Source of the DNA: Schmidtea polychroa
Lineage: Eukaryota
Length of the DNA stretch: 64,000 nucleotides
Assembly (NCBI GenBank): GCA_044892525.1
Contig: CM097888.1
Coordinates: 31,062,001-31,126,000, forward strand
Direction of reading: 5' to 3'
Shown: in pieces, positions 1-64,000 of the stretch
Layout: each line of letters begins with the position of its first letter
Position numbering within the stretch: the stretch's first letter is position 1
Translations under genes and position numbers: made by a program
The notes under the pieces: generated by a model
What the model was told of the DNA's origin: nothing
Seen by the model: the letters and a program-made list of their open reading frames with translations, nothing else
Databases searched by the model: none

Positions 1-619
1 GTTTTTTCTTATGTGCTTATTAATTTTTAGACTCATTTTACTAACATTACTATCGACGTTTATATATGATCTAGTTACATGAAGATTCAGAAAAGGTTCA
101 GCGTTGAGTGAATGATACAATCAGTTTACAACATTGAATAACTCTATTCTAGGTGACCCTCTGTTTTGACACCAATGAAAATGAACAAAGCTTTAATAAT
201 ATATTTCAACTAAAAATAGTAAAAGCAAGAAATTTAATTATCAGTTTGAAATTTTTACTTCAAAATAAAGACAGGAAAGAAAAACCGTTTAAATAGTTTA
301 CATCAGTTAGTCAAGTGCCCCGCCCGCCCCCCCACAATGTTACAGGGGGTAATGGGTTTTTTGGATAAAATATCTTCCACGTCAAATTGAATTAGGGTGG
401 AAAAGGCCAAAGAGTTTTATTTCAATGTGAATCACTATAGTGAGGTAGTATTTTAGATCCCAGGATTTTTGTACAGTTCTCGTTAAAAACCTAAGTATGG
501 TTACGGTCTTTGGGATTTTTTGTATTAGATTTAGCTACTCTCGTTAAAAAGCCTAAATTAAATTCCCGTTAAAATAGCCTAAGTATTTTTTTATCCCGGG
601 ATTGTTGTACAAGATATTT

Positions 620-1000
620 TGAAGAATCGATGTCCTATGAGAAATGATGGTAAATAAGTAAATTAAAGAAAATTAAAGTAGTAGTAATTTTTAAATAATT
701 AATAATTTTTAAATTTTTAAATAAGAAATGTAACATGTAAACGATGTCTTCTGACAAATTAAAGTAAATTAGGGTAATAATTTTAAAATAAAGTAATTAT
801 TTCTAAATTAAGTAAAATAAGTTAAGTATTTTATTTTTAAATAAAGCAAATATTTTGAAAAAATGTTGACGCCTGAGAAAATAAAGTAAACTGGTAAAGT
901 AAATTTTAAATTAATCAAATTAACGTAAATTAGAGAGTATTACATTAATTCTAAATTATGATATTTTTTACGAAACGATATCGTCTGAGAAATTTGGATT
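620..1000. repeat. Degenerate ~116-bp tandem repeat, about 4 copies
   Basis: The motif (A)CGATGTC-N3-TGA(G/C)AAA(T)..AAAGTAAA recurs near 624, 740, 861 and 973. Confidence 0.45.
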
Positions 1001-1049
1001 GGTATAATAAATATATTATATTTGCAGTATCTGCAATACTCTAATAATT

Positions 1050-2230
1050 TAAAAATGTTTATCACAAAAGGAAAATTTTATGTTTGGAAGACTGTTGTAA
1101 TTGACGACCTTCATTCGATAACAACCAAAAGAAAACAAACTGGCCGCATCATAACAAAAACCTGACATTTTTCCGTAAAACAGATAAAATATTTGAATTT
1201 ACCGCACTCAGTTCTATTAAAAACACGCAAAATTATGTCTGATAAAAACAATATTGTCCAGTGTTATTAATTGGTAATTCAGTAATATTTTTCTAATTCG
1301 GATACTTCTAACAAAATCAGCAATTTAAAGAGACTTTAAAATTATAGCAACGGAAATTTATCATAATAATATATTCATTTAACTAAACGAGACTTTTTTC
1401 ATTGAAAGAAAACGATTTGTCTTCTATTCAAATTTTTGAGGAAAATTTAATGTATTTTGTGTGTATTTTTCAAATATTGATACCAATATTAAATACAATT
1501 AGCTCAGTTATACGCTGCGATACAAAATATATATTTACACCACTGTATTTTATAGCATATTAGAGTATCGATAATGAGACTTAATTTTCTAAGTTCATAA
1601 AATATTTGCATTTTTAGTGTTCAATGAGAGTAACTTTGGAAAAGGTCATTTTAAACTCTACGGAACCACGCATGGTGAACCACTCCTGGTTTATAGTAAG
1701 ATCCAGTAAAAATTTATAGCAAATGAAAGAAAATCATGTTGGACCAAATATATATGATCAATATATGATCAGTCAAAGTTAAAAATTGATGTTAGAGTTC
1801 TTGGCCAAATGTGGTCATTGGGTTACTAGTTGATAAAAATAATGATAGCTATCGACTGATATTGAAATTTAAAAAAAATCCCGATATTTACAAGATTTTA
1901 ACTGGTTTGAACGTTAAACAGCAAAAGATAACTGCGGTTAACCGGAAATATCCTGATAGATCGTAGTCGATGCTTTGGCCCTTTAGTTTATGCGAATCAA
2001 GTTGGCTATAACTATCAAATAATTTTCTTTATATTAAATGACAAATTTATTACTAATGATCTTAAACCGGTTTACCAGATCCACCATAACTGCATTTAAG
2101 CAAAATTAAACTTCAGCGACTTCTACTTAGGCAATACACATAATTCTAAGACAATACAAGTATACTGTAGTAAGGTCATTCAAGAATTCCTAGAAAATAA
2201 TTAAAAATTTTGATAGGCATGAGTCCTTTT
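1050..2230 (+). pseudogene. Decayed USP25/USP28-like deubiquitinase, C-terminal half of the catalytic domain
   Basis: Fragments across frameshifts and stops: IDDLHS (~1080), KLYGTTHGEP (~1655; cf. RLHAVLVHEGQ His box), WTKY, ITAV/EIS**IVVDA (~1930; cf. DIAVTKSSWEELVRDSFGG), IQEFLENN*KF (~2180; cf. DFVEEDNQRF). The comparisons are from memory of the human proteins. Confidence 0.45.
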
Positions 2231-4034
2231 GAGAAAAAAAATCGTTTTCCAATAAATACCTTTCATTCTTGGTTTTATCTAGTAGTATTTTTAAAATGGT
2301 ATGTAAACTAACTGTGAATGCGTTGCAGATGTACCATTAAATTGAGTTAATATAAATAACATACTAATCAAAATGGCAGTATATTTCTCTCCAAATTAAA
2401 TAATATGCAAAGGTGGACAATATTTTCATATTTACTATTAAAAATAATTAGCAATAAATCCCTGGAATATCAAATAAATTTAATTATCAGATTTTATTCA
2501 GAAATTAATGGAGATTTTGTTTTGCTTTACTAATAATTCGTGAGTCACAAAGTGTGTCTTTGAAACTGGCATTTTCGTTGTCTGATTCTAATAATCACGT
2601 GATTCCTGATAACGTCGTCAGTGAGTAATGTCGATACATTAATTAAAGGAAATTTTAAATCTATTGTCAAACAAAGAAGTAAGAAATTATCAGATTTTTG
2701 TAACTAAAGATAAATTTCATTACAGTTTATTATGTTAGATAAAGATTAATTTAATTAATTATTAATTTCTAATTTTTTTCAATCAAATTGCTAATAGCAA
2801 TAGAATTAGTGTGACTTTCCTCCAACTGGAATTGAGATTTAATTATGTGAAGGTAATGCTCAATTTAATGTCGGCGAAGTTCTAAAAATGATTTCTTAAT
2901 TAAACTGCCTTGGACTTGGAGAATTTTGGTAAAAATGAATTTAAAGCATTTAAATGAATGGTATATATTAAAACTTTAATTATTTCTATGCATTCGAAAT
3001 AAAAGTTTTGCAATTTAGTAAGCCAATCTATATTTCAGTATTTTAAATCCTAAATGTTGAAAATCAGTTTTGTCAATAGGAAATGGTTATAATAAAGTAA
3101 AATTTCAATTATTTGAACAACTAAAAATGAATTGAGGATGAAGAAACTGAATTTTTATTTTGAATGGAAAGGACGTTATTTAAATATATCAGAAACACAA
3201 AGCTAACTAATGTGAAAAATGTCAGTGTAAACAGGTATTTCAGAAAAAAATTGCAAAGTGCTAAAACTTTTATCTGACTGGTAAAGGGTATTCAATTAAT
3301 TTTTTATGTTGGAATCATGTAAATGAGTATACATAAGATATAAATTCACGAGAGCTCTAGTGGAATACATGTAATAATGAAATAACCGTATAATATATTT
3401 AAAATCCAATAAAATGTAAAGATTAATTAAAAATTCAAAAAATTAATTGTTGTAAGTGAGGAGTACAAACCAGTGATGAGGTGAAATTCCAGGCGGCTGA
3501 AAATAAGTAGTTCAAGGATTAATTAAAAAACTTTTGTAAATAAAACGAAATTAGTTAACGCTTCAATTTATTCAGTGATTAAATTGTTTTTAATATATTA
3601 TACACTTGATCATTATTGGAATTTACTGAGAGAATTTAGTTTTAGTTTTAATTGTTTCTATAATAATTTGCTTTTGATATACTTAATAGGCCATGATCAA
3701 TTATTCAACGTTCCTATTTATTTTTTCTTGATCATGTTTTAGAAATTTCTTGTCCACACTCAAAATTTTATTACGGCATTTTTTTTCGTTGATCCAAAAA
3801 TTCTATTGTGAACATTTAAAACAATATTCTAAAGTGAATTAAGAACATTCAGACCTAAAGTATTTAGACTGAGTTAAGGCCAAGAGGAATAAGGTAGTGA
3901 AATATTGAATAAAATTTTCTAAAAAATCGTTAAAAGGGATTAAATAAAAATTCGAGATTGCCTAACTCGGTTTTCATATCATGTTCACTATGTGGTTCAG
4001 ATTAAGATTGTTACCACTATCTTATGTTATATAC

Positions 4035-5411
4035 CATAGGTGGCCAACAAGTCGATCGCGAGGCCAATTTTGGTCGATCGTTGATCTCGTAATTCCGTTT
4101 ACTACCGTGACTTCGAAGGGATTTTAGAAGACAAAGCTTTGTGCTAATAGTTGAATGTATTCTGCGAACTTACCAAGTTCATGAATACCTAGAATTCTTA
4201 CAACAAGACACTGTTATATCCGCTCGCCCAGCACAATACATTTTAACTTATGTGTTACATTGTCACCGACACAACATGCGAAGGCAACAGTTACAACTCG
4301 AATCGTTGAAAAACACATTCAGTTAGCTTGAATATTTGATGGCCATAAGTAGCTTCATTTCTTTTGTATTAACTGTGTCATTATTAAGGAATATTATTAA
4401 TTCTTGGTGACCACGTATTTCTGTATAAAATGGATGTTATTTTCTTTGTTTTAAATTAAATTGCTTTTCTTACCTATTTATTTACTTGATAAGTGTGCAT
4501 TCTCTGCAACAGATCTCTAAACTGCGGTCATTGCACTGGGAAACAAATAAGGGATAGCATTACAAATATATTAGGAATATCAGCAATTTTACCTAAAGTA
4601 AGAGGTCATTAATGTAAACCGTAATAAATAAATTGTAATTTTAATACACTTCTTGTAAATTCGAATTTATCTAAATTAGATTTTGATATACTTGTATTGT
4701 TGTCCCCGATTGTAGTATGTAATATTGTTATTATTTTGTTCAATGTAATGGAGATAATTGCCGCAGTTCATGAATTTTTGAATTTTCCATGAAAATATTT
4801 AATTCAATATTTATTCTATAAATTGTCATTTCTTTGCATTCCAGTATGCCCATAATATGAGTAGTAAACCGAAAAAATCTAAAACTTATCACTTCAATGA
4901 AGAGTGGGAGCTCGATTATTTTTTTACAATGGTGAATGATAAATGCTGTTGTTTAATATGCCTTACCTCAGTAGCCATTGCTAAGAAGGGTAATTTGGAG
5001 AGACATTTCTTAGCTTTACATAACAAGTATCAAACTGATTATCCACCAAATTCAGAACTGAGAAAACATAAAGTTTAGGATCTTAAAACTCGATTAGCAA
5101 ATCAATAGTGTTTTTAAAAAGCCAAGGTTGATGTCACAAGCAGTAACTACTGCATCATTCAAAGTTAGCTATCTCTTAACAAAAAAATGCAAGCCATTAT
5201 CCGACGGTGAATTTGTAAAGGAATTTTTTTGGAAATGTCGGATTCACTTTTTAACGATTTTAGGAACAAGAGTGAAATTGTTGCTGAAAATCAAGATCTA
5301 CAATTGTCTCGAAACACAGTGGTGCGAAGAATTGAAATAATGAGTGGGAGTGTTAAAGAGAAGTTAATTAAGAATATTAATATATGTTCTTGTTTTTCCA
5401 TTCAATGTGAT
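4035..5411 (+). mobile_element. hAT DNA transposon (GTF2IRD2/EPM2AIP1/SPIN-type), 5' half, truncated by LTR insertion
   Basis: Terminal CATAGGTGGCCAAC. Broken transposase MSSKPKKSKTYHFNEEWELDYFF..CCCLIC..KKGNLERHF..KPLSDGEFVKE..LQLSRNTVVRRI..FSIQCD, cut at 5411 by TGTTGGG. Confidence 0.85.
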
Positions 5412-5660
5412 TGTTGGGTACCTGGGTGTACTTTTCATAACTGTCGCAACTAGGGATTGCTCTTACCATTGATTTAGCTTTTCCACAGCACCCAAGATGA
5501 TTCATTGACATATTCCCTCCGGTGTACTCATAATAACGAGTCATGTTGGTGATGTACACCGAGGTTGGAACCTGTGAGCAGGTGAGCTCCTGCCTTAGGA
5601 CTACTTTTCACAGTGTTCGCGGTTTGGGTTCTAGAATGCCATAGAAGGACTTACATCAAT
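5412..5660 (-). ncRNA. Conserved structured RNA at LTR 3' end (divergent copy 1)
   Basis: CCTTCT..GAACCC motif; stem GAAC-CTGTGA/TCACAG-GTTC; stem CCTC-GGTGTAC/GTACACC-GAGG with an ACCAAC bulge; junction closed by CTTGGGTG/CACCCAGG. Confidence 0.6.
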
Positions 5661-5947
5661 CAACAATTTGCCTCTGGTCCAAGTGAGGTCTTTGGATTGG
5701 TCTACATGTTTACGATGCGGCCGGAGAACAATTTATTAGTTATTCGACTATCAACGAGACACATTTCGCAATTTAAACATTTATTATATTCAATCCAGTT
5801 CTAGATACATTGGGAAGGAAAAGTACAAACATCCAACAGATTCACATTTCAGACACAGTATCACAATTCGTTCATCAAAAGATTCACAATAGTAATTTGT
5901 CAGACTAGAAGGGATTTGTGTTGAACCCTTCAGGTGGGTATTGGCGA

Positions 5948-6647
5948 TTACATATCCCCTTCTGCCAACATTGCGTCGATGTCATGTTCTAACACTGGGT
6001 CGAGAGATTGCCGAGAAACTGTTGTTGGCGCGACTTTGGTTGTCGAAGCTGGACCCTCAGGGGATACTACTTGTGCCTGAGTGACAGTGAACAAGGTCGC
6101 TTCTAGAGCCGCAATTTCCTCACGCCGTTTCTTAGTTTTTTCTGCGCGTGTCAATCGCTTTTTACTTTTCTGCTTGGGCGGATCAGTCTGGGTTACCCGC
6201 TGAGAAGTTGAGGGGTTTACAGGATTCACGATTGAAGGTACGGGTACCGGTATTCGTGTCTTTAGGACGTCCGTAATGACTGGTGACCCGACCGTTGGGC
6301 CATGAGAATCACAGCAAGTCGGGTGAGCCGGCTCTGGATGAATTAATTTCTTTTGTCCAAGATGGGATATTCGGCAATGCGCGCCTTCAATTAGGCTTCC
6401 GAATAGATGCGGTGGAGAGCCGCTGGCTCCGACTTTCCTCGAGCAAACTGTCCAGACAGTGTTCGAGTCTGAGAATCTTCATTTGGGCCTCTTTCACCCG
6501 CACTGGAGTAAACCAGGTACCTTCCAAGGTGTCAATTTTCCGCTTTAATGATCCTATGTACTCAGCCGATTTCTTCAGTAGCGCATTTTTTTCGGCGCAC
6601 GAGAAACACGGTCTCTGGCCGGTTGGAGGGAGATTCGGTTCTGACAT
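5948..6647 (-). pseudogene. LTR-encoded coiled-coil protein (ORF-B family), ~230 aa with one frameshift
   Basis: ORF 6647-6387 joins the open frame ending at 5948 if one A near 6400 is removed (..RLSTASIR|SLIEGAH..). Motif KIDTLEGTWFTPV is shared with 21091-21469 and 33538-33892. Confidence 0.6.
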
Positions 6648-8754
6648 TGTTCTTGAAAAATACTAAAAATATGCGAAATGGTTAAATTACCCCGATACAA
6701 TAATTAAGTTTCGCAAGGTCCCCCAAAAAATCTCTACTAAACCAATTCCCCTGGTCGGTTTATTTACCCCGCGAATTCCATACTATTAAATATTCGCCAA
6801 TTCTTCTGGATTTAAATGAGTAGGGACAGAGTCTCGATTGAGAAACAATTGAATAACCACACCTTTCTCCCGCATTATCCAAACCTAACTGTCGATTTGA
6901 AGTTAATTATTTAAATTTATTTTATCGACGGTGAATAATTGTGAACTTTACAAGGTTATCATTAATTTTCTTATTATTTCCTTTGCGGAAAAATCTTATT
7001 CAAATTTAAATGACGTCCAATTCAAATGCATAAAAGTTTCTATGCTTTACTATTCGACATTTGAGCAAGGAGATGTTAAAAAATAAAAATCAATTTAGTT
7101 AAAAATAATTAGGAAAATATCAGAAGATTTGTTATAAATTTATTTATTATAAATTCGTTTATGATAAATTTAATATAATTATAATATACACCTAATATAC
7201 AGATTTCGACTGGCTTGTTTACATTGCTTATTTAGATCAAATAAAAAAAAATATCTTCCGATGTGTCGCCTGAATTTGTGTAGAAATCCGGACTTATTTT
7301 TCTCCCGCTTATCGCCATTCGAAACGATTGGTTGCGGACGTTTCTGTCCGGGAATTTTCTCTAAACCGGAGTTATCGGTGGCTGATTTACCATAGGTTGT
7401 GTACTGAGTGTGAAGGTATAATGTGCAAATAATTCAACTTCGTGGTTATCCCTGTAATTAACTGTCGACTTCCCCGCAGAACATCCATCATTCACTCATT
7501 AAAGTACAGGTGAATTACGTAACCGGCGTAGTCGCAATTTATGCACACTGGCTGGATGAGTGGCGGAAAATTATGGGGATTCTTACTACGTGTGGGACGG
7601 GTGTGTTGCTGCTGTATTTCTGTTTATAGGTGTTTTAGATTTTTGGATTTCGCCGATGCCTCTTCACCAGCTGGGTTAATTAGCGAAAATTGTTTATGTG
7701 AAATGCCGAAATCTCGTTAATTCATCAGGTGTAGCTCTCGTTCTATGTTTGGCCGATTTTGATTCTTAGCGTTATCAGATGGGAGGCCCTGCCAAATATT
7801 GACAAGTCGATTGAAACTGGTAAGGTTTTTGTTTATCATATTATCTTGATATTACTACAGAGTTTACGATGGAAAGTATAGATAACCCGGCGGCAAGACT
7901 TCTCTACTAGTTGGCGGTTAAACCCGTTAAAGTACAACTCTATAGAAACCAGACAAGTAGAAGGTCAATCTCGATGGTTTAATCGCTTCTGTGAAAGGTA
8001 TTTCTTGACTATCGAATGCCTGAAGGGTATGAAATTCAATATCTCCTCGCGATGTCTCTCCTATTTCACGATGGCAATTTGCTTTTACCTACAAAAGATA
8101 CAGATGGGTCATTGCCATCACCGAGCCAGAGAACCTATCGTTTCCACATATTATGTCAGATTTTATCCACACCCAACTACCCACTACGCTATCACTATAA
8201 TCAATCATACAGCAAGACGATCTGAGCCCTATCGATGCGAGCATCAACAGTTCCAGACGTCCTCCCAGCTAATCAATCATCATCAATAAGTAAATCGAAG
8301 TAATAATAATAAAATTTATATTTATAATATTAATAAAACCTAGACTATTCCGTCACGGTTACTGTACTACCGCTACCTTATAATAGATATCCACTTGCTC
8401 TGCTGAAAATGCCGAAACCTCTATTACACTTCTCTAGTCACAAAATCCAACTATCCCGACTAGTTCTATTCCATCTTATCCGATCCTCTCCGGCTACATC
8501 TCGACTGGCTAAATATTTCTTCTGCTCCCTTCCTCCGGGTCATAATCCGGTTACTCAACCAAGTTCGTGAATACAAGTGTCATTCTCCCTCACGCTACCC
8601 TGCATACACATTCCATCGGCTCATCAGCACTTCATGAATCTCCGGATACTGCTATATAAATTTCTTCAAAATCTGTCTATACAACCATCCGTTCGTTGCT
8701 GTCATTAACAAACGCTATTGATAAGGTTTTTGTATAACATAAGGCGGTTTATAA

Positions 8755-9164
8755 TGTGGTTAAATTCAGCGCGCCGTCAAAAGACTCTCTCCGAATTATT
8801 CCCCGAAAATCCTTCTGTGAATTATTCCCCGTAAATTACTTCTTAAAATCCAAAAGAAACACAATTCAGCGACAATACGTTTATTAACAATTAAATATTT
8901 TAACAATTATATTTGAATCGATACATTATCAATTTCCAACATTAAACTTAAGAAAAAACCCGATCGTATGAGTCGCCGCGGTGGCAACCATTAAAACAAA
9001 CATCAGAATAATAATATTACAAATATTTTAACATTTTAATTCCAACTTTCTCATAATGCTCCCTTGCACTCTACAACACAAAATATTAAACCTTTCAACA
9101 TTCGAACTATAATCAGTTTTAAAACATTTAATTATAACAAACTTAAATGACCCTTTTACTCACA
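8755..9164 (-). repeat. 3' LTR (410 bp)
   Basis: Direct repeat of 10481-10890 with 2 substitutions. Confidence 0.95.
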
Positions 9165-9196
9165 TCCCCCCGAGTTTGTTAAGTAAGCACACACTC

Positions 9197-9925
9197 TTAT
9201 TCGTTGCATGCTCGTATATTTTTAACATGCATACATACCCCATCAACAGAAACATTCCATGCCGAATTTACATCTGTTACCACACCTTCTCTCCACTCAT
9301 CCATGCAAGTCGCATCACCACCCTTTACATGAACGACATCACCAACTCGAAACTTTCCACTCGTTTCATTGTCCCGATCTCTTTCAACATTTTCGTCATT
9401 CAACTCGTATGCATATATGGAAGCAAATGGCACGGAGCATTCATCTTGACCCTCGCGCGGCGACGCATTATACCAAAACAGCATTTCTTCCACAGTTCCC
9501 CGCGTTCGAGCCACCATCCTTTTTATTGTCCTGTGGTTACGTTCCACAATTCCATTTCCAGAAGATTCATACGCACATCTATACATATGCTTTACTTTCC
9601 ATTCATCACAAAATTTTCTCAATGCATCGCTTTTAAACGCTCCTCCATTATCACTAAGTAATTCTCTGCAAAACCCTCTTTCGAACATGGTCTTTCTTAT
9701 CGCATTCAACACGCTTCGTACACTTTCATCTTTCAACTCATGCCATATTGCATACCTCCCGGGTCCGCAGTCCACTACCGACAAATACTTCTTTCCCTCC
9801 AAATGCACAACATCCACTGCTATTCTGACCCACGTGCCACCCACGCTCAACTCACCTTTCGGCATTCTACACGCATGCGGATCAACGGTAGCACACTTAA
9901 AACAATTTCTCACGACCGCCTCCAC
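9197..9925 (-). CDS. Retroviral-type integrase core (rve); N-terminal His pair of the HHCC finger deleted
   Basis: CFKC, RIAVDVVHL, LLSDNGGAF, SSGNGIVERNHRTIK give the D-D-E triad. Confidence 0.9.
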   Translation of the reverse strand: MEAVVRNCFKCATVDPHACRMPKGELSVGGTWVRIAVDVVHLEGKKYLSVVDCGPGRYAIWHELKDESVRSVLNAIRKTMFERGFCRELLSDNGGAFKSDALRKFCDEWKVKHMYRCAYESSGNGIVERNHRTIKRMVARTRGTVEEMLFWYNASPREGQDECSVPFASIYAYELNDENVERDRDNETSGKFRVGDVVHVKGGDATCMDEWREGVVTDVNSAWNVSVDGVCMHVKNIRACNE

Positions 9926-10337
9926 GTCCTTTCGATTCTATTCCCGCGCTCTTCACTAATCTCTTCAAGTTTATGGCATACAAATCTACCTTATCACTCA
10001 CACATTTCAAGTTGACAAACATTTCATACGCTGTATATTTGTTTATGCCAAATGTTTTACGCAACGCCGATTCCACACCCCCTTTCACGTCTCGTTCTTC
10101 CTCAGACATATTCATATACACGCTGAAGGCCGAACCATCCAACAATAGCGGCATAATGCGTCTCGTGTCTTTAATGCCTTGCACATCGCACACCATTCTA
10201 ACTCGTTCCAACCATTCCTCAACATCCAAACTCCCATCATACTTCGTCACAACATTTAACACCCTTATAGACGACTTCACCGCGTCTTCATCCCGAATCC
10301 CCCCTTCATTCATTCCACTTTTTACTTTACTTGTCAT
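9897..10337 (-). CDS. Gypsy gag N-terminal fragment, running out of frame into the integrase at the deletion junction
   Basis: LDVEEWLERVRMVC..MPLLLDGSAFSVY..ALRKTF resembles retrotransposon gag; junction near 9930. Confidence 0.75.
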   Translation of the reverse strand: MTSKVKSGMNEGGIRDEDAVKSSIRVLNVVTKYDGSLDVEEWLERVRMVCDVQGIKDTRRIMPLLLDGSAFSVYMNMSEEERDVKGGVESALRKTFGINKYTAYEMFVNLKCVSDKVDLYAINLKRLVKSAGIESKGRGGGREKLF

Positions 10338-10468
10338 TTCAAAACAATTTATTTTAAAAATCGAATTTTTAAATTGTTTTTAATAATTAAATGTTCTCAA
10401 TACTTTTTACAAATCAAACTATTGAAAAGCTATATTATGTATCATTCAAAGTACAAAAAAAATATCTT

Positions 10469-10480
10469 GCCCGGATAGCT
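10469..10480 (-). promoter_or_regulatory. Primer-binding-site position complementary to nt 1-12 of tRNA-Lys(UUU)
   Basis: The + strand reads GCCCGGATAGCT directly abutting the 5' LTR, identical to the 5' end of animal tRNA-Lys(UUU). No canonical TGG-type PBS is present. Confidence 0.65.
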
Positions 10481-10890
10481 TGTGGTTAAATTCAGCGCGC
10501 CGTCAAAAGACTCTCTCCGAATTATTCCCCGAAAATCCTTCTGTGAATTATTCCCCGTAAATTACTTCTTAAAATCCAAAAGAAACACAATTCAGCGACA
10601 ATACGTTTATTAACAATTAAATATTTTAACAATTATATTTGAATCGATACATTATCAATTTCCAACATTAAACTTAAGAAAGAACCCGATCGTATGAGTC
10701 GCCGCGGTGGCAACCATTAAAACAAACATCAGAATAATAATATTACAAATATTTTAACATTTTAATTCCAACTTTCTCATAATGCTCCCTTGCACTCTAC
10801 AACACAAAATATTAAACCTTTCAACATTCGAACTATAATCAGTTTTAAAACATTTAATTATAACAAACTTAAATTACCCTTTTACTCACA
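10481..10890 (-). repeat. 5' LTR (410 bp)
   Basis: Direct repeat of 8755-9164. Confidence 0.95.
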
Positions 10891-11989
10891 TATAACAACT
10901 CATATATTCAAATAAACTTTTCATACAAATTGAACTAATCTGGATCATGTATTCCAATAAAGTCTTCATAATCATATCATTCCAAACAGTATCATTGAAA
11001 CAAAATCACCCTATTGGCATAATCAAATCATTTCTAGTTAATACAATCGACACCGTGAATTACTAAATCAATAAAAAATATGATCGAAATGAATTACCAT
11101 ATTGGTATAACTAAATTACTTTTAATTAAAATGATTGAAAGAATAAAGAACAAGCTTATACTCATGTTATAATTACAAATTTAAAATGAATTAAAAAGGT
11201 GCTTGTAGAATTCATACGTTAACATCTAAATCAACCAAATAAATCTTACATTGTTACTAGTTAAGAATTGAATTGGTCGTCTATATCGAGTTAATGGCTG
11301 TAAGTCGTCCCGTGGATAATAGTCCTGAATTATAATTTTAATACCTGAGAGAATAAGCCGCTCGGTTTTCTTATATACTGGATTCTGTCCAATCAGAATC
11401 CAGTGCGGTTGTATAATTTTATTTTTATTCATTTTTTCTCTTTTATTCTTTTCTTATGTTTTTCTTTATTATTTTTAGCGATTTTATTAGTAAGTAATTT
11501 TTCTATTCCTATTTTCCTTTCTTTGGTTGATTTTTGAGTTATTTTATCGCGTTTTCTCACTTATTTGCATTTCCTTAATTATTATTACTAATTTTGGGTT
11601 GGATATTATTATTTTAATTTTTCTTGCTATCTCTTTCTATTATTTTTAATATTTTTCTATTATTTTCCTTCTTAGGTAATTGTTTTGGATTTTTTATTAA
11701 ATTTTTCGCTATTATTTTTCTATTCTTCCTTTCTCCTTGGCTAATTCCCTCCCCTAATTCTTATTCCGTTATTTGTCTGGACCTTTATATTTATTGAAAA
11801 TCAGCCCAACAAATCACTCCGGGGCCCGTTAAAATTGCAATTTATAATTCTAGAGCAAAATTAAAAAAAAATAATACAAAATCACGTGTCGAGTTCACAC
11901 ACTACCATTCAAACATATGTCATACACACACAAAAGTTAAAAGATAAAAATTATATTGATAGTTAAAGGGAAAATATAAGACAAGCAGA

Positions 11990-13440
11990 CGTCACTTAAG
12001 GTGACCAGGTTTATGTACAGATAGTTCATTGTTAATTCGTGTCACATACTCAAATTGTTCAAAATGTTGTTAATGCAGTTGCCGGTTGGCTTTCGAAATC
12101 CTTTCGGGAGCTTTGGATTGGGTGAATTGACAACGTTGTTGAAGCAGTGGGTTGGATTGTGGCATGTACATTGTTGGAAGGTGGATTTTGTTGTGGTTGG
12201 TCAATTTGGGTTGGTTGTTGGAATCGTACAGTCCTCTTCGGTATGTTTCTTGGTTGCGGATTCTTCTTTGTTGGTTCTGCGAACGATAGCTGGTTTCTCT
12301 GCCATGTCTGGTATAGTTCATATGATCTCCAGATGATTAATGTACAGATGATGAGGGTTTCGCTGATTATAGTATAGAGCCAGACATGGCTCTCTTTCGT
12401 TTCCTTTTCTAGGGTGGTTTCTTTTTGTGATTGTTGAGTGGCTTGTTGTTGCAGGAGGGTTTCTAGTTGCTCGATTCCTTGGTTTTGCAGAATGAGTTGC
12501 GCTTGAATCTTTTGCCAGACGGATTTTTTCCAGCATTGTTTTCAAATGTGGTTGTAGGGCTTTCTTTCGTCTCTCAATTTAGTTGTTGGCTCTTGTTGGG
12601 AAATCTGATTTTCTGTAATCTTCTGGCTTTCTTGGGGTAGCTGCTTCATCAGAGTTTCATTTATTATTTCTACTATTATTACGAGGGTTGCTCCGGACCA
12701 CATACTACTATACATATATTTTATACACAAATATTTACATTGATTTCTCTATCTTTATTTATCGGAGGACTTTCTTTCTCGGATAACTTCATTATTTTGG
12801 TCTCCGCTTTTATTACCCTTTTTCTCAATTCGGGCAACATTTCTAATTGTCTGTCTTTTTCGTGTATTTGCTGTTTCAGAGTTTCTTTTAACATATTTAT
12901 CTCTTGTGTTGCTTTATCTAGGTTTTTGTGGTTCATTAATTGTAGGAAGTCGTTTTCTCTTTTCTCGTCTTACCCGTCTCTCTTTTCATCGTCTATTTCT
13001 TGATATTTATTATTCATCTTCCTCATTATTTCGCATTCCCTTTGTTTTTGGTGTAACTGAAGTTGAAAATCTTTCAGACTCTCTTGGTGTTTCCGTGCCT
13101 CGGTTTTCCAGTAATAGTTGATTACATCATCTGCCTTTATACTCGCTCTTTCCTGCCAAAATTCTTCCGTGATCTACTCCCAGTTTTTCCCTCGCTTTCT
13201 TTGTTCGTGAAGCCATTCGTTTTCCTCTTCTACTTCTTTCTTTACTTCCTCCAGTAAATTATATTCTTTTTTCAGCACTTTAATCATTCTTCGGTTATCT
13301 CTCCATCTTTCTATTAATCTTTCGTTCTCTTGTCTTGTAATTCTTCCTTGATAGTTTTCTTTCGCTCTACTTCTTCTATTTCAATTTCTCCTTCTAATTC
13401 GATTATTAATGTTATGGTGGATTTTCTATATGGTGGATAT
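11990..13440 (-). pseudogene. Decayed long coiled-coil plus transmembrane ORF (retroelement accessory or env-like)
   Basis: E/K/Q-rich frames interrupted by stops and frameshifts. 12730-12058 is one frame with a single TGA and contains the hydrophobic segment VWLYTIISETLIICTLIIW followed by a P/Q/T-rich tail. Confidence 0.5.
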
Positions 13441-13619
13441 ATATATGGTTAATAGTGCGCTATAGGGCGACTTATACATATACAATTATTTTCTGGAATA
13501 TAGTTTCCAACTTAAATGGCGGGTTACACTCCCTTTACTACTTTTATTGTACTATTAATTTTTTTGTTTGGGATACAGCTCCCGATTTTGTACTTTTTTG
13601 TCTTTTTATTAATTTTATT

Positions 13620-14403
13620 TTATACAAACGTTTCCTCCTGACCCCCGTATCCTTCGTCGCTTTCAACTAATGACTCCAAATGTATAGCGATTTGGTCGTG
13701 TGGTAGATAGTACCTTGGAAGTTGAGCCCTCAGCTCGTGAACTTCATCTCTAAGCGCCCTTGAGATGTTCAATTCCTCATTTAAGAGATACGTGATAGTA
13801 CTGGATAGTACTATGTTTCGTTGCTCCAGTGCTCCTTTATAGCCATTGTTATCCCGTTCCAGCTCCGCTACTTTGTTTACTAATTCTACTATCCTTCCTG
13901 ATTGTTGCAGGATCATTTCCTCCATGGCTATATTTTCTTGTTCTTTCAAGGTTATCTTCATTGCTAAGTGTATCTCGAACTCCATTGCCTTTGTTTGCCA
14001 CGTTTGACTACGTGCGGCGATTCTCCTGAGTTTTTTCAACTCTTCTTTTTGATTGAGGTTTTCCTCCCATTTCTCTTGCTCGTTATCGAATCCAAATTTT
14101 TGAGGCAGTTCCTTCATCTCCTTTTTCAGTTCTTTGTTTTGTCGCTTACATTTTCTGGCTTCTCTCAACAGATGGTTAGTTTTTCTCCCTTCTCTTTCTT
14201 TTTCAATTTCTCGTTTTTTATTCTAGTCTGTCAGTCTGGACTCTTTTACCAACTGCTTTAAATAGTGTCCGTGTGCTTCTTGGCGGGTATTCACTAATGC
14301 CCACCATTTTGCGGCTCTTTTGCAGGCCCCTGCCTCTGCCATCAAATTTTGAATTAACCACTGGGATTGATGGAATTCCCATTCCCTTGGACTTTTTGTT
14401 CAA
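13620..14403 (-). pseudogene. Coiled-coil ORF (~260 aa), one frameshift
   Basis: ORFs 14403-14218 and 14168-13620 join if one T at ~14220 is removed (..DRLE|KKREIEKERE..LREARK..). Heptad-rich. Confidence 0.55.
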
Positions 14404-15433
14404 AATATCTTAGATGGCATTCTAATCAACATTACTCAACTCTTAAATTACAAAAGGTTAGATTACTTTTAATATCTACTTTCATTATTTGGAGTATTAT
14501 TTAACTAAATAATTTATCTTTTTTGACAGTCCTAATTCATTTTATCACTTGAGTCTCTTTAAATTATAAATTTTCATTCAAAATGTTACATGAAAACATA
14601 ATTAGTACGTTCATAGCAATTTGATTTTTGTATTTTTTATCGACATTTAATTATTAAAATTAATTATGAAGTTAGTACTATTTACTGAACATATAATTAT
14701 TTAAATTTATCCATAATTATTAGCTGATAAATATTTATCTATATATTTTAATAATATATTAATTAAATCGATTTAAAATATTTAAATGTTAGAAAATTTT
14801 ATATTATTTTTTTTGATATTTTGTATTTTCAAATGTTATATTTAAAAATTTCCGATATATATCTAATACGTCAATATTTATTTCGTATTATTTAATTTTT
14901 GCTGCTCACAAGAACAAAATTTTATGGAAAATAAATTTCCTAAACTTTTCCATCGCAGTGGCATGATTTTGTGACGGAAGTCCAACAAAACCGACCCCTG
15001 ACATGGACGATACAGGCAGTTCACACCTCTTATAATCTATTGTTGTTTATAACAATTCTATTAATGTCGGATGAAAAGCTATTATTTATTTAATTATTTT
15101 CTAATTAACACACTGGCTACTGACAACCACACATTTCCAATTGTTGTCCAGGGTAGCCAAACTCCGACAATTGGGAATGTGTTTGTTGTTATTTATTATT
15201 AATGATATGTTAATGAAGTTTTATTTAATTGGTTACCCATTTATTTATTTGTTTATTTATTTATTTTTTTTCATTTTTCAATTTGGGGTTTTACTGATGA
15301 GCTACTAATTAATAAATGAGAAAAACTCGAGTTCAACCTTATTTATTTTATAAATATAATATATATAATTTAATTCATTTTTATTTCCAATTGTTTGGTT
15401 CCATGTTGATACCGTATTATTGTTTCTTCCCGC

Positions 15434-15965
15434 TCACATATTACCCCTTCGATGGTTACAGTCTCCAACATCAATATTCGAAGTGCTTTTCCTTTTTTTT
15501 TCGCTTGTCGACATTCGGGCATTGGACCATACTAAAGTGTTGGGTGTATTCTTACCATCGAAACACTTGTCATTAATGAAACACATTCTTGTGAAATTTC
15601 CAAAAACGATTCGGTGGCCCACTTCAATGGAATTAATGGATTTTCAATCTCCATCGCCACATTCTCGTCGATTGTCAAATTAATTTCTTCTGATTCCAAT
15701 ACATCGTCAACCGGAATTTGTGCAACTTTCTCCGTTATTGTAGTCGATGTTGATGCCATTTCTCGAAGTTTCTTATATTCATCCAACGAATATCTCTTCG
15801 ATGGTTGGTTTTTGGGCATTGGTATATCATAAATCCATTGATTTTCACTCTATGATATACCTTGCGAATGCTTTTTACGTCCTCGAGAGCTGAATGCACA
15901 CCAATTTGGGTCTCTTCTTCACATATTTCTCTTACTACGGTTTGTAATTTAAACCACTGAAATAT
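15434..15965 (-). pseudogene. DEDDh (REX4/ISG20-like) exonuclease C-terminal part plus SLDEYKK tail
   Basis: QWFKLQTVVREICEEETQIGVHSALEDVKSIRKVY (ExoIII H..D) followed by KRYSLDEYKKLR; colinear with 24500-24951. Confidence 0.75.
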
Positions 15966-18284
15966 CAAAAAAGAATTTTATAATATTATCTTCACATAAC
16001 TCAAACAATTCCATATGTAGTTCGCTAGGCGCCTTTGCGATATCAACTAGATGTGGTTCAAATGCTTATCTCATTGTGATACTATGTTCTTCAAATTCAG
16101 AAAACCGTTGAGTATATTCTTCAATTAATGAGTCCAAAACAGCAATATAATCTTGAAATGTTGCACTAGCAGATTTCTGCTCATTTAATACTTTTTCTAA
16201 TTGCGGATAATGCTCTTCCGATCGAGAGAAAATAGTTTTGAAAAATAATATCTTTTTTCGAAGACTGAATTTTTTGCCAAATATCATAAATATGTTTTGT
16301 TTTACCTTGCAAAGAAATATTTAAATCATTCTGCTTTACCATAATATCACACAAAAATGCAGTATTTCTGCAAAAATTTTAATCTAGTAATTCGCATTAT
16401 TGTTTGTTCCTCATAAAATCTTATAATTTGTTCTCGCAATGATAAAACTTTCACTAAAACGTCCTCTTGATAAACATCGAACTTTGCAATGATACGGCAA
16501 ATCTACACTGTAGGTATCATCGTCGGACATAAGAAGGTTTCGAAATTGGCGATGTCGTGTTGCATTTGCTCTGATGAAATTGACAATTACAATAATTTTT
16601 TCTAGAGTATTGTTTAAAGAAGTGGATTTAGCACAAAGATTTTGTTGGTGCAATATTCAATAAAATGAGATTAATAATTTTAAATTTGCATTGTCCTTTT
16701 TTAATAATGAAACGAAACCTTCTCTTTTCCATTTCATGTAAGGTTCACCATCAGTATATACACTCACCAGATTATTGTTGGGCTAGAACTGACTTCATAG
16801 ACCCAAGTTTCTAATTGTGACCGAAATGTGTAGGTACACTGCATGCAAAAAGCAAAAAGTATAGTTAAATATTAAAAACCACACCAAATAAACAATAGTA
16901 ATTAAAGGAAAAAACAACAAAAACCTAAAACACAGAAATTAAATAAAATTCATACAAAAGCAAGCAGTTATGCCAAATCTAACTCAAAAATAACCAAATA
17001 AACATAGAATTACAAAAAACAAACTCGAATAACTTAAAAGATGGTAAAAACAGCAAAAAGTTCCAGAAAAACCCAGAACATTCCATAAAAATGGCGACGA
17101 CCATCACAACGGCCATCTAGAACAACAAAAGTTAGAGAAAATAAATAAATTAGTATTAAAAATAAAAAATCTTAAAAAGAAATTCATGAAACAGCAGTTA
17201 AAATGAAAATTGTATTAAAAAATAAAATAGAATGTTCTGGAACCGTTCCAAATCCATCATGGACGTAAAATTAATGAAAAATAATTAGAAAATAAAAATT
17301 TAAAAATAAAAACAAAAATTATAGCACTAAAATTTCCATTAAAAATATCAAAATCACGAAATAGAAAATTCTGGAATAAAAAGAATTCGAGTTTGTTTTA
17401 ATGCATCAATACATACACGTGTACAAAATAGGTATATATACCGACGCATTTTGGTCACAAAAAAATCTTTTTGTATGCCAAAAATTTTCGTAACAAATTT
17501 GGACAACACCGAAAGTAAGGACTGTTGTTTGTATGTATTTTTCATTGTTATATTATTATTCTATTTTATTATATTGATTTGCATTGAATTAATTTTTTCT
17601 TTTTTTTCATTTATCCTACTATCACGAAATAAGAGTGACCAGCATTGTGAACAGGTTATAGTCACCATGCTGATCAGCCTTGTTTCCAACTAATAGTTCA
17701 CATGCACAAATTCGGGTCTACGACCCCACATGCATAAAAATTTAAACATTTTTTATTAACCGGAGGTCGCCACGAACAAATGGTTCTAACCAGGAGTAGG
17801 GCGGTAAATCCATACCGGTAGTTGGCATAGTCATAGGGACTATGCGGGCGAAATAAACTTCGGGAAAGTAATCGCGGGAAACATAACACAATAAGGCCTA
17901 TCGTACCGTATTCAGTTGAGTCTGGAAAGTAGGAAAATTTTAATTAATTCGACTTTTCAGTAAATTACATGCTTAAAATAAACACTCAACCATGCTATAG
18001 GAGACATAACATTAGGAAAATCTAAACGGGAAATATCCCAGACTCAATGTACTTCAAAGACACTCCGGTAGTCGGCTAATTGCACAAACCATTCGATTAT
18101 TTGGTGCACTTAATATTGAATATTATTAATAGACGTTGTCGATTGTATTTATAATTATATTGATCAGAAAATTAGTACTCAATGGCCCGAATCTAAGAAA
18201 AATTCAATTTTATAATCATATAGTTTACAATGAGCTATTGAACGTAATATCCGGATTATCGGGAGGATAGACATTAAATCTTAT

Positions 18285-18640
18285 CATTATCATTTAATAT
18301 TATTTAGATACTATAAAATTCTAAATCCATTTATTGTGTTATTGTCATTAATATTATTTAAATACCATAAAATTCTAAATCCATTTTATTGGATTATTAT
18401 CATTTAATATTAATTAGATACTATAAAATTCTAAATCCATTTTATTGGATTATTATCATCCAATTTAGATACTATAAGATTCTAAACCCATTTATTGTAC
18501 TATTGTCATTAATATTATTTAGACATCGTAAAATTCTAAATCCATTTTATAGTAGTATTATCATTTAATATTATTTCGATATCAAAAATTATAACCCCAA
18601 TTTACTGCATTATTTTCATTTAGTATTATGAGATTGCCAA
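18285..18640. repeat. ~55-bp AT-rich tandem array, about 6 copies, inside the LTR
   Basis: The unit core CTATAAAATTCTAAATCCAT recurs at 18311, 18365, 18421, 18472, 18527 and 18582. Confidence 0.9.
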
Positions 18641-19763
18641 CCCCTTTTTATGGTGTTGTTATCATTCAACATTGTTTGGATGTTGTCTCAAATTACCAAT
18701 CCGATTTAGCTTATTTATTAATATTAGAGTCAAAGGATGTTACAATTAAATCAAGTAAATTCTCTCTATATTGGCCTTAGCGAGACCCTTAACCTAAAAC
18801 CCCACCCTAGCCTACCTATTGAGTACATACCTCATCTAACTAATTTATTGATTTATTGAAATGCTACTATAAATAGAAAATTCGAAATTAACCTTATTGA
18901 TTTTCTTTCCCTCATGATAAGAATCAGCCAATGGGACCACTTCTATTAATAGCAACCACCCTACGAACCAAAAGGGACCTCGTCAAACTCATTCTGGCTG
19001 ACCAAATGGGCGATGCATACGCTCTTCTAAATGCGCCAATCACTGTCGACCATGTCATTCGGAACTCTGATTTTCGTGTGAAACCTATCACACCCACGCG
19101 AAGCTAACCCAAGTTACCCCAGTAGTCAACCCATACACGACAGGAAAGACAAAGGACCCTTCTCCTTCCTTTTGCTTCTACAGGATTAGCTGCCTAAGTT
19201 AAGATATAAAACCATAACCCAGAATAATAATTAGCCAGCGGTTTATGACACTTTACCATAAATTCATGAATTACTTTAACGTAGAGAAAAGTACTAATAA
19301 AATTACCCAATAATTGTTGCATATTGCGAATCATATGTTATATTGATAAAAGGATTAATGAAATTACCCAACACCAGTTCATAAAGTGGTAGGATGAACA
19401 TTAATTATCTGGTTAAATTTGCCAAAATGTGCTAACCAACAAGATCTCAATTCCTGAAATCAGACAAGTTAAAGTCAAACTCCCTCTTACCCGTTAAGTA
19501 TCCGTTGTAGAGCAAGCCACTTACAACCATCCTGGTCAAGGACTCGCAAAGGGCTGAATATAAATTCAGGCCAGTTGAAATATCCGTTTCCAGGATGAGT
19601 CTTAGTAGCACGATTTGATGATTGAAAAAAAAAAATTACCAATAGATAATAAGATTAAATTATAAAGATGAAAATTCACATCGGATTAAATGCGAATTAA
19701 TATTTAAAGTGACGTAATTTGATATAAATAAATCAAATAAATCTTTGAATGATTTAAACAACC

Positions 19764-19980
19764 AGTATCGGAGGTTTAATTGATAATATTTTAAATATTT
19801 ATTTTTACTGCGTCAACTATATCGGAAGTTTAATTTATAATATTTTAAATATTTATTTTTACTGCGTCAACTATATCGGAAGTTTAATTTATAATATTTT
19901 AAATATTTATTTTTACTGCGTCAACTATATCGGAAGTTTAATTTATACTACTTTAAATATTCATTTTTACTACACCAACC
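19764..19980. repeat. 54-bp tandem array, about 4 copies, inside the LTR
   Basis: TATATCGGAAG starts at 19818, 19872 and 19926, with a variant near 19765. Confidence 0.9.
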
Positions 19981-20221
19981 ATTTATTCATCAAACATAAA
20001 ACAATGGATCCCCAATTTAAATGTTCTGTATTTTCCTATCCGTTACTTGTAGGCCTCGACTTTCACAACTCCCAAGTCAACCTACCTTTAACTAAAGAAC
20101 CGAACACGGAAATTATTTGGCAACTCGAACCTGAATGAAATAGTGTATAAAACGTCTGGGGGTAACTGGATATAGAGGAACAAAGGAAAATTTCCCTAAT
20201 AATTCTTTTAATTTCGTAGAT

Positions 20222-20698
20222 ATGCATAAGCTCGGATCAGAAGACGGCCACGCGAATCCCTTGGCATCCGCGGTAAGACGCAACCTAACTCCAGAAGAGG
20301 CAGGTGAGGTTACCAGATTGGACCTACCAGTGGTCCCCGTAATCCCGAAGGTGGAGCCTTACCTTAATCGCGCGTCATTAGCTTTGATAGACGCCTTTGA
20401 CGAGGTGACGGTGGCGATAGACCGACTACGCCGGCTCGAGAAAGCAACTTTGGCTGGTGAATTAGAAGACTGCGACGGCTACGCTCGAGCCCAATGTCAT
20501 CCGAAACGAACTGCAGCTCTTCAACGTGGATTGAAATACCCAAGACGGTTTCAACGAGGACCGGGACGACCGAGGAAACGCGGACGCACGCAAACGTCCA
20601 CCCACTCGACCAAGGAGAGTGCGGAATCGGAGGCTAGCGGAAGCCATGTGACTAACATTGGCGCGGGGTCCAGACGAAAACCTCGGGATAGAAACTAA
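20222..20698 (+). CDS. LTR-encoded ORF-A, 158 aa, with AT-hook-like basic motif
   Basis: Intact ATG-to-stop ORF; TATAAAA near 20149; GPGRPRKRGR; homologous to 32813-33052. Confidence 0.6.
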   Translation: MHKLGSEDGHANPLASAVRRNLTPEEAGEVTRLDLPVVPVIPKVEPYLNRASLALIDAFDEVTVAIDRLRRLEKATLAGELEDCDGYARAQCHPKRTAALQRGLKYPRRFQRGPGRPRKRGRTQTSTHSTKESAESEASGSHVTNIGAGSRRKPRDRN

Positions 20699-21090
20699 TC
20701 ATTCTGTGCTGACCTTAGAGTCGGGTGTATTATGTGATGTTATGTACTGGGTTAAACATCTTTAATCCAGGGTCGAATATTATACATTATGTCTTGTTAG
20801 TTCATAATTATTTGATGTTTGTTTGCGTTTGATGACCGATGACCACCCGATTGTAAAGATTGTCTGATTTTTAGCGATATACATGACGTGGAGTACCACC
20901 AGTTGACCACAAACTTCCTGCAGCGTTGCCTTGACAGCCCTACCAGGTTGGGGAGGCCACATGGAACTCGTTTTTGAGTACGTTTGGCGGAGGGTTGCGA
21001 CGAGGTGATTACTTCGTTTAACATCTACACTTATAATAGCGCTCAACCCTCGATGCTGGTGTAAAGATTATTGACGTTATCTCGTTTTAG

Positions 21091-21469
21091 TGCAGAAACT
21101 CCTGGAAGAGATGCGAGCAGATAGAGAACGGGCACAACGACAGGCAGAAGAATACCGGACCAAGTCGACACGAGTCAAGGCCCACTGTCGGAACTTCGAG
21201 TGCACCTGGTTCCCCCAGCGGAAATGCAGAAGAAGATGAAGTTGATCACTCAACTACAACTTCAGAATGCACAAGACCAGATTGAGTTGCGGGCCCACCG
21301 CCTGAGAATGAGGGAGCTGGAAGTCAAGGTGCACCAACAGGACCTGGATCGAGAGGTCATTGCCACGATCCGGCCCTTGGATGAGTTGCTCCGTCGAACG
21401 AAGAAGTGCACCCCAACAGCAGTAATCCCAAGGAAGAAGGTTCGGCTGGGCAAAGCGGCGCGAGAATAA
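21091..21469 (+). pseudogene. LTR-encoded coiled-coil ORF-B exon, 1-nt frameshift in a C run
   Basis: After the acceptor TTTTAG: KLLEEMRADRERAQRQAEEY..CRNFECTWFP|PAEMQKKMKLITQLQLQNAQDQIELRAHRLRMRELEVKVHQQDLDRE. Confidence 0.65.
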
Positions 21470-21659
21470 GACAAGCCAGCCAGGCCCAATTAACTCTCCA
21501 TTCTACTGGATCAGAGGCTACCCCAAGAGAATCGACCAGGAAACCTTAAGTTGTCTATGTGGTCCGAATAAATCTTTACTGGTGTATCCGTGTCTGTACA
21601 TTTTGATTTTTTTTTGGTGTTGATTATTGCCACGGGGACGAAAAGAAACCGGACATAGA

Positions 21660-21867
21660 CCTTCTATCGGTAGTCCGTGAACCCCAGTGGGCACTAGACA
21701 ATTATAGTATGTTAAGCATGCTCACTTTTTGCTAGTGCCCAAACCCTTGATACAGTACCAACGTTGATCGCTCAACGGGTATCAAGTGGTCAGCTATAAA
21801 TTGTATTCTGGGTTACGCTGGAAACAGCCCGAGGAGGTAAAGATTTTTCAGTACCTGTAACCCACCA
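21660..21867 (+). ncRNA. Conserved structured RNA at LTR 3' end (U5), copy 2
   Basis: Stems GGGCACTAG/CTAGTGCCC, CTTGATAC/GTATCAAG with an ACCAA bulge, and GGGTTAC/GTAACCC enclosing GCTG-GAAA-CAGC and AGGTA/TACCT. Confidence 0.75.
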
Positions 21868-23881
21868 TTATCAAGATTTAGTCCTTCTTCACGATATTTT
21901 TCTTTAAAATTATCATGGATATCAATTCCACAAGTTCTTCCGGTAAGTGTGCCCAAAGCCATTAGTTACTCATAACACTGAAAATATTCAGTTATAGCAC
22001 GAATAAAATATAATATTTAAGCCGAGTCAGTTTTATCAGTGGATTCATCCAATGCTATTGAAAAATATACCTCCTTATTTTGAATTATTGTGCGAAGCTG
22101 TTCTGTCACATTATAAGCTAATTATAAGCTAAACTATAAATAATAATAACTCCAACCAATTACGAAATTAAACTAAATCATTTGCAGTTGCTCAGCAACT
22201 GTGTTTTACCGCAAAACGAGGCCTACTGTGTTTATCTTATAGAAAAGTAACCGAAAAAATATTTGAAAAATATTATTAGTATTAATAATTATTTCAAAAA
22301 TTTCCACAAAAAGAATTTCAATTGTAATTTGTAATAAAATACAAAAAATGTGAAAGAGCCGCATGCGGTCTTAAGGCCGCAAGTTCCCCACCCTAATTTT
22401 AGTGTGCGAGTATGTGTTGGTGCATTGATTCGGTAAAACAAATTTGAATTATTATAATTCTACTTAATTCTAATTAATTTTATTTTCAAAATGTCATATT
22501 TTATTTTTAATTGAATTTGCCGCCATGATGGATATGGATATTTTCTAGAATATTCTAAGCTGTTTAATGATCCACTAGCGGCCATGGTGGATTTCATTAT
22601 TATAGAATATTCTATTTTTCTGTTCATTTCTGCTATAATCTTATATCCCTATTTGACTTTTTGAATATATTTTGTGGAAATTTTCCTAATTTTTATTCCT
22701 ATCTCTCCTTATCGCCAATAATTCAAATCTGCCTACTTGTATTATGTATCTAACTTGTGTTTGACAAGATTTCAAGTAACACATTGGTTTCATATTAGTT
22801 TATTTTTGTGTTTACTAATTTTCTGTTGAGTGAATTCTATTTATCTGTTTAATTGGTGGTTGGGCGTGTTTGATTTTAACTCTACTTAATGTTATGCCTG
22901 CCTGTTATGTTCCTAAAATTAGGTCTAAAATTAGGTCTAATGAGGTAAAATGAATTTCGAGGACAAAAATTTTTTTAAAAGGGGGGAGATATTTGGGGTT
23001 GTAAATTTAAAAAGTATGTAATTAAAAATGGAAAATTGGAAAATTCAAAATCAAGAGATCAACAAATTATCTAATTCAAATTTGACAAACCAGTCAATGT
23101 TTTTATAAATGATAAAATTCAGGTAGTGTTGGACGGACATCGACAACAAGCAAAGTGTAGCCTTCAAAATTCAATAACCAAACCAACATCAAATGAATGC
23201 ATGATGAGAATTAAACATTGCAAGCAAAAAACCAACTCTGACCGGTGACATATCGTATTCATCGAAAATAGACATATTAATCTTCATAATAATAAATTCG
23301 TTTAGAAAATTTATCGCTGCGGCTTAGAATATTGATAGAATTGTTACTTTCATCAGTTATTGAGATTAAAATAATTTAGATGAGTAGGATGCCAATTGGA
23401 ATGGCCATAATTACAAATATGAACGATATCTTAACACAATTGCTAATGAATAGATTCTCTTTACAGTTTAATGATAGAATATTGTTTTTTACACATAATA
23501 ATGTCAATACATCTTGTATTGTGATTATTCGTGTTCTCAAATTAAATTGTCCTTCCTGTGATTTGATAGGTTGAGCTGTTGCACTACTGATGGGAGAATT
23601 GGGATATAAGAGTATGGTTGTTTTCAGATGACTTGACAAAATTTTAACAGAAGAAAACGAGAAAAATTAAGAAAAATCAAATAGAAAAAAACAATAAGCC
23701 GACGAAATCATACGCGCAATATTTTGCAGAAAAGAGAAGCCGAATGGGAAAAATCATTGTTGTAGAAAAAATGTGAAAATCCAAAATTGGGCGAGGACAG
23801 GAAATGAGGAAATGAGAATATATTTGATGGAAATCGAATGGTAATTCAATACGAAGCTAGCCGAATTATTAGTGAGGAAAA

Positions 23882-24951
23882 ATGAAGAAAGCTAGGAGAT
23901 TAAATGTGTTTAAAGCGATAGTGGCGGTCTTGGACAGTGAAGGAACCATAACCAGAACTATGCCAAACAATTCTTCATGGAAGATTACCAAATAAACATG
24001 GCATAAACGAATGCGAGCAGTAAATGGAATTGCTTGGTTGGTATTGGAATGCCGAAGGAAAGTATCAATGAGTGATGCGTTAGAACGAATTATTTCAATA
24101 AATGAAGAAAGCATCCAGCTTCCGATTATTGAAGAGATGGTGAGGCACCGAAAATCATTCTTGCGCAATAAATTGACTACTGAGGAGATCAGAAAACATT
24201 TAATATTTATAGACGCAGAATACGAGGTGAGCGAGGACAATCAAATGATCCCACTAGTAATATGTCTCATTGAATACACAGGAAAAATAATGTATAATTC
24301 CTTGATAACTTCTAGAGAAAAATTAAAAAACTATGTCACACAGGTTCGCGGCGTTACCGAAAAAAATGTCTAGGAACCAAGAATATCAATACCAGAGTCG
24401 AAAAAAATTCGGGAGCTAACAACGAGAAAGATATTAATAGGACATGATTTAACAAACGAACGTAATGTAGTGGAGTCAAACTAAACGAAATATGGGTTAT
24501 AAGAGACTTAGCAAGAGTCCAAGCGTTATTCAAAAGGAAAATAACCATTAATTGGCAATGGTTTAAGTTATCGATCGTAGCAGAGGAAGTTTGTGGAATA
24601 AAGATGCAGAAAGGAAATCACTCTGCATTGGAAGATACAGAGGCAGTTAGAAGAATTTACTTGGCTATCGAAAGTTAGTGGAAGAATTATATTATTTGCA
24701 ATGAACTAATGGCCAAGAAAATATGCTCCTTGGATGACTATAAAAAAAGGAAATTGTCAGTGGCAAACGAAAAATCAGACGAGCTAAAGGAGAAAAAAGG
24801 CATCGAAATACAGGAGCTGGAACCAAATCTCCACACCATTGAGACAAGCAAAACCATTACCTGGCAAAAAGCGACAGTCATGGCAAATTATGATACCCGC
24901 CTACAGGAGTTGTATAACCAGCGCACATGTAATTTTCAAGAAATAATATAA
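23882..24951 (+). pseudogene. DEDDh RNA-exonuclease (REX4/ISG20-like) ORF with stops and frameshifts
   Basis: ExoI LIFIDAEYE, NYVTQVRGV, ExoII region KILIGHDLTNE, IRDLA, ExoIII GNHSALEDTEAVRRIY, then ES*W..CSLDDYKKRK in frame. Confidence 0.8.
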
Positions 24952-25850
24952 AACACCTATAGTAGAACTGTTAGGTTCTGATCAGGTGGATCGATTCTTC
25001 CTAACACAGATTATATTTGACTCCAAAGATATAAATATAGTATATGTGCGTGTAGATATATAAATAATTTAATATAGAATAATCAAGACGTGAATATGAA
25101 AACTTTATTAAATATGCACAGATAAAATATACAAACGTAATAATTGTGTTTTCCAAAAAAGGCCGCTAATTGCTATGAAGGAAAAAATATTGGTTATACA
25201 AACCGTCCTAAGATATAAGTGACAAATCTAATTGCTCACAGCACCGTATTTAAAGTTAGGAACAAGATGAAGGGATTATCCGAATTTTACGCGATCGTCT
25301 AGATCAAGTTTGATCTAGCGTTACCTATCAATATAGCCCTCTAGTATTTTAGTTTCCAGCGAGTAAGACAGACGGAAATGCTGCTTCTGGTGGCCGGGTT
25401 GTGCAGATATTTATATTTATAATAAATAAATATTCAAATAACCTTACGGCTAAGAATATTATTTGTTTTCTCTTTTCTTTTTCTCGATACTGGAAGCTTT
25501 ATAGCTTTTAATTCTTCTCTGAGTTTAATAATTGCCTCTAAGCTAAAATTGCTTGAGCAAAATTGTCTGACTGATTGACTTTTTGTCTTCCTTTAAATAA
25601 CAAATTTCTGAGGCAGCAGCTGGTTTGACTCTTTAGTAATTCGTAATTACAACAGCTGGTAAATATCTGCTACTAATTCTTCGTAGGATTAAATTGCGTT
25701 CTCAGCACTAACTGGTTAATTATTTTTCTCTGAAAAACTGCTGCTTAATCAGTATTGATTTTGTCAGCACAGATCAAAATTTATTTCTGGCTGTTCACAA
25801 AAGTTCATACTTATCTATAATAATTTACTAATTATAAATAATAGCTATAG

Positions 25851-25854
<4 letters not shown>

Positions 25855-25892
<38 letters not shown>
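25855..25892. repeat. (TA)n microsatellite, about 19 units
   Basis: Read directly. Confidence 0.95.
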
Positions 25893-25898
<6 letters not shown>

Positions 25899-26369
25899 AA
25901 TGACTTATTATAGGATTTATCTAAATATATAAATTTGATGATACTATTTTTATTTATAATTTATTTTAAGTTACAAACTATTAATATTTTTGTACTTATA
26001 CTATTTTTAAATTTTATTATTACTATTTGCCTATTATTATTATTATACCCATTGTCCTAGTCTCTATACGGCTAATAAACTTGCGCTCTGAACGAGCCAA
26101 ACCCCAACAGAACCGTGAGCAGATGGGTCAAAATAATGATAATAAAGAAAATAATCAAAGCCAATTAAAATAAATCAAAATTGAGATCAAAATGTTTAAA
26201 TCAAAAAAAAATTATTGTTATTCATATTATTTACTGAAAAAATAATTATTACTAAATTGTAAATGATAATATTTATTATTATGGTAGAAATTTTTTAATA
26301 AATGTTTTATTATTATTATCATTATTATAATTATTATAATCACTATTGGTATTTCTATAATATCATTAT

Positions 26370-29300
26370 TGTTGTGAAGTTTAAAGTTATATACTTATAT
26401 ATTTATATAATTATTTTGAAGGCATCCAATCCCTGGAACCCCGGAATTTTTTTTTCCGAAATCCCGGGATTAAGATTGTCAGAATACCGGGATTCGGTAC
26501 CAATTTTTAATTCATTTTATTTGCATAATGCGTAGCCAATTCGGTTTCATCCCCTGAGTTATTTTTAAATTCTTCTTTTATCAGTTGCCGTATATTACAT
26601 AACATGCGCACTAGAAAGAGTATTAATGAACGCCAACGCAATACAACCTCGATAAATATGTTATTATGCATGCTCATTTTAATGAATAATTTCTATATTT
26701 ATTTTTGGCAAATGAGAATGAAACTTCCTAAATGAATGACATGAGAGTGAAAAATGGACATCACTACTCTTGAATACACCTAAATCCGAAATATAAAAGT
26801 TTCTATAATACATTTTGGTGTGTGCATCAGTGGGTTACTAACCATTTATGAAAGTGAAGTTTAATATTTATTCATTTATTCAATTTTTTGGAGAAAGGGC
26901 ATGTAAAAATTTAATCAATTTGACAGGAAGAATATTATTTCATTGCTTTTCCTTCTAATCAGCAAGGAACAGCCATGTCTGAAAAAAACATCCAAAATTT
27001 TGCAGAATGTAGCCAAAATTTGATTGAAAAAACTCGAGTGTGGGAATATATTTTACGTGCTAAATCAGGCGAGTCTGGCAAGTGTAAAAATGTCATAAAA
27101 TTTTGAAAATGACGGGCAGATTGACAAGCGGCCTTCATAAGCACATCGCAAGTCACTCCATCGTGATAAATCAGGTCGAAAGACCAGCCTCTGACACTTT
27201 AGGAGTACGACCAGCAAAATGCAATGACCCACAAGCCTATAGGAGCAAAAAAATTATCACTAATTATCTTGTTGTTCATTACGATAGCTCTCTGGAAGCA
27301 GTATTATCCTGTATGACAGCCTCCGATGGATTACCATTCAGTTTTTTTATAACATCGGTGGAGGAACGCAAATCACTGTCGGCTCGTGGATTTGACGTAC
27401 GAAAATCAACTACTTTTATTCGCACCATGGTCATGAAGTATGGCCGAATGATACATCAAAAATACAAGCTTGAAGTCTCGGAAGAAATTCACTATCAGCT
27501 TTGACGAATGGATTTCATTCAAGCACCGTCGATATTTGAATCTAAATGTGCACATTCAAAATAAAATTTGGGATTCAGGATAGGTTCGAGTGCGTGAATC
27601 TAAGCCCACAGAAAGCCGCATCAAACTTATTGAAGGAAAGCTGGAGTTTTTCGGATTAAATTAACACTAAGGTATTGTATGCACCGTGATGGATGGTGCC
27701 GCTCCAATGGTAAAAGTGGGAAAATTACTTTCTTGTGAGCAATAAATATGTTTTGTACATGACAAACACATGGCGGTTTGTGGATTTCCTTTACACAAAA
27801 CCTGTTTCTACACCAATTATAGAGGTTGATGATAACGATGACAGCGATTCAGACAACGAAGGTGAATATGACGGATTTCAAATTGTTTGCAAAGAAGATG
27901 AGCCAGAACTTACAGATTAGCTTTATGTATTCATCGGTAAAGTACTGTCTGTTGCCAAGCTATTTCGTCGATATCCGACAAAAACGACATTCTTCAGAAA
28001 TACATCAAAGCAGAATTCGGAAAAGAAGTTCAGTTGATGATTGATGTAAAGATACGATGGAACAGTCTTCTTTCTATGCTGGATTATTTCATTGGAGTTA
28101 AAAACTGCATTTTAAAATCGTTCATTGATCCTGGTTCAAGTATTTCATTTGAAGAAGAATTAAGCATGATTCAAAATTTGGTAACAACACTTGAACCAGT
28201 AAAGTTAGCTGTGGAAGCACTTTGTCGTCGTGACGCAGCACTGCTGTCAGCTGACAAAATGATTTGATTCATGATAAATAATTTTGGCAGCCGTTCAGCT
28301 GAAGGAAACACTTTCACGTCGATTGAATCAACGGTGAACCAAAAAGGCAACCAAAATTATGCAGAATTGGAGTTGGATCCTATCCTAAATTTTGAATGTC
28401 TAAACAAAGCGAAAAGTGTTTCTATGGTTACTGGTCTGACAAAGCCATCTGATCGCAATTAGTCATTTGAATCCGAATCGGACAGTGAGGCAGCTGAAGG
28501 AGAAGTCGAATCACAGTTGTCCATGCAGGAAAAGCTCCCCAGAGCATCAATAAGGAAATGAATTCCAAAATAATTTCCAAATCACGAACAGCGAAAGAGG
28601 ATATTTCAAGATGGAAGCTAAATGAATAAATAAACAAAAAAGACTTAATTTGAGTTCATCTGTTTGTACCTAATTTCATTTATTATTGTTTTAAACAGTG
28701 TTTTATTTATGAATTAAAAAATTTGTGTAAACATGTGGTTATTTAAATTTTGGGAAAAAATTTTGAAATGTTGCCAAAAGATTCAATACCGAAATCCCGG
28801 TTCTGGAAAAATGGTCCGGTACTAGATGCCTTAATTATGTTTATGTATTTATACTGATATTTATGTGTTACAAGAAATTTGTGATAACCCAGCAGTCTCC
28901 TTTAAAACTTACTTTGGGACTTCTGGGGTGATTGTATGTAGAGTATATAAAAATAAATTTTATAATAATTAGAACAAATATTTACTTTAACTTAAAATAC
29001 GAAAATAAACTAAATTATGTTATTAAACTTTTATTCAACAAAAAGATCAAAAAACTTTAATCACCTAGGGTTCCTTCTAAATTGTGCTTTGGTTATTTTT
29101 CAGGGTTAGGTTCATGAAACGTTGGAATGTTGCAGCTGCATTCCGCAAACCGAAAGGTATTCTGTTATATTCGAACAAACCAATTGGTGTTATGATAGCT
29201 GTCTTTTATGTCTTTCCTAATTGTAATTCGGTGATAGGTCTTTTGAAGGGCTATTTTTGGCAGGGGGTAGTTGTCTGCTTCTGTGATCTTATCTAGCATG

Positions 29301-31622
29301 CTGTAGTCGCCACAAGCTTTCCATTCCCCGTTCGCCTTTTGTTTGAGCATTAGGGTGGAAGATAATTCTGAGTTTGAATGTTTTACTATTTTGTTGTCGA
29401 GTAATTCTTTGAAAATTTCTTTAGTGTACTGGGTTCCCCAATGTTATGATTGAGTGTTCGGTCGGGTTGTCCGAATTCTAGTTGAATGTTACTGGTTCGG
29501 TTAATTTATTAAAATTTTTTACTAGTCGAGTTATTGCGGGACCGTGATTGGCTGCTCTGTTTTTATTGGTTGAGGATTGTTTGGATTACTCCAATGTCAA
29601 TTTGAGGGTAGTAATTTGTTGTTGATTGTTTTCGTTTTTGTGATGGGGTTTTCAACTAAATCTGTATTTCTGCAGTCTACTTGTAAGTTATAGTGTGATA
29701 AGAAATCAGCACCGATTATTGATTGTTGTACTGCGGTTAGAGTAAACGACCAGGTGTACTCTTCGTGGTTAATTGTTATAGTCATTATATGTTGTCCGAA
29801 TGTACTTATGTTGTTACCGTTATCTGCGGTGAGTTTGTTATTTGTTGTTTTGAGGTTTTTGAACATTTTGTGGGGTAATATGGAGACCAGTGTCAATCAG
29901 AAAATTATTGTTTTGTGATTGCACCATGAACTTTTTATTTTTGTCGCCAAATGTCGGTGCGATTAATGGCGACTTCATCAGTTTTCCTGTGTTTTGTAGT
30001 TGCACGGGTTGTTGCATTTGTATGCTTTATTCCCGAACTTTGGTGGTAGTAGGAAATTTCATCTTTATTTTTGTCTGTGATGTTAAATGAGGCTTTGTGT
30101 TTTCGGTTTCGTGAATCTGACTGATTTCTGTTATAACGGTTTTGTGAAAGATTGTAGTTTTGTCTTAAGCATTTTCCTTTTATTTCGGCGAGTTCACGTT
30201 TAATTTGTTTGTTTCAATTATTACTTCATCGAATTTGCTGATCAGTGTGTTAATGAGGTTGGTTGTGATTTCGATTGTTTCAAGATTTTTGTTCTTATTG
30301 TTTGGTGGTTAGTCGTTGTGGTATGATTGGTTTTTGTACTGATTTTGGGTGCTGTAGATTATGGGGTTAATTTCTTCATTGATTTGATTTGGTATGTCCG
30401 CTAATGTTTGATGTCTGCGGCTAAGATTAATCGTATTTCTTGTGGTATAGCGCGTATGAATAATACTTTAATTAGCTTGTTTAATCCTGAACTGGTGATG
30501 TTTGGTTGTAGTTGTTCCAGTTTGTGCTTTAGTTGTCTGAGGAAATCGGCATGTTAGTTGTCCCCTATTTGTGTGTTGTTTAAGCAGGACTCCAGCATTT
30601 GTCCTTTATTTATTTTATTTTTTGATATTAGTATGTGACAGTTTGTTGTATGGGTTCTCACTTTTTGAGATTTCGTTTATTTGGTCTGCAATTTCGTTGA
30701 GTTTGTTGGGGAGAGCTGCAATTATGTTTGAACACAGGGCTTTTGTTGATTTTACGCCTGATAGTGTTAAAGCTAGTTTTGCGAAGTCTAGCCATTTTTG
30801 AGGCGTTCCATTTTCATTGATGAAATAAGTATGGATATTCGGTTTGGGTTCATAATTGAATTTATAGAAAATGGGTTAGTTAATGAATTGAACTGGCGGT
30901 TGGTGTTGTCATTCGTTAATGGAATATTTTCTTCACTTATGTTTGTGAATCCATTGGATATTTGGTTATCTTCTTGCCAAAATCGGTTGTTTGTGTTTGT
31001 TTGCATTGATTGGTGATGTTTGTTTGCATTTTAAAAAGAATTGTTTTAATCAAGGATATGGCTTACTGTGTTCAGCCTAAAGTGCTACTATTCTTTATAC
31101 ATCTACATTAGGTATGCTAAAAGCGTTAGTGTTTTTACGAGTGTATTTTGTATATTTTTGCTCCTGACACCAGTTATGTTGTAAAGTTTAAAGTTATACT
31201 TATATGTTTATATAATTATGTTTATGTATTTATGCTGACACTTATGTGTTACCAGAAATTTGTGAGAACACAGCAGAATCTCATTTAAAACTTGTTTTGG
31301 AATTGCTGGGTGCTTGTGTATGTAGAGTATATAAAAATAAATTTTATAATAGAACAATTAGAACAATTAGAACAAATATTTACTTTAACTTAAAATACGA
31401 AAATAAACTAAATTATGTTATTAAACTTTTATTCAACATAAAGATCAAGAAGATTTAATCACTTAGGGTTCCTTCTAATACGAATCCAACAAAAATAAAA
31501 CCCGAATATGTTCCAATTTCAATCTTTCAATCTTCGCTATTTATTGTTTAGTTTTTGGTTTATTTCTAGTATCTTCTTTCTGTGATAATAAAATATATAA
31601 AATTATTATTGTTATATTAACA
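26370..31622 (-). mobile_element. Decayed Gypsy retrotransposon (CsRn1-like gag), 3' LTR split by a hAT insertion and partly deleted
   Basis: 5' LTR 31177-31622; 3' LTR 26370-26417 plus 28834-29080. PBS TGGTGTCAGGAG (tRNA-Leu type, 31172-31161). Gag ..KFGNKAYKCNNPC, protease FLIDTG, RT ACGDYSMLDKITEADNYPLP. Probable TSD ATTAT, in low-complexity context. Confidence 0.85.
26418..28833 (+). mobile_element. hAT transposon with BED-finger transposase pseudogene
   Basis: TIRs (G/T)AAGGCATC; 8-bp TSD ATTATTTT/ATTATGTT; VWEYI..KCKNCHKILK..TSGLHKHI BED finger; SLSFDEW, RWNSLLSML, LEPVKLAVEALCR. Confidence 0.85.
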
Positions 31623-32702
31623 ATTATTAGTATTATTATTGTTGATATTATAAATATTATAACTATTAGAAGTAAATCAAAAAATTAAAACAAGTTTTTA
31701 CTTACGTTTGATTACCCCAGTAATAAACTTACGAATCGAGTTGGGATGACGTACCAATAAATTCTTGTATAGAACTTTAGATATTGTAATATAGAAAAAT
31801 TACAAGTGTACACAAACAGTTTTTTTTAGATGGAAATTCCATCCAAAACGCTATAATATAGTATACAACATGGAATTCTTAAGTATATAACTTCCTTCAA
31901 ATAGATTTTTAGCAACACAAATCTAATATAATTCACCTTGATACACAGCATCAGATTTCCATAAACCCTTTATATGACTATTCCAATACGCTCATAACTA
32001 ATGATAAACTGTATTATTACATTTTCTCGTCCAAATATTTGTAAACTGTCTTGTACTTTTATCAATCTCTTTTTCTCAAATTAATATCATCGTGCATTTA
32101 CAATTTTGCATTACATAGAACTTTATAAAAATGCAAATTTTATTGGTTGGACAAAGGGTTAAAATAAATCATAATTTCGATATTCTTTGATTTTGGAATT
32201 TCGGCAGTGATGGGTGTTGAGTAGGGTTTAACTAAAACTAAATAAGGTTTCATAAATCTTTGATGGATTTGACAATTCGATCGGAAAAATTTAAAATAAA
32301 TTTTTGGGAAAAAGTCAATAAAGATTTCTGTTGTCAAGATTTCTGGGTCAGTCACATAAACATGTTGTTTTATAAATATTTCAATAAATGGATATAAAAT
32401 GAATGAATGAGAAAGATGTATATTTGTTTAAAAACATTTCAAAATTGGTGTACTAAAATGAAATTTCACAATTTTGATTACTTTATAGTCTCACTTAATA
32501 GAGAATTTAATTTCAAGTATATTGGCATAAAAATATCTTATAAAAAATCACAATTTATGACGTAATCAATGATTGAAACAAAAATAAAATTATTATACAA
32601 ACAAAGATTTAGACAAAATTAAAATTATTACATAATCGATAATTAAGACAAAATTGAAAATTGAAAAAAAGTACTGGGGATCTTTTAAAAATTAAAAAAA
32701 AG

Positions 32703-34306
32703 AGGTGGGGTATCTGGAGTGCACATGAATCTGGAATGCACATAACTATCTACTGGCATCAAGGGGCGAAGATGGAGAAAGTCCGATGGTTCTCGTAAAA
32801 CAAGAGATGAGGAAGAGCCCAGCCCTGACTGCTCAAATCTAAGCCATCTCGAACATCGGGCTTGCTATCACCGGCCTCAGACGAATTGAGCAAGACATTC
32901 GCACGGGCGAATTAGAGAACCCCAATGGAGACGCCCTCGACTCACTGAGCATCGAGTGGTGGAAAACAGTTCCCGAACTGCAAGGACAGACCGGCGCGAA
33001 TCCGCCGAAGTCTAAAACAGGGCCCAGGAAACGAGGGTGGCCCCGAAAATGACTTAGAGGAATTGAGTTCACCGGAAGGCACCTCATAAACCGGCATTTG
33101 TTCTTCCTAGCCTTTCTTGGCTAAATGAATTTTTTTAGATGTTAATAAAGTATTGTTAGATTGTTTGTGTGTGTTGGTCGAATACAGATTATCGTCAGCA
33201 GAGTATGTTGAACGAACTTGAGAGGTTTGCAATGAGACCATGGGAAGAGTGAGTACCACTGTTGGGTGAGAATGGCTGGTGGAGCACCGTATGGGATGAA
33301 AGGACTAGATGCGCTAGAATTGGGAGTGAAGATGAGACGTTGTAACATACTAATCGATCAAACCGGATCTAAAGTGTGAGTAGAGTATCGGGGACCAATG
33401 GGTATATGACGCACGACCATGATTAGGAGGGATGCCAGCGGTAAGTGCTGAAAAGATAATATAACATCAGAATAGATGTCGAATTTAATACGATATTAGT
33501 ATAAAACATTCTGAGTTTCACTAATTTTGTTATTTAGTGTTAAAACTGCTGGAAAACTTACGGAGCGACTGAAAGGAGGCACAAACCTAGGTAGAAGACC
33601 TACGACAGAGAATCAAAAAATTCAAGGGGCAGTGCAAGGAGCTAGATGGGACTTGGTTTAGGCCCGTAGAGATACAGAAACGCATGTGGCTTATTCAACA
33701 GTTACAATTACTGAGCTTACAAGACCAAACAGAGACCCGGGCGCTCAAACTACAAGTTCGGAGTTGGAAACTCAACTTCACCATAAAAACCTCGACAGAG
33801 ATGCCGCAGATCGGATACGCCTAGTAGTGGTCAAACCCGCCGGCAAAATCCAGTCGACCCAAGAGGAAGCAACCGGGTCAAGATACCCGTGACAGGATTA
33901 AAAGAGCACACGTGACCACTAAGGCCAAACAAAAAAAGTGGAGAATAACTAAAAGATTAAATTTTTTCTTGTTGGTTGCATGAATAAATATTTTGTGGTT
34001 GGGGAACACTTTAGTTGAAAGATATGATGAATGTTGTGAAGTCTACTAACGGGAAATCAATCCAAAATTAGGAACTGTCTAGAAAATCTGACGGAAGCCT
34101 TTTATCGGCAGGCCGTGGACCCATGCGAGTACGGGGCATTTATAGTATGCAGGAGCATGCTCACTTCTTACTGGTACTCAAGCCCTTGATAAAATACCAA
34201 CGTTGAACACTCAATGGGTATCGAGCGGTCAAACACACCATTGTATTCTGGGTTACGCTGGAAACAGCAGGACAAGTTAAAATGTGTGCTTACCTGTAAC
34301 CCACCA
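32703..34306 (+). mobile_element. Giant-LTR family copy 3, 5'-truncated
   Basis: ORF-A homolog 32813-33052; ORF-B homolog 33538-33892 after a GTAAGT..TTTAG intron (33441-33537); AATAAA 33983; U5 structure; ends GTAACCCACCA. The 5' boundary is approximate. Confidence 0.75.
34098..34306 (+). ncRNA. Conserved structured RNA at LTR 3' end, copy 3
   Basis: GAGTAC/GTACTC; AGTATGC-AGGA-GCATGCT; CTTGATA/TATCGAG; GGGTTAC-GCTG-GAAA-CAGC..GTAACCC. Confidence 0.75.
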
Positions 34307-34837
34307 TGTTATAAATTACCTGTAATCCACTAATTGTCTGAAATAATAGCATTTAAAATTTTTATTTTTTTGTTGAGGTTCTGAAATCTCAATTTGATGG
34401 TTCCTATATAAATAAGAACACAAACACTGGTTCAATAAAATGTATTTGATTATAAAAATTACAAATATAGTTGAAAATAAAACTAACAATCACCTGAAAT
34501 ATATTTCAATTTGCATTTTCCATTTATTAATAGTTGGGATAAGTAATATTAACTATTAATCTATATATTAACTATAATTTATAAATCTATTATTTTCATT
34601 TGTTAGATTTTTTTTAAAACAAAATTCATAGAGAATGCACTTAGTGCAATTTTCATTTTGTGATTTTTATTACTTTGTTTTAAGATTATTTAATGCTTCT
34701 TATAATTTTAAGTTATTTTATAGATTATTATTCTTTTGATTATAATTATTATTTGTTTTATTTTAGCCAAAGGAGAAGTTTTGATGCTATTGTGATATTT
34801 CAGTGTATTGAGTTATTGAGTTGGTGATAAATTTTAA

Positions 34838-35843
34838 TGTTACTCTGACTCCAAGCGTGTTTTTATATGATTCACAAATAACACTTGACAACAGAAATCT
34901 TTATTGATAATCACAAATAAACCTTCACTTGACACTGACAATAAATTCAACACTCTGCTTGGTGACTATACAATGCTTATTACAACACTCGGTGAGGAAT
35001 AGCACTTGTATATAACACCGGATTAAAAGATCACAAACTACTGATTGGTTTCTAAACTGGGGTTTTGAGCTGGTTGTTTTCTTTGACTTTCCTCCAAACT
35101 TTATTCAAATAGTCAATAACTTCTTTTCTTTTTATTATTCAACTAATTCTTTTCTTCAACTCTTCACCAAAAATTAATTTCCACAATTATTTCTTTTACA
35201 ATTATTTTGAAAATCGTTTGTCTAACAACGTTTCGTCCAACGTCTAATTTTCTCCAATAATTTTATCTCTCAAATCGTCTCTCAAATCGTATCTCAAATC
35301 GTCTCTCAAATTGTCTCTCAAATTGTCTCTCAAATCGTCTTCCAAATCGTTTTAAATTTCGCGTCACTTTGTCTCTAATTTTTCTTCTAATTTTGTGTTT
35401 CTTTCATGTTCACCAGTTTTCCCTATTATAGTTCGCTTCTCTTGTGGCAGTCCAGATAATCAAGTGTTTTTCCCTTTTCCTTATTTTTGTTTGACCGCCT
35501 TCTCCCATCAATTCTATTATCACTGGCAAGCTGTCGAGATGAGGATATTGTTGTTTTCCTTTTTCCCCGATTTCAAAATTCCTTTTCCTTTCTGTACTAA
35601 TTAATTAGTACTGACCTTGATTTTTGTTTTCCTGTTTGATAACTTTTATTTCCTTTCTCTTTCTCATTTTTAATTTCTTTTCACTTCCGTTTTCTTTTCT
35701 GAGTTTCTATAGATCGTCCCGTTTGTTATGGCGATTTTCCCCCAAGTAATTTTATTTATTTCTTTATAAATTGTTATTTAGATATCCTCAACAAGTGTAT
35801 TTCTACAGATATTTACATATTCCATGTTAATCTATTTGTCACA
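34838..35843 (-). mobile_element. Probable ~1-kb LTR of an unrelated family
   Basis: TGTTAC...GTCACA termini; purine-rich GAGCGAGTGGTGAAT precedes it on the minus strand; internal 12-bp CTCAAATCGTCT-like tandem (~35270-35345). No TSD. Confidence 0.4.
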
Positions 35844-36108
35844 ATTCACCACTCGCTCACAGACAGTCCCCACAATGCACCACCCGAGCTATCGAACTGG
35901 ACTTCCATATCAAATCGAGAATCCCTCTATCAATCGTCTCGGCAAGATTTAGCTTTTCGAAAGAAAACAAAATCGTATTTAAATGTTTCAAGATGACAAG
36001 AAGTATGTGATTTATTATTTTTTTTTGTCGAATGTCAAATTAAATTTATTGTTCTATTTGCAGAAAAATATAATTATAATATTGATTTTTCATTGTGAAT
36101 AATAATAT

Positions 36109-36242
36109 NNNNNNNNNNNNNNNNNNNNNNNNNNNNNNNNNNNNNNNNNNNNNNNNNNNNNNNNNNNNNNNNNNNNNNNNNNNNNNNNNNNNNNNNNNNN
36201 NNNNNNNNNNNNNNNNNNNNNNNNNNNNNNNNNNNNNNNNNN
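36109..36242. other. Assembly gap (further gaps at 39813-39981, 55264-55516, 59945-60072)
   Basis: Runs of N. Confidence 1.
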
Positions 36243-37010
36243 TAGTAATAACGAATAAAATTTATTATAATGTCATCAATATAAATCAAATTGTTAATGA
36301 TAAGTTATCACAATAATGTTTATTCTTTTCATCGCATATATATCATCATCATTGACCATTGTCCACATGCACATTCACTCTGTACCTATTGATTCCTATT
36401 ATGTGGTATTTGAATTTCAAAGTTTTTAACGTTCTTCCATCTTCTAACATTTTGAAGGAACAATACCGGATAAAAATTTAATGCGAAAAACACTACTGAA
36501 TTCAATTTTACTAGAGTTATCGAAAAAATTTAAAAAATGATGAATACGAATTTCATTTAAACGGTTATTATAAATACCACAAAGTTCATTTATTTCTATA
36601 ATTTACAAATTTGGAGATGTACTTATAAAGATTATATAAAAAAATATTAAAACACTTTTTGGTGAATATTAGCCAATTTTTCCCAAAATGCACAAATAAC
36701 CTAAAAAATATGTAAAGAATGATAGAAAAACAGCAAATTTGAGTTTAAATTTTTTAAAAAATGTTTAAAAGAATCGAAATTATGAGTCATATATTGGTTT
36801 GCACTTCAACCTTTATTATAGATGACACTATTCAATTAAACCAAGAGTATAGTAAATATACTTTATTTATGCCTGTCGCTCTTAAATTTCGTGTTTATTT
36901 TCTATATATAAATTTGTTCCAGCCAGTGATAAAAGTAATAATTAAAATTAAATAAAGATTGTAAAAAAATTAATTGTGGATAAAACATGTCAAAAATCGA
37001 CATTGTTTAA

Positions 37011-37320
37011 CCCTTTGACTGCTCTGAACTTATATGTTCGTCAAAAAAAATATTCCCCATACGCTCTGAACTAGTATTTTTGCGTCTTATATTTATTTAG
37101 TATATTGCTTAACGCCACTATATTCAATGAGTATTATTCAAGCTTAAACATCTGTGAACGTATTCCAACAAAAATTAATTTAGTCAGACTTATACAAATA
37201 GTTGCCTTTAGCATTATGTGATGAACGTATACTGGTTATAAGTGAATATTTACATTAATTGTCTACAATCAATGCGCACAGCTTGTACAAAATCTCAAAA
37301 CGCGTGGCGCAGTCAAAAGG
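37011..37320. mobile_element. piggyBac-type MITE (310 bp)
   Basis: TTAA|CCCTTTGACTGC ... GCAGTCAAAAGG|TTAA. Confidence 0.85.
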
Positions 37321-37599
37321 TTAATTAAGTTGTTAAATATTTTATAAATTTTGTTTTTTTAAAATTTTAAATGCCCGAAAGATTTTAAGCTGTTTGGTTT
37401 TTGAATTAATTTGGAATTATATTGGTAATTTTAAATAAAGCATTTCGGAAGAAGTTATTTTTTAAGAAAATAATCTTAAAGATATCAATGAACGATAAAC
37501 TAAACCAAATTATAAATTCAAATGATATTCATGATTCTTGCTAGTAAATGCCTTTTGGAACACCAGGTTATAGAATGAATTAAAATATTTAAATAGATT

Positions 37600-38300
37600 T
37601 ATTGTTCGAATGAGATTTCTAGCTGCAATCAGAGCAATCTATAAAGCTAAAAAATATTGGATTTATAATAACTGATTCTCATAGTTAGATATCTTTTTGT
37701 TTAAATAATTGAGAATTGGCGGTTTTGTGAATTAATTAAAACTTGTTATTTATAAATTCTTTGAATAAATATATATTGTTAGTTTCAAGATTTTTCTGCG
37801 AAATTTAAAGATGGATTTAACTCTCATAATCCCGAATATGATGAAATTAAGTTAGTGAAATGGTCACAAGAGAATAGGAATTCAATGCCATGGATTTTCG
37901 ATAATATCAATTTTGAAGATAATAATAATTTGAAATCAAACACAAATTTTGCAGCTGGATTAAAATATTACGGAAATACTTGCTATTTTAATTCAATGCT
38001 ATAAGTTTATTTCAATATTGTTAAACTGAAAGAAACTATATTTGGATTTAATTATATTTTATAGCGGAACTTAATTTGTGGCTATATGCCATGTAATTCA
38101 TGTGCTTTGATGTGTACAATAGAATCAAACACTAAACTCAAATGAAATAAAATTCAAAATATTTATTAAAATACAAAACTTTGACCACATAACAATAATC
38201 AGAATTTCATCGAATAACTTCTATAAAAACCTGTTTAACATCGTAAATGAATGTACTGAAATTACACGCAAAACACGAATATAAATATATTATCAATATA
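37600..38300 (+). pseudogene. USP25/28-like deubiquitinase pseudogene, N-terminal half (Cys box)
   Basis: AGLKYYGNTCYFNSML*VYFNIVKLKE (Cys box with TAA at the conserved Gln); upstream UIM-like FLAAIRAI; downstream NECTEITRK (cf. QDVSEFTHK). Confidence 0.6.
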
Positions 38301-40250
38301 TTGCTATACAAAATTGGAATTGGTTAAGGATTGATTAACAATAAAATGTCACGAATTAAAATTAAAATCGTACAATGGTACAAGAGAACTGGCATTTCAT
38401 CGGAAAAGGTATTTTCATAAAGTAATTTTATAAACAGGGTATTCAGTTATAGCTTAAGTATTTACACTATCTAATGAGGAAAATAATCCATTTAGTAAAA
38501 AATCACTTGTCAATAGCATTATTTAATAATTATTAAAATTGAATATCTGATCAATTCATAAATATATTTTATATAAATTTCTTTATTTTATTTGCTATTT
38601 TCCCCTATATTTTCTATTTTTAGGAAATCATATTTCATTGGTGTTTAAATCAATCAATTCTAATTTAAATTTACATTCAATAATGAATGATGTCGAAGTT
38701 CAAATTAGTTCAAGTAGATAAATACACGATAATGAGAAATAACGAATGAAATTTTGAGGGTGGATTTATTGCTTAAAGATTTTATTAAAGAAACAAATCA
38801 ATATGACATCCAAAACTTCAAATATGCGCAAAAGGATAGAAATTATAATTTGTTACAGACTCATAAATTATTCTTATTTATTATTTTATATTACAGAGTT
38901 TCCCATGCCAATTTGGCATCGTTTCATTAGTGTTTGACATTTACAAATACCAAATTTATATTTCGATTACTGTTGTCAAATACTTCATTTGTTTCATCGT
39001 ATTGTAGCAATGCTATTAATCATTAGGTTGTTCTCAAAAACTTTTATACATTAATCTTTATTCAAAAATGGTAAATTTTTTATGCATCAAAATTGTACAT
39101 TAAAGTCGAATGTTTATGTTATATTCTATTGTGGTTATAATGAATTTTAATAATACAATACAATAATATGTAATAATAATAATGTGCAAACGAATAATAA
39201 TTTTTATATAATTTATTACAAACAATAAAAGCCCGGGAAACCCTGTAAATATTTCTAATTTGACTTGATAATTAGTAGTATGTAGATGTGAGCCCCTTAC
39301 ACCACCATTAGTTACTGCGCACTGGTTAGCAACAGAACTCCCTACCCTACCCCCCTATTTGTTTCAAGGTCAAGTCGCGATTATTGATTTTTAAAATTTT
39401 TATTGATTTTAAAATGCAAAATTTTCAAATAAGAAACTCAAGTATTGATTTAAACGTGCAATTATTGATTAAAAAGTGCAAATATTGATTTAAAAGTGAA
39501 TTTTTACTTTTTTGTTTTATCTCACTGTAGCGCGGGAGTTTGAGATTTTCAAAATATTATTTCGACTAAAATATAGAGGATGACGTCACCTACATCTTTG
39601 CTCACCACAACATTTTTGTATCTTTTCAAGATTTTCCTGGCATGTTGTATTTGTATTTATCATTTTATTATGAATTTTGTTTAATTATGTCAAACACGGA
39701 TGAAATGATGCCAAATTTGCTTGGGAAACCCTGTATTAATTATTACTTATTATTATTATTATTATTAATTAATATTTTTTATTATTTATATTATTATTAA
39801 TAATTTTATATTNNNNNNNNNNNNNNNNNNNNNNNNNNNNNNNNNNNNNNNNNNNNNNNNNNNNNNNNNNNNNNNNNNNNNNNNNNNNNNNNNNNNNNNN
39901 NNNNNNNNNNNNNNNNNNNNNNNNNNNNNNNNNNNNNNNNNNNNNNNNNNNNNNNNNNNNNNNNNNNNNNNNNNNNNNNNNATTCATAATTTATTAATTA
40001 TTTAATTTAATTAATTAATAATTAATATTCTATTTTTTATTTTCCAACAGAAATTCTGATAAAACCTTCAGATGTTATCCCCAAAACGTCCGATCTTGAA
40101 TATATCCCAACGAAAAGTCTAAAGAGAGTCTAATTCTGCATGTTTCTGGTGATATTTAAAATTCAGTTGTTATTTTTTATAAAAATGTAGAGCAGGAAAG
40201 TTTAACAATTTTAGAATGATTTTAAAGTATTATTATGTGAATAATAGTAC

Positions 40251-43200
40251 CTCTGAAAAGCGAAATTTGGCATATATTCAATGTTGAATTGCGACTAATT
40301 ATCTGGACTTTTTTACTAGTAAATCCATTTGTATCATAAACAATAAAAGTTTTATTTTTCCACATTGATGTATTCGATTTATTAAGTCTGTCCAATACCT
40401 CACCGGTTACTGAAGTCACCTGCAACTCATATTCCAAATCCTTTACAATTTCAAATACAATTAAAATTAATGAAAAAGTTTGATTATCGCTCAAACTAAT
40501 TTCAATTCTATGATGATTGTAGACTAATAAACTGCAAAATCTGAATGACTATAAATTGAAATATTAAAATAGTACCATTTTCCTAGATGATCCCCATTTG
40601 TCATAAAGATTAAATTACTTTTAAATGAAGAAAATACCATTTCATTTAACGAAATTAGCTGCGACGAACCGATATAAGGTAATCTTACTGAAATTAGATA
40701 AATAGAATTTTTATTTCATCAATGAACAAAAATTAAATTTGAGTTTTATGAATTTTAAAATCTGAAATATGTTCGATTTAAAAGTTAGTAAAAAGGATGA
40801 GATTTTAAAATTTCTATGTTTGAAATAATTGTAATTGAAATACAAGACTATCAATTAAATATTAAAAAATTACACTCTTAATTGATCTAAATTTATTTCA
40901 TCTTAAAATAATTCTTAGTAGTTTAGTTTATTCACAAGTTAAATTTCGATGATATTTTTATATTAGCAGTTAACAAATTCAAACACAGCGATATATATTA
41001 CAAAATTTATACTTTATATGTATTATCGATATTAAATTTTTGGAACATAAAGAAAATTGAATACTATTTTTCCTGAATATTAAACAAAAATTTAATTTAT
41101 TCTTCTATAATAATTCATTTATGTTTTTAAAATTTTTATAAATGTTGGTAAAAATTTTTTATTTTCCTAACCACTGATTTATTTCAATTTCAATATAATA
41201 TAATAATAAATATAATAATAATACATGAATTTTAAAAATATTAGTTTACTCAGAAGGTTCGTAGTTTTAATTGAAACAAAGTATTTATTAACAACTTACC
41301 GTACCTGCCCGTGACATAGATGGTCGAACATTATATTTACTTACGTGGGTTTACATGCTCGATTTAAAATATTTGTATAGACACATATACAAAATCTTTT
41401 CACTTTAAAATAATTCAATCATTTTTTGACCAAAAATTCGAATTAAATAATTACATTAAATGGTCAACAATAATTTCAAAAGATCAAGTATGAACCATTT
41501 TAATAGTAAATCATTTCGAATTTATTGAGAAGTTTCATGATTATGTACTCTTAATGCTTTTCAAAGACTTCTAAATATTTAAAATATGTCTTTAATAAAA
41601 TGTGGTAGAGGAAAAATAAATGAATATATAAAAGAGTTAGGTAAGTTATTTTTTTTCTGGTCTTCATCAAGAGATGTGGTCTAAGGTTGTCAAAGTGGAA
41701 CACGTATTTTTGGCTTAATAATTTTAGATGTTTATTATGATCTATTCCTTAAGTCAGTGATTCCAAAACTTTTGGAGCTGAAAATTCTTTAGAGCATAAG
41801 AATTTTCACGGATGCCAATGGTTCATAAATTGTGTTTTGCTAATCGACAATGGATATGATAAAAAAATTCAGAAAAATTTGGCGTAGCCCTTGTAACTTT
41901 GTAGCACACATTGAAAACCACTGTTTTAAGTGGTCTAATTACAAATAATACCTAATTTGGTTTTTTTATTAGAATCTCAAAATAAATGATTCCCTATTAA
42001 TCCAATCAATATAAAACATGAAATTTTTCGTATGCAATATGGCCTTAACTGATGCATGAAATTGTTTATCAACGATTTCTTGTTCATAATGTTTTACGTT
42101 ACGAAGGTAAAAATTTTTTCCAATTGTACACTTAATGTAAAATTTTAATATACATTTAAAAATGTGTTATTTTCATTATACTACAACCAGAAATATTTCT
42201 CCCTCAAATTATGTGACACACATATGAGAAGAAAACTTGTGAGAAAGTCTAAATATCAAACTATATTGTATATAAGTTTTTAAAGAGTCATTGATATTTC
42301 GCTTGATATGATATATTTGATAAACGTTAGGGTTGAATGACAGCCTGCTGTAGCATGCTACCTACTTTAGGCAGTAATTTCCATATATAAAATTATTTTG
42401 GTTTCATACGGTTTTTATCATACGGTTGATGCATTTGAACCGATTGCACATAAACAATTGCTCAAATGTTAAAAAGAAACTGACAATGCGAATGAAAGTT
42501 TTGATAAAAATCTTTGAATTTTACAATAGGAAAATTTAATGAAGCGTGAATATAACAGGAAATTAGAATATTGTTGAGTAGTGGCAAATCATTGCTTTGA
42601 AAATTTTAATAATTTAAATTTTATTAGGTTAAGGTATCAATAAAGTTTAATATGTTGTTGGGATTATTGTCATTACTAAGGAACAATAGAAGTCAGAAAA
42701 TCCAATATAATCTCCAATGTATCTCATTATACTGATATTATATTTTTCAGTTTCTCAATTTAAACCAATTTGATAACTGTCCTTTTTGAATTGTTAATCT
42801 AGATATTTGATGAACATTACGAAGTACTATGTTCCAATTTTTGTAAAGCTTTCAATTAAAGCTACTTAAAGATCTCAAAATAACTATTTATTATCCTCCC
42901 AGATTTCTTGGTTTACTTTCTGTTACAATCTCATCAAATTCATCAAAATCTTCTTTAAGTTTATTATTTCAGTTGTAATATTGGAACTAGATCTGCATAT
43001 TTTTCCAAATTTGTAACATCATAAGCATTTCTTTGCCGTCTTCCAAATTAACAATATTATTTAATATGGAATGTTTTATTACATTAAACACATCTAATTT
43101 CTACTTTTTTGATTTTTGATTAAGACCAATGGATTTTAACCGTTTATAGTTATGACTCTCCTAATAACCATAAATTATTTTACTACTTTTAGTCTTTAAT

Positions 43201-44490
43201 AGTGTATATTTTTTTATAAAATATCGACTTTTTTCAATACTTTTAAGACATAAATTTATATAACTGTTAAAAATATTATTACAAATATGTAAAAATCTTT
43301 AAATTAAATAATTTCGTTGGATTGGTTATATGTGGAATATCCAAGTTCAATCACGGACCCCATTTCGTATTTTTCACTGATTTTCTAAATTTTTATAGCT
43401 TTATTTAAATATTACGTAAAAATCAAATTTTAAATCTTATTTAATAATATTCTGCTTATAATATTCTTCAAATTATCTTCATTTTCTATAGATTCCTTAT
43501 TTTTCAATTTTCTGTGGCACCTTTATTATTTGTCAAATAGGCCCACATTTGAGAACTTAATGATGTCTCTTTAATTGTTCATTTGCCAAGTTACATTTTA
43601 ATGAAAAGTGGAGGAGATATAAAATAAGTTTATGCTAATAGTTTATTCAAGAATTTTAGTATGAAATGGTTTCCGCAAAATACCAATTGTAAAGAAAATT
43701 ATTACAACTTCCGGAAGGTAAATGTATTATTTCCTCTAACTAACATTACTATTTATGCCTTACCATATCTTATAATACCTAGGTCACTGAAAGTAAGATA
43801 TAGTTTAAGGATCTTAGGTCACCCTAGATTAATACTAGGTCTTAGGAGTTCTATGAAAATAGCTCTAGGCGTTTACGAAATGAGTTGTGAACCAAGTACA
43901 GTAGAAAATAAGCATTGACGATTTTCGAATAGAATTGCAACCTCCTAATTTATTTTAAGGCTTTTGAGAAATCTATAAAATAAGTAAGTTTTGATTAAAT
44001 CTTATTCCTAATTATAACCTAAATTTATTCACTATAATTTTGGTAATTACCTCCGGTTATTATAACTTCACAAAGTTGCACTGCAATTTTTGAACCATAA
44101 ATCCTTACGAATCGACCAATGGTTCCATTTAATAAGGTTTTGTTTACATAATATGTATTGTTGTATACTTTAACATTATTCTCTAAATTTACTGACCAGC
44201 CCAATTCGGATCCATTGTAAATGATTTCCAATTCACTAATTAAAACGTTGATTTCCATATCGACGATCCAAATATCCTCAAAATCCAATTTCCAACTAAA
44301 AGAAAATTTCCAAAAATATCAACACAATATATATGAAACAAATACTTTACCATGATGTTAAATTCCCATCAACCGTTAAATTTGTCCAAGCTTCATTTTT
44401 TAAATCTTTTGTAGTTTTGGATGCTGATAGATTCTCTTCTTTAAAAAAGCAACTAAGACCTCTAATTATAACAAACAAAATAAATATCAT
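40251..44490 (-). CDS. Secreted protein with two tandem fucolectin/F5-8 type C-like domains (3' end unresolved)
   Basis: Exons 44490-44351, 44295-44051, 40687-40576 and 40531-40251 splice in frame via GT-AG. Hydrophobic N-terminus; VDGNLTSC..GRFVRI..LCEVIITG and TNGDHLGKC..KKVQII..LNICQISLF. Confidence 0.65.
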
Positions 44491-44630
44491 TTGTTTTGAA
44501 TATTATGTTTAAATGAATTGGTAATATATTTATATTTATTTTAAATCATCCTATTATTTTTTGATGACATTATGATGACAAAGTTAAATATTTACAGTAT
44601 TAGTTTTGTTTGATTAAGGATAAATTTTAG

Positions 44631-44634
<4 letters not shown>

Positions 44635-44703
<69 letters not shown>
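44635..44703. repeat. (AAT)23 microsatellite
   Basis: Read directly. Confidence 0.95.
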
Positions 44704-44704
<1 letters not shown>

Positions 44705-45004
44705 TAAATCACAAAAAATTTTATTAAACGCATTTTCGATAATAAAAATATTTAAAAACATAAATTACTTAATATTTTCCATTTATAAAAAATTTATTAA
44801 GTAATTTATAAATGAAAAATTTACATAATTAGAAAAAAGAGTTTTCAAATGCGCATCAGTTCGATACAAGATTTAACTTATTGAATAATAAAAAAAATAT
44901 ACTTTTATGAAAAATGATAAAAAGAAATATTGTATAATTAATATAACCTGGAAAAGAGATAATTAAAATTGAATTATATAAATCATGTTCTAATTTTATC
45001 AACA

Positions 45005-45020
45005 ATGACGTAACTTCCTG
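45005..45020 (+). promoter_or_regulatory. CRE-like TGACGT plus ETS-like ACTTCCTG in a divergent promoter
   Basis: ATGACGTAACTTCCTG about 80 bp upstream of the 45092 ATG, between head-to-head genes. Confidence 0.3.
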
Positions 45021-45091
45021 AATCGTGTGTGATAATTATATTTTACAAATACTGTCATTTGAAGGACCAAATACACTTCTAATTTAAAGAA

Positions 45092-45709
45092 ATGCAATCT
45101 CCAAGTCATATTCCGAAGAAACTCACAGAAAATAACAAGTGCCCGATAAATGAGCTGGGATCAGTAAAGACCAACATATCTGGTTTTTCGACAAATTCAA
45201 TTGGAATGAAATTCAATAAAAGTTCCAGCCAAATAGAACCAATTCTACTAGCAGCTTCCTCGTATGGGTACATTGACAATGAAAAATCTGACACTCGTCA
45301 TAAAATTTATGCATCAATTTTTATTGCCCTTGGAGCTTTGATATTGATATGGGAAACTGTGTTCACAATTTCTATTGTTAGCAAGTTTCACTCTGGATTT
45401 ATTTGTTCACCTTTGCTATGGATAATAAGTGGAATGATATTTTATAATTTAAAAACCGATAAGTTGTCAATTAAAAAGGCCATAATAAATTTCGAAATAA
45501 GTGTGCTCATCGTTGTTTTAATCAGTGCAGTTATTACAGTACTTGATTTTACAGAAAATGAATCGGAAACAAATAATGTGCTATACAGAAATGTTCTAAT
45601 GACTGTTTTCTACACCTCAGCTATTACTATGATCGGAATTCACAGTTTGATCGGATTGAAAGAAATTAATTCCCGTAAAAGCTTTGCTCCGTTCGATTGT
45701 TGCATTTAA
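45092..45709 (+). CDS. Intronless four-TM membrane protein, CD20/MS4A-like
   Basis: 205-aa intact ORF in AT-rich DNA; polar N-terminus then four hydrophobic segments; SGFICSPLLWIISG resembles the MS4A second helix. Confidence 0.7.
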   Translation: MQSPSHIPKKLTENNKCPINELGSVKTNISGFSTNSIGMKFNKSSSQIEPILLAASSYGYIDNEKSDTRHKIYASIFIALGALILIWETVFTISIVSKFHSGFICSPLLWIISGMIFYNLKTDKLSIKKAIINFEISVLIVVLISAVITVLDFTENESETNNVLYRNVLMTVFYTSAITMIGIHSLIGLKEINSRKSFAPFDCCI

Positions 45710-46755
45710 TGGACAGAGAAAATTATATTGTAAATTTATATAAATAAATCGTCAAATCTTTTGTTTTTACTTATATATTGAAATTATTTTTTTAGAGAAT
45801 TAGTCAAAATTTTAATGATGAAATTATTTTGGTGTATTTAAAAATAAATGTAAATCAGTATTTTTACTAAAAGTTAATGACGAGGATTCACCGGATTTCC
45901 ATTTGTCTGATTTAGTTTTCAAAATAAATAATTTCTTTCGGACTTAATTTTCACATTTTGAGTAAGATCAGCCTATAAATTTATATTTGGTTTTAATATC
46001 CTTATTTACAGCGAGTGAAAAAATAAAACAAATATTGCTAAACATTTTTAAAACATTGAAAAATATGTTGAAAAACCAGAACGACAAAGACTTCCTTTTT
46101 CCAAAATTACAGATTCCGTATAAACAAACTTTTCTTTTCAAATATATCGATGCTTTTTTAAAATTCACAAATTTTCGGCACTGTCTTTTTCAAAAAGAAA
46201 ACATCGATATCTTCTCTGATTCATAGTCAAGTTTTTAATTGAAAAGAAATCAGAAGTGAAAATTGAGAAAAGTTTTTATTTTTTCATTCTGTTTGTAAAT
46301 TAATTATGTTTGTAATATTAATTCTGTTTGTATAATTAATTATTGCCTACTTTTCTTTTCATTAAATAAATTAATTTGCCATATTGCTTTATCTATTATT
46401 CTTATTTCATTTGACAACTTTTCTATATTTTACTTTTCAATGATCATTGAAAGCGTTTTCTTTCGTATTCAGTTTGCTGAATAAAAGTTAACATACATTT
46501 GAAGTTGGTATATACATTTAACCCCTTGTGTGATTTGCCCGAACACAATTCGGGTAGGTATTTTGCTGACTGACTAGTCACTTTTTTTCATGAGGTTGAC
46601 CACAGAAGTGGTTAAGATGTTTTTTTTAATTATTTGATTTTAGACTGAATTTATATATTATTAAATTTTTAGATGATAACATATGTTCATTAACACCTAA
46701 ATTTGGTTAAAGTATTTATACACATTTCAAGCGCAAGAAAATAGAAATTTCCATA

Positions 46756-47933
46756 CACAACCGTCGCAAAAGTCACTGGACACTCGTCAAAATGACAAAA
46801 ATAGTCCATGCATAGAAAGTAGTACTTTGTGGCTTGTGTCTAAGTTGCAAAGTATGAGTGACAACGGTTAATGAAATCCATTGGATATTTTGGTACTTTG
46901 TGCCCAGACAGTTTAAAAAATATGAACATTTTAGGTAGCCTATTACAGTAATTATAGGCTCGTTTTTAATGCAGTATACAGCAGATCACAGCTTATTACA
47001 ATTTTCGAAGTCCACAGTTCAAGATGTCATCGCTACCTTCAAACGTGAAGAAATCAGTGTCACTTATAGTTCTGGACGACATAGGAAAAATATAGATTGT
47101 TTTACACGCCACATAGTTCGCAAAAATCGTAACTGCAAAGATCAATGGTTGTCTACTTACACCAATTTCTGCATGGATGTTTAGCGCCAACTTCATGAAT
47201 AGGGTTTCTTCTTTAGTTTAGCATGCAAGGTTCCCATCATTGGGAAGAAGAATCGCACTGCTCAAGTTCAATGGGTTAGAGATAATTTTCACTGGAGTCT
47301 GGAACAATGGAAGTCAATCATTTAGAGTAACGAGAGCAAATTTACCGACTTTCAGTCAGATGGATGTTTGAATGATTAGAGAGAAATTTATGAACGGTAT
47401 TGTCTAATGCGCCTATAATTTATTTGTCGTCAGTGTTTAACTGCAGTCATGGCATTAAGTTGTTTTACTTGGAAAGGATTTGGGCCACTATTATTTTGGG
47501 ATGTATCTACCAGTCATGCCAATCTCTTTGAACAGTCTCTATATTCTAAATTCTGTTTTATAATGATGCTCACAACCTCCGTATCAGGATAAACGTGTAG
47601 ATGTGACTTAAGTGAGATTGACTAGAAGTTTCATCTTTCCTCCGGACATTAAAAAGCCCTGATCTAAAAAAGGTGTGTGGACAGTGTTGGAAAGTCGTTT
47701 TCGAGGAAGGAGTTCGTGGAGATGGTTTTATCAAAACCCAGAAATATTAAGACCTAACAGATTTGTAAGTGTTCGCTTAAAAATTTGGCTGTGGGTTCAT
47801 GTATTAATGTCTTTGAATTCACTATTCTTATCATGCGGTTATTGTATAATATTTATATTATCATTCATTTGATTATTGATATTAATTATACTTAGAAGTT
47901 CTAAATGCGTAACAATACTTTTTGGCGCATATG
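46756..47933 (+). mobile_element. Decayed Tc1-family transposon
   Basis: TA|CACAACCGTCGCAAAAG end; SKSTVQDVI..SGRHRK; WSLEQWKSII*SNESKF; SPDL motif. Confidence 0.8.
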
Positions 47934-47952
47934 ATCTTATTAGACTTATATC

Positions 47953-48372
47953 CAGTGCTCGAAGTGAGGCGGGATAGCCGGGATATTATCCCGGCATTGA
48001 TTATGTAGGCGGAATTGCATCCCGGCACTTCATTTCATATAATCTATAGGTTTATCCCGGTACTTATTTCATTTTATAGGCACACAAATACTGCAATTAA
48101 GGTCACACATAGTACATCCATATATGTATGTATATATATATATTCTTTATTCTCTATTCAATTAAGAATTTCCCAAGCAGCAGTAATGGATAGGTAGGTA
48201 TATTCTGAAACTTATGATTAAATGGGTGGACACCCCCCCCCCCAAAAAAAATTGTTGGACACCCCCAAAGTTTTGCAACACCCCCAACTGAAAATTTCTG
48301 CATAAAAGCCTGGAATCCCGGGTGCCACAGCATGCCTATCCCGGCACATATTTTGTTCCACTTCGAGCACTG
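47953..48372. mobile_element. hAT MITE (420 bp)
   Basis: 14-bp TIR CAGTGCTCGAAGTG; perfect 8-bp TSD CTTATATC. Confidence 0.95.
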
Positions 48373-49079
48373 CTTATATCCTTCTGAGTAAAAATTCATT
48401 TACAATTAAGTACATTTGTTAAAAGTTAATTGAGCATTACTGTTCCACTCTTTAATGTTATTTCGAATTCTACTGCATGCATTCATATTTTAACACTCTT
48501 ACAAATATATCTAATGATCAAATATCCTTTGATTCAATTCCATATTCATCCAAATTATGTGCTCCAAAAGATATCTTGTACGTTCAGTCAAATCTAAGTT
48601 CTTTTTATTCAAAGAGCAAAGTACATATCATATAATAATCAAAAATATCTGACAAAATTATTACTATATTTATTATTATTTATTAATATTAAAACTTCTT
48701 TTGATTTTCACCTCTGATTTCTTTTCAATTGACATTGTATTTATCATTATTATTATTATTATTATTAATTCACAATCATAATCATTATTATACTGAATAT
48801 TGATTATGCTGATTGACTTCTACTTTCCATATTCAGATTTATATTAAAACAAAATTAAAACAAATATCACAACATATTGACAGATTAAAACAAACAAAAC
48901 CATTACAAAGGAATTCAACCAGTAAATAATAGATAAACAATAAAACAATCATATCACAGTGAATTGAAATTGGCAATCCAATCACAGCAAAGATAAAAGT
49001 GCCATAAGCATCAAATTCTTTCTCAATATTACAAAACAATAACAAAGACAATTTAATATTTTTATTAAAGGAAATTTCA

Positions 49080-52000
49080 TCAATTATTGCGTGAATCATG
49101 ATTGATTGAATTGATTAATAAATCTGGATCACAAGACTTTTTTTTTGAATTTGTTTTTAAATATGTTTGATTTGGTAAATTATTTGGGGTCCCATTAGGA
49201 AATAAACTTATTATTCCTGCGGTAATGGAATTGTACGATTCTTCCTTGATGATCTGATGATGATCGCCATCATTCTGATCAGAATACTGCTTAGGCAGCA
49301 CTGATGATGGCGAGCTGGAATCATTTTTTTCATACTCGTCGTCGGAATCTGTTTCAGCCAATGGCTTATACAAAGACGTGTCACGAGTCTTACAAAATAG
49401 CCTTTTACATAAATTCCCTATTGGATCTCGGGGATTTTCATCATTGCTATTTGACAGATAAGCTATACAGACGAAAGAAAATAGAATAGGAATACCTCCA
49501 AAATAAAATTTCCAATTGTAAACTTTCTAAAAATATAAGTAATTTTAAGACGGTTCGATTTCCTACGAGAAACAAGTAAATACAGTCAAGCGATAATAAT
49601 TTTATGGTGTAAATCAAGGGTCGGCAACCTTTTTCGGACGACGGGCCATTTTCAAAATAAATGTTTTAAGTGGGCCGCAATTCAAATGTATCTTAAATAG
49701 CGCTTTCATAACATAAACGAGTATAAATATTATTAAAAATAAATATAGAAAAATTATATTATTTTAAATATGCTATAATAACAATAATGTCAGGGGAAAA
49801 AAATTTGCAACTCTTAAAAAGGAAAAGAAATAAAATTTTAATAGGGAAAATGTGAAAATTGCAAATTTTTCAGCTTATTAATTTATTAAAATTCAATGTG
49901 CTTTTTTCTGTTATATATTTTCTGTTAATTCATTTAAGTTCGGTTCTGTTTAGGATACTGAGATCCTTAACAAGTGTTGTAAATTTTCATCCGACAACCT
50001 CATTCTATATTTTGATTTTATGAAATTCATTCTTGAAAATGTTTGTTCGCATAAATAGGTGCTTGAAAGATACAAATCATTGATTTTGCAAAATTTCTCA
50101 AATTGGGAAATTTGTTTTCTGGTATATTTGGATAAAATGCAATTAAATTATTTCCAGCAAAATTATTTTTATATACGTTGTTAGATTGCAAATTAATTAG
50201 GTCTAGTTGTAAATTGTCTGGTGCTTTTACAATATTAAATTTAAGAGGATTTTCAAATATTAAAATGTCAATTTTTCTTGCAAAAAAATCTTGAAACCGA
50301 TGACGAAAATTCTCCTCCAGTACCTTTAGTGACTCAATAAAAATATTCGAAGGACATTGTTTGTCTTTTATGTTTAAAAACGTTTTCAAAGTAGGAAAAT
50401 GAAAATAATTATTCTTTTCAAATTGAGTAATAAACACTGTAAATGATTGATTGCAGAAAGGTGAATATAATATTTATTTTTAATGGAAATACTCGAACTG
50501 CAGATAAAATTAATAAACTAAACAGAATTAAAAAAATCAATAAAGTTATATTATCGAAACACACAAGCTTACCAGCGTGTAAAATTTAATAATGATGGAA
50601 TAAAAACTTTTACCCCCGTTTGCAGTGAACAAACGAATCTATAATACAGGTTGGTGTGTACAACCAATTATAGATGCGTTACTATTTCTGATGAAATAGT
50701 TAATTTAAGTTTAACTATTTTAGCCATTTTATAAATGGCTTTCAAGTAATTTTTTTTATTTTAAGTAAATTTTATGTTTTGAATTTTGATCCATATAGAT
50801 ATGACGTTTCCCAGTTTTTTTTCACCGCGGCACTCTTGATTTCAAATTTTTTGACGGAACCCTATTTACAAAAATCTTAGAATTTTAATATCGGGCTAAT
50901 AGTATTACAGAAATTATAGTATTTATTAAAAAAATACAATAATACAAAAAATAAAATAAATTCATTAGATTTTTGATTAATAATATAAAAAAAATTAAAT
51001 TTATGAATGTTATTAGTGTGAACAGTGTTGTTTTTTCCTTGCAAATCCTTGTTATATCTGGTTTTATTGTTGATAATTGGATGCGCATATCTGCCGAGAA
51101 ATTCAATCTATTACGATATTTCGTTTTCGTAAAAGTTTAATAAGAAAATCCAGTTTCGCACAAATACGTAGTAGAAAATGGTAAAAGCACCCGTATTGGA
51201 CATTCAGCCAAAACTTTATGTTCCGAAATTCGATTTCCCCAAAATGTTGCCAAGTGGACAGTGTTGAAAATGTATTTTAATTGTTCGTCGGTTTTTATTT
51301 CAATCAAGTTCTCATATTCCGAGATTGATAAGCAATCAGGTTTTTCGTTGATGATAAAGGGATTTTCAACCCACATGAATTTATTATTGAATGCAGGAAA
51401 ATATTTTTGAAGCCAAAAGGCAAAAGGCAATCATTTTCCATTAAAAAATCAGAAAATGTAACAGAGAAAGCAACTCACATTGTTAGTTTTAACACAATTG
51501 ATCCAAAACTCTAATTTTTGTGAAAATGCCGATATTCTATGTTTAACGCTAAATACTGTTACACTTTTCCCTTGTAGAGAAAAGCTCACTTCATTTAGAT
51601 TTGAAAAAATATCAGTGATATATGCAAGTCACATCAGCCAGCAAAAGTTTGTCAATACAGCAAACCGTTCATGTTTTTATTCTGATAAAAACATAGCAAG
51701 CTCTTGCCGTAGTTCAAAAACTAAGGATAAAACTTTGACTCGCGACAACCACCTTATTTCTGCATGTAAAAGAAGAGCGGTGTGTTGACTTCCCATGTCT
51801 TCACAAATAATTTTGAAGAGCCTCGACTGCAGTGGTCGCGCTTTAATAAAATCAACAATTTGAAAAGCTTTATTCAAAACAGTTTTCATGTCAATAGAAA
51901 TTTTCTTACATACAAGAGCGTGCGTATGAAGGACACAATGACTGCTGCTACAATTTGGTACAATATTTTTAATTCTTGATATAACGCCCGCAGTTTTCCA

Positions 52001-55000
52001 ACCAATGATTTTGCACCATCACTACAAACATCAATACATTTATGTCAATTAATATCATGTTTTATCTGATATGAGATCATTATTCAAGCTCTTAAATATT
52101 ACTTTTTATCAACATTTTTTATTATAAATTATTTATAATTAAATTTCATGGTTTTTTTAGGATTTTTATGAAGTTATTTGGAATTATTTCGATATAATGT
52201 AAGTCAGATATATTTTTAACTATAAATAAATAAAGTAATTCTCATTTCTTCCAAAGATGCATAAAAATTTTTTCTTCCAGATCTTTGGGAAGTTTCTGGG
52301 AAATCTTTGTTCGTTGTTGAAGACAAAAACCATGTCTGTTCATGAATTGTGTACACCAACGTGCATATGCTAGAAAGTCGTCTGATTCTTCTGTTTTGTA
52401 CTTTTCATCCTTTGAAATTTTCAGGGCACGCAGTCTAATAAAATTTCTTGTCACAATATATCTACTTTGTCAGCATTCAGTAACAAATTCACTAAAATCT
52501 TTTTCAAGTTCGGAAAATTTAGCCACTCCAGTATGGCAAGCTTTCTATGATCTAGGCCTTTCTTCTAAACTATTTTTCCTTTTCCATTCTCTTACCTGCT
52601 TTTCATCGACAACAAATTCACGAGCTGCCGCACAATTGTTGTTAGCTATTGCAAAACAAACAACTTGAAGTTTAAAGGCAGCATCATATGATAACCACTT
52701 CTGTTTAATGGCCACAAAACGCATTTTACTAACTTCGATAAGCAAAAAAGATAAACTGATTCAAACAATTCAATTAGTCATTGACACATTACATTTATTA
52801 TCAATTAATTATTGAATCATAATTATCTTAATTAAAAGTAGGTTCGCGTAAAAGCCGACCCATTAACTTTGAAAAAAAATCAATCCAAAAATACTCGGCC
52901 TATACGCGAGTATATACGGTATGAGTTTTCGAGAAAATAAAGATGAAAACGATGCAAATGAATTTCATTTTAAATGGTTATTGTGAATACAAAAACAGTT
53001 CATTTAGGTTTATAATTTACAAATTTGGTAAAAATGGATAAATAAAATAGACAAGTTGCTAATAATATAAAACATAAAATTTAGGTTAACAGTTATTAAA
53101 ACTCACTTTAAATTATAAAAAAACTCCAAAAAAATAAGCCATACATAAATTTGTAGCCTGTATTATAGACGCTTTCCCCATTCCAAATGGCTATATTGTA
53201 TTGTTGTTTGGTTCTATTTGATTTGTTTTCTTATATTGACGATATTTTAATCATCTTCATTTTGACAAAAGATCAAATTTTGTGTTGTGTAGAATTAAAA
53301 ATTTGATTTTTTGTCAAACTGAAAATAACTAAAATATCATCATAAATATTGTGTATATCTTTTTCTACACAATCCCCCCCTCCAGTAATGCCTAGAAAAG
53401 AAAGGTAAGCAATGTCAAAAGATATATTGAATATCGATAAAAACAATGTACGCCGAGAATAAATGCACGATAAAGAGTGTTGCAGTGTCTAGGTTTTTGT
53501 AGATAGTTTAAGTAAAATAATTAATATAATTTAGCACAAATAAAAATTTGGCTCTACTTTTACAAAGTTGAAAGAAACACTGGAAATTTTATTATCCTCA
53601 AGAAATTCCTGAAAGACTTCTTATATTGAATCGCTCACAATTTACTACTTTACAATTAGTTTTGTATGAACTTTTATCTCAAATATATTTGTTGTCTAAT
53701 TTTGGATGTTTAATTATTACGTTATTTTGTTATAGCATCCATACTTTTATAATGAGATGAAAAGTCATTGGATCTAGTTACAATATGTCAGCTGATAAAA
53801 ATATAATTACGCAATTTTCAAATGATTTAAAAATATTCTAAATAAAGCAAAATACACACGTCCAATTTATAATATCGATGAAACAGGAATAAACTATAAA
53901 ATGCTCCCAAATTATAATATTAGAGTTGTAATGAAAATTGTAATGAAAACAAGGAAAGAATAACCGCTTTGAAAAAATGGAGAGATTTTGCGAGAAAAAA
54001 ATCTATATCATATTTTGGAACTAAATCTCGATCCGACTCCTCGTGATCAGCAATCATAGCAATATAACTCAAATCCCAACAAAATATCTATTTCCAAATT
54101 GTTCAAATTAGTTATATTAATAATTACACAAACGGTAGATGCCTGATGGGTTTATCTTGTTTATTTCTTTTCTCTAAATTACTCCTCGACTCGTTGACTG
54201 TCTTTATTCAATTTAACAATTTTCTCTTCGACAAACTGGCATTCCCCCGATGCTGCTAAATTATGTGGTCCGAGAAACCGAATATGATGTATCCTCTCTC
54301 GCATGTGGATGTGCCAATGAAAATAAGACATTTTGAGTCAGGTGGACAATTGCCCATTAACCTAACTCCGGACAACCCATTATTCTGATACTCAGCTGGT
54401 AGCTATTGATTAATGGGCTCACTTTAACATTATATAATTAATTAATTAATTTGCTTTTGGGCTCCTGACCCTTCTATAGATCTCTGATCAATTTGAGATT
54501 ATTTTATTCGTATTTGGAATCTCATTTGTCACCGGTTACCACCTTTCCCCCCAAAAATTTTAATTTTTCAAAATTTTTAATTAGTTTTAATCCATAGTTT
54601 GTGTAAATTATGTCTTTCTATGTTAAGTTCATATTTAAAAAAATATTAACATATTCCCATCAAAACGGGTGACATTATTTAAGGACAACCCCTTTTGTAA
54701 TATGATAAATTTTTACACTAATCGTAAGAAGTAGTAAAATGTAAAAAATTCAAATATTTTACAAGTAATTCTTACTTTTTTGATTATAAAATCTGCAACC
54801 ATACTGAGAGGTATACTGAGACCTAATGAAAGTGTAGCCGTTAAGGATGATGTTAGAAAACAACCCCTATATTGATAAAACTTCATCAAAAACAATCTAA
54901 TTCAAGCTACTAACCATAGCCATAGCAATTCAGCACCCAATGTACCCAAAATTCCATTGAGTAATAAAGATCCCAACTGAATTTTATTTGGCCATTCAAA

Positions 55001-58000
55001 AATTTCGTATTTGGTCAGATTCAAAATAAATAACCCGGGCCATAGACACAGAATAGTCCATATACCAACGAAACCAAAAAACATGGGCAAACTCATTTGA
55101 TTTTCATTTTTAACTTTTCGACGCAAATTTACTAAATAAACTGCATAGCCCAGTGCACTTATTAGGCTCCAAATAATTCCTTCATATTTAAATTGTTGTT
55201 GATCGGTAATATCAGCAAAACTCAGTAAACAGACTCCGGACATACTATAATAACATTCTTTAANNNNNNNNNNNNNNNNNNNNNNNNNNNNNNNNNNNNN
55301 NNNNNNNNNNNNNNNNNNNNNNNNNNNNNNNNNNNNNNNNNNNNNNNNNNNNNNNNNNNNNNNNNNNNNNNNNNNNNNNNNNNNNNNNNNNNNNNNNNNN
55401 NNNNNNNNNNNNNNNNNNNNNNNNNNNNNNNNNNNNNNNNNNNNNNNNNNNNNNNNNNNNNNNNNNNNNNNNNNNNNNNNNNNNNNNNNNNNNNNNNNNN
55501 NNNNNNNNNNNNNNNNTGGTAGTAGCATTAATTAAATGTTAAACAATTAAATGAAATATATATTCAATAGTACATATCGAATATATTGCAATGTAATTCA
55601 ATAAAATGAAAAAATTTCACTGTGTAATATTGTTAACTTCAACTATTTTGCGACTGATGTTACATGTAAAAATTATACAATTTTTCAGTATTAAATATGA
55701 AAACAGCGTAGACGTGAACACAGAGCTAAATCACTTTGCGTGAAAAATTAAATCCAATTGTAAAATGACCCGATCACGTTGCATTCCGGTAAACTCATCT
55801 ATAAGGATGCTTTGTCATTTCGGCCAGTGTCTTTGGAGAAAAACTCAAGAACTTCATTTACCCGAGGGTGCTGTGCGGCAGCTTTGGATGATTTGGTCGA
55901 TAACTGTCTTCCAGAACTGACCACCATCACAGATTATTGAGAAGACACTTACGACGAAAGACAAAGAAGATGTCGAGCAAATACAGGATTTGTGCTTGAT
56001 CTTTGTAATTGGGGATTTTACAGGTAGTCGACTATCAACATTGGGCCATCTACAAGCTGGTCAATAACCTTCGAAAGGAACAGGATAACGTGGAGTTGTT
56101 GATGCCTACCAGCTTTACTCCCAACTTATGGAACAATATCGTTAATTGATTATTTACGCAAATAACGTCTCAATGTAGACAGACTTTTCAACACTAAACG
56201 CCGCTTTTAGTTGACTACTTTTTACTTAATTTGTTCTTAGCATTTTCCTAATCTATGTTTATTTGTACGCGCTTTTGTCGAGGTGCCAGTTTTTCCAAGG
56301 ATTAATTTCAAATCTGTTACATGATGATAAATATTAAAAAAGTTTTAAATAAATTAAATTTTTTGTTTTGAATTTTTCCGCCTAAGATTCTTTGTAATAG
56401 TAACAAATTTTAGGAAATTAATTAGCCTTATATCTTAATCGCTTTATTTTTATTATTTTTAGGCAACACTAAAACAGTCTTATAACAGATATATTTATAT
56501 AGCCTTCAATCCATTCTCAAAGTTTGGCATTTCCAGTTTCCTAAAAATGTAGACAAACTGAAATTTACTAATTATTGGAATAACAAAAAGTTGCACGAAT
56601 GTAAAATAAACAATTAAAGCATTGCTGGTCAAAAATTAAAAAAAACATCACACTTCTTTTCATTTTATGTTTCATCCATCTGAAACCCAAAGTTCCTCCA
56701 CTAATAATATGAATCTAATTCAATGTTGAAGACCTTTTATGAAAAACAAATATGTTGTTTTCATTAATTAATAATAACATTTGTTTCAATAAATTATTTC
56801 AGATACCAATTCTCTATAACAATATCAATCATTATCTATTTAATCACAATTATGTATTTTTATCACAATATCAAAAATCATATAAATATTGTAAACGTGC
56901 TAAAACTCATGATCACATGATTCCACTGATCTTTATGTTGAGAATATCAAATATTAGGTGTTTACACTATTCACCCCCTCTATGCTATATACAAGATTTA
57001 TTTACAAACATATCCCGAACTGAATCTATGATTCTTCATCGCCAGGATATTGAAAATGTATGATATAATCAATATTATGCACTATTAACTATATAAAATA
57101 GCTGTATAAAGACTATAGAGTCAGAGACAAAAGTTAAAATCAAGTTTTTTTTAAAAAAAAAAAATTATGAAAAAATGTGAATTACTCAAGTTCATTATAA
57201 TTAATTTTATTCATTCGGTTATTACAAATCTATTTTGATACTTGGTCATATTGGTCAAATTTTTATTCTCTTGTTGATTATCGGCGACGATGAACAATTT
57301 TGAGAGACTCAAATGTCCAATATAAAACCTGTGACTTTGAGTGGAAAAAAATTGAAAGTAGAAAATAGCAAGAACGACTTAGAAAAAGTATCCAGAATGA
57401 CATGTCACGTTGCTATTGTTCACTTGACAGATTCACTATTGTTCACTTTTAGATATTGTTGGGCATAAACTTATTTTAAACCCACGCAGATGTAACGTGA
57501 CAGGAATGAGTCGGAAAATAGCATGAGGAAATCTCACCAAGTGCAGGTAAACTAAAAACACGGCAAAACATCAATTAAATACAATAAAAAAAATCCACAT
57601 AACATCAAAATGATAAATACAAAACTTAAGAAAAATGAAACAAAAAGAAGGAGTATTACACGAAACGAACTCAAACCTAGCATAGACACACTTAACAGAA
57701 AAAAACAAATTTGAAATAATAGCGATAAAAGAAGGTAGGAATGAAAATAGAAAAGATTAGGGTTATCCTGGAGATATGAGCCCTGACTTTGGGACAATCA
57801 AGCTCTCAACCGGCACCTGATAGAGTAGGTGCTCAACGACTCCATACCTCGGTCGAGGGCTCCAATAAACCCGGGAAAGTCGAACATGCCAGGTGGCGAG
57901 CACACAAGAATGGCCGAATCAGAAGGCACTCCAGTCGTGCTTTGATTACTACAGACGGACTGAATATCGTATCCGGCAGTCAATCCAACATTATGTGTAT

Positions 58001-59918
58001 GTTATCAATAAAAATGTGTATTTCATGTTGTGTTTGTTGTTCATTTGCGTGAGTGGAAGATTTCCGCGATGTAATCATCAAACCACATTTTAGTATAAAA
58101 AATAATACATCTCTCTGAATTTCATGGGTTTTCGAAATAATAGAGCATATGATAAGAGGACCTAAGTGAAGTCGAACATAAGCCTTCTTCGGCAGTCCAC
58201 GAACCCACTCGAATACTCGATTATAGTTTGCAGCGACACAAGTATTCACCCATGCGAAACATCACCAAAACTGATTTTTCATCGGGTCTCGGATGGTAGA
58301 GTAAATCATTGTATCTTGGGTTGCGTCGGAAACGACACGAAGGAGGAAAATATAGATTACCTGTGACCCACCAATATAGCGACATAAATAATACCATAAA
58401 ATAGTGCTGATTATACTCGATACAAATCTGAGATATATTTATCTTTTAAAATAAAATTTTACTCAGTAAAATTGTTAAATATTTATATAATTTTCAAAAA
58501 AATTCCCTAAAAAGTCTCTTCGAGTAAAGCAAAATACATATTTATTTCCATTTGTTTTTTAGTATATATCGATTAATATTTTGTTTGTTATTTAACACAA
58601 ATTATTGATCGATAGAGTAAAAAGAAATAAAGATAAAGATAATTGATAAACGACAAGTGTCTGTCAGCCAGCCACAGCATAGTATTAAAAGTTCATTAGA
58701 CAAAGGAGTATGCACAGTAGAAAGAGTTATAAAAGACTGTGAAAAAATGCCAGTTCCAAATTTTACTGATGATAAATTAGGTGATCCCCGGAGAATAGTC
58801 CAGATTGATGAAACTTTGTTAAACTACAAATGTAAAAGTCATCCGGGACGATGAACACAGATCCTATAAAGGTTTAAGCATAAGTATGTATTTGTAAACT
58901 CTGAAACAGGAGTAAACACCCAAGCGATTGAGTCTTTCACAACGAACTTAAGCTTGAAATAAAGCGAAGAAAAGGATTTAAAACAGAAAAAGAAGTAACT
59001 GTTTGAAGGAATTTTGTTTTTACTTTAATAACCGATCACGATTCTTTGAGGCTGTCGTGGATTTGATTAAAATAAATTGATGGATTTTAAGTTTCATATT
59101 TTTAATATAATTTTTAGATTTTTCTTGAAATTTTTTATAATGTTAATAATAACAACCATCAAATTTTCCCCCTGGGGGAAAATTTGATGGATGATCCGTA
59201 ATTTCCAGTAACAAATCGCAATCTGTATTAATTCCAAAGTGCTTCTCGTCTGAAAATTTAAAAACTACAAATACACAAATGTTTGTTTGTAATTTTTTGA
59301 AATTGAAAAATTTTATCGATAAAAATATTCTTTATAAAAAATTTATGAAAAATTATAATTAACCTGATTATAACAATGCATAGTTTTGTTAAATTGAATT
59401 TATCTTGCGCTGTGCTGGGAAAGATCGCTGTTAAAATCAAAGTAAACAATGATGATGTGCAACTGACAATGTTGACTACTGCAGGTGAATCTTTTGATAA
59501 CCCCACCTGTAAATCAAATAATGAAATCGTACTAATTTATTATTTTATTATTATTATTATTTATGGAATTAGTATATATTTTAACCTGATAAGTATAGTT
59601 CGCAATAAACCAGAAAAAACAAAATTGTAAAGCAATTTTAATCACATTAGTAGCCGGCAAATATCCTTGTTCAATTATTTTACGAATCATTAAACGCTTC
59701 TTTAAAGCTCTTGAAGCATTATAAGACATTCTAGCTGCCAATGATTCTTCTGCATAAGCATCTATGAAAATGTAATCGACATTTACATTATATTTTCTCA
59801 ATACCTGATAAATGACGAACTTCAGAATATTTAGAAAACTTGACACTTCTCTTAGAAATTTCATTACTCGCGTCATAATCAATTATTTCATTGTTATCAA
59901 CCATGACATAATCGTCAT
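49080..59918 (-). CDS. SLC35F5: Solute carrier family 35 member F5-like transporter, 5'-incomplete
   Basis: Exons 59918-59805, 59761-59586, 59506-59364, 55244-54915, 54866-54776 and 49526-49080 join in frame: VKFSKYSEVRHL..LAARMSY..FCFFWFIANYTYQ..SSLFTLILTAIFP..PMFFGFVG..LWLWGCFLTSSL..YFGGIPILFSF. The start is not found and lies in or beyond the 59945 gap. Confidence 0.93.
49615..50437 (-). mobile_element. hAT (GTF2IRD2-type) 3' fragment in an SLC35F5 intron
   Basis: TIR CAAGGGTCGGCAACC; FRHRFQDF..LQLDLINLQS..FPNLRNFA. Confidence 0.75.
50803..52070 (-). mobile_element. hAT Buster/ZBED5-8-type transposase remnant
   Basis: FIKARPLQSRLF..LLHAEIRWLSR; LLPFSTTYLCETGFS; DMRIQLSTIKPDI. Confidence 0.85.
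52240..52920 (-). mobile_element. pogo-type transposon, 5' part
   Basis: End TACCGTATATACTCGCGTATAGGCCG; SYDAAFKLQVV..NCAAAREF..DEKQVREW; WCTQFMNRHGF..RTKISQKLPKD. Confidence 0.85.
53780..53970 (+). mobile_element. Tigger/CENP-B-like DDE fragment
   Basis: SADK..IYNIDETGINYKMLP..NKERIT. Confidence 0.65.
55760..56200 (+). mobile_element. MULE transposase C-terminal remnant
   Basis: PELTTITDY*EDTY and IYKLVNNLRKEQDNVE resemble MULE C-terminal motifs. Confidence 0.55.
57457..58373 (+). mobile_element. Giant-LTR family copy 4, short solo LTR (917 bp)
   Basis: TGTTGGGC...CCCACCA; 4-bp TSD ATAT (57453-57456, 58374-58377); AATAAA 58007; U5 structure. Confidence 0.85.
58182..58373 (+). ncRNA. Conserved structured RNA at LTR 3' end, copy 4
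   Basis: GAATACT/AGTATTC; ACCAA bulge; GGGTTGC-GTCG-GAAA-CGAC..GTGACCC, compensatory relative to copies 2 and 3. Confidence 0.75.
58657..59197 (+). mobile_element. Merlin (IS1595/ISXO2-like) transposon, internally deleted
   Basis: KLGDPRRIVQIDET..KSHPGR; FVNSETGVNTQAIES; right end AAATTTGATGGATGATCC. Confidence 0.75.
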
Positions 59919-61346
59919 CTAAAAATTATTCAATCTATCAATTTNNNNNNNNNNNNNNNNNNNNNNNNNNNNNNNNNNNNNNNNNNNNNNNNNNNNNNNN
60001 NNNNNNNNNNNNNNNNNNNNNNNNNNNNNNNNNNNNNNNNNNNNNNNNNNNNNNNNNNNNNNNNNNNNNNNNGACTACTAATCTCTGCACTTGACTTAAA
60101 TCCTAGACTAAGGAAGGTTACGTTAAATAAAATTTTAATTGACTTACGATGTTTTAATTGTAATTTATAATTTATATTTCCAAGACTAGTGATACACAGC
60201 AGGTGACACGTTTATACATACTATTATACATAATGCTACAAAGGTATACAATTAATGGGTGAGATAGTTTTATCTTATCTTCCATTTTAAGGAAAAAATA
60301 GGAAAAGTGTCTATTTATGACAGCCAAATCATCAACTTCAAAGATAAAATTGCCGATCATTTTATTAAAAATTTTGAAAAATGTGTAATAAGTAAATGTA
60401 AGACCTCAAATGAATTAATAAATGTTTTATAGGAGTATTCTGAAATGGTAGTCATTAAAAATATTATTAATTGATGCAATGGACTATTTGGACTATTATT
60501 AAAATGAACTACATATCAATGGATTTAACGTATCGTAATTAAAGGAGAAGGCCCAAATAGGAATTTTCTCAATACATTAACCACCAGACGTACTTAAACG
60601 CAACCAACATTAAAAAATATGTTACTTGCATCTAATTATCTTAGCTTTGAATGAATTTTTAAGATAGTTTATTTAATTTTAATTTTAACATCTATAAAAA
60701 AATGATAAAATGTCTCAAAGTTTGTCAAAGAAACTACCTTGATGAATTCACACAACCAACTATATTGAAAGAAAGACAATAAAGATTACTTCAATTTCTC
60801 TTTCCCAATGATTCAACATACAATTCTTCATCCATTTTTTTTAAAGTTGTTAACATGATGACTTTTAGTTATGTCACTCTAAGGAACAATAAAATTTTCT
60901 TGAATTTCTTTATCAAGTTGGTTTATCAATTTAATTTATATCACGAAGATGCTATCAAATTATGACCACAACTAAGAGTTATATAATATTGTTTGGACAA
61001 AGATCCCTGGCGTTCCAAATTATACTAATATCCTGTGAATGTCATAAAAAGAAATGGTGTCTTTCTTACTACATACGAAGTCTCTTTTTTTGTTCTAAAA
61101 TGTATTGTTTAATAAGCTAAGTTTCCTAAAAATATTTAAGCTATTTTATATTATCTCTATCAGACATGAGAGAAACACCCGTATCAAAGAGTATAATGGA
61201 ACTTCACAACAAGGATGCATAAATCTTGAATAAGTTATACCAATTATAAGCTACGGTGCTTTTCGTAGTATTTCAATACATAATTAAAAGTTAAATTATA
61301 ATTAAATTTTATTAATTCAAATAATTTTCTTCTCGATGATTTTCTT

Positions 61347-63556
61347 CTCATTGCTGGCCGCCTACGTAGTAATACCTTATTTTTATTCAAAATCCAGCAG
61401 CCGCTGACGTATTAATACGTTTTTTGTTATACCAGTTTGTTTAATTGTCAGTCAGCCTGTCGTTTTATTTTAAGTAGTTTATTTTGCACTAATTAAAAAA
61501 ATATAAATTAATTAATTATTTAAGCTGCTTTATAATGGACAACGAGGATTTTGAGTGTAATAATATGTGTAATGACACTAATGAGTTATATGCTGATATA
61601 TTGTCTGGGGATGAAAATAATACAGATGAAAGCGACGATAAGGACTTTCCAATTAACATTAAAAGAAAAGTTTTACCTATTGTAAGTAATTCTGAGACTA
61701 GCAATTACGATGATATAAAATTTGAGAATGAAGAAAATAATTCAACCAAGTACTGGTCCGAAAATGATGGTGATATTAATATAAATTTATTTTTGGGAAA
61801 TGATTAGTTAAAGTGTTTCCAAGAAATTCAGAAAATATATCAGATGTAAGAGATTTATTTATTGACGATGATTTTTTAAAATTATTAACAAATGAAACAA
61901 ACAGATATCATATGCAAAATATTCACAAATATAAATTTGTGAAAAAGGTTAAACAATGGAAAGATACTACAATATCTGAAATGAAAAAATTCCTTGGTTT
62001 GAACATTTTAATGGGACAAGTAAGGAAAAACAGTATAAACGATTATTGGTCTACTGATCTACAGATTGAAACACCAATTTCTGGTAAAGTCATGCCTCGA
62101 AATCGGTTCAGGCAAATATTACAATCGTTACATTTTTGTAATAATGATGAAATGCCTGAAAACGCAGATCGACTTTTTAAAATTGAACCAGTAGTAGAAT
62201 ATTTTTTAAATAAATTTTATACAGTTTATAAACCAAAACAAAATCTTTCTTTGGATGAGGCAACCATACCCTACAGAGGCCGGATAATTTTCCGTGTTTA
62301 CAACCCAGGAAAGATTAATAAATATGGCATGCTTGTCAGAATGCTTTGCGAATCTAAAAGTGGATACATAACTAGCTTTAAATTCTATAGCGGTAGTGGA
62401 CAAAAGTTGCAAAATCTCAAAAACATTCTCTTAGATAAATATGAAAATATTTGACACCATGTTTACATGGATAACTATTACAATAGTGTTGAATTAGCGG
62501 AGCAGTTACTCTTCAAGAAGATAAGAATTTGTGGTACAATAAGAGAAAATCGCGGGTTACCTCAAGATATAAGAAAAATTAAGTTAAGAAGAGGTCAGCA
62601 TGTTTTCCGTAGAAAAAATGATATTTTAATTCATGTATGGAAAGATAAAATATATATCAGAATGATTTCGACAATACACCAGGCAAGACTAGTAGAAACC
62701 GGTAAAATAAATCGAAAAACTGGTGAAATGATAAGAAAGCCAGAAAGTATTATAGATTACAATATCCATATGAGTGGTGTTGATTTGGCTGATCAATACC
62801 TGTCTTATAATCCGATTATAAGAAAAAGTATCAAATGGACAAAAAAGGCTTTCATGTTTATGTTGAATTGTGCATTATTTAATTCATTTGTGGTATATAA
62901 GAAACTGAATCCAGCTAAAAAAATCAAGTTTACCTCATATTTACTACAAATTGCTAAAGATTGGATCGAAAATCAAGATAGTGTTTGTTCACAAATTTCT
63001 TAGGGTCCATCAAAAAGAGCCTCTTGTAAAGATCCACGAAATATACTTTCAGGAGATATAAAAATCCATAGTCTTGTGAAACTTCGTAGTTCTGGGGAGA
63101 AAAGGTTTCCTCAGAAACGTTGCAAAGTATGCAAAAACAATGGCAAAAAGAAAGAAACCTGGCTTCATGTGCGGACATTGTGAGATTCCTTTATGCGTTG
63201 AAAATGTTTTGAGGACTACCATATTAAAAGAAATTACTAGAAATTCAATTTTCAAATTTGGTATTTTTTTTGTTCGAACAACTTTACTAATTATTTGGTT
63301 TATTCGTTTATTATAGTTTTATTACAATAAAGTTGTTAATTATTTCTTTACCTCATATTATTTTGTTTATAGCTTTATCATTTTTGGAAATTTAAAAAAT
63401 TAATGCTATTAATTTAAGCCCTAGATGTGATAAAAAAAACTATAGAGGCTCTTCCCTCTACATTGCGCCGTACATTAGCGGTATTCAACGATCACTATGT
63501 AAACAAGGCGCGGCTTAACACCGGTTGGAGTAAAATTATTAGCGGCCAGTAATGAG
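61347..63556 (+). mobile_element. Near-full-length piggyBac (PGBD4-like); transposase pseudogene 61535-63240
   Basis: 15-bp TIR CTCATT(G/A)CTGGCCGC; TTAA on the right; catalytic SLDEATI, YMDNYY, GVDLADQ; C-terminal CKVC..CGHC..LC. Nonsense codons at 62452 and 63001 plus frameshifts. Confidence 0.95.
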
Positions 63557-64000
63557 TTAATAAAAAAACCCAAAGGAAAACCTTTCAAATATAATAATGC
63601 ATAAATAAGGAATTCAACAAGCATCATCAAACAACAGCGTACGTTCATACAATTATTTTGTTGATAATATTAATTAATTTAGTTGATCACTTTAATTAAT
63701 TAACTTAATTATATTGTCACATCAACTAAATGGAAAATTTTGAGACCTAAGTTTTTATATACTTGAAGTTTCCTGTAAATGAGGCATACAATACTAAATA
63801 AAGGCTGAAAATATAACTCTTTTTTTATAAAAAAGTATCAACTGTATCGATCAATTTTAAAAGTTAAGTTTTAAGGGGCCTCTTTCTTGTAGTTCAGAGT
63901 CGACACTAATCTTAAAATATGCAAAGACTAACTTAGGGACAAAATTGGTCTAGTTGCGAATCAAATTAATCATATAAATGATTACATGGGTAATTGTGGT

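Follow-up and report, generated by a model that had tools for sequence, protein, structure and literature searches.

A conserved, predicted spliced accessory gene within the long terminal repeats of Burro-type giant gypsy elements of Schmidtea polychroa

Can the long terminal repeats (LTRs) of a giant gypsy element carry a gene, and what might such a gene do? Gypsy LTRs are normally regarded as non-coding, and solo LTRs are usually counted inert. The question is raised by three divergent frames in a stretch of 64,000 nucleotides from Schmidtea polychroa (the window), which share a TWFxP motif and which a sequence-only reading had assigned to an unrecognised helical protein encoded inside LTRs. 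All three motifs, reported at 6.5, 21.2 and 33.6 kb, are found at those positions: KIDTLEGTWFTPV on the minus strand at 6.5 kb (copy 1, read in the window sequence), CRNFECTWFP at 21.2 kb (copy 2) and CKELDGTWFRPVE at 33.65 kb (copy 3). For copy 2 the position stands and the proposed PPAE reading falls, as it spans a frameshift. The R..RL...L....H pattern said to follow each motif survives in part: R..RL and a His ten residues on are common to types A and B (the types of copies 1 and 2), while the middle Leu is not shared and copy 3 lacks the His. Frameshifts or stops break all three copies of the window.

The LTR setting of the copies is as had been supposed (Table 1). Copy 1 sits within the 3′ LTR of a type A element that has been truncated; a solo LTR holds copy 2, and copy 3 lies in a decayed LTR of which the 3′ end only could be placed. 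The start of the copy-1 LTR, at 11811, adjoins the same flank as in full elements, and its sharp 3′ end is shared. From its N-terminus, copy 1 comprises a CxxC, a helical hairpin with TWFxP, a Pro/Ser/Thr linker, a basic helix and an acidic tail.

Table 1. Positions in the window of the LTRs, their genes and their predicted signals
Feature	Position	Strand	Remarks
Truncated type A Burro element, 3′ LTR	5412..11811	-	TG...CA ends; nested element inside
Copy 1, type A LTR gene	5948..6647	-	single gene of ~250 codons, ATG 6647 to stop 5948; frames 6647-6414, 6435-6340, 6346-5951
Type A element, remnant of 3′ internal region	11812..14387	-	71-73% identity to L182 and L186
Type B Burro solo LTR	16776..21867	+	4-bp target-site duplication
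Predicted TATA box	17431..17440	+	LTR +656; sequence inference
Predicted coding start exon	17475..17514	+	13 codons + 1 nt, phase 1; GT donor 17515; from sequence
U1, window copy	20220..20698	+	acceptor 2 nt 5′ of ATG
Copy 2, type B LTR gene (U2)	21091..21549	+	three frames; begins at phase-1 acceptor
AATAAA, candidate polyadenylation signal	21567..21572	+	not conserved in all lineages
Conserved multi-hairpin RNA structure, LTR 3′ end	21628..21867	+	GNRA-capped terminal stem
Decayed U1-like frame of copy 3	32843..33052	+	AT-hook-like end; by eye, weaker
Copy 3, type C LTR gene (U2)	33538..33908	+	from acceptor; stops and a frameshift
Type C LTR, structured 3′ end	34067..34306	+	

What are the elements to which these LTRs belong? 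In the host genome (781 Mb, A+T-rich, four large contigs), the LTRs in which the motif family resides are 4-6 kb long and belong to giant gypsy elements of the Burro type, hosts on which the sequence-only reading was silent, as it was on a second gene in type B/C LTRs. The repeat that holds copy 2 measures 5.1-5.7 kb and has TG...CA ends; 4-bp target duplications flank the window copy, five of five type B solo LTR relatives and both full type B elements. These ends and duplications identify the relatives of the copy-2 repeat as solo LTRs. The exact 20-nt LTR end occurs 153 times in the genome, with several occurrences paired ~31 kb apart (type B). Type A LTRs are 4.1 kb long, come in pairs 26 kb apart and are 99.6-99.9% identical within one element. 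Overall, the Burro-type elements here have an internal region of 22-25 kb and a total length of 30-37 kb. In two type B pairs the LTRs flank a polyprotein that carries CCHC knuckles, MATH, a fusion-glycoprotein domain in frame, protease, RT, RNase H, integrase and ankyrins; TRAF and BIR-RING frames follow, and type A LTRs enclose the polyprotein domains in the same order. Domains were assigned by Pfam in one type B and one type A element; the cargo so found is MATH, zf-TRAF, BIR and RING in type B, and RING and MATH in type A, with BIR absent from the six type A frames scanned.

This organisation matches the available description of Burro and GYPSM1, which likewise have a gag with CCHC knuckles, an env-like domain in frame before the protease, RT, RNase H, integrase, ankyrins, and MATH/TRAF and BIR-RING cargo (PMC6431247). 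Our assignment follows that description rather than a comparison with the named Burro-1 to -4 sequences. BCL2-like and dUTPase-like domains were not found by Pfam in the one type B and one type A element; those published, as far as the accessible text goes, are partly based on HHpred. Unlike the elements here, Burro has no LTR-internal gene in the part of the description consulted (PMC6431247).

Several other features of the full elements are of note. A RING-finger ORF of ~160 aa lies between the 5′ LTR and gag in both types (L082:7312-7791, L086:7316-7795, L180:7306-7800). A TGG primer site immediately 3′ of the LTR was considered and rejected, as it matched in only 7 places; full elements carry a TGGGGGCTC site 8-9 nt downstream of the LTR. 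In two of them (L082:6575-6610, L180:6830-6860) the primer-binding site starting 8-9 nt past the LTR presumably resembles the 3′ end of tRNA-Pro; the usual gap between LTR and primer-binding site is ~2 nt. Two arrays of the genome, at C2:37328942-37384168 and C1:72646551-72699609, hold three LTR genes each, with spacings of 27.4 kb and 26.4 kb, and are tandem elements with a common middle LTR.

Is the frame a real gene? We consider this nearly certain. Searching the genome with protein queries turned up 5,833 and 5,143 candidates at first look, of which 150 were scored per search. We quote maximum-likelihood values of omega, since saturation removed the majority of distant pairs from the pairwise dN/dS (in the type A core, 47 of 210 pairs were usable). 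Omega is 0.066 in the type A core (21 rows, 104 codons), ~0.1 in the type A basic helix, 0.41 in the linker, 0.135 in the type B core (23 rows) and 0.155 in U1, the second LTR gene described below (15 rows), and omega = 1 is rejected in the four sets so tested (2dlnL 985, 59 for the linker, 404 and 291). The type A rows are 21 of 25 long frames, three shifted tails and one near-duplicate being excluded; the type B and U1 rows were thinned from 60 and 29, respectively. One caveat is that the rows were picked as open frames, which biases omega down. A check free of frame choice used 30 copies picked by an LTR-end DNA pattern only, in 26 of which the region is present. Over the first 90 codons, differences at codon positions 1/2/3 amount to 0.093/0.027/0.189; just upstream of the acceptor the three positions are flat (0.233/0.258/0.265). 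The U2 frame is open in 22 of these 26 copies and each of the other two frames in none, although the copies are related and such counts are not independent events.

These data bear directly on the alternative that there is no gene, and that the frame owes its survival in young repeats to chance or to RNA structure, or is a stray gag fragment. Every window copy is broken, dN/dS among near-identical type B copies is 0.66 for the entire frame and 1.24 for its C-terminal part, and splicing and the transcript are predictions, all of which would suit that view. Such dN/dS values are as expected for neutral decay after insertion. Opposed to it are omegas of 0.07-0.14 between lineages that are ~40-50% identical, codon periodicity that begins at the acceptor, relatives in another species, and internal ORFs that fail to match. 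We regard the no-gene view as highly improbable, and as already refuted by the omega and codon-periodicity results. The past purifying selection suspected from the sequence is thus borne out by the core omegas of 0.066 (type A) and 0.135 (type B), with omega = 1 rejected. The two findings named in advance as counting against it did not materialise: dN/dS in the cores is 0.07-0.14 rather than near 1, and neither a gag nor a host protein was hit, with no internal ORF matching below E 0.7 and no Pfam match at cut-off.

How are the members of the family related? Profiles of the copy-1 type and of the copy-2/3 type align with an hhalign probability of 93.9 (E 1.6e-7, 80 columns; the first GTG in some rows was taken as Met), and by this sequence comparison types A and B/C are homologous, above chance. 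At the DNA level, copy 1 scores close to shuffled sequence against copy 2 (75, shuffled maximum 76) and slightly higher than it against copy 3 (82, maximum 71). Copies 2 and 3 are clearly similar in DNA (157, shuffled maximum 75).

Outside the family, matches are few. Internal frames of four elements gave none to either profile below E 0.7. Types A and B and U1 have no Pfam family at the curated cut-off; sequence searches of the PDB found nothing below E 0.05, an Atlas search no usable match, and Foldseek nothing at E 0.001 in PDB or BFVD. VIA-align returned generic helical hairpins only (best Z 9.3). The family thus stays unrecognised by Pfam, PDB, Atlas and fold searches, and the notion of an LTR-resident, unrecognised helical protein is upheld by location, selection and homology searches alike. 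A search of 5.8 billion sequences gave one match for type B (P0007) and none for type A. A library of 1.84 billion sequences yielded 15 proteins (P0008-P0022, E 1.8e-15 to 7.5e-4), 13 of which carry an unrelated host or transposase domain. Two that were compared with the genome match type A frames there, and over the core reach no more than ~30-50% identity to any sequence in it; by sequence the 15 look like mis-joined, chimeric gene models from another species. In these models the LTR exon is fused with at least 12 unrelated host genes; the fusions are probably prediction errors, and possibly real exonisation through the LTR acceptor.

The proteins are 150-250 aa long. Type A proteins have ~250 aa, their own ATG and an invariant CFSC (CxxC). 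By alignment and model, helices span residues 18-42 and 49-89, with the TWFxP turn between them, followed by a short helix and a basic helix at 182-210; conserved His/Cys residues, and then the variable linker, precede the basic helix. The model (pLDDT 63.5, pTM 0.30) is trustworthy for secondary structure only. In 18 of 21 type A proteins the acidic tail contains a hydrophobic-x-x-hydrophobic-hydrophobic motif, for which the model predicts a short helix. Type B/C proteins are shorter, with two helices and a turn as in type A and a shorter basic stretch, and they have neither CxxC nor acidic tail.

How would such a gene be expressed? What divergent LTRs have in common is mostly the initial 700-740 nt, portions of the coding region and the terminal 230 nt, and the first of these blocks ends with a TATA box (~+655), an ATG (~+700) and a GT donor (+720 to +745). 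We propose that transcription would start ~690 nt into the type B LTR, and that the phase-1 donor of the short ATG exon would join either of two phase-1 acceptors, producing U1 or U2. Of 16 chosen LTRs, 12 have an open start exon in phase 1, and its length varies between lineages by whole codons. Among 30 LTR starts picked regardless of gene, 12 are without the TATA block, and 7 of the other 18 have an open phase-1 exon. The control for this test of the start exon is not clean, as later GT sites are often phase 1 too (8 of 13 and 3 of 8), in part because of a second conserved candidate exon. The latter, a phase-1 ATG exon with a GT donor near LTR +1030, is seen in one type B lineage (L275, L280, L288). 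In four copies (L274, L275, L280, L281) the U2 core is open despite a broken start-exon frame.

On the acceptor side, the AG|TG noticed in copies 2 and 3 is indeed there, and type B conservation starts at it in 49 of 50 open copies. Since conservation runs from the acceptor, synonymous changes occur between it and the first Met (type B), and in some lineages the TWFxP motif is preceded by no Met at all, type B/C needs a spliced start. The U1 acceptor AG lies 2 nt before the ATG in 23 of 30 copies, and the U1 and U2 acceptors are both phase 1. Type A would use its own ATG behind an acceptor; a YAG lies within 16 nt of the ATG in 17 of 25 cases, and in 7 others one was seen by eye at 18 nt. In four sequencing runs, available as contigs and not recorded as RNA, none of the 15 joints listed (47 more were found) is of GT..AG type at a predicted site. 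Two contigs of run X1 cross the U2 acceptor unspliced. One run falls mostly on the first 650 nt of the LTR and has A-run loose ends, but that region is A-rich and contig depth cannot rank parts of the LTR, so that no conclusion is drawn from this run. A donor 31 nt before the LTR end was rejected, not being conserved.

Taken as sequence, then, the LTR probably forms a spliced transcription unit by itself, whose genes would lie past the start site and not in U3. If the predicted start site is right, they lie in R or U5. This bears on the analogy first drawn for these frames. The mouse mammary tumor virus (MMTV) Sag and lentiviral Nef genes lie wholly or partly in the LTR, are spliced, are situated in U3 and encode membrane-associated proteins. 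The analogy is apt in that the gene is LTR-resident and, by prediction, expressed through splicing, but U3 placement is open to doubt, given that within the same LTR the gene is preceded, at a distance of 3-4 kb, by the predicted TATA box, start exon and donor. Moreover, in contrast to those membrane-associated proteins, neither a Gly2 nor a hydrophobic segment is present in the type A and type B/C alignments.

At the far end of the LTR, an AATAAA was said to follow the gene, and one does lie downstream of each window copy (5785, 21567, 33983); it is missing from the last 420 nt in 4 of 13 LTR ends examined (L230, L232, L234, L180). The last 240 nt fold into hairpins in which 9 of 55 pairs show changes on both sides (2 of 500 shuffles), the structure being derived from the same 12 related rows that were used for this pair test. 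It has no Rfam match. Tandem 54-nt repeats occupy 19712-19981 of the window, in the predicted intron of the copy-2 LTR.

Upstream of U2, the type B/C LTR carries a second selected gene, U1. In the relatives of the window copy it encodes a Trp-rich helix (WIWYxIHxW), a second helix and a C-terminal AT-hook. RKRGRPRK is found in 10 of 11 U1 copies from LTRs picked by their 5′ end, and the defining Gly-Arg-Pro core flanked by basic residues is present, although the Pfam AT_hook score (14.5 bits) is under the cut-off of 17.4. The window U1 lacks 22 codons and has an altered hook. The U1-like frame of copy 3 gave no tblastn match at E 0.01, and U1 was not found in type A loci. Splicing of the U1 end to U2 was considered and rejected: the GT that follows the AT-hook in some lineages is phase 2, a misfit. 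One element carries, within the end of U1, a second copy of part of the LTR 3′ end (L089:6458-6574), probably owing to a template switch.

What might the proteins do? Our leading interpretation, held tentatively and at somewhat less than an even chance, is that Burro-type LTRs contain a conserved accessory gene, predicted to be spliced, whose product is likely a nuclear trans-activator of its own element. We infer this role from anatomy and sequence, and by analogy with Tas of foamy viruses. Judging from the anatomy, the protein would oligomerise through its helical hairpin, and its basic helix would serve for import and for nucleic-acid binding; in type A, co-activators would be recruited by the acidic D-I-D-x-M-L tail. 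Type B is tail-less, and there the A+T-rich first part of the LTR would be bound by U1, acting together with U2. Solo LTRs would be capable of making these proteins unaided. The acidic-hydrophobic tail of most type A proteins speaks for an activator, as does the acidic, aromatic-rich stretch with which the basic segment ends in three of the 15 relatives from another species (P0009, P0010, P0017); the absence of the tail from type B/C, along with that of CxxC, speaks against one, as does a Rev-like N-RRRR-E-RRR run in the relatives from another species.

Tas/Bel1 is the nearest functional parallel. It has 209-308 aa, a DNA-binding domain and an acidic activation domain, and it forms dimers (PMC3798896, consulted in part). 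The LTR gene resembles it in size and in having a basic region and, in type A, an acidic segment of putative activation type, in a promoter (predicted here) separate from gag-pol expression, and in that Bet is a second accessory gene with a common spliced start, comparable to the predicted U1/U2 arrangement (same source, same part). On the other hand, there is no sequence or fold match between Tas/Bel1 and the LTR gene. Tas belongs to a retrovirus and, in the text consulted, has an internal promoter in env and lies between env and the 3′ LTR (PMC3798896), whereas the present gene lies wholly inside both LTRs of a gypsy element, with predicted promoter, introns and genes all in the LTR.

It is also possible, though rather doubtful, that the protein is an adaptor like Rev, Rec or CERV, in which the hairpin oligomerises and the basic helix binds element RNA so that unspliced genomic RNA is exported. 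This exporter ranks close behind the trans-activator. With a strong donor near the predicted 5′ end, and intron-containing LTRs that must be copied, an export route would be needed; covarying RNA structure lies directly behind the gene; and an Arg-rich run, whose N-RRRR-E-RRR form resembles the RNA-binding motif of Rev, is present in 8 or 9 of the 15 proteins of the other species. One of the 15 matches Pfam REV at 19.1 bits, under the cut-off of 22. There is also a gypsy precedent, CERV of C. elegans Cer1, which according to the part of the study consulted is made from a spliced mRNA and has a helix-hairpin-helix, a KRKK signal and a Cys motif (PMC10309623). As a gypsy regulatory protein with a helical hairpin, a basic signal and a Cys motif it resembles the LTR gene product; it differs in its 517 aa, its overlap with gag and its M and G domains (same partial source). 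Other observations weigh against an exporter. The structured end may be an ordinary leader beside the primer-binding site, the basic helices of type B are not Arg runs, and no Pfam REV match appears in 21 type A members at E 0.1. Proteins of the Rev/Rec/Rex type are generally known by a conserved export signal. A scan of type A from residue 121 to the end with generally known leucine-rich patterns found no conserved signal of this kind: any pattern occurs in 10 of 21 proteins against 47% of shuffles, and classes 1a/1b in 2 of 21 against 25%.

A third reading, which we hold to be unlikely, is a host-directed accessory factor that counters silencing or binds a host coiled-coil complex, akin to the IAP/TRAF/ankyrin cargo. 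TRAF/MATH, BIR-RING and ankyrin cargo is indeed present, here and in the accessible description of Burro (PMC6431247), the invariant TWFxP turn between the helices could be a protein-binding site, and Burro elements are silenced by planarian PIWI, according to the portion consulted of PMC8532177. However, the LTR gene has no similarity to any host family, which the other cargo does have, and the basic helix, acidic tail and adjoining AT-hook gene point to nucleic-acid regulation.

Proteins of the bZIP family have an invariant Asn-x7-Arg before the zipper, which is absent from the basic helices as read off the sequences. By the tests run, the LTR gene belongs to none of the Tas, Rev, Sag/Nef and bZIP families. 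Among plant gypsy elements, Retand (TRP28) and Ogre carry extra ORFs of suspected regulatory role that are lineage-wide, as here, but in the texts consulted these lie in the internal region and are often antisense (PMC11963269, PMC6431247), in contrast to the sense-oriented LTR genes described above.

The Burro element is already known, as are accessory genes of retroelements (PMC11963269, consulted in part). We found no account of Burro LTR genes in the main texts searched (the original genome paper, figures and Repbase lay outside the search), and an LTR gene may have been annotated earlier; PMC13524379 does not mention Burro, and PMC13238120 does so only in passing. What emerges is that a known giant family keeps one or two selected, predicted-spliced LTR genes across lineages that are 40-50% identical. 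A trans-activator or exporter would explain how transcription or RNA export is controlled in a 30-37 kb element. At least 2,708 type B/C LTR starts exactly match one 17-nt pattern, so solo LTRs may encode nuclear proteins. A broader proposition, conceivable but in our view improbable as a whole, is that an invertebrate gypsy lineage independently evolved the regulation of a complex retrovirus and packed it into the LTR: promoter, exon, acceptors, AT-hook protein, activator or exporter, and RNA target. If true, solo LTRs in their thousands would each supply the host genome with trans-acting regulators on their own.

Finally, other mobile sequences are evident nearby. Nested in the copy-1 LTR is a 2-kb element (8755-10780) with identical direct repeats of 300 nt, an integrase core frame and a short gag-like frame, and no RT among the ORFs listed; it is probably a young non-autonomous LTR element. 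By eye, a piggyBac-like transposase split by a stop, and decayed hAT-like fragments, can be made out at 61804-63003, 4850-5400, 27088-28267 and 50027-52018 of the window, and elsewhere in the genome Polinton/Maverick-like frames adjoin one solo LTR (L028).

What the first reader, a model, noticed from the sequence alone, without database searches (positions are those of the whole stretch)
10469..10480. Primer-binding site complementary to the 5' END of tRNA-Lys(UUU)
Seen: directly after the 5' LTR the element strand reads AGCTATCCGGGC, with no TGG PBS. Established: animal tRNA-Lys(UUU) begins GCCCGGAUAGCU; canonical PBSs match the tRNA 3' CCA end, and copia and Ty5 use 5' halves of initiator tRNA-Met cleaved in the anticodon region. 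Inference: priming here would need a 3'-OH (or 2'-OH) at about nt 12 in the D-arm, i.e. a very short 5' tRNA fragment or internal priming. I do not know of that mode being described, but a literature check is needed.
Basis: partly seen in the sequence, partly recalled or inferred. Interest (0 to 1): 0.8.

Follow-up and report, generated by a model that had tools for sequence, protein, structure and literature searches.

The report
Retrotransposons primed by tRNA's front end
A widespread group of small jumping genes carries, where the copying primer must bind, a 12-letter site that matches the front (5′) end of a host transfer RNA instead of its usual tail, so they likely start copying from a 12-letter tRNA piece, a priming route I did not find described.

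Summary
Confirmed and much wider than one locus. The 12-mer lies flush against the 5′ LTR of an internally deleted LTR retrotransposon and is the exact complement of nucleotides 1–12 of the host's tRNA-Lys(UUU). Full-length copies carry the same site, not TGG, and their LTRs offer no self-priming partner. It marks a whole lineage of 3.6–4.4 kb elements (Pol with DUF7047): other families in this genome carry the complement of the host's tRNA-Phe(GAA) 5′ end, and 49 of 64 relatives in metagenome contigs show a site of the same form (14 lack the region, one starts inside it). Its middle letters vary as tRNA acceptor stems do, and conservation stops at tRNA position 1. Two young copies have switched to another host tRNA's 5′ sequence, as expected if the primer is copied. 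Best mechanism (inferred, untested): the element RNA invades the acceptor and D stems, and the element's RNase H cuts after U12, as in Tf1 self-priming but in trans. A host nuclease or 2′-OH priming are the rivals. Ten open-literature searches found no description; a 2019 survey lists only three primer types. No 12-nt primer was observed. New variant of a known kind; interest 0.76.

The parts
10481..10890 (-). 5′ LTR, 410 bp, TG...CA
   Evidence: 2 differences from the 3′ LTR
10469..10480 (-). Primer-binding site AGCTATCCGGGC, flush with the LTR end; complement of host tRNA-Lys(UUU) nt 1-12
9938..10337 (-). 5′ part of gag (ATG at 10337), cut by the internal deletion
9923..9937 (-). Joint of a 2.3-kb internal deletion (rest of gag, protease, RT, RNase H missing), at an imperfect 15-letter shared word
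9197..9937 (-). Integrase remnant (rve core and C-terminal domain)
9165..9171 (-). Polypurine tract GGGGGGA before the 3′ LTR
8755..9164 (-). 3′ LTR, 410 bp
8750..8754 (+). Target-site duplication TATAA, left copy
10891..10895 (+). Target-site duplication TATAA, right copy

Best explanation
The 12-mer is the primer-binding site of a lineage of compact LTR retrotransposons and is complementary to nucleotides 1-12 of a host tRNA (Lys here, Phe in most relatives), which is likely cut after U12 by the element's own RNase H to give the primer. Steps: (1) shown by sequence: the site sits flush with the LTR end and matches tRNA nt 1-12, no more; (2) predicted by folding: the element RNA displaces the 3′ acceptor strand, opens the D stem and forms a 12-bp duplex; (3) inferred by analogy with Tf1: RNase H cuts the tRNA strand at the duplex edge between U12 and C13, leaving a 3′-OH opposite the first base after the LTR; (4) inferred from two switched copies: plus-strand synthesis copies the 12-nt primer and runs off at G1, so the site is rewritten from the primer and ends sharply there. 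The window copy itself lacks RT and would depend on full-length copies.
For: Zero spacer and exact 12/12 match. Three LTR families with unrelated LTRs in this genome carry sites matching two different host tRNAs: family A Lys(UUU), 18 of 21 junctions exact; family B Phe(GAA), 84 of 93 exact; family C Lys(UUU), 51 of 77 exact (counts read by eye from the listings). 49 of 64 metagenome relatives show the junction. Across 51 non-redundant junctions, positions +10 to +12 hold 1.6-2.0 bits, +13 drops to 0.3, and +8 is free. Variant AGCTATTTCGGC is the complement of the human tRNA-Phe(GAA) 5′ primer printed in PMC10505166; 4 of 6 Phe-like variants were seen as tRNA-Phe 5′ ends in other contigs. The cognate tRNA is the best predicted binder with 12 of 12 pairs in 5 of 5 elements. 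L128 is a family-B copy (99% identical to six siblings, identical LTRs) whose site has become the Lys(UUU) complement by two changes; rough chance 0.001-0.008. L050 (identical LTRs) pairs best with Lys(CUU). All four RNase H acidic residues are invariant in 37 of 37 Pols. Tf1 precedent: PMC4600332 passages and the title of Levin 1996 in its reference list. Primer copying precedent: PMC7472051 passage, PMC6450007 abstract.
Against: No primer, cut tRNA or strong-stop cDNA was observed. Intact RNase H residues are needed by every LTR element and do not show RNA:RNA cutting. The switch evidence is two copies; L050 has one further change that pairs only by G:U; family C holds 4 of 77 copies with two or three changes that match none of the three tRNAs tested, so multiple changes also arise by decay. 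PMC7472051 says that Ty1 and Ty3 do not inherit the primer sequence. Four relatives (L156, L166, L170, L190; three families) keep only 10 of 12 letters. Positions -2 to +7 of the conservation table were part of the selecting pattern. The hosts of the metagenome contigs and their tRNAs are unknown; two variants were not found among the capped tRNA listing. 2 of 12 protein-anchored stretches with a gag start, both old copies, had no site within 3 mismatches. Folding ignores tRNA modifications and tertiary structure.
Confidence: 0.5

Rival explanations
1. Same primer, host-made: a host nuclease produces the 12-nt 5′ tRNA piece, either as a free short fragment that is packaged or by cutting the tRNA once the element RNA has opened it. 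This would be a shorter cousin of the half-tRNA priming of copia and Ty5.
For: All sequence evidence for the site fits equally. Half-molecule primers cut in the anticodon stem are established (PMC6317226 passages; PMC10886601 passages). Recalled, not checked: tRNase Z can cut RNA held in a 12-bp guide duplex.
Against: The listed size range of known tRNA fragments is 16-35 nt (abstract start of PMC7515703). The same cut position in three different tRNAs across many hosts is easier to explain by an element-encoded ruler. A tRNase-Z-like cut would be expected one base past the helix (recalled), leaving C13 mispaired.
Confidence: 0.27
2. No cut: reverse transcriptase starts from the 2′-OH of U12 in the intact, opened tRNA and makes a branched RNA-DNA molecule, as retrons do.
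For: Needs no nuclease and also predicts a site flush with the LTR end. Copying of the primer back to G1 could still explain the switched copies.
Against: No structural hint: the Pol model resembles ordinary retroviral PR-RT-RNase H folds with no extra domain seen. 2′-OH priming is established for retrons, not for LTR elements (recalled).
Confidence: 0.12
3. The 12-mer binds tRNA but is not the priming site: it tethers tRNA for packaging or dimerisation, like the second half of the bipartite Ty3 site (recalled), and priming happens otherwise.
For: Auxiliary tRNA-binding boxes exist in Ty1 and Ty3 (recalled).
Against: No complement of the tRNA 3′ end lies at the LTR end; the longest anywhere in nine elements is 5-8 letters at scattered places. 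The letters nearest the LTR are the ones kept in the four relatives with a partial site. A tether would not be rewritten to another tRNA's sequence.
Confidence: 0.07
4. Tf1-type self-priming by the element's own 5′ end, with the tRNA likeness being chance.
For: Site length and position resemble Tf1/Tj1 (PMC4600332 passages).
Against: Best partner inside the LTR gives at most 8 Watson-Crick pairs, or 10 with G:U, of 12, in nine elements; LTRs of 91-433 bp are unrelated while the site follows host tRNAs.
Confidence: 0.02

Closest known systems
Tf1/sushi self-priming (Tf1, Tj1; Levin 1995, 1996, seen as titles and through passages of PMC4600332)
   Same: The 5′-terminal stretch of an RNA anneals next to the 5′ LTR and must be cut to free a primer; RNase H is named as the cutter for Tf1.
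   Different: Here the partner is a host tRNA in trans, not the element's own transcript; no LTR complement exists; no chromodomain was found in 37 Pols.
Half-tRNA priming of copia, Ty5, Osser, Bryco, Bianca and fungal Helenus (PMC6317226, PMC10886601 passages)
   Same: A 5′-side tRNA piece rather than the CCA end serves as primer.
   Different: Those sites match the anticodon stem-loop and are reported only for Ty1/copia lineages; this site matches nt 1-12 (acceptor strand plus D stem) of Phe/Lys tRNAs in elements with PR-RT-RH-IN order.
Canonical 3′-end tRNA priming (Retroviridae, most Metaviridae, Belpaoviridae)
   Same: Host tRNA, site next to the 5′ LTR, and probably primer copying into the next generation's site, as in HIV and MLV (PMC7472051).
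   Different: Opposite end of the tRNA; no TGG; no free 3′-OH without processing.
Belpaoviridae (BEL/Pao; PMC8742986 whole text)
   Same: Domain order, TG...CA ends; the lineage's RT-RNase H profile scores one own-genome BEL protein (54 bits) above two gypsy ones (34-37 bits).
   Different: No Peptidase_A17 hit in 37 of 37 Pols; site is 12 nt and 5′-type, not 18 nt to a tRNA-Arg/Gly 3′ end; the BEL row lies on a very long branch outside the clade.
Troyka (PMC12440569, parts 1-4 of 5 read)
   Same: Small LTRs, PR-RT-RH-IN order, no GPY/F motif (0 of 37), deep position apart from typical gypsy.
   Different: Troyka has CG...CG ends, 3-bp duplications and a CX2CX8-10HX4C finger; this lineage has TG...CA, 5-bp duplications and CX2CX3-4HX4C fingers. 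The paper's main text never mentions a primer or tRNA.

Membership tests
LTR retrotransposon (Ortervirales-type) | Two LTRs with TG...CA ends, target duplication, polypurine tract, gag and pol with PR, RT, RNase H, integrase | tested here: met
   the window copy has lost PR-RT-RH by deletion
Canonical 3′-end tRNA priming | Site begins TGG and complements the tRNA 3′ CCA end | tested here: not met
Half-tRNA priming (copia/Ty5 type) | Site complements the anticodon stem-loop region | tested here: not met
   match is to nt 1-12 of host tRNAs
Half-tRNA priming (copia/Ty5 type) | Ty1/copia domain order (integrase before RT) | tested here: not met
   PR-RT-RH-IN
Tf1/sushi self-priming | Site complements the 5′ end of the element's own transcript inside the LTR | tested here: not met
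   nine elements
Tf1/sushi self-priming | RNase H cuts an RNA:RNA duplex to release the primer | not testable with these tools
   catalytic residues invariant in 37 of 37; activity untested
Troyka | CG...CG termini and 3-bp target duplication | tested here: not met
   TG...CA; 5-bp duplication exact in 6 of 9 elements, one mismatch in 2, absent in 1
Troyka | CX2CX8-10HX4C zinc finger | tested here: not met
Belpaoviridae | 18-nt site for the 3′ end of tRNA-Arg or tRNA-Gly | tested here: not met
   PMC8742986
Belpaoviridae | BEL-type RNase H region (Pfam Peptidase_A17; its use as a marker is my own knowledge) | tested here: not met
   0 of 37 members
Belpaoviridae | RT falls inside the BEL/Pao clade | tested here: inconclusive
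   only one BEL row, on a long branch
Metaviridae (Ty3/gypsy) | PR-RT-RH-IN order | tested here: met
   shared with Belpaoviridae and Troyka, so not diagnostic
Metaviridae (Ty3/gypsy) | Gypsy-type RNase H (Pfam RT_RNaseH) and GPY/F motif | tested here: not met
   0 of 37 for each; PMC12440569 notes that some gypsy lineages lack the motif
Metaviridae (Ty3/gypsy) | RT falls inside the gypsy radiation | tested here: inconclusive
   only two related gypsy rows from this genome; no GyDB or Repbase references available

The most novel reading that the evidence does not exclude
A fourth primer class for reverse-transcribing elements, defining an unnamed deep LTR lineage (DUF7047 Pol) apart from gypsy, BEL and Troyka: the element RNA acts as a guide that opens a host tRNA from its 5′ end, and its own reverse transcriptase clips off a 12-nt primer and later copies it, an RNA-guided tRNA cutter built into a retroelement and a possible bridge between tRNA priming and Tf1 self-priming.
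Probability: 0.38. Interest if true: 0.88.

Novelty: new variant of a known kind. Interest (0 to 1): 0.76.

Why it matters
Primer choice is a textbook feature of retroelements, with three classes on record in the survey I read (PMC6317226): whole tRNA, half tRNA, self. A lineage-wide site for tRNA nt 1-12 would add a fourth, predicts a defined new cut in tRNA-Phe and tRNA-Lys, and gives a direct biochemical test of whether an RT RNase H can cut a host RNA held by a guide. It also explains why such elements would be scored as 'no PBS': at least one recent survey searches only the last 12 tRNA bases (PMC13524379 methods passage). It makes 5′ tRNA fragments, not only 3′ ones, candidate regulators of these elements.

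Tried and rejected
Troyka as the home of this element: rejected on ends, duplication length and zinc finger. Self-priming and a hidden 3′-end site: rejected. Sequencing runs: no RNA holder listed; four runs laid were all contigs and cannot show ends or short RNAs. Viral contigs: no relative of the lineage or of its 1,400-residue sister group; 14 motif matches there have no Pol nearby. The contig look-up by protein was closed, so relatives in named eukaryote assemblies were not seen, and the protein atlas gave no result, so host range by taxon is open. Structure model (mean pLDDT 81, pTM 0.55) and fold searches gave only generic retroviral and caulimoviral RT matches at 10-19% identity; solved-structure search likewise. 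A supplement table of tRNA 3′ ends confirmed only the GCCGAAA type of tRNA-Phe. 40 protein-anchored stretches of this genome gave 12 with a gag start, 10 with a Phe-type site, nearly all from family B. Literature: ten searches, including six variants of the site itself and DUF7047 (0 papers), listed no paper whose title or abstract start describes this site; Levin 1996 and Ke 1999 are not held; passages of PMC4139406, PMC3118150, PMC12471100, PMC8220671 and PMC4402516 showed no 5′-end site. Earlier scan notes held nothing on it. My script picked a wrong nearby hit for L159; the right one (position 1221) is used and in all counts. The LTR difference list was off by one base and is not used.

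Full report
The element lies on the minus strand at window 8755-10890, with 410-bp LTRs that differ at two places, TG...CA ends and a 5-bp duplication TATAA. AGCTATCCGGGC follows the terminal CA of the 5′ LTR with no spacer. The copy is a 2,136-bp deletion derivative of a 4.4-kb element and has lost the end of gag, protease, RT and RNase H. Longer copies carry gag with two CCHC fingers and an overlapping pol with PR, RT, DUF7047, RNase H and integrase. The host tRNA-Lys(TTT) gene starts GCCCGGATAGCTCAG, so the match covers nt 1-12 and stops at C13, which would face the LTR's last A.

It is not chance. The 12-mer has 1344 exact matches in the genome and the reversed control none. 1242 continue like the tRNA gene. 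Of the other 102, 94 are directly preceded by CA on the element strand. The first 30 listed places belong mostly to other LTR families with unrelated flanks.

Family-wide counts in this genome. Family A (the window's): 18 of 21 junctions in 20 fetched loci are exact; two, with identical flanks, have one change; one (L050) reads AGTTAGCCGGGC. Family C (91-bp LTR, about 33% Pol identity to A): 51 of 77 flank-anchored copies exact, 22 with one change, 4 with two or three. Family B (97-bp LTR, about 40% Pol identity): 84 of 93 read AGCTATCGCGGC, 8 have one change, one has two. These counts were read by eye from the listings. AGCTATCGCGGC is the complement of the host's tRNA-Phe(GAA), which starts GCCGCGATAGCT. 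Of 40 further DUF7047-anchored stretches, 12 held a gag start; 10 had a Phe-type site with 0-2 mismatches 18-19 bases before it, and 2 old copies had none within 3 mismatches.

Beyond this genome. A protein search found 597 relatives, and a profile of 37 gave 64 loci in metagenome contigs. 49 of the 64 show the junction upstream of gag; 14 lack the gag start on the contig (one of them, L153, ends in CA plus 7 matching letters), and L185 begins inside the motif. Full 12-mers: TTCGGC type 13, CGCGGC 11, CACGGC 7, CTAGGC 7, CCCGGC 4, and one each of the Lys(UUU), Lys(CUU) and AGCTACCTCGGC types; four keep 10 of 12 letters, losing the end far from the LTR; one has GA instead of CA. In five loci a second LTR confirms that the site is flush with the LTR end. 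Over 51 non-redundant junctions the information content is 1.6-2.0 bits at +10 to +12, 0.1 at +8 and 0.3 or less from +13 to +15; positions -2 to +7 were part of the selecting pattern and prove nothing by themselves. The variable middle corresponds to tRNA positions 4-6 of the acceptor stem. The TTCGGC type complements the human tRNA-Phe(GAA) forward primer in PMC10505166 (one passage). The CGC, CAC, TTC and CTA types were each seen as tRNA-Phe(GAA) 5′ ends in unrelated contigs; CCC and CCTC were not in that listing, which showed 80 of more than 127 genome stretches plus 7 viral ones, and the pattern allowed only 64 variants. The true hosts of these contigs are unknown. On a tree of 54 rows (10 near-duplicates and 14 short rows left out) the three middle letters change at least 16 times.

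Alternatives that the sequence can test. Self-priming fails: in nine elements the best partner inside the LTR gives at most 8 Watson-Crick pairs of 12. A canonical site is absent: the longest complement of a tRNA 3′ end anywhere is 5-8 letters at scattered places. Co-folding the whole tRNA gene sequence with 120 bases around the LTR end pairs all 12 bases with the cognate tRNA, and ranks it first, in 5 of 5 elements; the margin is small for L128 (-4.8 against -3.8 kcal/mol).

Signs that the tRNA is copied. L128 is 99.1-99.3% identical to six family-B siblings, has identical LTRs and shares no detectable 5′ similarity with families A or C, yet its site has turned GC into CG, the exact Lys(UUU) complement. 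L050, also with identical LTRs, pairs fully with Lys(CUU) through one G:U. In HIV and MLV the site is copied from the primer, and rare priming by other tRNAs leaves this mark (PMC7472051 passage; PMC6450007 abstract); the same passage says that Ty1 and Ty3 do not do so. Against: only two copies, and family C shows that multiple changes also arise by decay.

Mechanism. That the site binds tRNA nt 1-12 and primes there is about 0.9 likely in my judgement. How the end is made is open. I commit to the element's RNase H (0.5), because Tf1 frees its primer from a 5′-terminal duplex next to the LTR (PMC4600332 passages; Levin 1996 seen as a title only), because the same boundary holds for three tRNAs across divergent families, and because the four catalytic residues are invariant in 37 of 37 Pols, though that last point is weak. 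A host nuclease (0.27) and 2′-OH priming (0.12) remain. No read data bear on this.

What the lineage is. All 37 aligned Pols carry DUF7047 and none hits the BEL or gypsy RNase H families or has a GPY/F motif. The lineage forms one clade (SH-aLRT 96) apart from one BEL and two gypsy proteins of this genome, a thin outgroup set with a long BEL branch. It is not Troyka (PMC12440569, parts 1-4 of 5). A profile search reports 1,615 representatives at 50% clustering with E below 1e-30, fragments included, among them a sister group of about 1,400 residues whose DNA I could not see. Placement among named groups is unresolved.

Novelty. PMC6317226 (passages) names three primer types: whole tRNA, half tRNA cut in the anticodon stem, and self. 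PMC10886601 (passages) and PMC8742986 (whole text) add none. Ten searches of open papers listed nothing that describes a site for the tRNA 5′ end; I judged most hits by title and abstract start only. Repbase reports, subscription journals and bioRxiv supplements were not searchable, and the elements themselves may well be catalogued there under gypsy or BEL names; I put a prior description of the site at about one in four. Verdict: a real, lineage-wide feature and a new variant of tRNA-fragment priming, with an untested mechanism. Interest 0.76.

Noticed in passing
G000 C4:76.66-77.05 Mb (L081-L092), C1:34.2 Mb (L223), C2:142.9-144.6 Mb (L218-L222): The host keeps tRNA genes in very large single-isotype tandem arrays: Lys(TTT) at a 424-bp period (1242 matches of the 15-mer), Phe(GAA) at 255 bp, Lys(CTT) at about 794 bp.
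   Followed up: partly
L032:2000-2006: A GGGAAAC heptamer in the gag-pol overlap, followed by a GC-rich stretch, looks like a -1 ribosomal frameshift site (the motif class is recalled).
   Followed up: no
P0304, P0309, P0316, P0317, P0321, P0322: A sister group with DUF7047, fused Gag-Pol of up to about 1,400 residues and a longer integrase region; its primer site could show where 5′-end priming arose.
   Followed up: partly
L037 (G000 C3:92.24-92.25 Mb): Two family-A junctions 4,027 bp apart, consistent with tandem elements sharing one LTR.
   Followed up: no
window 61804-63003 (+): A DDE_Tnp_1_7 transposase split into two consecutive frames by one in-frame stop.
   Followed up: no
window 28832-29080 and 31213-31478: A 268-bp direct repeat at 86% identity, 2.4 kb apart, with no ORF of 120 residues between; possibly an old duplication or decayed element.
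   Followed up: no
L302-L304, L312, L313, L362, L363; L343-L346: Evenly spaced or clustered tRNA-Phe genes of the kind seen in this host lie in contigs of bacterial genome bins, probably eukaryotic contamination.
   Followed up: no

Follow-up and report, generated by a model that had tools for sequence, protein, structure and literature searches.

Predicted protein genes and a structured tail within the long terminal repeat of a Burro-type giant gypsy element from Schmidtea polychroa

Results

A solo LTR in a decayed hAT gene

The window analysed here, a 64,000-bp stretch of Schmidtea polychroa DNA, contains at positions 16776..21867 a solo LTR that derives from a giant gypsy element of the Burro type (family A; forward strand, as for all features below unless stated otherwise), which landed in a hAT transposase gene. 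The 5,092-bp insert starts with TGTTGGGC, ends with CCCACCA and possesses both the TG...CA ends and the TTAT target site duplication (TSD; left copy at 16772..16775, right copy at 21868-21871) that a first-pass annotation of this DNA had reported. It is identified by homology to the two-LTR element G000:C3:123979530-123943085, whose 5' LTR it matches at 89.2% of 4,906 aligned columns. There is no primer binding site (PBS) directly 3' of the insert, and neither gag nor pol was found within it, in line with the earlier description. Since solo LTRs with intact TSDs are established to arise by LTR-LTR recombination, we attribute the insert to such an event.

The interrupted gene (16000..22500, reverse strand) belongs to a decayed SPIN-type hAT element, of which one paralog shows PF18658 and PF05699. 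Three paralogs were fetched, and both that span the insertion point (L062 and L064) have an empty site with a single TTAT and no insert; moreover, one public contig connects 16770 to 21867. The notion that removal of the insert restores the hAT reading frame holds for the continuity of the frame over the site but not for an open gene, as several stop codons are present on each side.

Non-coding parts of the LTR

The A-rich 5' part and the tandem arrays that had been described before could both be located. The first 700 bp (16776..17475) consist of 50% A, and the first 1.3 kb are 86-91% conserved within family A. Two AT-rich arrays follow, one with 6.4 copies of a 55-bp unit (18282..18629) and one with 3.8 copies of a 54-bp unit (19766..19971), the type of array varying by subfamily. 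Between them lies a conserved non-coding island (18867..19107), a candidate enhancer or promoter with CTA(A/T)4TAG boxes at 18867 and 18943, which we take to be MEF2-like, and CCAAT boxes near 18928 and 19037, presumably of the NF-Y type. At least two CTA(A/T)4TAG boxes are found in 8 of 15 LTRs, compared to 0.2-0.5 boxes expected per LTR. ORF-A (18931-19107), formerly listed as a protein gene, is located inside this island and is not coding: its ATG is lost in four of six aligned copies, and substitutions are evenly spread across the codon positions in all five comparisons.

Two predicted genes, a poly(A) signal and a structured tail

The 3' part of the LTR is predicted to hold two conserved protein-coding genes, ORF-B and ORF-C, each placed 3' of a splice acceptor, which end just before a poly(A) signal that is in turn followed by a structured tail. 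For pairs that are not independent and copies picked for open frames, the median dN/dS is 0.29 in ORF-B (62 of 66 pairs with defined dS) versus 1.08 and 1.20 in the shifted frames, and 0.19 in ORF-C (36 of 36 pairs) versus 1.34 and 1.63, which points to purifying selection on both proteins. Together with the covariation in the tail, these values bear out the earlier proposal of an LTR with proteins, here under selection, and a structured RNA.

ORF-B (20222..20698) would encode a helical protein with an AT-hook-like motif, although the match to the AT-hook profile PF02178 (E 0.021; 15.1 and 12.3 bits) remains under the curated cutoff of 17.4 bits and the structure model is weak (pLDDT 59). The RGRP core is retained in most copies. 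In the window the protein has 158 aa and an in-frame deletion that removes a conserved Trp-rich segment, and 5 of 18 sampled family-A LTRs have no long ORF-B. A putative GT-AG intron of 58 nt (20162..20219) precedes the gene in its 5' UTR; all 10 aligned copies have the acceptor AG two bases 5' of the ATG, and the donor GT(A/G)A is present in 9 of 9 family-A copies. Of the spliced gene that had been proposed, the coding frame is supported by selection, while the argument for splicing is the conservation of these sites; a GT-AG splice joint for ORF-B or ORF-C was not seen in the contigs compared.

The ORF-C exon (21091..21549; acceptor AG at 21089-21090, ATG at 21111) would encode a coiled coil, a TW..P hinge and an Arg/Lys-rich helix, and is frameshifted in the window near 21210 and 21470. 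It had been overlooked in the first-pass annotation. The acceptor is kept in 9 of 10 copies. Because the ATG is absent in 2 of 10 copies and the codons 3' of the acceptor are nevertheless conserved, ORF-C appears to need an upstream exon; no conserved splice donor was found nearby. Five of 18 sampled family-A LTRs carry an interrupted ORF-C, and the family-B copies sampled have an ORF-C homolog only, without ORF-B. ORF-C proteins measure 146-253 aa. Homologs exist in LTR families whose LTR DNA cannot be aligned, and a profile search of 1.84 billion representatives yielded 12 matches. Across 14 ORF-C sequences the W and the P are invariant and the best 17-residue window contains 4-11 Arg, in the structure model an Arg-rich basic helix at residues 115-133. 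At E 0.1 or better, Pfam recognised nothing in the LTR-derived copies, and ORF-C matched neither a PDB sequence nor a viral fold (BFVD). Hence, any likeness to Rev rests on composition and layout, and membership of ORF-C in the Rev/Rex family was rejected for lack of sequence or fold homology, though the protein may work like one.

The poly(A) signal AATAAA (21567..21572) is located 17 nt past the ORF-C stop and followed by a T/GT-rich stretch. This gap is 17 nt in 8 of 10 copies and 19 and 54 nt in the other two, and all 18 family-A LTRs sampled have the signal at a distance of 299-306 nt from their end. In the four LTR copies of the window AATAAA starts 301, 326/374, 367 and 324 nt from the end, so that its presence near the end of all four stands; in four of four other family-B LTRs, however, it is missing from the interval. 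The tail itself (21633..21867), probably U5, contains a final stem that pairs the LTR end. Watson-Crick pairing is kept in 52 of 77 double changes, compared to 15-38% with slid partners, which supports the structured tail proposed before; no Rfam match was obtained in four loci.

Further LTR copies in the window

The first-pass annotation had combined four copies into one LTR family. Their termini and tail are common, but they belong to four families that share little else. The copy at 5412..11811 (reverse strand) ends with CCCAACA rather than CCCACCA and cannot be retained as a solo or partial LTR: it belongs to a truncated family-B Burro element as its 3' LTR, is interrupted by a nested small gypsy element (8755-10890) and carries a broken ORF-C homolog (about 6647-5948). 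Upstream of it, likewise on the reverse strand, a cassette at the position expected for a polypurine tract (11812..11850; its hairpin loop lost in this copy) forms the edge of a family-B internal 3' accessory-ORF region that extends from 11812 to approximately 15530 (tblastx 40-89% to another locus, L058). At 31480..34306, with an approximate 5' limit, a 5'-truncated LTR of another family contains remnants of an AT-hook-like ORF-B (about 32843-33055) and of ORF-C (33558-33935); the recurrence of the insert's 3' end at 34306 was confirmed with 78% identity over 211 bp. The short LTR at 57457..58373 (917 bp, TSD ATAT) indeed has the termini of the insert, represents a further family and holds no sense ORF of at least 50 aa.

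Full-length elements in the genome

Searching the AT-rich, 781-Mb genome recovered the two-LTR elements with gag-pol and the PBS that had been anticipated for a giant gypsy lineage. The family-A reference copy comprises 36,446 bp with an internal region of 25,249 bp, an exact tRNA-Pro PBS, LTRs of 99.7% identity and the TSD AAAC. Its Pfam domains are arranged in the order RING, gag/CCHC, MATH, viral fusion protein, protease, RT, RNase H, integrase, ankyrin, and then Sina/MATH and BIR-RING. The gypsy order PR-RT-RH-IN with N-terminal gag/CCHC knuckles is found in both families A and B (the family-B integrase by tblastn), as is an env-like mononegavirus fusion domain between gag and pol (PF24664; E 6e-69 in family A, 3e-47 in family B). 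All four cargo types, MATH/TRAF, BIR, RING and ankyrin, are present in family A, and the family-B pieces scanned contain MATH and ankyrin.

With paired LTRs of 99.7-100% identity, Burro is here a high-copy, recently active LTR element. Target sites are duplicated over 4 bp in all 6 two-LTR elements examined and in 11 of the 13 solo LTRs. Genome-wide, family A has 3,372 exact 5' termini compared to 383 PBS junctions, and roughly 2,600 of its LTRs are solo or partial. On C1, 57 of 65 family-A PBS sites pair with a 3'-LTR cassette downstream, and 27 of these 57 paired elements span 24-27 kb. Non-autonomous derivatives of 9-14 kb also occur; the single short one examined is devoid of env, PR, RT and IN, and its LTR carries neither ORF-B nor ORF-C, as would be expected if both were trans-acting factors.

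Priming sites

Judged from their sequence, full elements combine an 18-nt tRNA-Pro PBS, 7-8 nt past the LTR end, with the lack of a purine tract before the 3' LTR. The PBS is the reverse complement of the 3' end of the host tRNA-Pro(TGG) plus CCA, matching at 18 of 18 nt. It occurs at 991 LTR-end/PBS junctions with a spacer of 5-12 nt; among the 100 junctions listed of these 991, the spacer measures 7 or 8 nt in 97 and 6 nt in one, and in two a T-run within it is lengthened to 8. No polypurine tract was found at the 3' LTR of four of four copies, the longest purine run in the upstream 40 nt being 3-4 nt, whereas the small gypsy element nested in the window has a G6 tract. The conserved hairpin cassette that takes the place of this tract adjoins the LTR at 1,144 sites, with none in the control.

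Priming by tRNA-Pro at the PBS would place a copy of the 7-8 spacer bases at the cDNA end. Because such bases are absent from integrated copies, the integrase or a helper would then have to remove 7-8 nt instead of the usual 2, which we regard as likely under this mode of priming. That the conserved hairpin cassette marks the position of plus-strand priming, replacing the polypurine tract, is about an even proposition.

Discussion

Burro/GYPSM1 elements are giant gypsy elements of dugesiid planarians, described in section 7 of PMC6431247 (citing Jurka 2007 and Grohme 2018) as exceeding 30 kb, of which the internal region makes up about 25 kb, and as being present in thousands of copies; they encode gag with CCHC, MATH, PR-RT-RH-IN, ankyrin, BIR and RING, with an env-like fusion domain placed between gag and pol in the same frame. 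The element studied here agrees with that account in size, domain order, cargo and copy number, so that the lineage is not an undescribed one; its assignment to Burro is by size and domain order. The BCL2-, dUTPase- and SUMO-like domains of Burro gave no Pfam match at E 0.01 in the family-A element, a comparison in which PMC6431247 had used HHpred for the dUTPase- and SUMO-like domains and we used Pfam. In contrast to the present findings, the text of that section contains no LTR genes, although its figure may draw LTR ORFs, and it mentions neither the PBS with its spacer and the absent polypurine tract nor the structured tail and the 9-14-kb non-autonomous derivatives. Within the literature covered, we did not find the LTR genes or the missing second-strand start signal described. 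Should such LTR features already be annotated in Repbase or in the primary Burro papers, the finding would reduce to an ordinary solo LTR.

Taken as a whole, the best explanation, which we hold to be slightly more probable than its negation, is that the LTR functions as the regulatory end does in a complex retrovirus. MMTV sag and HIV nef, both in U3, and foamy virus tas/bel are accessory ORFs that sit in or directly beside the 3' LTR and are expressed by splicing. The Burro LTR resembles these in the location of its ORFs but differs in that two genes lie fully inside a gypsy LTR of 4-6 kb, with no sequence relation found. ORF-C, as a coiled-coil oligomer with an Arg-rich helix, would bind element RNA, possibly the structured tail, and we tentatively suggest, by analogy with Rev/Rex or Cer1 CERV, that it helps the unspliced 30-kb RNA to be exported or to accumulate. 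According to the part of PMC10309623 considered here, CERV of C. elegans Cer1 and HIV Rev are regulators made from spliced mRNA that are needed for export of the unspliced genomic RNA. Cer1 is likewise a gypsy-type element and CERV a helical, multimerising protein, the spliced mRNA and the RNA-export role being putative for ORF-C, which differs in its location within the LTR, its length and its Arg-rich helix, with no homology shown (PMC10309623, in part). Expression and export of the unspliced 30-kb Burro RNA are not addressed in the literature covered. ORF-B, for its part, may bind to the LTR that encodes it, at the island and the AT-rich arrays, and there act as an activator or counteract silencing, a suggestion that its AT-hook-like motif makes possible rather than probable.

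Where such mRNAs would start is a matter of two layouts that fit the sequence equally well. The self-contained mini-genome of the first-pass annotation needs a transcription start inside the LTR, upstream of ORF-B. With a start at the island (~18.9-19.1 kb), any LTR, even a solo one, would produce short spliced ORF-B and ORF-C mRNAs that terminate at its own poly(A) site. This layout, to which we assign somewhat less than an even chance, agrees with the CCAAT and TATA-like boxes of the island 5' of both genes, the putative 5'-UTR intron before ORF-B, the close spacing of the ORF-C stop and AATAAA, and the absence of a TATA-like box just 5' of AATAAA, but it requires an R region of ~2.7 kb and a suppressed 5' poly(A) site; moreover, the boxes are absent from 4 of 15 LTRs tested, including three of three family-B LTRs, and no transcription starts were seen in the contigs. 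Alternatively, with nearly even probability, both genes reside in U3, and only the 3' LTR of a full element expresses them, by splicing from upstream donors, solo LTRs being silent. The upstream exon that ORF-C seems to require, with no conserved donor nearby, would then be accounted for, premature polyadenylation in the 5' LTR would be escaped, and all nine family-B-type LTRs have a donor-like GTAAG motif in their tail; against this, GTAAG is missing at the corresponding tail position in family A and a recognisable core promoter adjoining AATAAA is absent.

The ORFs might also be real and serve a role other than regulating Burro RNA or transcription, comparable to that of the internal BIR/MATH/RING cargo, for instance as components of the particle or as accessory proteins aimed at the host. 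Burro carries many host-meddling domains, and a long coiled coil with a basic patch is generic, the patch possibly being a mere nuclear localisation signal; yet the position beside AT-rich arrays and a structured tail, as well as the Arg density of distant ORF-C homologs, suits nucleic-acid binding, and we give this role roughly one chance in three. Neutral open frames in a GC-richer patch of an ordinary non-coding LTR would explain the damage to both genes in the window copy and their loss or interruption in 5 of 18 family-A LTRs each, but this reading is largely refuted, and very improbable, in view of the frame-specific dN/dS of 0.19-0.29 and of proteins that are homologous between LTR families whose DNA shows no similarity. 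A mobile element of a new class, lacking gag-pol, as the window copy by itself might suggest, is ruled out with near certainty by the gag-pol two-LTR elements in both families examined and by the pairing of PBS sites with 3'-LTR cassettes on C1.

The complex-retrovirus-like reading can be extended to a regulatory operon, in which an inner promoter yields spliced mRNAs for a Rev-like exporter of RNA and an activator with an AT-hook, many solo LTRs regulate in trans, and replication proceeds without a polypurine tract, the hairpin cassette setting plus-strand priming and the integrase trimming the 7-8-nt overhangs. We consider this full combination unlikely. If it were true, many of the solo or partial family-A LTRs would be dispersed trans regulators of Burro and perhaps of host loci, and expression of ORF-B and ORF-C from solo LTRs would turn thousands of 'dead' repeats into active regulators.

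In Tf1 the gap between LTR and PBS is about 9 nt. RNA structure surrounds the PBS 3' of the 5' LTR in Tf1/sushi elements, and Tf1 is self-primed and keeps its polypurine tract, unlike Burro here with its exact tRNA-Pro PBS and no purine tract (10.1101/2022.12.06.519325, in part). The plant Ogre/Retand elements also have multi-kb LTRs (1.9-6.5 kb in Ogre) and conserved extra ORFs of unknown function (PMC7264820 and PMC6431247, both in part); these ORFs are, however, internal, and a purine-rich tract beside the 3' LTR is standard (PMC7264820, in part). The missing polypurine tract and the long PBS spacer of Burro would be an exception to the standard scheme of reverse transcription. The BIR-RING cargo of Burro reportedly supports stem cells and regeneration in planarians (cited in PMC13465017, in part), and the putative LTR genes ORF-B and ORF-C offer concrete RNAi targets for Burro RNA expression and export in a tractable animal.

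Identity of the insert and its family

The 5,092-bp insert at 16776-21867 (+) possesses both the TG...CA ends and the TTAT duplication that the first-pass annotation had claimed for it. Its host is a SPIN-type hAT gene, one paralog of which carries PF18658 and PF05699 (Pfam). Both fetched hAT paralogs spanning the site show a single TTAT and no insert, and both flanks of the insert are joined directly in one public contig. The further claim that removal of the insert restores a hAT ORF holds only in part: the reading frame runs through the site, but stop codons are present on both sides. The insert itself is most likely a decaying recombination product.

A genome search with the insert yielded two full-length matches, separated by 31 kb on one contig (C3). 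The two-LTR elements with gag-pol that follow from reading the insert as an LTR do exist, since these matches delimit an element of 36,446 bp whose LTRs measure 5,517 and 5,680 bp (99.7% identical), with the target site duplication (TSD) AAAC and an internal region of 25,249 bp. Its sequence was examined as separate pieces, in which Pfam identifies RING, a gag with CCHC, MATH, a Monjiviricetes fusion protein, protease, RT, RNase H and integrase, ankyrin, Sina/MATH and BIR-RING, with the polyprotein split over several frames. In size and domain order this element agrees with Burro/GYPSM1 as characterized in section 7 of PMC6431247. The element family is already known, with LTR genes that are probably under-described and priming signals that are atypical; a literature search outside the two primary Burro papers and Repbase, and confined to article text, found no description of Burro LTR genes, of the spacer before the tRNA-Pro primer binding site (PBS) or of the missing polypurine tract (PPT).

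Six out of six sampled two-LTR elements show a 4-bp TSD and LTR pairs of 99.7-100% identity, and a 4-bp TSD is likewise present in 11 of 13 solo LTRs. The latter remained from 20 fetched solo candidates of the insert's LTR family (family A) after seven without one terminus under a strict pattern (L034, L036, L037, L044, L047, L052, L054) had been excluded from the TSD and ORF tallies. Genome-wide, family A accounts for 3,372 exact 5' termini compared to 383 PBS junctions, a difference that points to some 2,600 LTRs in solo or partial form.

The three other LTR copies in the window are genuine, yet they belong to families different from that of the insert. The 3' end indeed recurs at 34306, the match being limited to the last 210 bp at 78% identity (self-BLAST), and the TSD ATAT noted at 57457-58373 flanks a short LTR of 917 bp. 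In contrast, 5412-11811 (-), previously listed as a solo or partial LTR with the same termini, ends in CCCAACA; it represents a 3' LTR whose internal region lies upstream. Its family (family B) shares the core of family A, with 90% identical RT-RH protein and 70-75% identical pol DNA, while the LTRs of the two families give no blastn alignment.

On contig C1, among the matches listed, a downstream 3' cassette (a hairpin element before the 3' LTR) pairs with 57 of 65 PBS in family A and with 50 of 57 in family B. The internal sizes of these listed pairs form two main classes in each family; they are 24-27 kb (n = 27), 9-12 kb (n = 18) or other (n = 12) in family A, and 20-23 kb (n = 21), 10-14 kb (n = 27) or other (n = 2) in family B. 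Derivatives with 9-14-kb internal regions are abundant in both families (loci L030-L032; L059-L060). The one short family-A element analyzed retains RING and gag, lacks env, protease, RT and integrase, and contains a 1,479-aa ORF in which gag is fused to the pol C-terminus. A suspected two-LTR element of a further family (family C; L016/L017) could not be confirmed. Four family-A PBS junctions with one common spacer variant and a spacing of about 15.8 kb lie at G000:C1:39424153-39471590 (-), an arrangement that reads as a truncated element duplicated or arrayed in tandem.

LTR-borne reading frames

The proposal that the LTR carries a protein is supported for ORF-B (20222-20698), which reaches at least 150 aa in 13 of 18 family-A LTRs and shows a median dN/dS of 0.29 (12 natural copies, 62 of 66 pairs defined), compared to 1.08 and 1.20 in the shifted frames. 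A second frame, ORF-C, which starts at 21091 and is absent from the first-pass ORF list, stays open throughout in 13 of 18 family-A copies and is frameshifted in the window copy. Its median dN/dS is 0.19 (9 copies, 36 pairs), and the shifted frames give 1.34 and 1.63. For family B, dN/dS is undefined, as dS is saturated (dN 0.23). ORF-A, on the other hand, had to be abandoned as a gene: its ATG is gone in four of six copies and substitutions are spread evenly over the codon positions. The island around it is conserved and contains CCAAT and CTA(A/T)4TAG boxes.

ORF-B contains an RGRP AT-hook-like motif with a score below the Pfam cutoff; the window copy lacks a conserved Trp-rich segment. No homologs were found among proteins of near length and no fold match in the PDB, and the one match to a longer protein covers 12% of the query, namely the AT-hook only. 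The ORF-C family combines a long coiled coil, a hinge with invariant Trp and Pro, and an Arg-rich helix. The family-B LTR encodes a homolog of 253 aa, and another homolog lies in the LTR copy that ends at 34306. Pfam, PDB and viral-fold comparisons of ORF-C gave no match, and the ESM Atlas returned generic coiled-coil clusters only, with a recognition score under the reliable range. A profile search among 1.84 billion representatives produced 12 matches, most of them longer proteins in which the ORF-C stretch is joined to unrelated domains. In the predicted proteins P0002-P0012 the stretch is fused to the host-type domains L21, CRAL-TRIO and GDC-P (Pfam); these fusions are probably gene-prediction chimeras, or possibly products of exonisation. 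Paralogy of ORF-B and ORF-C is unsupported (hhalign probability 0.2%).

An AG acceptor lies upstream of ORF-B in 10 of 10 copies and is found at ORF-C in 9 of 10. Since the ORF-C ATG is missing in 2 of 10 copies, an upstream exon is likely, judging from these alignments. A 44-aa ORF at 20004-20138 was rejected as coding first exon of ORF-B: its ATG is present in 4 of 10 copies and it ends before the donor. In 8 of 10 copies, 17 nt separate the ORF-C stop from a downstream AATAAA. The LTR of the short family-A element lacks both ORF-B and ORF-C, and no homolog of the LTR ORFs was detected in either short element (3.3 kb of the family-B LTR examined).

In a working element, enhancer arrays, a promoter island and the poly(A) site would reside in the LTR, together with two regulatory genes expressed by splicing and a structured U5. 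Hereby, ORF-B might be a factor binding AT-rich LTR DNA, an assignment we regard as tentative. ORF-C could, with similar reserve, be an oligomeric protein that binds RNA and serves the very long unspliced genome, in analogy to the roles of Cer1 CERV and Rev, on which this suggestion is modelled, as outlined in PMC10309623. Where transcription begins bears on both genes. ORF-B and ORF-C may lie in U3, which we consider to have almost an even chance; if they instead lay in a long R, which we hold to be somewhat doubtful, solo LTRs could express them. The contigs of four public runs, in which starts, strand and level are not visible, contain no GT-AG joint, and one possibly-RNA run covers no more of the LTR than its tail and the initial 1.1 kb; these observations carry no weight either way.

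Priming sites

The PBS anticipated for two-LTR elements was recovered as an exact 18-nt complement of the host tRNA-Pro(TGG). The distance from the CA of the LTR to the PBS is 8 nt in family A and 7 nt in family B. In a search for short PBS spacers, the 100 matches listed fall on a CA within the family-A spacer. In the standard scheme, reverse transcription would carry the bases between the LTR end and the PBS into the end of the cDNA. As integrated copies stop at the CA and continue with the TSD, the 7-8 spacer bases would have to be trimmed off. The 3' 22-mer of this primer tRNA has 2,164 matches genome-wide, and tRNA-Pro(TGG) genes form tandem arrays with a 475-bp period at G000:C1:130901009-130952345 (L006-L009).

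At the opposite end, the 40 nt leading up to the 3' LTR contain no purine run of more than 4 nt (4 of 4 copies). The 3' LTR is preceded by a hairpin with a perfect stem of 7-8 bp and a box of the GGG(C/T)CCC type, then GAGTG, found at 1,144 sites against 0 in the control. Judging from sequence, the plus strand may be primed at this cassette. A hairpin loop GGG goes with C in the downstream box in 9 of 9 cassettes listed, and GGA mostly with T; this covariation would keep an alternative stem and may go back to a single ancestral event. A long-range duplex between PBS region and cassette, matched by 0 of 500 shuffles in family A and by 29 and 38 of 500 in family B, is not general. A second tRNA-Pro as plus-strand primer was dismissed as well, the cassette variants carrying 3'-terminal and internal mismatches.

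Structured tail

The 3' part of the LTR, probably U5, is structured as had been proposed: across 21 pairs and 8 other LTRs, Watson-Crick pairing is kept in 52 of 77 double changes, with pairs defined by the window copy's own fold, compared to 15-38% in slid controls. When sense strands are folded one by one, 12 of 17 tails reach z-scores of -2.8 to -4.5; the five most distant tails score weakly. Several loop motifs are common to families A and B; no Rfam match was obtained for four loci at E 0.5. By eye, an HDV-like ribozyme is not tenable, since P2 has no room, and pairing of the primer-activation type with the tRNA T arm does not exceed that of shuffled sequences, 15-77 of 100 of which matched it. 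A tRNA-like CCA end was dropped because the family-B LTR ends in ACA. A donor-like GTAAG precedes the conserved CCTTCT in 9 of 9 family-B-type tails (L010-L015, L024, L026 and window 5412-5700 (-)) and is not at that place in family A.

Other elements in the window

Nested in the family-B LTR is a small gypsy at 8755-10890 (-) with 411-bp LTRs (99.5% identical), a 5-bp TSD, a gag-like ORF beside an integrase, and a normal G-rich PPT; no RT was seen in it. Another small gypsy at 28832-31478 (-), with LTRs of about 260 bp (86% identical) and RT remnants, adjoins the 5'-truncated Burro LTR ending at 34306. Translation inspected by eye suggests a second decayed hAT-like transposase region at 27088-28600 (+), and at 61804-63003 (+) lies a piggyBac-type transposase (PF13843) whose frame is interrupted by one stop codon.

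Follow-up and report, generated by a model that had tools for sequence, protein, structure and literature searches.

Introduction

A preliminary description of a 64-kb stretch of the Schmidtea polychroa genome (64,000 nt, hereafter the window) reported a covarying RNA structure of about 200 nt at the 3' end of four long terminal repeats (LTRs), which raises the question of whether this fold is maintained by selection and what it does for the element that carries it. To our knowledge, detailed accounts of structured leaders exist for just a handful of LTR elements, namely HIV-1, Ty1, Ty3, Tf1 and gypsy. Structured U5 leaders as such are already known; the case that is newly described here is that of Burro, and its function is what we infer below. 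Our literature search, which did not extend to the primary description of Burro, found no work on RNA structure in Burro LTRs.

Copies of the fold and the element that carries it

A covariance model of the fold gave exactly four strong matches in the window, the number that had been claimed (89-179 bits, with the next best match at 11.7 bits). The matches, the repeats to which they belong and their surroundings are as follows:

5488-5670, minus strand: covariance-model match, copy 1
21638-21816, plus strand: covariance-model match, copy 2
34076-34256, plus strand: covariance-model match, copy 3
58161-58324, plus strand: covariance-model match, copy 4, which lay outside the training set
5412-11811, minus strand: copy 1, a 3' LTR from a truncated element of family B
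5412-5670, minus strand: fold of copy 1
12798-14370: internal remnants of the copy-1 element
16776-21867, plus strand: copy 2 (the studied copy), a Burro-type solo LTR of family A with TG...CA ends
16772-16775 and 21868-21871: 4-bp target-site duplication of copy 2
21567-21572, plus strand: candidate poly(A) signal with a GT/T-rich stretch after it, a position that would place the fold in U5
34076-34306, plus strand: copy 3 of the fold, family A, the 5' end of the LTR not being delimited
57457-58373, plus strand: copy 4, a solo LTR of 917 bp with a 4-bp target-site duplication
58161-58373, plus strand: fold of copy 4, with the apical part of stem II shortened

The fold forms the final 210 nt of the repeat 16776-21867, which, because it is a solo LTR, is a relic without a primer site. 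None of the four window copies (two solo LTRs, one 3' LTR and copy 3) is followed by a primer-binding site (PBS); the proposal that the fold lies just before a PBS therefore holds for full-length elements but for no copy in the window. The fold is present in all four copies, as had been stated. Copy 1 belongs to the other family, has a longer and different 3' domain and ends in ACA instead of CCA. Copy 4 is far shorter than intact LTRs, whose length ranges from 3.9 to 5.8 kb. A target-site duplication was also found in 13 of the 15 other copies that were checked at both ends. Exact copies of one terminal 16-mer of the repeat number 924 in the genome, and those of its 5' 17-mer 2,708. Canonical poly(A) signals lie near the window copies at 21567, 33983 and 58007; such a signal was present within 300 nt in only 58 of 77 family-A and 15 of 26 family-B copies, which are non-independent. 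The label U5 is given to the fold by its position and is thus a putative one.

The LTRs and the window have further features. The LTR of copy 1 includes a 411-bp direct repeat (8755-9165 and 10481-10891; 99.5% identical, 1,726 bp apart), which is a young nested insertion or duplication, and a second direct-repeat pair that is 86% identical occupies 28832-29080 and 31213-31478 of the window. Behind splice-acceptor-like sites, the LTR of copy 2 carries two short ORFs (20144-20698 and about 21090-21470), which recur at another locus (L151:3813-4175 and 4379-4855). One LTR ORF has an end that we take to be AT-hook-like and one is coiled-coil-like; Pfam gave no match for either, and a protein search found no homologue of the second.

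Near-identical LTR pairs (99.3-100%) with 5' ends about 30 kb apart were found in seven of eight candidate pairs; one measured element is 35.8 kb long and has a target-site duplication, and the internal region of family B spans 22 kb. In a Pfam scan, the 4,250-aa ORF of the 35.8-kb element contained MATH, fusion glycoprotein, PR, RT, RH, IN and ankyrin domains. A second open frame has 4,732 aa. Accessory ORFs encode TRAF and BIR-RING, and the RING ORF had two close homologues in a protein search. The same domain set is given for Burro in the available part of PMC6431247 and, judged by its size and domain set, the element is a Burro-type giant Gypsy. Like Burro/GYPSM1, the planarian giant Gypsy-like LTR retrotransposons covered there, it exceeds 30 kb and has thousands of LTR copies, encodes a single giant polyprotein with an env-like fusion protein between gag and pol, and carries MATH/TRAF, BIR and ankyrin domains. 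The RNA structure, the long LTR-PBS spacer and the missing polypurine tract that we describe here go unmentioned for Burro in that part of PMC6431247. Burro RNA is expressed upon PIWI depletion, according to the available part of PMC8532177.

Two families can be distinguished: in family A, the LTR ends in CCA and is separated from the PBS by an 8-nt spacer, and in family B, it mostly ends in ACA and the spacer is 7 nt. The RT of one family-A and one family-B element was 92% identical, a blastn comparison of one LTR of each family gave no alignment, and the fold cores of the two families are 47% identical.

Several side observations concern the genomic setting of these elements. Some LTRs are inserted into or abut LTRs of the same group, in places end to end (loci L036, L044, L049 and L143). 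LTR-PBS junctions that are identical over the 340 nt compared recur every ~15.8 kb (loci L187-L191), which suggests a tandem array of a shortened element. A match to Rfam mir-753 that stays under the gathering score (locus L168:2237-2297, minus strand, E 4.4e-6) sits ~730 nt inside a family-B element, and this microRNA may be derived from or carried by the element. Sequence contigs from three runs that are presumably of RNA, and from one other run, cover parts of the LTR; the A-runs near the LTR start in these contigs may reflect internal priming.

Selection on the fold

The fold is real and is selected as an RNA structure at the LTR's 3' end. This was established on an alignment (A2) of 49 non-redundant copies out of 56 representatives, from which one spurious copy and others with deletions or odd ends had been dropped; all covariation data come from one genome. 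RNAalifold predicted 15 pairs on the 49 copies, 12 of them with double changes. Across 22 in-register pairs, 92.5% of cells were paired with 211 double-change cells, a score that none of 500 shuffles matched, and sliding the partners by one to three columns lowered the paired fraction to 30-41%. Because the copies are related, double changes were additionally counted on 24 edge-disjoint pairs of tree tips, which gave 17 compensatory changes compared to 2.2 (maximum 6) with mismatched partners. These results bear out the earlier statement that the fold is under selection. Per-pair tests on independent pairs had too few pairs and were underpowered. When the covariance model was used to align 86 distinct copies, 36 pairs were 87% paired. 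This alignment leans towards the model; many of its copies are old and decayed, and some were also in the training set. In the sequence alignment, the two families are shifted against each other in hairpin I and in the outer part of stem II (74% paired overall); in the family-A rows alone, 434 of 465 cells were paired. The helices are kept between families A and B despite the 47% identity of the cores and the failure of blastn to align the LTRs.

The preliminary description had allowed that the stems might be nothing more than inverted repeats in DNA. In such a reading the structure would act as single-stranded DNA, i.e., in the minus-strand strong-stop DNA, or would serve integrase as inverted repeats. 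The strand of the finding folds at z = -3.8, but the opposite strand is almost as stable (-76 kcal/mol, z = -2.3), A-C pairs are not rare (118 cells), and the spacer discussed below is also part of the strong-stop DNA. However, G-U cells (278) exceed A-C cells more than twofold and include one near-fixed U-G pair; counted by pairs, the ratio is 21 to 9 (p = 0.04). Plus-strand RNA is favoured over DNA because of this excess, although the bias is moderate and the minus strand also folds. Other RNA features are the GNRA-type loops, found in 24 of 26 family-A rows, and the internal loops, which are large and conserved; integrase requires only the terminal bases. We regard a DNA-level role as very improbable.

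The structure belongs to no RNA family that we could find, in line with what had been supposed: the Rfam search that was recommended earlier gave no match at the gathering score in the window and none on the fold at five loci with E up to 5. Outside this genome, the core pattern occurred in no viral contig and in six metagenome contigs, of which none scored with the model.

Anatomy of the fold

In the studied copy, the fold has the following parts, all on the plus strand:

21650-21677: hairpin I, with a 5-bp stem, an internal loop, a 3-bp stem and a highly conserved 7-nt loop (21662-21668)
21678-21684: unpaired 7-mer complementary to the 5' strand of the T arm of host tRNA-Pro (nt 50-56), a suggestive PAS-like candidate
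21689-21740: stem II (stem 1 of the preliminary description), with an outer 9-bp helix, an internal loop and an apical 6-bp helix
21706-21711 with 21717-21722: apical helix of stem II
21723-21725: conserved unpaired triplet in the internal loop of stem II
21746-21786: stem III (stem 2 of the preliminary description), with an 8-bp helix, an 8 x 1 internal loop and an apical helix of 5-6 bp
21754-21761: conserved bulge of stem III, i.e., its 8 x 1 internal loop
21801-21805: 5-nt arm, whose predicted partner is the first five bases of the LTR-PBS spacer of 5' LTRs
21809-21867: terminal domain
21809-21816 with 21857-21864: closing helix of the terminal domain, 8 bp
21817-21828: GNRA hairpin of the terminal domain
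Remainder of the terminal domain: variable third helix, then the last three bases with the integrase CA

The stems that had been proposed are present at or near the places given for them, with the strongest covariation in stem III, and several details have to be revised. What had been called the conserved loop of stem 1 is not a loop: the apical helix begins with its 3' part, and its 5' part forms one strand of the internal loop. The leader that was said to precede the fold exists but is itself a hairpin and starts about 10 nt upstream of the start given earlier. The changes at the junction between copies 2 and 4 are mostly one-sided wobble changes; true double changes are confined to the GNRA hairpin (3 of 26 rows). 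The arm at 21801-21805 has no partner in copy 2, which is a solo LTR. The terminal domain is near-invariant in family A and is longer and variable in family B; its third helix is complete in 11 of 26 rows and in one of seven 5' LTRs. By eye, the fold also contains what we take to be look-alikes of a K-turn, a T-box specifier, an epsilon-like element and a group I element.

Since the A2 rows had been chosen by anchor motifs, motif conservation was taken from the model-aligned set. In the 86 distinct copies, conservation reaches at least 90% in 29 of 108 unpaired columns. Among these are the hairpin I loop, whose motif is intact in 63 of 87 rows, the stem II triplet and the stem III bulge, whose motif is intact in 68 of 87 rows; the apical loops and the linker are variable. 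Such a pattern, in which unpaired positions are 90-100% conserved, would fit a fold that is mainly a packaging or dimerisation signal, with Gag binding the conserved loops or two genomes pairing through them and unspliced RNA being selected. In 16 of 18 family-B rows, hairpin I, with which the fold begins, has a splice-donor-like motif (A2 columns 17-22) that would confine the fold to unspliced RNA; the motif is absent from all 31 family-A rows. No self-complementarity of the conserved loops is visible by eye in the alignment, which speaks against this role. In retroviruses, packaging signals are usually found 3' of the PBS, whereas the fold lies 5' of it. Ty1 does have such signals beside its PBS, as far as the available part of PMC3592414 goes. 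Packaging would moreover leave unexplained the helix that reaches the primer site, and we consider it unlikely as the main function, though it is the strongest of the alternatives to priming. For the three upstream helices, the position beside the PBS fits packaging or dimerisation equally well.

The primer-binding site and a predicted helix across the LTR edge

The genome contains 557 LTR-PBS junctions of families A and B together. The PBS is an 18-nt match to the 3' end of the host tRNA-Pro(UGG) gene, counting the added CCA, and lies 7-8 nt downstream of the LTR, where the usual spacing is 2 nt. In 16 of 18 representatives of 5'-leader subfamilies, the terminal helix is predicted to continue into this spacer with an ensemble probability of at least 0.5. 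Of five possible pairs, the arm forms on average 4.1 with its own spacer, 2.0 with the spacer of the other family and 2.0 with 71 solo or 3' flanks; this count covers 15 of 19 rows, the other four having no arm in the spacer-free fold, and the arm is misplaced in several. The spacer helix has only 5 bp and is imperfect in several subfamilies. In these predictions, arm and spacer change in step between families A and B, which is essentially one evolutionary event with smaller changes within B. This pairing suggests a place in the 5' leader of genomic RNA, as with the U5-leader stems of retroviruses. Because the spacer partner exists only downstream of a 5' LTR, the complete fold would belong to that leader. 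A helix that is predicted to cross the edge of the 5' LTR and to pair with a 7-8-nt spacer ending at a tRNA-Pro PBS is the new feature of this element.

Two other ideas, a self-priming tRNA mimic and an origin from an LTR-less element or a DNA transposon, were dropped once 5' LTRs with their PBS at a distance of 7-8 nt had come to light. The former had been considered because 72 copies had no shared downstream sequence and a PBS at +2 occurs only at chance level (16 of 924 copies).

The gene for the tRNA-Pro primer is very abundant, with tRNA-Pro(UGG) genes in long tandem arrays of a 475-bp unit and 2,190 pattern matches genome-wide; arrays of tRNA-Lys and tRNA-Arg genes are also present (loci L273-L277, L278-L307 and L317 for these tRNA genes as a group). 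Complementarity of U5 to the rest of tRNA-Pro was weak and was equalled by 29 of 1000 shuffles for 7-mers and 93 of 1000 for 6-mers, uncorrected for several tests. In its best shared window, the T-arm-complementary motif was found in 11 of 18 representatives, which 317 of 1000 shuffles do as well, and the match is equally good for tRNA-Lys and tRNA-Arg; the motif is absent from one clade of family B. Four bases of the tRNA-Pro anticodon loop could pair with the stem III bulge, and many family-B leaders have a D-arm-complementary box. These additional tRNA-Pro contacts are suggestive and are to be seen as leads, not results.

Possible roles of the fold

Among the roles that had been listed for the fold, priming is the best supported, through the predicted helix across the LTR edge and the tRNA-Pro PBS. 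We propose, with about even confidence and partly by analogy, that the fold is a 5'-leader platform for placing the tRNA-Pro primer and for controlling when minus-strand DNA synthesis starts. The terminal helix would extend past the end of the LTR into the spacer and stop 2-3 nt short of the PBS. The integrase CA would sit within or next to an internal loop of this helix, which would also include the template bases that are copied first and would be encountered by reverse transcriptase in the opening steps of synthesis. Only the 5' leader would form this helix completely. The conserved unpaired loops of hairpin I, stem II and stem III may make tertiary, tRNA or Gag/RT contacts, and the 7-mer complementary to the T arm may act like the primer activation signal (PAS) of HIV-1. 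We favour the platform because the predicted helix stops just 2-3 nt short of the primer site and because HIV-1, Ty1 and gypsy offer precedents. In the available parts of the respective papers, initiation in HIV-1 is regulated via a U5-leader stem, an A-rich loop and a PAS complementary to the T arm (PMC1865047), Ty1 has extended tRNA contacts (PMC3592414), and gypsy has extra tRNA contacts or 5'-3' pairing (PMC1635307).

Control of RNA processing, be it suppression of polyadenylation in the 5' LTR or splicing and export of the 30-kb transcript with its accessory ORFs, is a quite improbable role. A canonical poly(A) signal is found most often in the 200 nt that directly precede the fold, the spacer helix is predicted at the 5' LTR only and could distinguish the two LTRs, and family B has its donor-like motif. 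However, the poly(A) signal is missing in several young full-length subfamilies and is not covered by the fold, and no splice joint was seen in the sequence contigs that cover parts of the LTR, in which ends, strand and level are not readable.

Internal ribosome entry (IRES) for translation of the polyprotein had also been suggested, and both the size and the multi-helix form of the fold are compatible with it; the gypsy 5' UTR of Drosophila carries IRESs (PMC1635307, available part). Yet 24 AUGs precede the first ORF, which starts ~720 nt past the LTR end, 45-97 AUGs precede the polyprotein, whose start is about 3-4 kb downstream, and no Rfam IRES matched, which makes this role highly improbable.

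The remaining suggestion was a ribozyme, to which we add a CCA-ended tRNA mimic that would form the 3' end of the RNA or prime itself. The end of family A, a GC-rich helix and CCA with a stacked GNRA hairpin, resembles such a mimic, and hairpin I, with its 3-bp stem and 7-nt loop, is presumably similar to P3/L3 of self-cleaving HDV-like ribozymes. Tymoviruses and the Mauriceville retroplasmid have 3' tRNA-like structures with, as in family A, a terminal helix and CCA. Unlike these, the fold has no T loop and does not keep the CCA in family B, and where it is complete the RNA runs on into the PBS. LTR 3' ends are CCA in 28 of 46 rows and ACA or GCA in the other 18, the third helix is rarely complete in 5' LTRs, as given above, and ARAGORN found no tRNA in the window. 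The hammerhead core motif occurs in two and an HDV-like P2 in none of the 49 rows, and there was no Rfam match with E up to 5, with hammerhead, HDV-like, twister, pistol and hatchet ribozymes included. Since a full tRNA PBS is present, self-priming is not needed. We consider a ribozyme or tRNA mimic extremely improbable.

The 3' end of the element

In one element of each family, the 60 nt before the 3' LTR contain no polypurine tract, the longest purine run being 3 in A and 4 in B. This has to be explained, because a purine tract serves as the plus-strand primer in Ty3 and retroviruses (PMC5371799, available part), and a literature search on elements without the tract brought only unrelated work. 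A hairpin and a conserved GC-rich motif are instead found a few bases before the 3' LTR at 576 junctions, in a pattern with fixed flanks and six free central bases. Compared by eye with the 3' end of the primer, the motif is identical at 8 of 9 positions in family A and 7 of 9 in family B. Its sites include the following:

11812-11830 of the window, minus strand: GC-rich motif upstream of the copy-1 LTR
Loci L146, L150, L152, L244 and L318-L327: further GC-rich motif sites without a polypurine tract

Through G-U pairs the motif can pair with the PBS in both families. The duplex of the 5' and 3' junctions reaches -33 and -31 kcal/mol, with 3 and 8 of 500 shuffles as good, and is partly the ordinary end repeat of the LTR; with the PBS alone, the motif does not rise above shuffles (123 and 128 of 500 as good). 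Burro might prime both DNA strands without a polypurine tract, with the U5 fold and the 3' motif as one end-joining platform. The plus strand would then start from the motif or from a second tRNA-Pro, and the 7-9-bp overhangs beyond both LTR ends would be trimmed by integrase. This reading is put forward because of the missing purine tract in both families, the 576 motifs, the mirror-like spacing at the two ends and the junction duplex, and we hold it to be quite improbable.

Comparison with known systems and significance

The closest likenesses are to the U5-IR stem of retroviruses (PMC3601003) and the PBS domain of HIV-1 with its PAS (PMC1865047), both known to us from parts of these papers. 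As in these retroviral U5 leaders, a helix between U5 and sequence flanking the PBS is predicted here; the U5 motif complementary to the T arm of the primer has a candidate counterpart here, although not universally, and a bulge may be able to pair with the anticodon loop. There is no sequence similarity to the retroviral stems, three further covarying helices are present, and the sequence with which U5 is predicted to pair is the spacer between LTR and PBS, 7-8 nt long instead of the usual 2. The leaders of Ty1, Ty3 and gypsy, in the available parts of PMC3592414, PMC5371799 and PMC1635307, similarly have structured RNA beside the PBS, and their extra tRNA contacts and possible pairing of the genome ends have suggestive counterparts here. 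They differ in having an extended or bipartite PBS, whereas the present element has a full 18-nt PBS, and Ty3 and gypsy have a polypurine tract, which this element lacks; the 3' motif is complementary to the PBS itself and not, as in those leaders, to the tRNA.

Natural variation has provided a short list of conserved loops that are open to testing. The fold model detects LTR families that are no longer alignable and so aids the annotation of these genomes. The predicted helix across the LTR edge links the leader with LTR-internal sequence and may be the reason for the spacer's length, and the missing polypurine tract questions plus-strand priming, a step that is treated as universal for LTR elements. 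Taken as a whole, the analysis offers a leader model backed by covariation for an env-bearing animal retroelement that is abundant and appears to be still mobile.
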